Virus record (IMG/VR): IMGVR_UViG_3300005917_000001
From: an uncultured virus (IMG/VR IMGVR_UViG_3300005917_000001)
Taxonomy: Duplodnaviria; Heunggongvirae; Uroviricota; Caudoviricetes
Strand: one strand, 5' to 3'
DNA length: 20,000 nt
Shown: positions 1-20,000 of the stretch, piece by piece
Layout of the letters: every line of letters starts with the position of its first letter
Position numbering within the stretch: position 1 is the stretch's first letter
The notes under the pieces: model-generated
The model's input: the letters and a program-made list of their open reading frames with translations, nothing else
Told to the model about the DNA's origin: nothing
The model's database searches: none
Program-made: the position numbers and the translations under genes

Positions 1-407
1 GCATTCGCCTTCTCAATAATAGGCGCGGGTTCTTCAAGCCAGATCACCGAGTACTGCGGGCCTTGTAATTTTGACAGGGAGGCCTCGTCATCGATACCGA
101 AGCAGTCCATCTCCACCCTCGGGGTGGAATGGATGATCATCTTTTTGTCGTCGTCGTGAAATGAAACCCGGGACCCGAACATCTCCCTGATGTCGGGCGC
201 CGTGGATATCTTGATATTCTGGTGGGTGTCCCTGACAAGTGCGCCTCTTATAGGCCGCCCGCATCTCGCAGCATGACGGACCAGGGCGATTGCCCCGGCG
301 AATGTCTTACCCTCGCCCATTGGACCCATAAGCATGACCACCTCTGCAGCGGAATGCACAAAGGCGTCCTGGGTCTCGGAGAGTTCCACAAACCAGCCGT
401 CAGCCAT
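1..407 (-). CDS. terL: Terminase large subunit, N-terminal ATPase part (runs off the window edge)
   Basis: Not in the ORF track; translated by hand from ATG at 407: MADGWFVELSETQDAFVHSAAEVVMLMGPMGEGKTFAG...LVRDTHQNIK...KLQGPQYSVIWLEEPAP. Q motif, Walker A GPMGEGKT, Walker B VIWLEE; overlaps the stop of the upstream TerS-like gene. Confidence 0.88.
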   Translation of the reverse strand, partial: MADGWFVELSETQDAFVHSAAEVVMLMGPMGEGKTFAGAIALVRHAARCGRPIRGALVRDTHQNIKISTAPDIREMFGSRVSFHDDDKKMIIHSTPRVEMDCFGIDDEASLSKLQGPQYSVIWLEEPAPIIEKAN

Positions 408-1065
408 CCTTCTTGCTCCCGACGATATAGGGTTTGTATGTTGAATGGTCTTCCTTGTTGTCTTCCGGACGTTTGCCGCCCGTGCGATCCACGATATAGA
501 TCGGGCTCTTTCCCTCATCGTCTAATAATCCGGCCTGTCTCAACTTCAGATCGATGATCTTGATGGCCGTGTTCATAGCCTTGTCCCGCTGTAACTGGAG
601 CCGGTCCTCCCGGGCCATATAGATCAGGCATTCCCGGATGATCTTTCTGACCAGGACATCGATATCCTCGTCTTTGCCCGTAAAATACGTGTCTGAAATT
701 AGCATCCACCGCCACAACTGCACTTTCCCCATGATAGCGACTGCGGCATCGGCCATCCGGTCTACCCGGTCCTTACCCGCCTCCCTGGCCCACTCAAGGC
801 ACTGGCCCTCCATCTCTTCGAGGGCCTTCAGGTCCTCAGGCACCACCCTGTCCACATGGTCGCGGATGGTCTTAAACGCCTCATCCGTGGCCGCATTGCG
901 GACCTTGCCCACATAACGGGCAATGGACGACTCGGACACCTTTGCATCCGGGTTTTCGATCTTGACCTGGGCCGCGATCCGCCGGGCAGAAAGCCCTTCG
1001 GTCACCAGCTCCTGAATCCGCCTGTCAAGCCCCATCTGCTCGATCTTGGTCCGTCTGTTGGCCAT
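400..1065 (-). CDS. Probable terminase small subunit (N-terminal HTH, DUF3486/Mu gp27-like)
   Basis: 221 aa; N-terminus RRTKIE...LSARRIAAQV...VSESSIARY is HTH-like and the rest is helical; directly upstream of and coupled to terL. Confidence 0.65.
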   Translation of the reverse strand: MANRRTKIEQMGLDRRIQELVTEGLSARRIAAQVKIENPDAKVSESSIARYVGKVRNAATDEAFKTIRDHVDRVVPEDLKALEEMEGQCLEWAREAGKDRVDRMADAAVAIMGKVQLWRWMLISDTYFTGKDEDIDVLVRKIIRECLIYMAREDRLQLQRDKAMNTAIKIIDLKLRQAGLLDDEGKSPIYIVDRTGGKRPEDNKEDHSTYKPYIVGSKKDG

Positions 1066-1081
1066 GTCGCCTACGGCTCCG

Positions 1082-1169
1082 GTTATTAGTTATCTGTTAT
1101 TAGTTATTAGTTTTTGCCCTTCATTCATCATTCGATGTTCGATGTTCGATGTTCAATGTTCGATATTCG
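1082..1169. repeat. Heptamer tandem repeats (GTTATTA-type, then TTCGATG x~5.5)
   Basis: gttatta gttatct gttatta gttatta at 1082-1109; ttcgatg x3, ttcaatg, ttcgata, ttcg at 1131-1169. Confidence 0.85.
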
Positions 1170-1202
1170 TCTTCTTAGAGTTCGTCTTTTTAAGCTGCTC
1201 AT

Positions 1203-1249
1203 AAAAAAAGCGGCTGTACGGAGAAGCATGGCCCCATACAGCCGCTTTT
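1203..1249 (-). terminator. Intrinsic terminator-like hairpin upstream of terS
   Basis: 13-bp perfect inverted repeat AAAAGCGGCTGTA (1206-1218) / TACAGCCGCTTTT (1237-1249), ending in U7 on the minus strand. Confidence 0.7.
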
Positions 1250-1307
1250 AATATCGTTATCCGCCCCCGGGTGATCAACCCGGCACGGTATTATTCAATT
1301 AACATTT

Positions 1308-1348
1308 AAACTCAAAACTCAAAACTCAAAACTCAAAACTCAAAACTG
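1308..1348. repeat. Heptamer tandem repeat (AAAACTC) x~6
   Basis: aaactc, aaaactc x4, aaaactg. Confidence 0.92.
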
Positions 1349-1353
1349 TTTTT

Positions 1354-1362
1354 ATTATAGCA
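1354..1362 (-). promoter_or_regulatory. Extended -10 promoter, candidate late promoter
   Basis: TGcTATAAT on the minus strand, facing terS/terL; no consensus -35. Confidence 0.5.
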
Positions 1363-1504
1363 CGGGTTTTTGAAACGATAGGCCTACAGGTGGGCAAAAA
1401 ACCGGCTGGAGGTATTCCCGGCCATTCTCGGGAATTATCGTGGAAGAAAAAAATGTAGATTTTTAAAAAAAAGACTTGACAAGGGTAAAAAAGAGGGAGT
1501 GATG

Positions 1505-1545
1505 CCTGCCCGCCATCGGCTTCGCCTTCAGGCGAGGCGGGCGGG
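1505..1545. repeat. GC-rich REP-like branched palindrome
   Basis: CCTGCCCGCC ... GGCGGGCGGG outer arms with inner TCGCC-ttca-GGCGA hairpin. Confidence 0.5.
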
Positions 1546-1612
1546 ATTGTCGATTATTGATTGATGATTGAAGGGCCAAGGGCGCCAAGTTGCGGGTTAC
1601 GGATTGCGGGTT

Positions 1613-1633
1613 GGTGGATTAGCCTTGTTATAC
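1613..1633 (-). other. Truncated attC (left part only), end of array 1
   Basis: Stop of ORF 1628-1852 lies in GTATAAC, followed by AAGGCTAATCCACC, then heptamer repeats (AACCCGC/AATCCGT, 1589-1612); no matching right arm. Confidence 0.5.
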
Positions 1634-1852
1634 CCTGAGGACGGACGGGGGCATATGAGCGTAGACAATATTCCATGTTGGATGCAATGTGAATATACCT
1701 AAATTTCCAGCAAATCGAACTCGCAAATATTGTCCCCTTGACCCGACAATCCAACCTCTTGATGGCTCAACGTGTTCACATTTCTGAAATGTGATTTCCA
1801 TTCCCCGCTTTGCTGGAACCCCATACGTATCTCTAATATATTTCATGCTCAT
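1628..1852 (-). CDS. Cassette C: small phage-type hypothetical protein
   Basis: 74 aa; YIRDTYGVPAKRG...G.IVGSRGQYLRVRF...HPTWNIVY recalls a recurrent small phage protein; starts 9 nt after an attC, TAA inside the next R'' box. Confidence 0.8.
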   Translation of the reverse strand: MSMKYIRDTYGVPAKRGMEITFQKCEHVEPSRGWIVGSRGQYLRVRFAGNLGIFTLHPTWNIVYAHMPPSVLRV

Positions 1853-1860
1853 CTTTTCAC

Positions 1861-1920
1861 CTATAACGTGGAATTAAGCGGAGCAGTCTTTTTCGCTTCC
1901 GCTTGAATGAGTGGTTATGA
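1861..1920 (-). other. attC-like recombination site (60 bp)
   Basis: Minus strand TCATAAC-CACTCATTCAAGCGGAAGCGAAAAAGACTGCTCCGCTTAATTCCAC-GTTATAG: R''/R' boxes; TCATTCAAGC/GCTTAATTC arms closely resemble short aadA-type attC sites. Confidence 0.88.
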
Positions 1921-2272
1921 GCTTACATACCTGCCGCCCAACAAAATCACTTGAAAAATATCGTATGTATTTTCCTTCTTTTTCAGCGTATTTTATTTCT
2001 TTGGACGTGCTTTCTCCGATATATCCATCCCAATCGACGACAAATATCTCATCGGCAAGATCGATTTTCCTTAAATGCAATTCGTCCATAGCTTCGGCGC
2101 AGCCTTCATGTTCTGCAAGATGATCTGAAGGACAATCTGGATACCATTGAGGCAATAAACTCAACCCCATTGTAATCGCCAACTCATTGCGCTCAATCAG
2201 CCATTCCGCAACTGCCATAATTTCAACAAATTTCGATGATCCGCACATGACTACTATCTTCGGTTTTTCCAT
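1874..2272 (-). CDS. Cassette B: DUF4406/nucleoside deoxyribosyltransferase-like protein
   Basis: Likely start ATG 2272 (MEKPKIVVMCGSSKF; GAGGA just after the attC), 132 aa; motif LHLRKIDLADEIFVV..DGYIGEST..EI.YA...GK. Confidence 0.7.
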   Translation of the reverse strand: MEKPKIVVMCGSSKFVEIMAVAEWLIERNELAITMGLSLLPQWYPDCPSDHLAEHEGCAEAMDELHLRKIDLADEIFVVDWDGYIGESTSKEIKYAEKEGKYIRYFSSDFVGRQVCKLITTHSSGSEKDCSA

Positions 2273-2280
2273 TTCTTTCC

Positions 2281-2343
2281 TCATAACGTGGAAATGAGCA
2301 GACGGCGTGTTTTTAGCCGGTATGCTCGATTTCTTGGTTATCG
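2281..2343 (-). other. attC-like recombination site (63 bp)
   Basis: Minus strand CGATAAC-CAAGAAATCGAGCATACCGGCTAAAAACACGCCGTCTGCTCATTTCCAC-GTTATGA; GAAATCGAGCA/TGCTCATTTC arms with a single extra base. Confidence 0.85.
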
Positions 2344-2588
2344 TCAATGCGCCCATATATGACACTGTGACCCTTTCCAGATAAGGCAATTTGATCAATA
2401 TCTGCATGACTATCAAAATAGTCTGCAACCCATTCAGGTGCGCCACTATCATTGTCTATTGGTTGTGGGCCTTGCGCATGAAACGTTCCTTTTATTTGTA
2501 ATTCACCTATTGCATGGGCACCGAAAACTTTCCGGCCATTACTCCCTTTCATTGCAAAAGTGAAAGATCCTCCATCTACGAATGGCAT
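2313..2588 (-). CDS. Cassette A: hypothetical protein
   Basis: Likely start ATG 2588 (MPFVDGG) after AAGGAGG; 91 aa; stops inside the attC. Confidence 0.75.
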   Translation of the reverse strand: MPFVDGGSFTFAMKGSNGRKVFGAHAIGELQIKGTFHAQGPQPIDNDSGAPEWVADYFDSHADIDQIALSGKGHSVIYGRIDDNQEIEHTG

Positions 2589-2594
2589 AAAAGC

Positions 2595-2663
2595 CTCCTT
2601 TCTAAGACGATAACAAGTGATTATATAGATCCGCATAACTTCGGTTTTTGGAGGTTATGCGGA
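2595..2663 (-). repeat. Array leader copy 1: half-attC-like hairpin plus RBS
   Basis: 32 bp (2609-2640) identical to 7611-7642; stem TCCGCATAAC/GTTATGCGGA; R' GTTATCG at 2614-2608. Confidence 0.85.
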
Positions 2664-2699
2664 AAAGCAAGTTTCGTGCCAGCGATTTTCTCTGCGCCC

Positions 2700-2996
2700 T
2701 CACTCCAACCCCGGAATAATAATCGGCACATCCACGGACGGATAGTCCGGCCGCACCGTAAACGACTTTCCGGTATCCATATCAAGATAATACCGCCCAC
2801 TACCCTGGCGCCGGCTGTTATACAGCTTCCCGGTGTCCATATTCCAGATATTCGCCCCGCCGGAGCCATCCTCGTGGACCTCGTAAGTTCGCATCTGCCC
2901 CGAATCATCCATAATCGTCACCCGGTACCCCCAGGCCGTCACCCAAACTCCCAAAACCAAAACCACCACCGCTAATCCCATTATTACCTTTTTCAT
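2700..2996 (-). CDS. Small exported protein
   Basis: 98 aa; MKK + hydrophobic stretch + AWG signal-peptide-like N-terminus; repeated MDTGK motif; GGAGG RBS; ATGA overlap with the upstream gene. Confidence 0.75.
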   Translation of the reverse strand: MKKVIMGLAVVVLVLGVWVTAWGYRVTIMDDSGQMRTYEVHEDGSGGANIWNMDTGKLYNSRRQGSGRYYLDMDTGKSFTVRPDYPSVDVPIIIPGLE

Positions 2997-3361
2997 ACTG
3001 CACCTCCCGCGTTACGTTGAAAACCTGTCATTTCGTGATACTCTGCCATTAGAGTGTTCATGTTAGAATCAATATCAATGCAATAACCGATGGCCTCAAG
3101 GTTGAAATACATTTCCCCACAATGTTCACACATCCAGTGGGATGCCAATGGAATCTCGCCGTCCTCTCCCCAGATACTATACTCAACCTCATCTCGTGGT
3201 GGCCTCATTCGTGCAAATTCAATACACTCCGACCCGATGTCGATAAGCACCCCACAACTCCCGCAGCGTTTTCGCCTGGAGGTATCCAATTTTTGGAAAT
3301 CATCAGGAGAAAACCAGCAAGGACCGTCTCCCTCCCATTCATTGCACGTACAGGATAACAT
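2993..3361 (-). CDS. Cys-rich, probably Zn-binding phage protein
   Basis: 122 aa; CxC, CGSC and CEHC motifs. Confidence 0.75.
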   Translation of the reverse strand: MLSCTCNEWEGDGPCWFSPDDFQKLDTSRRKRCGSCGVLIDIGSECIEFARMRPPRDEVEYSIWGEDGEIPLASHWMCEHCGEMYFNLEAIGYCIDIDSNMNTLMAEYHEMTGFQRNAGGAV

Positions 3362-3377
3362 AATATCTCACCCCTCC

Positions 3378-3447
3378 CCTGCGTCCTCTGCGCCTCTGTG
3401 TGAGACGTTTTTTAAAAATCTCTCACAGAGATCACAGAGTCACAGAG
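3378..3447. repeat. Inverted 8-9 bp repeat element (CTCTGYG / CACAGAG)
   Basis: cctctgcgcctctgtgtgaga, AT-rich spacer, tctcacagag atcacagag tcacagag. Confidence 0.65.
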
Positions 3448-3471
3448 AAAAAACTAATCAATGTGCGCCGT

Positions 3472-3738
3472 TTACCCCTTCCTGTGCACCTCATACAATT
3501 CCAAGCTCGCCTTTATACTCTCCAGCTCTATGGAGATGGCCCATGCCAGGGCCTCAATACACGAATACAACCCGCCTGTCAGCCGCATATTGTCAATCAG
3601 CCGATCCCCGGGCTCCTCAAAGTCACCTCCGATCTGCAGCGCATGGAGTACCATCCCGAGACCGGTCAACCCCTGGGCCGCCCGGTCGATATGCCCCAAA
3701 TACATATTAACAGCCGGAAAAGATTCAGGTTCCGTCAT
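3472..3738 (-). CDS. Hypothetical protein coupled to the antirepressor gene
   Basis: 88 aa; ATGA overlap with the BRO gene stop. Confidence 0.65.
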   Translation of the reverse strand: MTEPESFPAVNMYLGHIDRAAQGLTGLGMVLHALQIGGDFEEPGDRLIDNMRLTGGLYSCIEALAWAISIELESIKASLELYEVHRKG

Positions 3739-4559
3739 GATGCACCGCCTTCCCAGGCAACCGCATAATACCGCCCGGTCCGATTCAGACAGACCCCGTG
3801 TGCCACACGAATACAGGTGATACCCCCGTTCTCATCAGGTACCGACTGGGATGTAAAAACCATCCGTGCAGCGATTTCCCGCAAGGACCTGTAAAACGTA
3901 TTGCGGCCCAGGGGCACACCCTGCGCATCTTTGCACCACCCCTGATACGCCTCATGAAGTTCCATGGGGCGACACGAGGCATCCGCGTGCATCAAACAGC
4001 AGCTTTCTAAGAAATCCCGAACCGTTTCATCCTTCATCCGGAGGACCCGGGATACAGGCCTGGCTCCGAAACTCGTAGCAGGTCCTTTCCCGGTCAGATA
4101 ATCGCCGTCATAGCCGGGCCTGCCATATACCGCCGTCAACCCCCGCACCGCCGCATTCACCGAGGCCATTGTCTCGTTCAACTGGGATATCGCATCCACA
4201 GCCGCCTGATCCGCCTCCTCATCCGCACCCGGTATGGCATACTGCCCCGTTTTGCGGAGGGAGGGAAGCACATCATGGGTCACCCACCGCCGAAAAGGTT
4301 TAGCCGCCTCCTTGTTCGATCGGACAATCAGGGTGTAAAGACCGGATTCGGAAATGGTCGCCATGTCCTGTGCGCCTCCAAGGGTATCAATATTTTTGAT
4401 ACCCTTTTCATCATCATCCAGCTTTTCAAGTGCCATACTTACATTTTCAAGCTCCAAAATAACACAAACATCCTTTCCAACAAACCAGGGCTCCCCACTT
4501 TCATCTCGGATCACCCGCACATCCTGCTCCTCATACTCAAATGGAATTACATTAGTCAT
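3735..4559 (-). CDS. BRO-N domain antirepressor-like protein with C-terminal D5/P4-primase-type winged helix
   Basis: VRVI...GEPWFVGKDVC.IL...ISESGLYTLIVRSNK..AKPFRRWVTHDVLPSLRKTG.Y is BRO-N; C-terminal V.DFLESCC...ELHEAYQGWC...PLGRNTFYRSL; AAGGAG RBS. Confidence 0.9.
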   Translation of the reverse strand: MTNVIPFEYEEQDVRVIRDESGEPWFVGKDVCVILELENVSMALEKLDDDEKGIKNIDTLGGAQDMATISESGLYTLIVRSNKEAAKPFRRWVTHDVLPSLRKTGQYAIPGADEEADQAAVDAISQLNETMASVNAAVRGLTAVYGRPGYDGDYLTGKGPATSFGARPVSRVLRMKDETVRDFLESCCLMHADASCRPMELHEAYQGWCKDAQGVPLGRNTFYRSLREIAARMVFTSQSVPDENGGITCIRVAHGVCLNRTGRYYAVAWEGGAS

Positions 4560-4600
4560 GATTCATTCTCCTTCCTTTAGAAGTTTGACGTTTAGGGCAC

Positions 4601-4680
4601 AAAAAAAAGCGCCCGAGTGCTGTCATGGCTCTAAAGGAGACCACCCTCGGCGTGTTGCCACGCTTCGGACACTCGGGCGC
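4601..4680 (-). ncRNA. Candidate C4/CI-like antisense RNA in the antirepressor leader
   Basis: 11-bp stem GCGCCCGAGTG/CACTCGGGCGC followed by U8, inner hairpin at 4649-4664, and a segment (4620-4638) complementary to leader boxes at 4752-4768 and 4573-4590. Confidence 0.65.
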
Positions 4681-4773
4681 AAAGAATAAGCCCTAATAAA
4701 AACACCCCCTTCCGCGTCACAAAAATGGCGCGGCAAGGCCGGGGACAGCCTCTTTAGAGTTATGACAGTTATT

Positions 4774-4802
4774 TCCATAACAAATCCTTTATCCCTTGTC
4801 AA
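4774..4802 (-). promoter_or_regulatory. Sigma70-type promoter for the antisense RNA/antirepressor unit
   Basis: TTGACA-17 nt-TATGGA; the -10 is imperfect. Confidence 0.5.
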
Positions 4803-4823
4803 GATGTTTTTTTTATTTTTTAT

Positions 4824-4853
4824 TTGACATTGAAGCACTTTATCTGCTACATT
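4824..4853 (+). promoter_or_regulatory. Divergent sigma70-type promoter for ORF 4886-5164
   Basis: TTGACA-18 nt-TACATT with TG extension; AGGAGG RBS at 4873-4878. Confidence 0.55.
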
Positions 4854-4885
4854 GCAGCATCTGCAATAATACAGGAGGATCATAA

Positions 4886-5164
4886 ATGGTGAATATCTCT
4901 CGTAAGATGAAAGAATGGTATCGCGGAACACCCATCCCATACAGCATCGATAACCTCACGGACCTCCAGAGAGACAAGTTCGGTGAGCCACAAACACCGC
5001 TTCTTCCCGACAGATTCAATCCGCCGGTTATCGCTAAAGTTTTCAATGGCATAGGACGCTTCTGCCGCCGCTACTGGAAATGGATTATTGGAATACTTTT
5101 TCCAGCAACTCTGGCCATGATAGGCCTGCATCTCGCATCTTTAGTATCAACTTTATCCATGTAA
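4886..5164 (+). CDS. Moron-like small membrane protein
   Basis: 92 aa; own promoter and strong RBS; C-terminal hydrophobic segment WKWIIGILFPATLAMIGLHLASLV. Confidence 0.7.
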   Translation: MVNISRKMKEWYRGTPIPYSIDNLTDLQRDKFGEPQTPLLPDRFNPPVIAKVFNGIGRFCRRYWKWIIGILFPATLAMIGLHLASLVSTLSM

Positions 5165-5234
5165 CGGCGGCAAAAGTCATCCCCACGATAAAGGCATACT
5201 TCCAACTGTTCACAAACTTATCGATTTCATTCAT
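5085..5234 (-). CDS. Small single-TM protein (49 aa, not in ORF track)
   Basis: MNEIDKFVNSWKYAFIVGMTFAAVTWIKLILKMRDAGLSWPELLEKVFQ; AAGGA RBS. Confidence 0.45.
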   Translation of the reverse strand: MNEIDKFVNSWKYAFIVGMTFAAVTWIKLILKMRDAGLSWPELLEKVFQ

Positions 5235-5419
5235 GATTATTTCCTTTCATATCCTTCATTTTCTCACCCACCAATAGGTCTATCTCCATCGATACCGCAT
5301 AAATCGCCCTAACCAGGTCCTTATCCCCGCCCTCCTTAACCCGCTCCTCAGCCATCCACACAATCGTATCCGCCATCGTCTACCCCATTTCCATTCGATG
5401 TTGGATGTTCATCTTTCCC

Positions 5420-6235
5420 TCATTCCGGCACCTCATCCCAGACCTTCCCATCCAACGCGGGCATTTTAACCAACTTCCCGTCAACATCCATCTGCTTCAG
5501 GAAGAACGGGACCCGGTGCCCATACGCCTTACACTGCTCCCTTATAAATCGAAACCACTCCCAATCCGTTCGCCTTCGCTTCGGGCCGCTCTCACACCCC
5601 GCTATCACCCAGTCCAATACCGGCGCATCAATCGTGTGAGCGTTGCATGCGTCCCACTCTTCCTTATACCCGCCGAGATAAGACTCCAGATTCACCGGTC
5701 CCAGTAACGGCTCAAGAGACACAAACCGCCGCGCAGCCGGTATCTGCAGTAGTACGGGTATCCGTCGATCTGCCTCCTCCTGATTTTCGGCAGTAACCCC
5801 AACCCAGACGTTTTTCCTTTCATGCCCTTCAGGGTAGCGCGTACCGAGGAAGTCCAACGCCCTCTCCGGCCGCTTCGTCAAAACCAGATATGTGTGGCCG
5901 GGTCTGTCGTTTGCCGGTTGGATATTCCCCTCGGCGTCATAGAATTCACCCATAGCCTGCCACACATTAAGTATCCACGCTTCATCCACCTCGGGGTGAA
6001 AAAGATCCCCCATAGAGCAGACAAACACCCGCCGCGGCTTCTTCCACTTCAACGGTTGGTTTATCCGATCGGGATGGAAAGTCACCTTGAAAGGATCGTC
6101 CGCCGGGTACCCGAACCGCCCCTTCAACCGCTGCGCCATCCGCCGGGCATAACAGTTCCGGCACCCCTCCGACACCGGAGAACACCCGGTAACCGGATTC
6201 CAAACCTCATCCGCCCACTCAATCTTAGTACTCAC
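5420..6235 (-). CDS. Phage Gp37/Gp68 (DUF5131) family protein
   Basis: TKIEW...WNPVTGCSPVSEGCRNCYA, VFVCSMGDLFH, LTKRPER, RFVSLEPLLG, LDWVIAGCESG, FFLKQ; GTG start after AAGGAG. Confidence 0.93.
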   Translation of the reverse strand: MSTKIEWADEVWNPVTGCSPVSEGCRNCYARRMAQRLKGRFGYPADDPFKVTFHPDRINQPLKWKKPRRVFVCSMGDLFHPEVDEAWILNVWQAMGEFYDAEGNIQPANDRPGHTYLVLTKRPERALDFLGTRYPEGHERKNVWVGVTAENQEEADRRIPVLLQIPAARRFVSLEPLLGPVNLESYLGGYKEEWDACNAHTIDAPVLDWVIAGCESGPKRRRTDWEWFRFIREQCKAYGHRVPFFLKQMDVDGKLVKMPALDGKVWDEVPE

Positions 6236-6248
6236 TGTGTTTCTCCTT

Positions 6249-6290
6249 CGCCCAGATCAGCCGCTCGTCCGCTGGAACGGCTTGTTATAT
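6249..6290 (-). other. Degenerate attC ending array 2 (R' lacks TT)
   Basis: ATATAAC-AAGCCGTTCCAGCGGACGAGCGGCTGATCTGGGC-G|AAGGAG; the expected GTT is replaced by the RBS of the next gene. Confidence 0.65.
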
Positions 6291-6620
6291 TTTGCTGCTT
6301 ATCTCTGATAAAATTTCTCGGATGTCGAGTAATATTTGTACTGTTAAATTACTTGAGTGAACACCGCCATCTTGATACGAAGCGTGTAAATCTCGCAATA
6401 TATCTTTTCTATCACGCATTTTATTAGAACTTTTTGTATTATATTTTTCGCGCATTACAGTTAATGGGTTTTTGGGTCGTTTTGTATAACAGTGCGACAT
6501 ATCACTTCCAGCACCATCTTCTCCATCATTTTCTAAATTATATCCGTGCTTAGTCTTAGAAGATCCGCCTCTGGCTGGGTCTCTGTCACAACCCCTGCTT
6601 GTTCTATGTTCTCTTGTCAT
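6285..6620 (-). CDS. Cassette G: hypothetical protein
   Basis: 111 aa; AAGGAG RBS after the attC; TAA inside ATATAAC. Confidence 0.6.
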   Translation of the reverse strand: MTREHRTSRGCDRDPARGGSSKTKHGYNLENDGEDGAGSDMSHCYTKRPKNPLTVMREKYNTKSSNKMRDRKDILRDLHASYQDGGVHSSNLTVQILLDIREILSEISSKI

Positions 6621-6641
6621 TTTGCTCTCCTTTCTTTTAAA

Positions 6642-6701
6642 ATCTAACGTGCAGGTCAGCCGTGGAACGAAGTGGAATCGGCTGAATCAGCCTCGTTATA
6701 C
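6642..6701 (-). other. attC-like recombination site (60 bp)
   Basis: GTATAAC-GAGGCTGATTCAGCCGATTCCACTTCGTTCCACGGCTGACCTGCAC-GTTAGAT; TCAGCCG/CGGCTGA stem. Confidence 0.8.
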
Positions 6702-6934
6702 ACATCATTTAAGATAAAATCGGCTTTCGCGTACAGCTTCCGAACCCTTAGCAGTTGACGCCTGAACGCTGAAACCGGTTTTTTGTAGCTCCGGTCAATT
6801 TTTTCCTCAAAAGCCAATATTTTTTTATTTAGCTTTCCCATGTCCTGGATTATTTTATGATAATCTCCAAGCCAATCCAAATATTCGTAGGTGCTGGATT
6901 GACCATTTATTTGGATTTTACATCCTCTGCACAT
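6656..6934 (-). CDS. Cassette F: hypothetical helical protein
   Basis: 92 aa; starts 14 nt after an attC (GGGGA RBS); stops inside the next attC. Confidence 0.65.
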   Translation of the reverse strand: MCRGCKIQINGQSSTYEYLDWLGDYHKIIQDMGKLNKKILAFEEKIDRSYKKPVSAFRRQLLRVRKLYAKADFILNDVYNEADSADSTSFHG

Positions 6935-6947
6935 AGTAGTCCCCAGC

Positions 6948-7012
6948 GTATAACGTTGAGTTAAGAGGTGCGGCGGTCCTTTGCCGCAACCTTCTTAAAC
7001 GATTTGTTATCT
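6948..7012 (-). other. attC-like recombination site (65 bp)
   Basis: AGATAAC-AAATCGTTTAAGAAGGTTGCGGCAAAGGACCGCCGCACCTCTTAACTCAAC-GTTATAC; long stem with single-base bulges on the left arm. Confidence 0.88.
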
Positions 7013-7279
7013 TTGTTGTAATCCTAATGCCTCAATTTCATTAATCGTAAGCTTTGGGTAAACTGTAACGTTCCCGCAATTGGTTTTTGTTAAATCCACA
7101 TCGATCATTCTGTTTTGACTTTCGCAAATAGTCAAACCTTTCCATCCAGGGGGGGGTGGGAAACACTTTTCAAGCCTCATCGCCCTGGATCTTCGACTGC
7201 AAAGGCGCCATTCTTCGTAGGAACCGTCAACTTTTATTAGACATTCAATAATTGTAATGCTTTTTGAGGTGTCAAACAT
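7007..7279 (-). CDS. Cassette E: hypothetical protein
   Basis: 90 aa; GAGGA RBS; TAA inside R''. Confidence 0.7.
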   Translation of the reverse strand: MFDTSKSITIIECLIKVDGSYEEWRLCSRRSRAMRLEKCFPPPPGWKGLTICESQNRMIDVDLTKTNCGNVTVYPKLTINEIEALGLQQR

Positions 7280-7292
7280 GAATTTCTTCCTC

Positions 7293-7349
7293 GCATAACG
7301 GTTTAATCAGCGGCCGCGTTTAGCGGTCGGCTGAAGCGGCTGGTTAGCT
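7293..7349 (-). other. attC-like recombination site (57 bp)
   Basis: AGCTAAC-CAGCCGCTTCAGCCGACCGCTAAACGCGGCCGCTGATTAAACC-GTTATGC. Confidence 0.85.
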
Positions 7350-7589
7350 GAACTTTTCGCAATGCTGAGCGGTTAAACACAATAATAGTTGTTCATTGTT
7401 CAGTGTTGAGAGTAGCTTTTTAATATCTCGCAACCGGTAATCTGTTAGCCATTTCTCTCGTTCTTGCCAATTTAGATGCTCTATCGGCATGAGGTATGCT
7501 TCTAATGCTGTGCCTCGTGTTCCCACCTGTATTTCATTAAGGCCAGCCGTAAAACTCTCATAAACAACGTCTTCGATTAACTTTCTCAT
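7344..7589 (-). CDS. Cassette D: hypothetical protein
   Basis: 81 aa; AAGGAG RBS in the leader; TAA inside R''. Confidence 0.7.
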   Translation of the reverse strand: MRKLIEDVVYESFTAGLNEIQVGTRGTALEAYLMPIEHLNWQEREKWLTDYRLRDIKKLLSTLNNEQLLLCLTAQHCEKFS

Positions 7590-7595
7590 GTAACA

Positions 7596-7665
7596 CTCCT
7601 TTTCTAAGATGATAACAAGTGATTATATAGATCCGCATAACTCCACAAAACCGGAGTTATGCGGA
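7596..7665 (-). repeat. Array leader copy 2: half-attC-like hairpin plus RBS
   Basis: 13-bp perfect stem 7632-7644/7653-7665; R' GTTATCA at 7616-7610; direct repeat of 2595-2663. Confidence 0.85.
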
Positions 7666-7669
7666 CAAT

Positions 7670-9181
7670 TTAAACTTCCACCCCCATATCCCGATACACC
7701 CGCACCCGGCCCCGGTAACTCCCCTGCAGGTGAGTCGGTCGATCCCGATAATCAAAAATCTTCGGGGGATCATCCCCGGGTTTTGACCATAACAACTTAC
7801 CGACGGCCTGGCATAGATTCTCGGGATGCCGTAGGGGGGAGGCCACAAACAGGTGGGTGATCCGGTCCACATTCAACAGATTAAAACTCTTGGCGGTGAC
7901 ACAGATAATCTGAGTTTTTCCTTTATTAAACATCTCAAAAACAACCGGCAATTGATCTTTTTTAGTCTTTCCGGATATTAAGATACAGTCGCGGTAATTA
8001 GCTTTAAAGGTTTTTTGCAGGGCCTCTAAGTGAACTAATCGCTCTACCAGGACCACGGTCCGGGCGCCTCCTTTTATCGCGGTCTCGGCCAGCACGTCGG
8101 TGACAATCCGCTCGTTTCGCTCCGGATCCACGGCCAGGGCGCCCACCATTTTTTTGTAATCTTCACTGAAGTTGTAATCAAACCCGGTGTCCTGGCCGTG
8201 GAAAACCGGTCGGATCGCGGTCGATTCCCGGTAAACCCTATCTATGTCGATTTCGGCCAGATGCGGCCCTATATAGGCATGTATAAGGTTAGTTAGACCG
8301 TCATCCCGCTTCCGTCTGATCGCCAGACCCAGCATATATGCCGAGGGGATATACCGGACAAATTTAAAAAAAACATTCAGCCCGACCCGGTCGCACTGAT
8401 CCACTATTAAAAACCCGACCGACTCGGCCACATCGTCGATCATCTTATGAAGTGCGCGGCTGATGGCTATAGTAAAAGGCCTCCCTTGATCCTGCCTACC
8501 ATCTCCGATCAATCCTATATCCGTCCGGGAAAGCCCCAGAAATCGACCGGCCGCTTCCTGCCATTGATACGCCTGCGATTTAGTCTGCACAATCACCATC
8601 ACAGGTACCTGTCGCTTTGCCGCCAAATATAACGCAGCTACTTTTTTCCCCGACCCTATTGAACCACAGATAGTTCCAAATCTTCTACTATTCACAACCG
8701 CAACCACTTCACCCTGATACGGATACAAATCCCCTTTAAACTCAAAGTAAACCGTGCCTGATCGCTTAGTGTAATCATCGTATTCGCCTTTGCGCCTATG
8801 GGCCTGGAGGATACGTATGAGGCGGCTGGCAAACCCCCGGGTTGTAAACAGGTGGCCGTCCCCCTCCCAATAACAGGTCAACTCCCTCGTGATCTCAGGC
8901 GTAAGGGTCCCTGCTCGCTTAGCCCGGATCCAGAGCGGATTTTTAAACGTCAATTCCCGCGCCACTTCATCAATCACACCTTCAGGCAGATCCTCGAGGG
9001 CCACCCGCAGTTCCCGCTCCACCCGAATCTTAACAGACCCCCCGGTTTGGATAACGTCTTGCCCTGTTGTTACACTATCCCCCTCCACTGTTACACCAAC
9101 AGCCTCTTCCGGCAAAACCTCCACCTTCGCCTCATCCTCATCTAAGGCACTGTATTTCTTTAACATTTCATCTAATTCCAT
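7670..9181 (-). CDS. SF2 (DEAD/DEAH-like) helicase homolog with degenerate catalytic motifs
   Basis: LYPYQ Q-motif, GSGKK, LIVDQCD, LGLAIR..RDDG, QAVGKLLW, IFDYRD. Start uncertain (9181 or 9223). Confidence 0.82.
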   Translation of the reverse strand: MELDEMLKKYSALDEDEAKVEVLPEEAVGVTVEGDSVTTGQDVIQTGGSVKIRVERELRVALEDLPEGVIDEVARELTFKNPLWIRAKRAGTLTPEITRELTCYWEGDGHLFTTRGFASRLIRILQAHRRKGEYDDYTKRSGTVYFEFKGDLYPYQGEVVAVVNSRRFGTICGSIGSGKKVAALYLAAKRQVPVMVIVQTKSQAYQWQEAAGRFLGLSRTDIGLIGDGRQDQGRPFTIAISRALHKMIDDVAESVGFLIVDQCDRVGLNVFFKFVRYIPSAYMLGLAIRRKRDDGLTNLIHAYIGPHLAEIDIDRVYRESTAIRPVFHGQDTGFDYNFSEDYKKMVGALAVDPERNERIVTDVLAETAIKGGARTVVLVERLVHLEALQKTFKANYRDCILISGKTKKDQLPVVFEMFNKGKTQIICVTAKSFNLLNVDRITHLFVASPLRHPENLCQAVGKLLWSKPGDDPPKIFDYRDRPTHLQGSYRGRVRVYRDMGVEV

Positions 9182-9201
9182 AATGATAATCCTACTGCTG
9201 C

Positions 9202-9600
9202 TGTCACACCCGTTTTCAGACAATGTGACACTAAAAAACCATTTAACTCATTAATATTCTTATATTTCTATCGTTTTCCATGCCCCACTGTCACGTCACA
9301 TTCGCTTTTTACAAGATACTTATACTTAGCTATAATTTTATTTACATTTTTTCTTTTTCCCCAAAATTCCATTTTTTAAAAAAAAATTTCATATAGTATC
9401 TCTTCCCCTAATATGGTGGTACAGTGTGACACCGTACCCTATATATATAATATAACTTATTATTATTATTATTATTATTATTAAGGGGAGGTGGTACAAC
9501 TGTGTCACAAACCCCGTCACAAACCGTCACACTGTCACACTTTCCCGTAGCCCTATTTCCAAGATCCCGATCTATTAAAGCTATAATATTTAAAATCGAT
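9202..9600. other. Candidate replication origin: AT-rich region with GTCAC(A) iterons and (TTA)9
   Basis: About 9 GTCAC/GTGAC copies in both orientations (9203, 9225, 9290, 9295, 9426, four in 9504-9539); (TTA)9 at 9457-9483; downstream of the primase gene. Confidence 0.55.
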
Positions 9601-10295
9601 ATCAACACCTTATGGGGAAAAGTAGACTTAAACCTTTCAAAAATCCCACGGCCTCCATAATAGTACCGGGGGCTGGGACTCCGATCCCCCGGTTTCGCGT
9701 TTTCCGTTTTTTCCCCACCCACACGCACGCACTCGCGATCAACACACAACACACAACGCCGACCCAGATCCGCCACCCCCAGGCCCCGCAGCAGCCCGCA
9801 AAAACCCGCTATCTTTTCGCCGCCTGACGGTAAAACAATATCAGTCAAAATCCAATCAAAAACAAAAAAGCACATAGAAAGCCTATAACTATCTGATTCA
9901 CTTAAACAATGTCCTATATCCCAATCCCCCAACTTTTCCGAATTAGTTGGGGAGTTATCAACTGGGAGCAGGCCCCACTCCACGCCCTCCAGGAGCCCTT
10001 AGTGTGGCCAACCTGCCGACCATCGAACCCGGAAGACCCACCATCGTCACCCCCGTTTATCACCCTAAATCACCCCAAAAACCGGAAAACGCCTCAAAAA
10101 AACCCGATCGCCCCCACCCGTTCCATCTTTTTAACCCACTTCCCCTTCACCAACACCCTACACGCCTCACTTGTTAAATATGCCGTAGATAACCCCAGAC
10201 CTATTTCTTTTTAATTGGTGGCTATTTTTTGTGATCTCTCCCTGATGTTTTCAAAACCCTTTTCAATAAAGAGGGCTACGGGAAAACAAAAAAAA

Positions 10296-13160
10296 TTACA
10301 ACCCAATTATGCCCCATGGGACCAACACCCCCCGGAGAGGTGAGCCGCCCAGTCGCAACTGTTTAGCCTTGGCCCCGGCAATCCTCAATAGCATATCTCT
10401 AATGTTGAGCCCTTGCCATTGGGTCCGCGCCAACAACGCCTTTACGACTGTATCAGGGTGTAGGAATAGGCCTTTGTCGCCGTCTTTAACGGCCTTCACA
10501 CCGTTTGCTTCCAGGACTTTCTTCGACTCCTCGGTCATCTGCTCCTTACTTACGAGCTGGGACACAGTCCGAGTTACGTAGAGCGTTTTGGATGATTCGT
10601 AGCCATCTGACCTCAACTCACCGTCCACCTCCTCCGGTAACCGCACCTGGGCCATCATAATATCCTCTACCAACTTCGCCTCATCCTCCAGCGTCCCACC
10701 TTCGAACCGCTCCCGCCATTCCGTTAAGTAGTCAGCCAACAGCCTCGTTATTTGCTCCCCTGGTTGATCAAACGATACTGCAGCCATGCTGAACGCGACA
10801 GATAAGGACTCCACAAACCTTGGATCATTATCCCCGATCTTACCTATATTAGCCACCAGCCCCCTTGCCTGAAACGAGGCCCAGAGGACATATACAACAA
10901 TCCTGATCCGGATCTTTTCAGCCTCCGAACTACTCGGAAACTTCGGTTGACAAGTAGATAATTTTTTCGTTTCGATGGCCAGGTATCTACTGTTTTCCGC
11001 AGCGCGATACAATCCACGTTCAACACTGCCCAAAAACACCATATGTTTCAATGTGGCCGCCACTGCTTTCTGCCCGGAAGACCCCTTTCGGGTAATGCCC
11101 CCACGGCCGGCAGATCTTATGAAGTAGATAATTTTATCTCTATGTTCGCTTTTCTCTATTTCGTCGATTGCCACCAGGACCGAGTCACATCCGATACTCT
11201 GTCGCAGGCCCGGCTCAGTCAATGTCTGCCCCTCACACGGCAGAGCCAGCCGTCCGCCCAATATAGTCATGAGTTCTTTCATGATTGATTTCCCGCTGCC
11301 TGACGTGCCGGTCAACCACAGGTGCGGCCGCCACGCCCATATAGACTGCACCCATTGGGCCAGATACCAGCCCACCAGCAGCCACACATCCAGCTTACCC
11401 GAGAGTCCCCACTGGAAAAATATATTCAATAGTTCTTCCAGGATACTGTTCGCCGCGGCCCTGTCCATTTTTTTTAATAACTTTAGCACCTCCGGCATAC
11501 TTACCCAATCATACCCTTGGCGCCAGTCTATCAGGCGCCCTTCGATCACAGGGTGTTCCCACTCCACCAGGTCTTTACCATCCCATAGCCATGCTTTACC
11601 GCCCACAACCAGCAAGATCCGATCGCCCAGGTTATGTAATCCCTGGCCTAAATATTCCGGATCCCATAACTGCCGCTTCCCGGCCTGCACGATAAGTCTT
11701 TTCTTGACGCCGGAAAACAACACCTGGCCGCCACTCATTGTCTGGGATGATCGCGCCACCTTAGCCGCTACCTCAATCCCCCCGATTTGCGTCAGTTTAT
11801 CTAAATTCAGATCTTTCAACGCCACCGCATACAACCGCTCATTAACCCGCGACCAGAACAGCAGCCGTTCGTCTTTCAGCTCGCCCAGGACCTCGAAACT
11901 CTTAAATTGATACGCCTCGGGCGGTGTGCGTGACATAGGCACCGAGCCCGCCTTTGTACCCCTATTTGGATCAGGTTCAGGAATCGGTTTAGTGATCTTT
12001 TCCGCCTCATCCTTCAACCGCGCCAGTTCCGCCTTCGGATCCTTAGCCGCCCGCAATATATCGTCAATGTCCACCTTAGTGCCGGGCTGATCAGGCTCGA
12101 TCCGGATTACCCGCACATCACCGCCCCCGGCCAATAACGTATTTGCGTACTGCCGCGTATATCGCGCCCCGGCACCCTCAGCCGACTTAGGTGGCGCAGG
12201 GTCATTATCGAATGCCAGGTACCATATCCGGCCTTTGGCAATAGCCTTCAGCCGCTCCAGGATCGCAGGCTCGTTGTATGACGCAATTGTGGCTATGGCG
12301 TGTTCATATCGTCCCAGGTCCATCACCGTGATCCGGTCGTTTTCTCCTTCCGTTATAATCACCGGCTCGTCCTGCTCTAATGCGTCCTGGCCATAACAGA
12401 GCCATCCCTCCGGGGCGCACTCCTTTTTTAACTGCCACTTTTTTTTCTTTTCAGGATCCTTTAACGAAAAAAACAGGATGTTGTCACCGCTGAAATGGGG
12501 ATATACTGTAATTCCCGCATTCACCACAGACCTGAACCCTGTGTTTTTTTGCTCTCTCACCAGGCCGACAGCTATCAATTCCGCGACGGTCACATCCTGC
12601 CCCCTGCAATGTCCAATCAGGCCGCCGCCGCCCAGGCCTATCTTAAAGCGCTCCACGATCTCCCTGCTATGCTGCCGCACGTCCGTCTGGTACGCCAGCG
12701 CCGTCCTCGACGCCATTATTCGACCGTGGTAGTACTCCGCCGCGATCCGCCGGACCTCCAGTGCCCGGTCCGGATCTATCTCCGGCTTTGTCCCCGCATC
12801 AGGCGGCTCAACCTCCCCCTTTTCTTTCTCTTTCGGCCGCTTAGCCGTGCCGCCGCCGGTCTCATTATCGAGGACGGGGATCCCCCGCTTGCCTGCTATG
12901 GATTTCGCCGCCTCCAGCGGGCGCTCCATGTTGCGGTATTGCTGCTCAAACTCAATCACATCTCCCTTGGCCGAGCAGCTGAAGCATTTAAAAAACTGAT
13001 CCTTTTCGTTAATCGTAAAGCAGTCGCTGTGACCGCAAAAAGGACAGGGGCTGACTCTATACGACCCGCTTCCGGCCCGCTTCGCGTCAACCCCTGTCTC
13101 TGAACTAATATATGTTACGATGTTCACCAGGTCTTTTACCCGGTCGAATAATCCAGCCAT
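10296..13160 (-). CDS. DNA primase with CHC2-type Zn finger and TOPRIM, fused to a P-loop ATPase/helicase domain
   Basis: 954 aa; CPFCGH...FKCFSC..KGDVIEF; IITEGENDRI and LAFDND; Walker A GTSGSGKS, Walker B VAIDEIE. Confidence 0.9.
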   Translation of the reverse strand: MAGLFDRVKDLVNIVTYISSETGVDAKRAGSGSYRVSPCPFCGHSDCFTINEKDQFFKCFSCSAKGDVIEFEQQYRNMERPLEAAKSIAGKRGIPVLDNETGGGTAKRPKEKEKGEVEPPDAGTKPEIDPDRALEVRRIAAEYYHGRIMASRTALAYQTDVRQHSREIVERFKIGLGGGGLIGHCRGQDVTVAELIAVGLVREQKNTGFRSVVNAGITVYPHFSGDNILFFSLKDPEKKKKWQLKKECAPEGWLCYGQDALEQDEPVIITEGENDRITVMDLGRYEHAIATIASYNEPAILERLKAIAKGRIWYLAFDNDPAPPKSAEGAGARYTRQYANTLLAGGGDVRVIRIEPDQPGTKVDIDDILRAAKDPKAELARLKDEAEKITKPIPEPDPNRGTKAGSVPMSRTPPEAYQFKSFEVLGELKDERLLFWSRVNERLYAVALKDLNLDKLTQIGGIEVAAKVARSSQTMSGGQVLFSGVKKRLIVQAGKRQLWDPEYLGQGLHNLGDRILLVVGGKAWLWDGKDLVEWEHPVIEGRLIDWRQGYDWVSMPEVLKLLKKMDRAAANSILEELLNIFFQWGLSGKLDVWLLVGWYLAQWVQSIWAWRPHLWLTGTSGSGKSIMKELMTILGGRLALPCEGQTLTEPGLRQSIGCDSVLVAIDEIEKSEHRDKIIYFIRSAGRGGITRKGSSGQKAVAATLKHMVFLGSVERGLYRAAENSRYLAIETKKLSTCQPKFPSSSEAEKIRIRIVVYVLWASFQARGLVANIGKIGDNDPRFVESLSVAFSMAAVSFDQPGEQITRLLADYLTEWRERFEGGTLEDEAKLVEDIMMAQVRLPEEVDGELRSDGYESSKTLYVTRTVSQLVSKEQMTEESKKVLEANGVKAVKDGDKGLFLHPDTVVKALLARTQWQGLNIRDMLLRIAGAKAKQLRLGGSPLRGVLVPWGIIGL

Positions 13161-13181
13161 CTCGCCCCGCCTCAGTATCCG

Positions 13182-13775
13182 CTATATTTCGTTTTCATAT
13201 ACATTCTTGATCTCTTCCGGCTGGATACACAGATACTCCAATGTCTGCGCTTGCGATGAATGATTAAAGCAGACCATGAGCCTGGGCAGGTCCACGCCAA
13301 ACGTAACCCTCTGATGATACCCCCAGGTCTTCCGCAGTGTATGGCTCCCATAATTACCCTTCAGGTTAATCTCTCTGCACCAGGCCTTAACCATGTTATT
13401 CACGGTACTCACAGTCAAAGGCCCCCGCTGCCCGACAAACAGGTGGCCCTCGTCCTCGCCCGCATGCCCCTCCAGAAGACCGTTGATCGCCATCACGGCC
13501 GCACCGTTAAGATTAAACCGTCTCTTTTTACGGGTCTTCTTTTCTTTGATCTCAATTTCGTCATTGGGAGACAAGTGTCGCACTTGCCCCACTCGCAGGC
13601 TCAGTATATCCGATGCCCGCAGGTTGGTATTGACGCCCACTGTAAAGATCGCCAGGTCTCGCGGTCGATCTGCCAACATTTTTTTAATCAGACGCACATC
13701 TTTTAAATTTTTAATCGGATCCACCTTAATCGAATCACCTTTTTTCGGGTGATTACCATTGCCACCTTTTGCCAT
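13182..13775 (-). CDS. Short tyrosine recombinase (catalytic domain only)
   Basis: Likely start ATG 13775, 197 aa; complete R(LRASD)-K(EKKT)-HxxR(HTLR)-H(NHS)-Y(TLEY) catalytic set. Confidence 0.92.
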   Translation of the reverse strand: MAKGGNGNHPKKGDSIKVDPIKNLKDVRLIKKMLADRPRDLAIFTVGVNTNLRASDILSLRVGQVRHLSPNDEIEIKEKKTRKKRRFNLNGAAVMAINGLLEGHAGEDEGHLFVGQRGPLTVSTVNNMVKAWCREINLKGNYGSHTLRKTWGYHQRVTFGVDLPRLMVCFNHSSQAQTLEYLCIQPEEIKNVYENEI

Positions 13776-13927
13776 GTTCCGCCACCCCCTTTTCTTCTCT
13801 ATTTTACCGATTTCACATAATGAGCACATCTTTTCCGGTTTCTTTTTTTACAATTCGGACACGCCCCGACCGGTACCCATTGCCCCCTGGCCTCACAAAA
13901 CACATATCCGCTCATCCCCACCCCTCC

Positions 13928-14419
13928 TTATCTTCCGTTCACCTCCGTTACGGGGATTGAATAGATCCGGATCCAGTCCCGAAACACATCATCCACCTGC
14001 GTCTGGAACGCCGGGTCCACATCCCGCTTGCCATCCTCTACCAGCCGCCCCTCCACCGGCCGCATCCAATACACGATATCATACCCCTCCATCCACCCCA
14101 AGGCCGCCGGCAGATAATCGTCAACCACTTCCTCTAACCCCGCCACATCGGCATACACCAGAGAATCCAGCACCGTCCGGTCACAAATGATATTATCCCC
14201 GGTAGCCGACGCCAGTAATTCCATCAGCATCTGTTTCAGCCAGATCCACCTCTGCGCCTCCTCGCTCGTATCCCGGTTAATGGGCCACGGACACTCCCGC
14301 GCAATACCGCTGATCAGCATCATACTGCCATCTCTACATTCATCCTTCGTCCGTTTAGCCATCTCCCTCGCAAACGTGCTCTTACCCGTCCCGTGCGTCC
14401 CCATAATGCCAAATTTCAT
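13928..14419 (-). CDS. P-loop nucleotide-kinase-like protein (AAA_28/NadR-Ttd14-like)
   Basis: GTHGTGKST, ICDRTVLDSLVYA, YDIVYW, EDGKRD. Confidence 0.82.
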   Translation of the reverse strand: MKFGIMGTHGTGKSTFAREMAKRTKDECRDGSMMLISGIARECPWPINRDTSEEAQRWIWLKQMLMELLASATGDNIICDRTVLDSLVYADVAGLEEVVDDYLPAALGWMEGYDIVYWMRPVEGRLVEDGKRDVDPAFQTQVDDVFRDWIRIYSIPVTEVNGR

Positions 14420-14435
14420 ATCTACTTATCTCCCT

Positions 14436-14906
14436 CTATATTGTTATGTGTACTTGGTCGTCTTCAATCACACATCGAGCGTATTGAAACTTCTTGATTG
14501 ACATAGGGTGGCCATGGGGGCTTATTAATGCTATCCCTGAAATCTCAACCTGAGAATCCCGGGAGAATTCATACGCGGGCAGGTCTTGAAATAGCTCATC
14601 ATATTTCATAAAGGTAATTCGTTCCCGTTCTTGCGTTTTCGATATCTCTTTTTCTTCTCGGATGATTTTTATGGCCGTTTTTTTTAGCACAAAAGGCCAC
14701 GCCCACCTACAAAACCTGGATAATGCGTCGCGATGAATGACTATGACAATAAATATAATTATCGTTGAACCCATACCCCAAACGCATAAAACTTCCGGAA
14801 AATTAAACATGCGTGCTATGACCGAGGTCAGCATAAAGACCAGCGCTAATGTCAAAATCCTCATTGCCCTATGCAACCTCTTCAGCGCTTTCATTAAGTC
14901 GTCCAC
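14436..14906 (-). CDS. Two-TM membrane protein
   Basis: Two hydrophobic segments; start probably GTG 14906 or ATG 14894 rather than 14978. Confidence 0.6.
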   Translation of the reverse strand: MDDLMKALKRLHRAMRILTLALVFMLTSVIARMFNFPEVLCVWGMGSTIIIFIVIVIHRDALSRFCRWAWPFVLKKTAIKIIREEKEISKTQERERITFMKYDELFQDLPAYEFSRDSQVEISGIALISPHGHPMSIKKFQYARCVIEDDQVHITI

Positions 14907-15090
14907 ATCCACCCCTCCGTATCTTCCGGGCCAGCCATTCCGGGACCACCACGGCGCCCGGCAGATAGCCCAGTTCATCCTTTGGCAGCCACGCCAGCTT
15001 CTTGCCGCCCCGCAGTATCACATGGATCCCTTTATCCGTGATCTCCTCGATCCCGTCGATCTCCACCATAATACTGGGTCGCCGGTCCAT
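14869..15090 (-). CDS. Small hypothetical phage protein
   Basis: 73 aa; EITDKGI...WLPK...VVVPEWLARK pattern. Confidence 0.7.
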   Translation of the reverse strand: MDRRPSIMVEIDGIEEITDKGIHVILRGGKKLAWLPKDELGYLPGAVVVPEWLARKIRRGGCGRLNESAEEVA

Positions 15091-15102
15091 CTCATCTCCG
15101 CC

Positions 15103-15270
15103 CTACTCATCAAAATTGAGCTCCACCAACCCCGCCTCCGCCAGATCCTCATTCTCCGCCCCGCACACAACATCCTCTACATCCCTTACCTGCCGGTCAT
15201 GCCCATGGTAATAAAAATCTTCCGGGTCCCCGTCCATATAGCCGCCGCATTCGTGGACCACGTACCCCAT
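15103..15270 (-). CDS. Small acidic protein (55 aa, not in ORF track)
   Basis: MGYVVHECGGYMDGDPEDFYYHGHDRQVRDVEDVVCGAENEDLAEAGLVELNFDE; AGGAG RBS; fills the gap between neighbours. Confidence 0.6.
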   Translation of the reverse strand: MGYVVHECGGYMDGDPEDFYYHGHDRQVRDVEDVVCGAENEDLAEAGLVELNFDE

Positions 15271-15282
15271 TACCCTATCTCC

Positions 15283-15597
15283 TTACGAGTAAATTTTCCC
15301 TGTGGTAGGATGCACCAAAACCACATCTTTATCATCCTCAGCCCGATACCTAACCGTCCGCCGCCGCCGCTTGACCACCTTCGGAGGATCGAACGGCACT
15401 TCGAGCAGTCCCTCCAACCACCGGTCCAGCACCCTCACATTATACAGCCGCAGCCGCCTGTTCCCACCATGGGGTAGATCCGAGGACCGATCTTCGAAAC
15501 TGGTTCGGCTGATCCCGCAGTATGCCGCGGCCTCCGCGATCCGCAACCACGGAGATTTGATGATTTTTGCACCCTCATCGAAAACAACCTCACGCAT
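15283..15597 (-). CDS. Excisionase/AlpA-like HTH DNA-binding protein
   Basis: Likely start ATG 15597; SPWLRIAEAAAYCGISRTSF...RLYNVRVLDRWL. Confidence 0.75.
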   Translation of the reverse strand: MREVVFDEGAKIIKSPWLRIAEAAAYCGISRTSFEDRSSDLPHGGNRRLRLYNVRVLDRWLEGLLEVPFDPPKVVKRRRRTVRYRAEDDKDVVLVHPTTGKIYS

Positions 15598-15739
15598 ACC
15601 GTCGCTCCAGCAACCGGGCAACCGCCCGGCCATCCTTCTGCCGGAGGTGGCTCGAATGCCCCGTGTTCGGCCGCAGCCCGGCAAACACCGCCGCTTTCCG
15701 GGCCCCCCTCGCCTGTTTACTCTTCTGCACCTTGCCCAT
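15590..15739 (-). CDS. Small basic protein (49 aa, not in ORF track)
   Basis: MGKVQKSKQARGARKAAVFAGLRPNTGHSSHLRQKDGRAVARLLERRYA; AGGAGG RBS. Confidence 0.5.
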   Translation of the reverse strand: MGKVQKSKQARGARKAAVFAGLRPNTGHSSHLRQKDGRAVARLLERRYA

Positions 15740-15965
15740 CTGCGCCTCCTGGGAAAAAATCACGGTTTGCAGACATAATCACAAACGGGTTACCATCCAA
15801 TATCTCCGGATGGTATAGTGCCGTATAAGCAGCTTTGAAGGCTGCCGTGATCTCCTCGGACGTTGGATTCTTTTTCTGCCGCAGTCTGTCAAACGCCTTA
15901 ACCGCCGCGACGATCTCATGCTCCCACAGTAGGATAACTTTCAGACTTGCACTGGCCGTTGGCAT
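15717..15965 (-). CDS. Hypothetical protein
   Basis: Start MPTAS at 15965 after GGAGGAAGG. Confidence 0.6.
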   Translation of the reverse strand: MPTASASLKVILLWEHEIVAAVKAFDRLRQKKNPTSEEITAAFKAAYTALYHPEILDGNPFVIMSANRDFFPGGADGQGAEE

Positions 15966-16038
15966 ACACCTTCCTCCCATTAATTAAACGAAACCCACAA
16001 GTAATACATCGGTGGAATAAACACCCACGTTCCCGAAT

Positions 16039-16332
16039 TCATCGCCTCTTCTCCACCGCCTTCAGACACGCAACCGTAAACACCTTACACCGCTGTCCAT
16101 CCCTCTCGAACCACAGCGTCCCGTCCGGGTCCGACTCTGCGAACCTGATCCCATGATACTCCAATGCGGCCTTAACGCGGTCGCTGGCAACGTACCCGGC
16201 GGGCTGGACATACTCATAGGCCCTTACTATTGCCATCATGTGCCACCAATACCCAAGCGCCACCCCGACAAGCAATATACCCAGGACCAGGATCAACCGT
16301 CTAAGGATCATCTTTTCTTTCACAGTCTCCAT
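16039..16332 (-). CDS. N-terminally anchored membrane protein
   Basis: 97 aa; LILVLGILLVGVALGYWW segment. Confidence 0.7.
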   Translation of the reverse strand: METVKEKMILRRLILVLGILLVGVALGYWWHMMAIVRAYEYVQPAGYVASDRVKAALEYHGIRFAESDPDGTLWFERDGQRCKVFTVACLKAVEKRR

Positions 16333-16335
16333 CTT

Positions 16336-16698
16336 TTATGCCTCTTCACTCTCAGCAATCTTCTTTAGGGCAAACCGTCTTGTCTCTTCCGGTGTTGCAA
16401 GAATGGGATCGCCACCACTAAAACCGGGGTGATATTCTTGAACCTCCCACTTCACATAAAGTTCATCACCGGGTATTACATAGCGCCCACCAGAGTCAAA
16501 ACGCTTTGCTGCAATAATTTTATTATTACTAATCAATGCAGTCCCATCAACTTTAATGTGCGGTTCTCGCTCGGACAGCCCTAACGGTATGTCTTTCCCT
16601 AACAACGGGTCAGGCGTGTCTATGATCGTTGCCACAGCAGCAATAGGAGCCGCTGCGGCGGCCTTTAAACTGATACCTAAAAAATCACGTCTGTTCAT
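16336..16698 (-). CDS. Protein with twin-arginine signal-like N-terminus
   Basis: MNRRDFLGISLKAAAAAPIAAVA from ATG 16698. Confidence 0.7.
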   Translation of the reverse strand: MNRRDFLGISLKAAAAAPIAAVATIIDTPDPLLGKDIPLGLSEREPHIKVDGTALISNNKIIAAKRFDSGGRYVIPGDELYVKWEVQEYHPGFSGGDPILATPEETRRFALKKIAESEEA

Positions 16699-16731
16699 AG
16701 CAACCCCTTCTTTTCCCAATCAACAATTTTA

Positions 16732-16780
16732 CCCCGTTAAATTTTCACGAAGTGAAACGGCGTAGCCGATTTAACCGGGG
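16732..16780. repeat. Branched REP-like palindrome
   Basis: CCCCGTTAAAT/ATTTAACCGGGG outer stem enclosing TTTCAC-gaa-GTGAAA and CGGC-gta-GCCG. Confidence 0.6.
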
Positions 16781-17004
16781 CATCAATCTAAATAAAGCTC
16801 CCATTTTGGCCGTATCTGCCGGGGGAGGGAACGGACCCGCTCAAGCCTTAACAACATTAGGAGGTACGTCATGAAATCGGTTTAGTTTTTGAGTTGTAGA
16901 TTACCCGTTTACACACCGGACAGACTGCCACCCACCCGTACCCATACCTAATTGCTTTAATATTCTTTTTTCCGCAACACCCCATTTTTATCCCTCGCCC
17001 ATCT

Positions 17005-17904
17005 TTACTTCAATTTCGGAATCAGGCTGTTTTTCCGATACGCCAAGCTGGTTTTTCGTTTCTCTCGGCACGCGTTCCATGCCAAGGAACATCGATATGC
17101 ATATTCATGATTACTTGGATGGTGAACTCCACTATCAATTCTTGTCAAAAACTCTCTTAACTTCATTTCAGGCATGTCCCTTGACAGAAATTCTCCGTCT
17201 CTTACATGCCCCCAAAAGTCCTTCGCGTCGTTTTTATCGACCCTGAAGGTTCTTATCATTATTAGGGCTACCGCCTGCCGGTTCAGATGTAGGCACGCCC
17301 GTTTCCCTCCGATCAATACCGTATCCAAAAAATTGCCCTCTTTCAGATATTCCTGCAATAGGCGCACTCTTTGGTCTTTCGTGATATTTGATAAACTCCG
17401 CCTGGTGGCGGTCACCTTGCCAGGACTACCGGGGGGATTTATTCTAAGTGAGCCGTATCGATCTACCGTCGCAGCCTTTACCGTTAACGAAGCGATCCAT
17501 TGCGGCCAGGGTATATCCAACGCATCTGCCTCGGCTTTCACCATGTCCTCGATACTCCGGGGCAACTGTTCACATTGCCGGAATAGCTCTGACAATTCGC
17601 TTTTGCTTTTCACGGCAAACCGTAGCAAATTACAGGCAACAGTCACGCCCGAATCAATAACCGCATAACAGACGTGCTGACCGTCCATTATGATATCTAC
17701 AGGCTTCCCATTAATCATAATTCTCGCAAATATTATCCTCCCAACATGGAACAAACCGCTTTTCATTTTTTCCGCCAATTCTGCCACATGAAGACCCCGC
17801 ACCTTCCGTTGAACTTTATACGTGTTAAACTTCAGGTAATGGCCTGACAAATCCGGATCTACAGCAACGCGTTTATCCTCTATGATTCTCTCCATTAGGT
17901 TCAT
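17005..17904 (-). CDS. ParB/DGQHR-like phage protein
   Basis: Start ATG 17904 after AAGGAGG; QRKVR..HVAELAEKMKSGLF...IIMDGQHVCYAVIDSG. Confidence 0.7.
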   Translation of the reverse strand: MNLMERIIEDKRVAVDPDLSGHYLKFNTYKVQRKVRGLHVAELAEKMKSGLFHVGRIIFARIMINGKPVDIIMDGQHVCYAVIDSGVTVACNLLRFAVKSKSELSELFRQCEQLPRSIEDMVKAEADALDIPWPQWIASLTVKAATVDRYGSLRINPPGSPGKVTATRRSLSNITKDQRVRLLQEYLKEGNFLDTVLIGGKRACLHLNRQAVALIMIRTFRVDKNDAKDFWGHVRDGEFLSRDMPEMKLREFLTRIDSGVHHPSNHEYAYRCSLAWNACREKRKTSLAYRKNSLIPKLK

Positions 17905-17927
17905 ACCGCCACCCCCTCCTTTCTTTA

Positions 17928-18536
17928 CTACTCGATTACAATCAAGCTCTTCGTTATTTCCACACATCTCAAGGCAGCCTCTCTTGAAGTAGTTTCCCAG
18001 CCGTTTATACGTGCGGTTCGTACTTCCGAGAAAAAAGCGTCAAAGGCATCCTTGAAGTCCTCGTCCATCCTCTCTGTTTCGTCGATTATCTGCCGCATCT
18101 TCTTTCCCTTTTTACCCACCTCCTTTCTCGTGTTTGCATCCAGCATCTCACTCACCACCTTCGAGACATGCCGGGCGGTAATCTTGCCTTCTGGAGCTGT
18201 CTCAATAACCATTTCCCACGCTTCTTGTTGGGCTTCAGCGGTTTCAAGTTTGGTGAGGGGGCGGATTTGGGCTTCGTTGGCGGGTTGAATGTCTCCAATT
18301 GGAGACAAAACATCCTGAACGCTCGCCGAATCAATCAAGCGATAGGCGTGAGCCTGTCTCATATCCCACCTATCCTTACAATATTCTTCAAAGGTGGCGT
18401 GGGTCTCACGATACAGGCGGGAATCCCGGATCGTAGCAAGGGCGCAGCCCACTTGATAAAAAGTCCGGAGGCCCGGCTCAATAATCCCCTCCATCTCCTG
18501 CAACTCAGTCTTTTCCGTCAACGACAGCTCTTCCAC
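17928..18536 (-). CDS. Conserved helical phage protein, putative DNA-binding
   Basis: GTG start after AAGGAG; FYQVG.AL..IRDSRLYRETH.TFEEYCKDRW...AYRLI...NEAQIRPL pattern. Confidence 0.8.
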   Translation of the reverse strand: MEELSLTEKTELQEMEGIIEPGLRTFYQVGCALATIRDSRLYRETHATFEEYCKDRWDMRQAHAYRLIDSASVQDVLSPIGDIQPANEAQIRPLTKLETAEAQQEAWEMVIETAPEGKITARHVSKVVSEMLDANTRKEVGKKGKKMRQIIDETERMDEDFKDAFDAFFSEVRTARINGWETTSREAALRCVEITKSLIVIE

Positions 18537-18713
18537 TTTCGCTCCTTTATCTCACTGAAATCATTCAGGGTATACCGAGGTATACCAGAAACACTTTTAC
18601 TGCGCCCCTTGACATCAATAGATCCGCTAACTCTCTGATATTCTTAGGTATACTAATGTAACACCAGAAAAACTGCAAAGTATCCCAAGGTATACGTGAC
18701 ACGGCAAAAAAAT

Positions 18714-18968
18714 TTAGCTACCATGCTTCTCCAATAGATCACGTAACTTTTTATCTATATAAGGTTCTGCCATGAAAACATTGCCCAGGGTTTTCTGCAT
18801 CCCTTCTAAAACAAAATCAAACGCAAGCTCTGCACGGGTCTTTCCCACCAGGGTGCTCAGTTTTTCCAAAAATGCCAGGAACTCGTCAGAGCATGGGATT
18901 GACAGGCGCTGCCTCTTCTTTCCGGCAACAATCGGTTTAGCACTGAAATCCAGCTTCAATTGCTCCAT
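18714..18968 (-). CDS. Ribbon-helix-helix (CopG-like) protein
   Basis: QRLSIPCSDEFLAFLEKLSTLVGKTRAELAFDFVLEGM; AGGAGG RBS. Confidence 0.65.
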   Translation of the reverse strand: MEQLKLDFSAKPIVAGKKRQRLSIPCSDEFLAFLEKLSTLVGKTRAELAFDFVLEGMQKTLGNVFMAEPYIDKKLRDLLEKHGS

Positions 18969-18974
18969 CACCTC

Positions 18975-19259
18975 CTACCTATTCTCCGAAAATAATTGTT
19001 CAATACTCAGATCGAGCTTGGTAGCCAGGCCGGCCATCACCGCCCCGTTCCGCCGGCGGCCTTTGATGGTGTTAGACACAGTCACAATGGACCGGCCGTC
19101 TGACAGATCGGCCAGCCTTATCCCGTTTAACACCATCATCGACTTCCGGATCTCGGGCAATAAAAAGCCGTGCTCGACCATACAGTCAAACACGGCTTTA
19201 TTTTTGTTTTGAAAACTTTTTAATTTCGTGCTATGGATTAATTTTTTCAGAATTCCCAA
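18975..19259 (-). CDS. Cro/Ner-like HTH regulator
   Basis: IRLADLSDGRSIVTVSNTIKGRRRN...LATKLDLSIEQLF; TTG start after GAGGTG. Confidence 0.65.
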   Translation of the reverse strand: MGILKKLIHSTKLKSFQNKNKAVFDCMVEHGFLLPEIRKSMMVLNGIRLADLSDGRSIVTVSNTIKGRRRNGAVMAGLATKLDLSIEQLFSENR

Positions 19260-19288
19260 CTTTTACACCTCTTACGAAAGGAAACATC

Positions 19289-19564
19289 ATGAAAGACATC
19301 CTCATCGTCGTAGGACCCTCGAAAGCGGATACCCACCCCGCTTACATAGAATTACAAAAGGAAGCAGACAGATATGGCACAGAATCAAGACAAATCCTTT
19401 ACACAACGTTTTTACTATCCGGCCCCAGCTCCTTTGAACGTGCCAAAGTTTTAGGCGATATCGCTCACCGACATAATTTTCAATTCGCGCTATTCGAAAT
19501 CGAGCAGGTTCTTCAGGTCCCTGAGCCCAATCCGGACCAGGGTGGGAGGTTTCCGATTCGTTGA
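19289..19564 (+). CDS. Hypothetical protein on the opposite strand (moron-like)
   Basis: 91 aa; AAAGGA RBS; globular-looking composition. Confidence 0.55.
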   Translation: MKDILIVVGPSKADTHPAYIELQKEADRYGTESRQILYTTFLLSGPSSFERAKVLGDIAHRHNFQFALFEIEQVLQVPEPNPDQGGRFPIR

Positions 19565-19598
19565 TTTCCATCTTTTCAGCTACGCCAAGGTTGGGCAT
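19302..19598 (-). CDS. Possible antisense-overlapping ORF
   Basis: 98 aa; AGGAGG RBS in a duplicated leader motif; overlaps nearly all of 19289-19564. Confidence 0.35.
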   Translation of the reverse strand: MPNLGVAEKMEINESETSHPGPDWAQGPEEPARFRIARIENYVGERYRLKLWHVQRSWGRIVKTLCKGFVLILCHICLLPFVILCKRGGYPLSRVLRR

Positions 19599-19667
19599 AA
19601 TGAACCTCCTGTTTAAAGGTTTAACCCGGTGTGAAAACTCGTTCTTAGTGATTAATCATTGCCCTAT

Positions 19668-19868
19668 TCACTGGCCGATATCGAAAACCGACTCAGAGCT
19701 CTGAGCAATTCTCTCATAGAGGTCGTTGGCGCGGTCGAGAAGACGGGATGCACTCCAGCCATGTTTCCTTGTGAAACTGTGGAGAATATCAACATCACGT
19801 TGGGATTCTACTGTGGGTTTAGACATCCATGTTGTTATTCCTCTTTCTTCTGGCATAAGGTATTGCAT
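19668..19868 (-). CDS. Hypothetical protein, likely first gene of the early operon
   Basis: 66 aa; AGGAGG RBS. Confidence 0.6.
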   Translation of the reverse strand: MQYLMPEERGITTWMSKPTVESQRDVDILHSFTRKHGWSASRLLDRANDLYERIAQSSESVFDIGQ

Positions 19869-19933
19869 AAGAATCCTCCTGTTTTAATGTTTTAACCCGT
19901 TTGATTAATTGTTTTCTGTACGCCTGATTATCG

Positions 19934-19962
19934 TTGTTAAACTAATTTGCCACCTGTGTCAA
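19934..19962 (-). promoter_or_regulatory. Possible early promoter
   Basis: TTGACA at 19962-19957, weak -10 (TAACAA) at 17 nt, AT-rich upstream. Confidence 0.35.
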
Positions 19963-20000
19963 GAAAAAAATGCACTTGTAACAAATAAATCGAAAAAAAG

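Follow-up and report, generated by a model that had tools for sequence, protein, structure and literature searches.

Why do two cassette arrays of one phage genome begin with the same 70-nucleotide (nt) unit? Reports of integron cassettes in phages date back only to 2023, and few cases are known; the uncultivated salt-lake phage described here, with two cassette arrays, adds to them. The window, which is the whole stretch of 20,000 nt that we analysed, holds the unit twice on the minus strand, at 2594-2663 and 7596-7665, with a spacing of 5002 bp. An earlier note on this DNA had offered two explanations: a dedicated cassette entry site that substitutes for attI, or a duplicated attC remnant that seeded both arrays. 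Here, we describe the arrays and the unit at their head, and weigh these and other readings.

The window contains two genuine attC arrays without an integrase (CALINs), of four and three cassettes. Each of ORFs A-D and F-H has an attC site behind it on the coding strand, seven in all, of which five are complete (56-65 nt), one is degenerate and one truncated; all coordinates given here are on the minus strand and all scores are from a covariance model. In array 1, attC_A (7293-7349, 51 bits, alignment A4) is located behind ORF A (7589-7344) and attC_B (6948-7012, 64 bits) behind ORF B (7279-7007). attC_C (6642-6701, 41.6 bits) overlaps the 3' end of ORF C (6934-6656), and its R' box, GTTAGAT, is the same as that of the aadA1 attC. 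The degenerate attC_D (6245-6290, 12.7 bits, E 0.38, alignment A2) lies behind ORF D (6620-6285), and its R' box has decayed to GAAGGAG, the ribosome site of a DUF5131 gene. In array 2, attC_F (2281-2343, 56.5 bits) follows ORF F (2588-2313) and attC_G (1861-1920, 60.3 bits) overlaps the 3' end of ORF G (2272-1874). Behind ORF H (1852-1628), the last cassette, a left core GTATAAC (1627-1633) marks the truncated attC; its right half was not found, and the model search also gave no hit there.

The covariance model was built from this phage lineage alone, with no known site, using eight elements, five from the window and three from the 95%-identical relative L027. In the alignment of these elements, 94.4% of the cells are paired, a level reached by none of 500 shuffles; compensatory changes on both sides are found in 4 of the 9 pairs, and AAC/GTT is invariant in all eight elements. 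On plasmid R100, the model places the aadA1 attC exactly where it lies (35.3 bits, E 7e-7), the runner-up in 50 kb scoring 15.5 bits. For the Tetrasphaera phage TJE1, Qi et al. (2023, PMC9892861) report three attC sites, which we take as validated. In the 49 kb of TJE1, the model matches 244-293 (26.2 bits), 1016-1075 (28.9 bits) and 1462-1519 (14.2 bits), with one further 14.2-bit match elsewhere that equals the weakest site score. It finds one site in M16-3 and none in P12002L, and it therefore covers one attC subtype. attC_B is 87% identical to a site in L027, where it trails an unrelated ORF, and a look-alike is found in a third context (run X24). Since the array content differs from that of a 95%-identical relative, cassettes turn over inside a phage lineage. 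When the 5' junction of each cassette was compared with its own R'' box, four of nine junctions matched at 7/7 positions (C, G, F and L027 9654-9866), those of D and H at 6/7, those of A and B at 5/7, and that of the L027 cassette 9307-9650 at 4/7.

Both copies of the head unit stand at the front of an array, in the position of an attI, as the earlier note had pointed out. Copy 1 (2594-2663, minus strand), identified by repeat comparison and pattern match, precedes array 2. It is composed of the arm TCCGCATAAC (2663-2654), a 14-nt loop, the arm GTTATGCGGA (2639-2630), TCTA, TATAAT (2625-2620), CACTT, GTTATCG (2614-2608), TCTTAGAAAGGAGG and CTTTT, followed by the ATG of cassette F at 2588; the hairpin spans 2663-2630 and the Shine-Dalgarno stretch 2607-2594. 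Copy 2 (7596-7665, minus strand) precedes array 1 and begins 7 nt past the helicase stop. Its parts follow in the same order, with a hairpin at 7665-7632 (arms 7665-7656 and 7641-7632), TATAAT at 7627-7622, GTTATCA at 7616-7610, and then TCTTAGAAAAGGAG-TGTTAC-ATG, in which 7589 is the first base of the start codon of cassette A; the Shine-Dalgarno stretch is 7609-7596. The order of hairpin, TATAAT, GTTATC and ribosome site had thus been read correctly. A repeat search of the window gives a direct repeat of 42 nt (2599-2640 and 7601-7642) in which 41/42 positions are identical, with a longest exact run of 32 nt (2609-2640), in agreement with the 32 identical bp some 5.0 kb apart that had been claimed. 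The hairpin pattern has two matches in the window and none in 200 shuffles. A single variable base (G/A) separates GTTATC from TCTTAG. The flanks outside the unit do not align between the copies; the duplication extends from the first hairpin base to GGAG. Relatedness of the ORFs behind the two copies is unconvincing (E 0.009, 10/35 identical).

The head unit is not a complete attC. The model gives it no more than 11.0 and 10.8 bits, both on the opposite strand and the second for the hairpin of copy 1, versus 41.6-64 bits for the true sites; on the coding strand the hairpins score 7.6 (copy 1) and 6.2 bits. The hairpin has no L helix, and at 34 nt it is shorter than attC sites, which range from 55 to 141 nt. 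The unit is nevertheless made of attC-type parts, as had been proposed: judged by their sequence, the arms are a genuine R''/R' (R-box) pair. The arms are perfect over 10 bp in each copy, and copy 2 (7632-7665) extends to a 13-bp stem with the same arms as copy 1 (2630-2663). The left core of TJE1 attC3 is GCATAAC, the same word as in the head arms, and the TJE1 attC2/cassette-3 junction is GTTATGCGGA, identical to the head arm at 10/10 nt; at no more than one mismatch this 10-mer has two matches in TJE1, both at attC junctions. In alignment A6, the head hairpins line up as attCs minus their interior. Moreover, GTTATCG of copy 1 is complementary at 7/7 positions to CGATAAC, the R'' box of attC_F. 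A second palindrome consisting of R boxes only, AGGCATAAC-AA-GTTATGCCT, is found in the 5'UTR of a cassette of the TJE1 array.

Read as reverse complements, the two 14-nt loops mirror each other. Without gaps, they match at 3/14 positions directly and at 9/14 as reverse complement; with gaps, the latter alignment has 12 matches, one mismatch, one internal gap and one end gap, a score reached by 16 of 20,000 composition-preserving shuffles. The mirrored loops fit either two independent collapses of one attC of about 60 nt, with opposite halves kept, or a flip of the loop, and either origin would imply that the head hairpin is extruded. The predicted DNA folding energies of the hairpins are -9.3 to -14.6 kcal/mol, with none of 200 shuffles as good for each of the four strands, and the RNA stems fold at -22.1 and -32.7 kcal/mol.

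Between the two explanations offered earlier, the duplicated attC remnant fits best, while the dedicated entry site was not supported. We give a probability of about 50% to the reading that integron cassette boundaries left the 70-nt unit behind as a fossil, later duplicated, and that it is not a purpose-built entry site, and we infer its decay to have left three parts. The first would be an attC without its interior, in which only the extended R box is left, so that R'' TCCGCATAAC and R' GTTATGCGGA form a hairpin of 10-13 bp. The second, of 25 nt, resembles both ends of a deleted cassette, and could be described as a typical cassette start, TTATGCGGA, joined to a right-half attC with an L'-like TATAAT, a 5-nt spacer and a G. 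The third would be the junction G↓TTATCG (the arrow marks the proposed crossover) with the leader of cassette F, both 5'UTR and Shine-Dalgarno site. Everything between the hairpin and this Shine-Dalgarno site, inclusive, would then have been copied by ordinary recombination, without an integrase, and placed before the other array, where its ribosome site became joined to an ORF of unrelated sequence.

The present role of such a fossil is most likely passive. Its hairpin would fold, as DNA or RNA, right behind the upstream phage gene, possibly with the weak terminator or insulator effect proposed for attC sites. From its place 5-6 nt upstream of the ATG, the Shine-Dalgarno site would drive translation of the first ORF, and the promoterless cassettes downstream would be read through with the phage operon. 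On the best reading, the unit today supplies a hairpin and a ribosome site. Because the two copies are direct repeats, they would be a substrate for homologous deletion, and the 5-kb interval could in principle be excised. No joined form was found in the contigs compared, but these are interrupted at the repeat and could not display it.

Several observations count against the fossil reading. The 7/7 match of GTTATCG would arise by chance with a probability of roughly 1 in 16 to 1 in 64, and the junction of copy 2 matches the R'' box of its own cassette at 5/7 positions only. The parse of the 25 nt as a deleted cassette is a resemblance seen by eye, and the model gives the half-attC 5.0 bits. 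In both blocks that diverge from L027, the unit marks the very 5' border, at 7 and 35 nt from the break points, a position that resembles a mobile end. The right arm, G↓TTATGCGGA, fits the genome-hotspot motif of IntI1, which is GWT with CRGM at +6 to +9 (Loot et al., bioRxiv 10.1101/2022.09.11.507474), and a host integrase might therefore use it. Furthermore, arms and leader are nearly identical, with about 2 differences over the 56 nt that lie outside the loops, and yet the loops have changed, which could reflect purifying selection on a working site, as opposed to a recent copy.

Selection could also act on gene expression, a reading that we consider unlikely. Here, the hairpin would end the upstream transcript, TATAAT would start the next one and the Shine-Dalgarno site would serve the first ORF; in the manner of the PeSLs of T4-type phages, the conserved module would also let homologous exchange reshuffle the variable blocks that follow. 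PeSLs, which are composite terminator/promoter modules (PMC4122927; see also PMC2839356), are likewise a short repeated stem-loop and promoter-like module that borders variable small-gene blocks and is possibly a homologous-exchange substrate between close relatives. The stretch conserved from hairpin to Shine-Dalgarno site is the exact span of an expression signal, with a perfect TATAAT 4 nt past the stem, and both copies are at homology break points versus the 95% relative, as are PeSLs (PMC4122927). A conserved promoter-like site in the late region of the phage, TGCTATAAT (1354-1362), has no -35 either. In addition, the more distant relative L022 has a different repeat at the corresponding positions, one following the helicase and the other preceding the last small gene. 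However, against the sigma-70 pattern of -10 and -35 hexamers spaced by 16-18 nt, or of an extended -10, the unit has a perfect -10, a -35 of at most 2/6 (read by eye) and no TG extension. The window has 11 TATAAT words against 11.2 expected, a chance frequency, and in the unit the word is also explicable as an L'-box relic. As a terminator, the unit has the stem, but the tail is UCUAUAUAAU, with no U-tract, and neither copy is among the 36 promoter-like or 8 terminator-like sites listed in the window scan. Exchange of the module would place it in both phages at the borders of the exchanged blocks, and L027 has no copy; with only two copies in this phage and none in L027, no exchange through the unit is seen. 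The unit differs from PeSLs in having only two copies, in being built of integron att parts, and in a promoter function that is putative.

An attI-like or attG-like double-stranded entry site is a weak reading of the unit, and to us a rather improbable one. The inverted GTTATGC boxes and GTTATC would bind the integron integrase of a host, and cassettes would be recruited at a G↓TT point. The unit does front both arrays in cassette orientation. Like the attI1 region of R100, it has several GTTAY boxes upstream of a GTT, and like attI it combines a place before the first cassette with an AAC...GTT palindrome. The Shewanella phage M16-3 also has two arrays with a common head, since a 140-nt stretch before its integrase-less array copies, at 87%, the true attI region of the integron of the same phage; this region holds an AAC-N10-GTT palindrome as well. 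Inverted GTTRRRY motifs are described at phage array boundaries by Qi et al. (PMC9892861), and the attG sites of Loot et al. (10.1101/2022.09.11.507474), like the right arm, have GWT where the cut is made and CRGM from +6 to +9, and are double-stranded with no L box. In contrast to attG, the likeness here is a motif match alone, with no insertion event seen at the unit. Neither the window nor the nearest record, G001 (32 kb), yielded an integron integrase; for L026 and L027, the search covered the stretches analysed. A tyrosine recombinase of 215 amino acids (13182-13829, minus strand), which is a core gene of the phage group and consists of the catalytic domain only, is ruled out as an integron integrase by the absence of a TIGR02249 match (IntI1 control, 508.6 bits).

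The extent of the duplication also argues against an entry site. In the duplicated attI head of M16-3, identity ends at GTTA, whereas the head copies of this phage are identical for 20 nt beyond the crossover at G↓TTATC, up to GGAG at the Shine-Dalgarno site, and ahead of the next TT they have different dinucleotides (TG versus GC), so that neither point looks like a used crossover. The unit has no adjacent integrase gene and no sequence similarity to the attI of R100 or M16-3. The array of L027 lacks it, and all occurrences in the collections scanned are in near-identical copies of this phage, so that it heads arrays nowhere else in them. Array fronts may be decayed attC parts that mimic attI, and therefore neither annotators nor integron finders should take a repeated GTT-bearing head for an entry site unless the junctions support it.

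With a probability that we regard as small, palindromes made of R boxes only (GCATAAC...GTTATGC) may instead be a working minimal integron site, a symmetric double-stranded target for the integrases of infected hosts that lets integrase-less phages nucleate and refresh arrays. The same palindrome type in two unrelated phage arrays, of this phage and TJE1, and the fit to GWT and CRGM leave room for this reading. If it were true, collapsed R-box palindromes would be a minimal recombination site, and the mirrored loops of the two copies would record the use of either strand.

A lox-like target of the phage's own 215-residue recombinase, with 13-bp inverted arms and an 8-bp asymmetric spacer whose opposite orientation in the two copies would lead to inversion, not excision, of the 5-kb segment, is highly improbable: copy 2 is a perfect 13-8-13 site and the recombinase gene lies 5.5 kb upstream, but the spacers are unlike (GGTTTTGT versus GGTTTTTG), inner arm bases also differ, all four assemblies with both copies (G001 and three IMG/VR contigs) have one orientation, and the recombinase is 75-77% conserved in L022, L025 and L031, where the palindrome is in none of the loci (17.6, 17.4 and 8.8 kb).

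The closest comparison is the CALIN of TJE1 (PMC9892861). It, too, lacks an integron integrase and consists of single-ORF cassettes that all point the same way, and behind each of them lies an attC of 56-66 nt. The model built from the window recognises its sites, and the R-box words GCATAAC and GTTATGCGGA are common to both. Since collapsed R-box palindromes are seen in this phage as well as in TJE1, such palindromes may often arise by decay. The phage described here differs in being known from metagenomes alone and in having two arrays in its genome, with one and the same 70-nt composite at the head of either. The front of the TJE1 array, as described in PMC9892861, has a hairpin with two inverted GTTRRRY motifs, and its polarity (GTT...AAC) is opposite to that of the head hairpins described here. 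The palindrome loop is 14 nt in this phage versus 2 nt in TJE1, where AGGCATAAC-AA-GTTATGCCT is one of two such palindromes with arms of at least 7 in 49 kb.

The window is a phage sequence, and the minus strand is the coding strand of all its genes, head units included. The order comprises a primase (13160..10296), an SF2 helicase (9223..7670) followed by small ORFs, a DUF5131 gene (6235..5420), a BRO-N/Ant protein (4559..3735) followed by more small ORFs and, last, a gene for a TerS-like protein and the beginning of TerL. The stretch occurs in 24 public runs, all labelled salt lake metagenome and none on record as RNA.

Each of the two arrays is preceded by a copy of the 70-nt head unit, copy 1 (2663-2594, minus strand) standing before array 2 and copy 2 (7665-7596, minus strand) before array 1, as read directly from the sequence. 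Copy 2 starts 7 nt past the helicase stop and copy 1 starts 35 nt past that of a conserved gene of 98 aa. The unit is composed of TCCGCATAAC, 14 nt, GTTATGCGGA, TCTA, TATAAT, CACTT, GTTATC, one variable base and TCTTAGAAA(A)GGAG, with an ATG 5-6 nt downstream of the GGAG. A repeat search of the window returned a 42-nt direct repeat, identical at 41/42 positions, with a spacing of 5002 bp. The duplicated hairpin-bearing head that the earlier note had placed before both arrays is confirmed by this repeat and by the same parts in the same order. When the copies are aligned with their flanks, the likeness runs from the first hairpin base through GGAG and no further. The hairpin pattern has two matches in the window and none in 200 shuffles. 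Folded as DNA, the hairpins reach -9.3 to -14.6 kcal/mol, equalled by 0 of 200 shuffles for each of four strands, and as RNA they reach -22.1 and -32.7 kcal/mol. The 14-nt loops of the two copies are mutually reverse complementary (12 matches, 1 mismatch, 1 internal and 1 end gap), a match equalled by 16 of 20,000 shuffles. Contigs from the four runs examined end at the repeat (2611-2638, 7613-7640), and none had a 2640-to-7640 joint, though contigs that break there would be unable to show one; a joint from 2966 to 4805 in run contigs (side 21) was disregarded as weak.

Behind the head units are seven small ORFs, A-D in array 1 and F-H in array 2, each with GTTA(T/G) on its 5' side and an imperfect palindrome or remnant on its 3' side. 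We aligned five of these window elements with three from L027, the 95%-identical relative. Pairing in the R and L helices of this eight-element alignment reaches 94.4%, with compensatory change in 4 of 9 pairs, and 0 of 500 shuffles match it. A covariance model built solely from the eight elements located the attC of aadA1 in plasmid R100 precisely where it lies (35.3 bits, E 7e-7), the second-best match within 50 kb scoring 15.5 bits. In phage TJE1 it matched 244-293 (26.2 bits), 1016-1075 (28.9 bits) and 1462-1519 (14.2 bits), with one additional 14.2-bit match outside these positions; for TJE1, Qi et al. (PMC9892861) report three attC sites, two of them shown to recombine with attI1. The model is narrow: Shewanella phage M16-3 yields a single site with it, and Polaribacter phage P12002L yields no site. 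With its matches to R100 and TJE1, the arrays stand as genuine attC cassette arrays, as had been proposed. Within the window, five attC sites score 41.6-64 bits, a degenerate sixth scores 12.7 bits, and of a seventh the left core alone remains.

No integron integrase was found in the window or in its nearest record (32 kb). The 215-aa tyrosine recombinase (13182-13829) has a catalytic domain only and lies within the replication module. It is a conserved gene of the phage group, with 75-77% conservation in three relatives that lack arrays. It did not match TIGR02249 (IntI1 control, 508.6 bits) and has no BLASTP similarity to IntI1. Since attC arrays are present and an integron integrase is absent, the window carries two CALINs (attC clusters without an integrase), one with 4 cassettes and one with 3. 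CALINs in phages, and inverted GTT motifs at array borders, have been described (PMC9892861), and the window arrays are a further case with an instructive head.

The head unit is not itself an attC. Against the covariance model the best scores of the copies fall on the opposite strand and are 11.0 and 10.8 bits, compared with 41.6-64 bits for the five array sites, and on the coding strand their hairpins score 7.6 and 6.2 bits. Nevertheless, the hairpin arms form a true R-box pair. Aligned jointly, the hairpins line up as attCs minus the interior. The attC2/cassette-3 junction of TJE1 reads GTTATGCGGA, identical to the hairpin arm at 10/10 positions; when this 10-mer is sought in TJE1 with at most one mismatch, both matches lie at attC junctions, and attC3 of that phage starts with GCATAAC. 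By eye, the 25 nt after the hairpin have a cassette-like start (TTATGCGGA) and an end resembling an attC right half, with TATAAT where CTTAAT/CTTAAC is expected, a 5-nt spacer and a G (5.0 bits with the covariance model). Furthermore, GTTATCG is complementary at 7/7 positions to the R'' box of cassette F. The 5' junction also fits the cassette's own R'' at 7/7 in C, G and one L027 cassette, at 6/7 in D and H, at 5/7 in A and B and at 4/7 in one L027 cassette. ORFs A and F have no convincing relationship.

The R-box arms, the likeness of the 25 nt and the complementarity of GTTATCG to R'' together lead to a composite reading. We give a probability of about one half to the head unit being a duplicated fossil of cassette boundaries. 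It would consist of a collapsed attC, a collapsed cassette and the 5'UTR of cassette F, and copy 2 would be a secondary copy of the hairpin-to-Shine-Dalgarno block, fused to ORF A. The mirrored loops could have arisen if one attC of ~60 nt collapsed twice independently, the opposite half being kept each time, in which case the loop halves would pair at 12/13 positions with one bulge; alternatively, the loop may have flipped. Any role that the unit has at present would be at most passive, through its hairpin, its ribosome site and its nature as a direct repeat.

TJE1 has a second R-box-only example in a cassette 5'UTR, the perfect palindrome AGGCATAAC-AA-GTTATGCCT (304-323), between attC1 and a methyltransferase ORF. 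The annotated start codon of this ORF lies inside the right arm, and 27 nt further on there is an ATG preceded by a good ribosome site.

It is unlikely that the head unit is instead a selected regulatory cassette. Its extent, from hairpin to Shine-Dalgarno, is what an expression module would span, and the PeSLs (terminator/promoter modules) of T4-type phages described in PMC4122927 offer an analogue. However, the -35, the TG and the U-tract are all absent, TATAAT occurs at chance frequency, and neither copy appears in the promoter/terminator scan. No Rfam family accounts for the unit (three weak chance matches lie elsewhere), and a tRNA search found none.

Distinctly unlikely, in our view, is an attI/attG-like entry site. 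The position and orientation of the unit would suit one, as would its several GTTAY boxes, and G|TTATGCGGA fits the IntI1 hotspot motif GWT+CRGM given in 10.1101/2022.09.11.507474. M16-3 even offers a precedent, an integrase-less array headed by a 140-nt, 87% copy of a true attI region (14483-14622 and 38587-38726), whose original belongs to a complete integron carried by M16-3 as well; the cassettes of the integrase-less array are 97-100% identical to ones that this integron holds. There, however, the identity of the heads stops at GTTA, whereas the window copies are identical 20 nt further, and the bases ahead of the next TT differ between them. Moreover, an integron integrase is absent, the L027 array has no head unit, and the unit was encountered only in near-identical genomes. 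Between the attI substitute and the duplicated attC remnant that the earlier note had offered, the R-box arms and attC-type parts favour the remnant, while identity past GTTATC and the missing integrase speak against an entry site. A lox-like site of the phage's own tyrosine recombinase, acting as an inversion switch, is highly improbable.

The expectation that the head sequence would consistently head arrays elsewhere did not hold in pattern scans, which register exact matches only and which diverged copies would escape. The 31-mer and the hairpin pattern occurred only in 4 near-identical IMG/VR contigs. A 17-mer gave 20 loci, 7 from near-identical contigs and 13 without the hairpin, and a 19-mer gave 6 loci among 185,579 species genomes, none with the hairpin. 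BLASTN of window 1100-7700 against 50,697 phage records gave no match, and a full-text literature search for GTTATGC together with integron returned primer lists only.

Relatives were obtained by a helicase protein search (L022, L023, L025, L027-L035); searches with TerS and cassette proteins A and F added none. L027 has a 95% identical helicase and 96% identical DNA across 5.6 kb, with homology breaking at 7673 and 2699. Window block 7672-6230 is replaced there by 128 nt, and a second block by other genes and three attC sites. The L027 counterpart of attC_B is 87% identical and follows an ORF that has no relation to ORF B. In one lake sequencing run, contigs match attC_B only (window 6950-7001) with other sequence on both flanks, which is a third community context of this site. 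Relatives of at most 61% helicase identity yielded no attC match except one 23.8-bit site in L025. This single decayed attC-like site (35-94, equal to 1501-1560 of L071, a 52% relative; R' GGTAGAC) lies directly behind an ORF whose C-terminus resembles that of a DNA methyltransferase; methyltransferases are also among the phage cassettes of Qi et al. (PMC9892861).

Three tandem heptad arrays are found on the coding strand, TAATAAC (1082-1112), CATCGAA (1131-1169) and TGAGTTT (1308-1347). Comparable intergenic spots in relatives have unrelated heptads or octads, GGATACT in L027, ~20 copies of ATCYTGC in L025 and GGAATTGA in L031, and a likeness of the TAATAAC heptads to the head-unit boxes was therefore treated as chance. 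At 1362-1354 (minus strand), TGCTATAAT is an extended -10 without a -35. Downstream of it come heptad repeats and, just before the TerS-like gene, a strong intrinsic terminator made up of stem 1254-1201 and a T-run. This layout (1195-1365, minus strand) resembles the lambda PR'-tR' late-gene antitermination leader. The stretch is 84% conserved in L027, and its read depth, several-fold above the flanks, indicates that many community members share it.

A CTCTGTG/CACAGAG repeat forms a hairpin at 3369-3452. In L022, a 61% relative (positions 1936-1984, 9608-9656, 13832-13880 and 14275-14297), the repeat is present three times and, in inverted orientation, flanks a homologue of cassette ORF G with 43.5% identity to it; one gene family is thus found in an attC cassette in the window and in another repeat frame in L022. 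Upstream of the Ant gene, a ~200-nt non-coding stretch (4601-4815, minus strand) has a TTGACA box (4802-4797), a structured region and a stem formed over a long range, GCGCCCGAGTG...CACTCGGGCGC, with T8 behind it. The stretch has no match in Rfam and may act as an attenuator or encode a small RNA. Finally, positions 1465-1490 and 4788-4813 form a 26-nt inverted pair, 81% complementary and centred on the palindrome CTTG(A/T)CAAG, a possible site of protein binding. The window, L027 and L022 all retain one copy where the variable block ends on the right.
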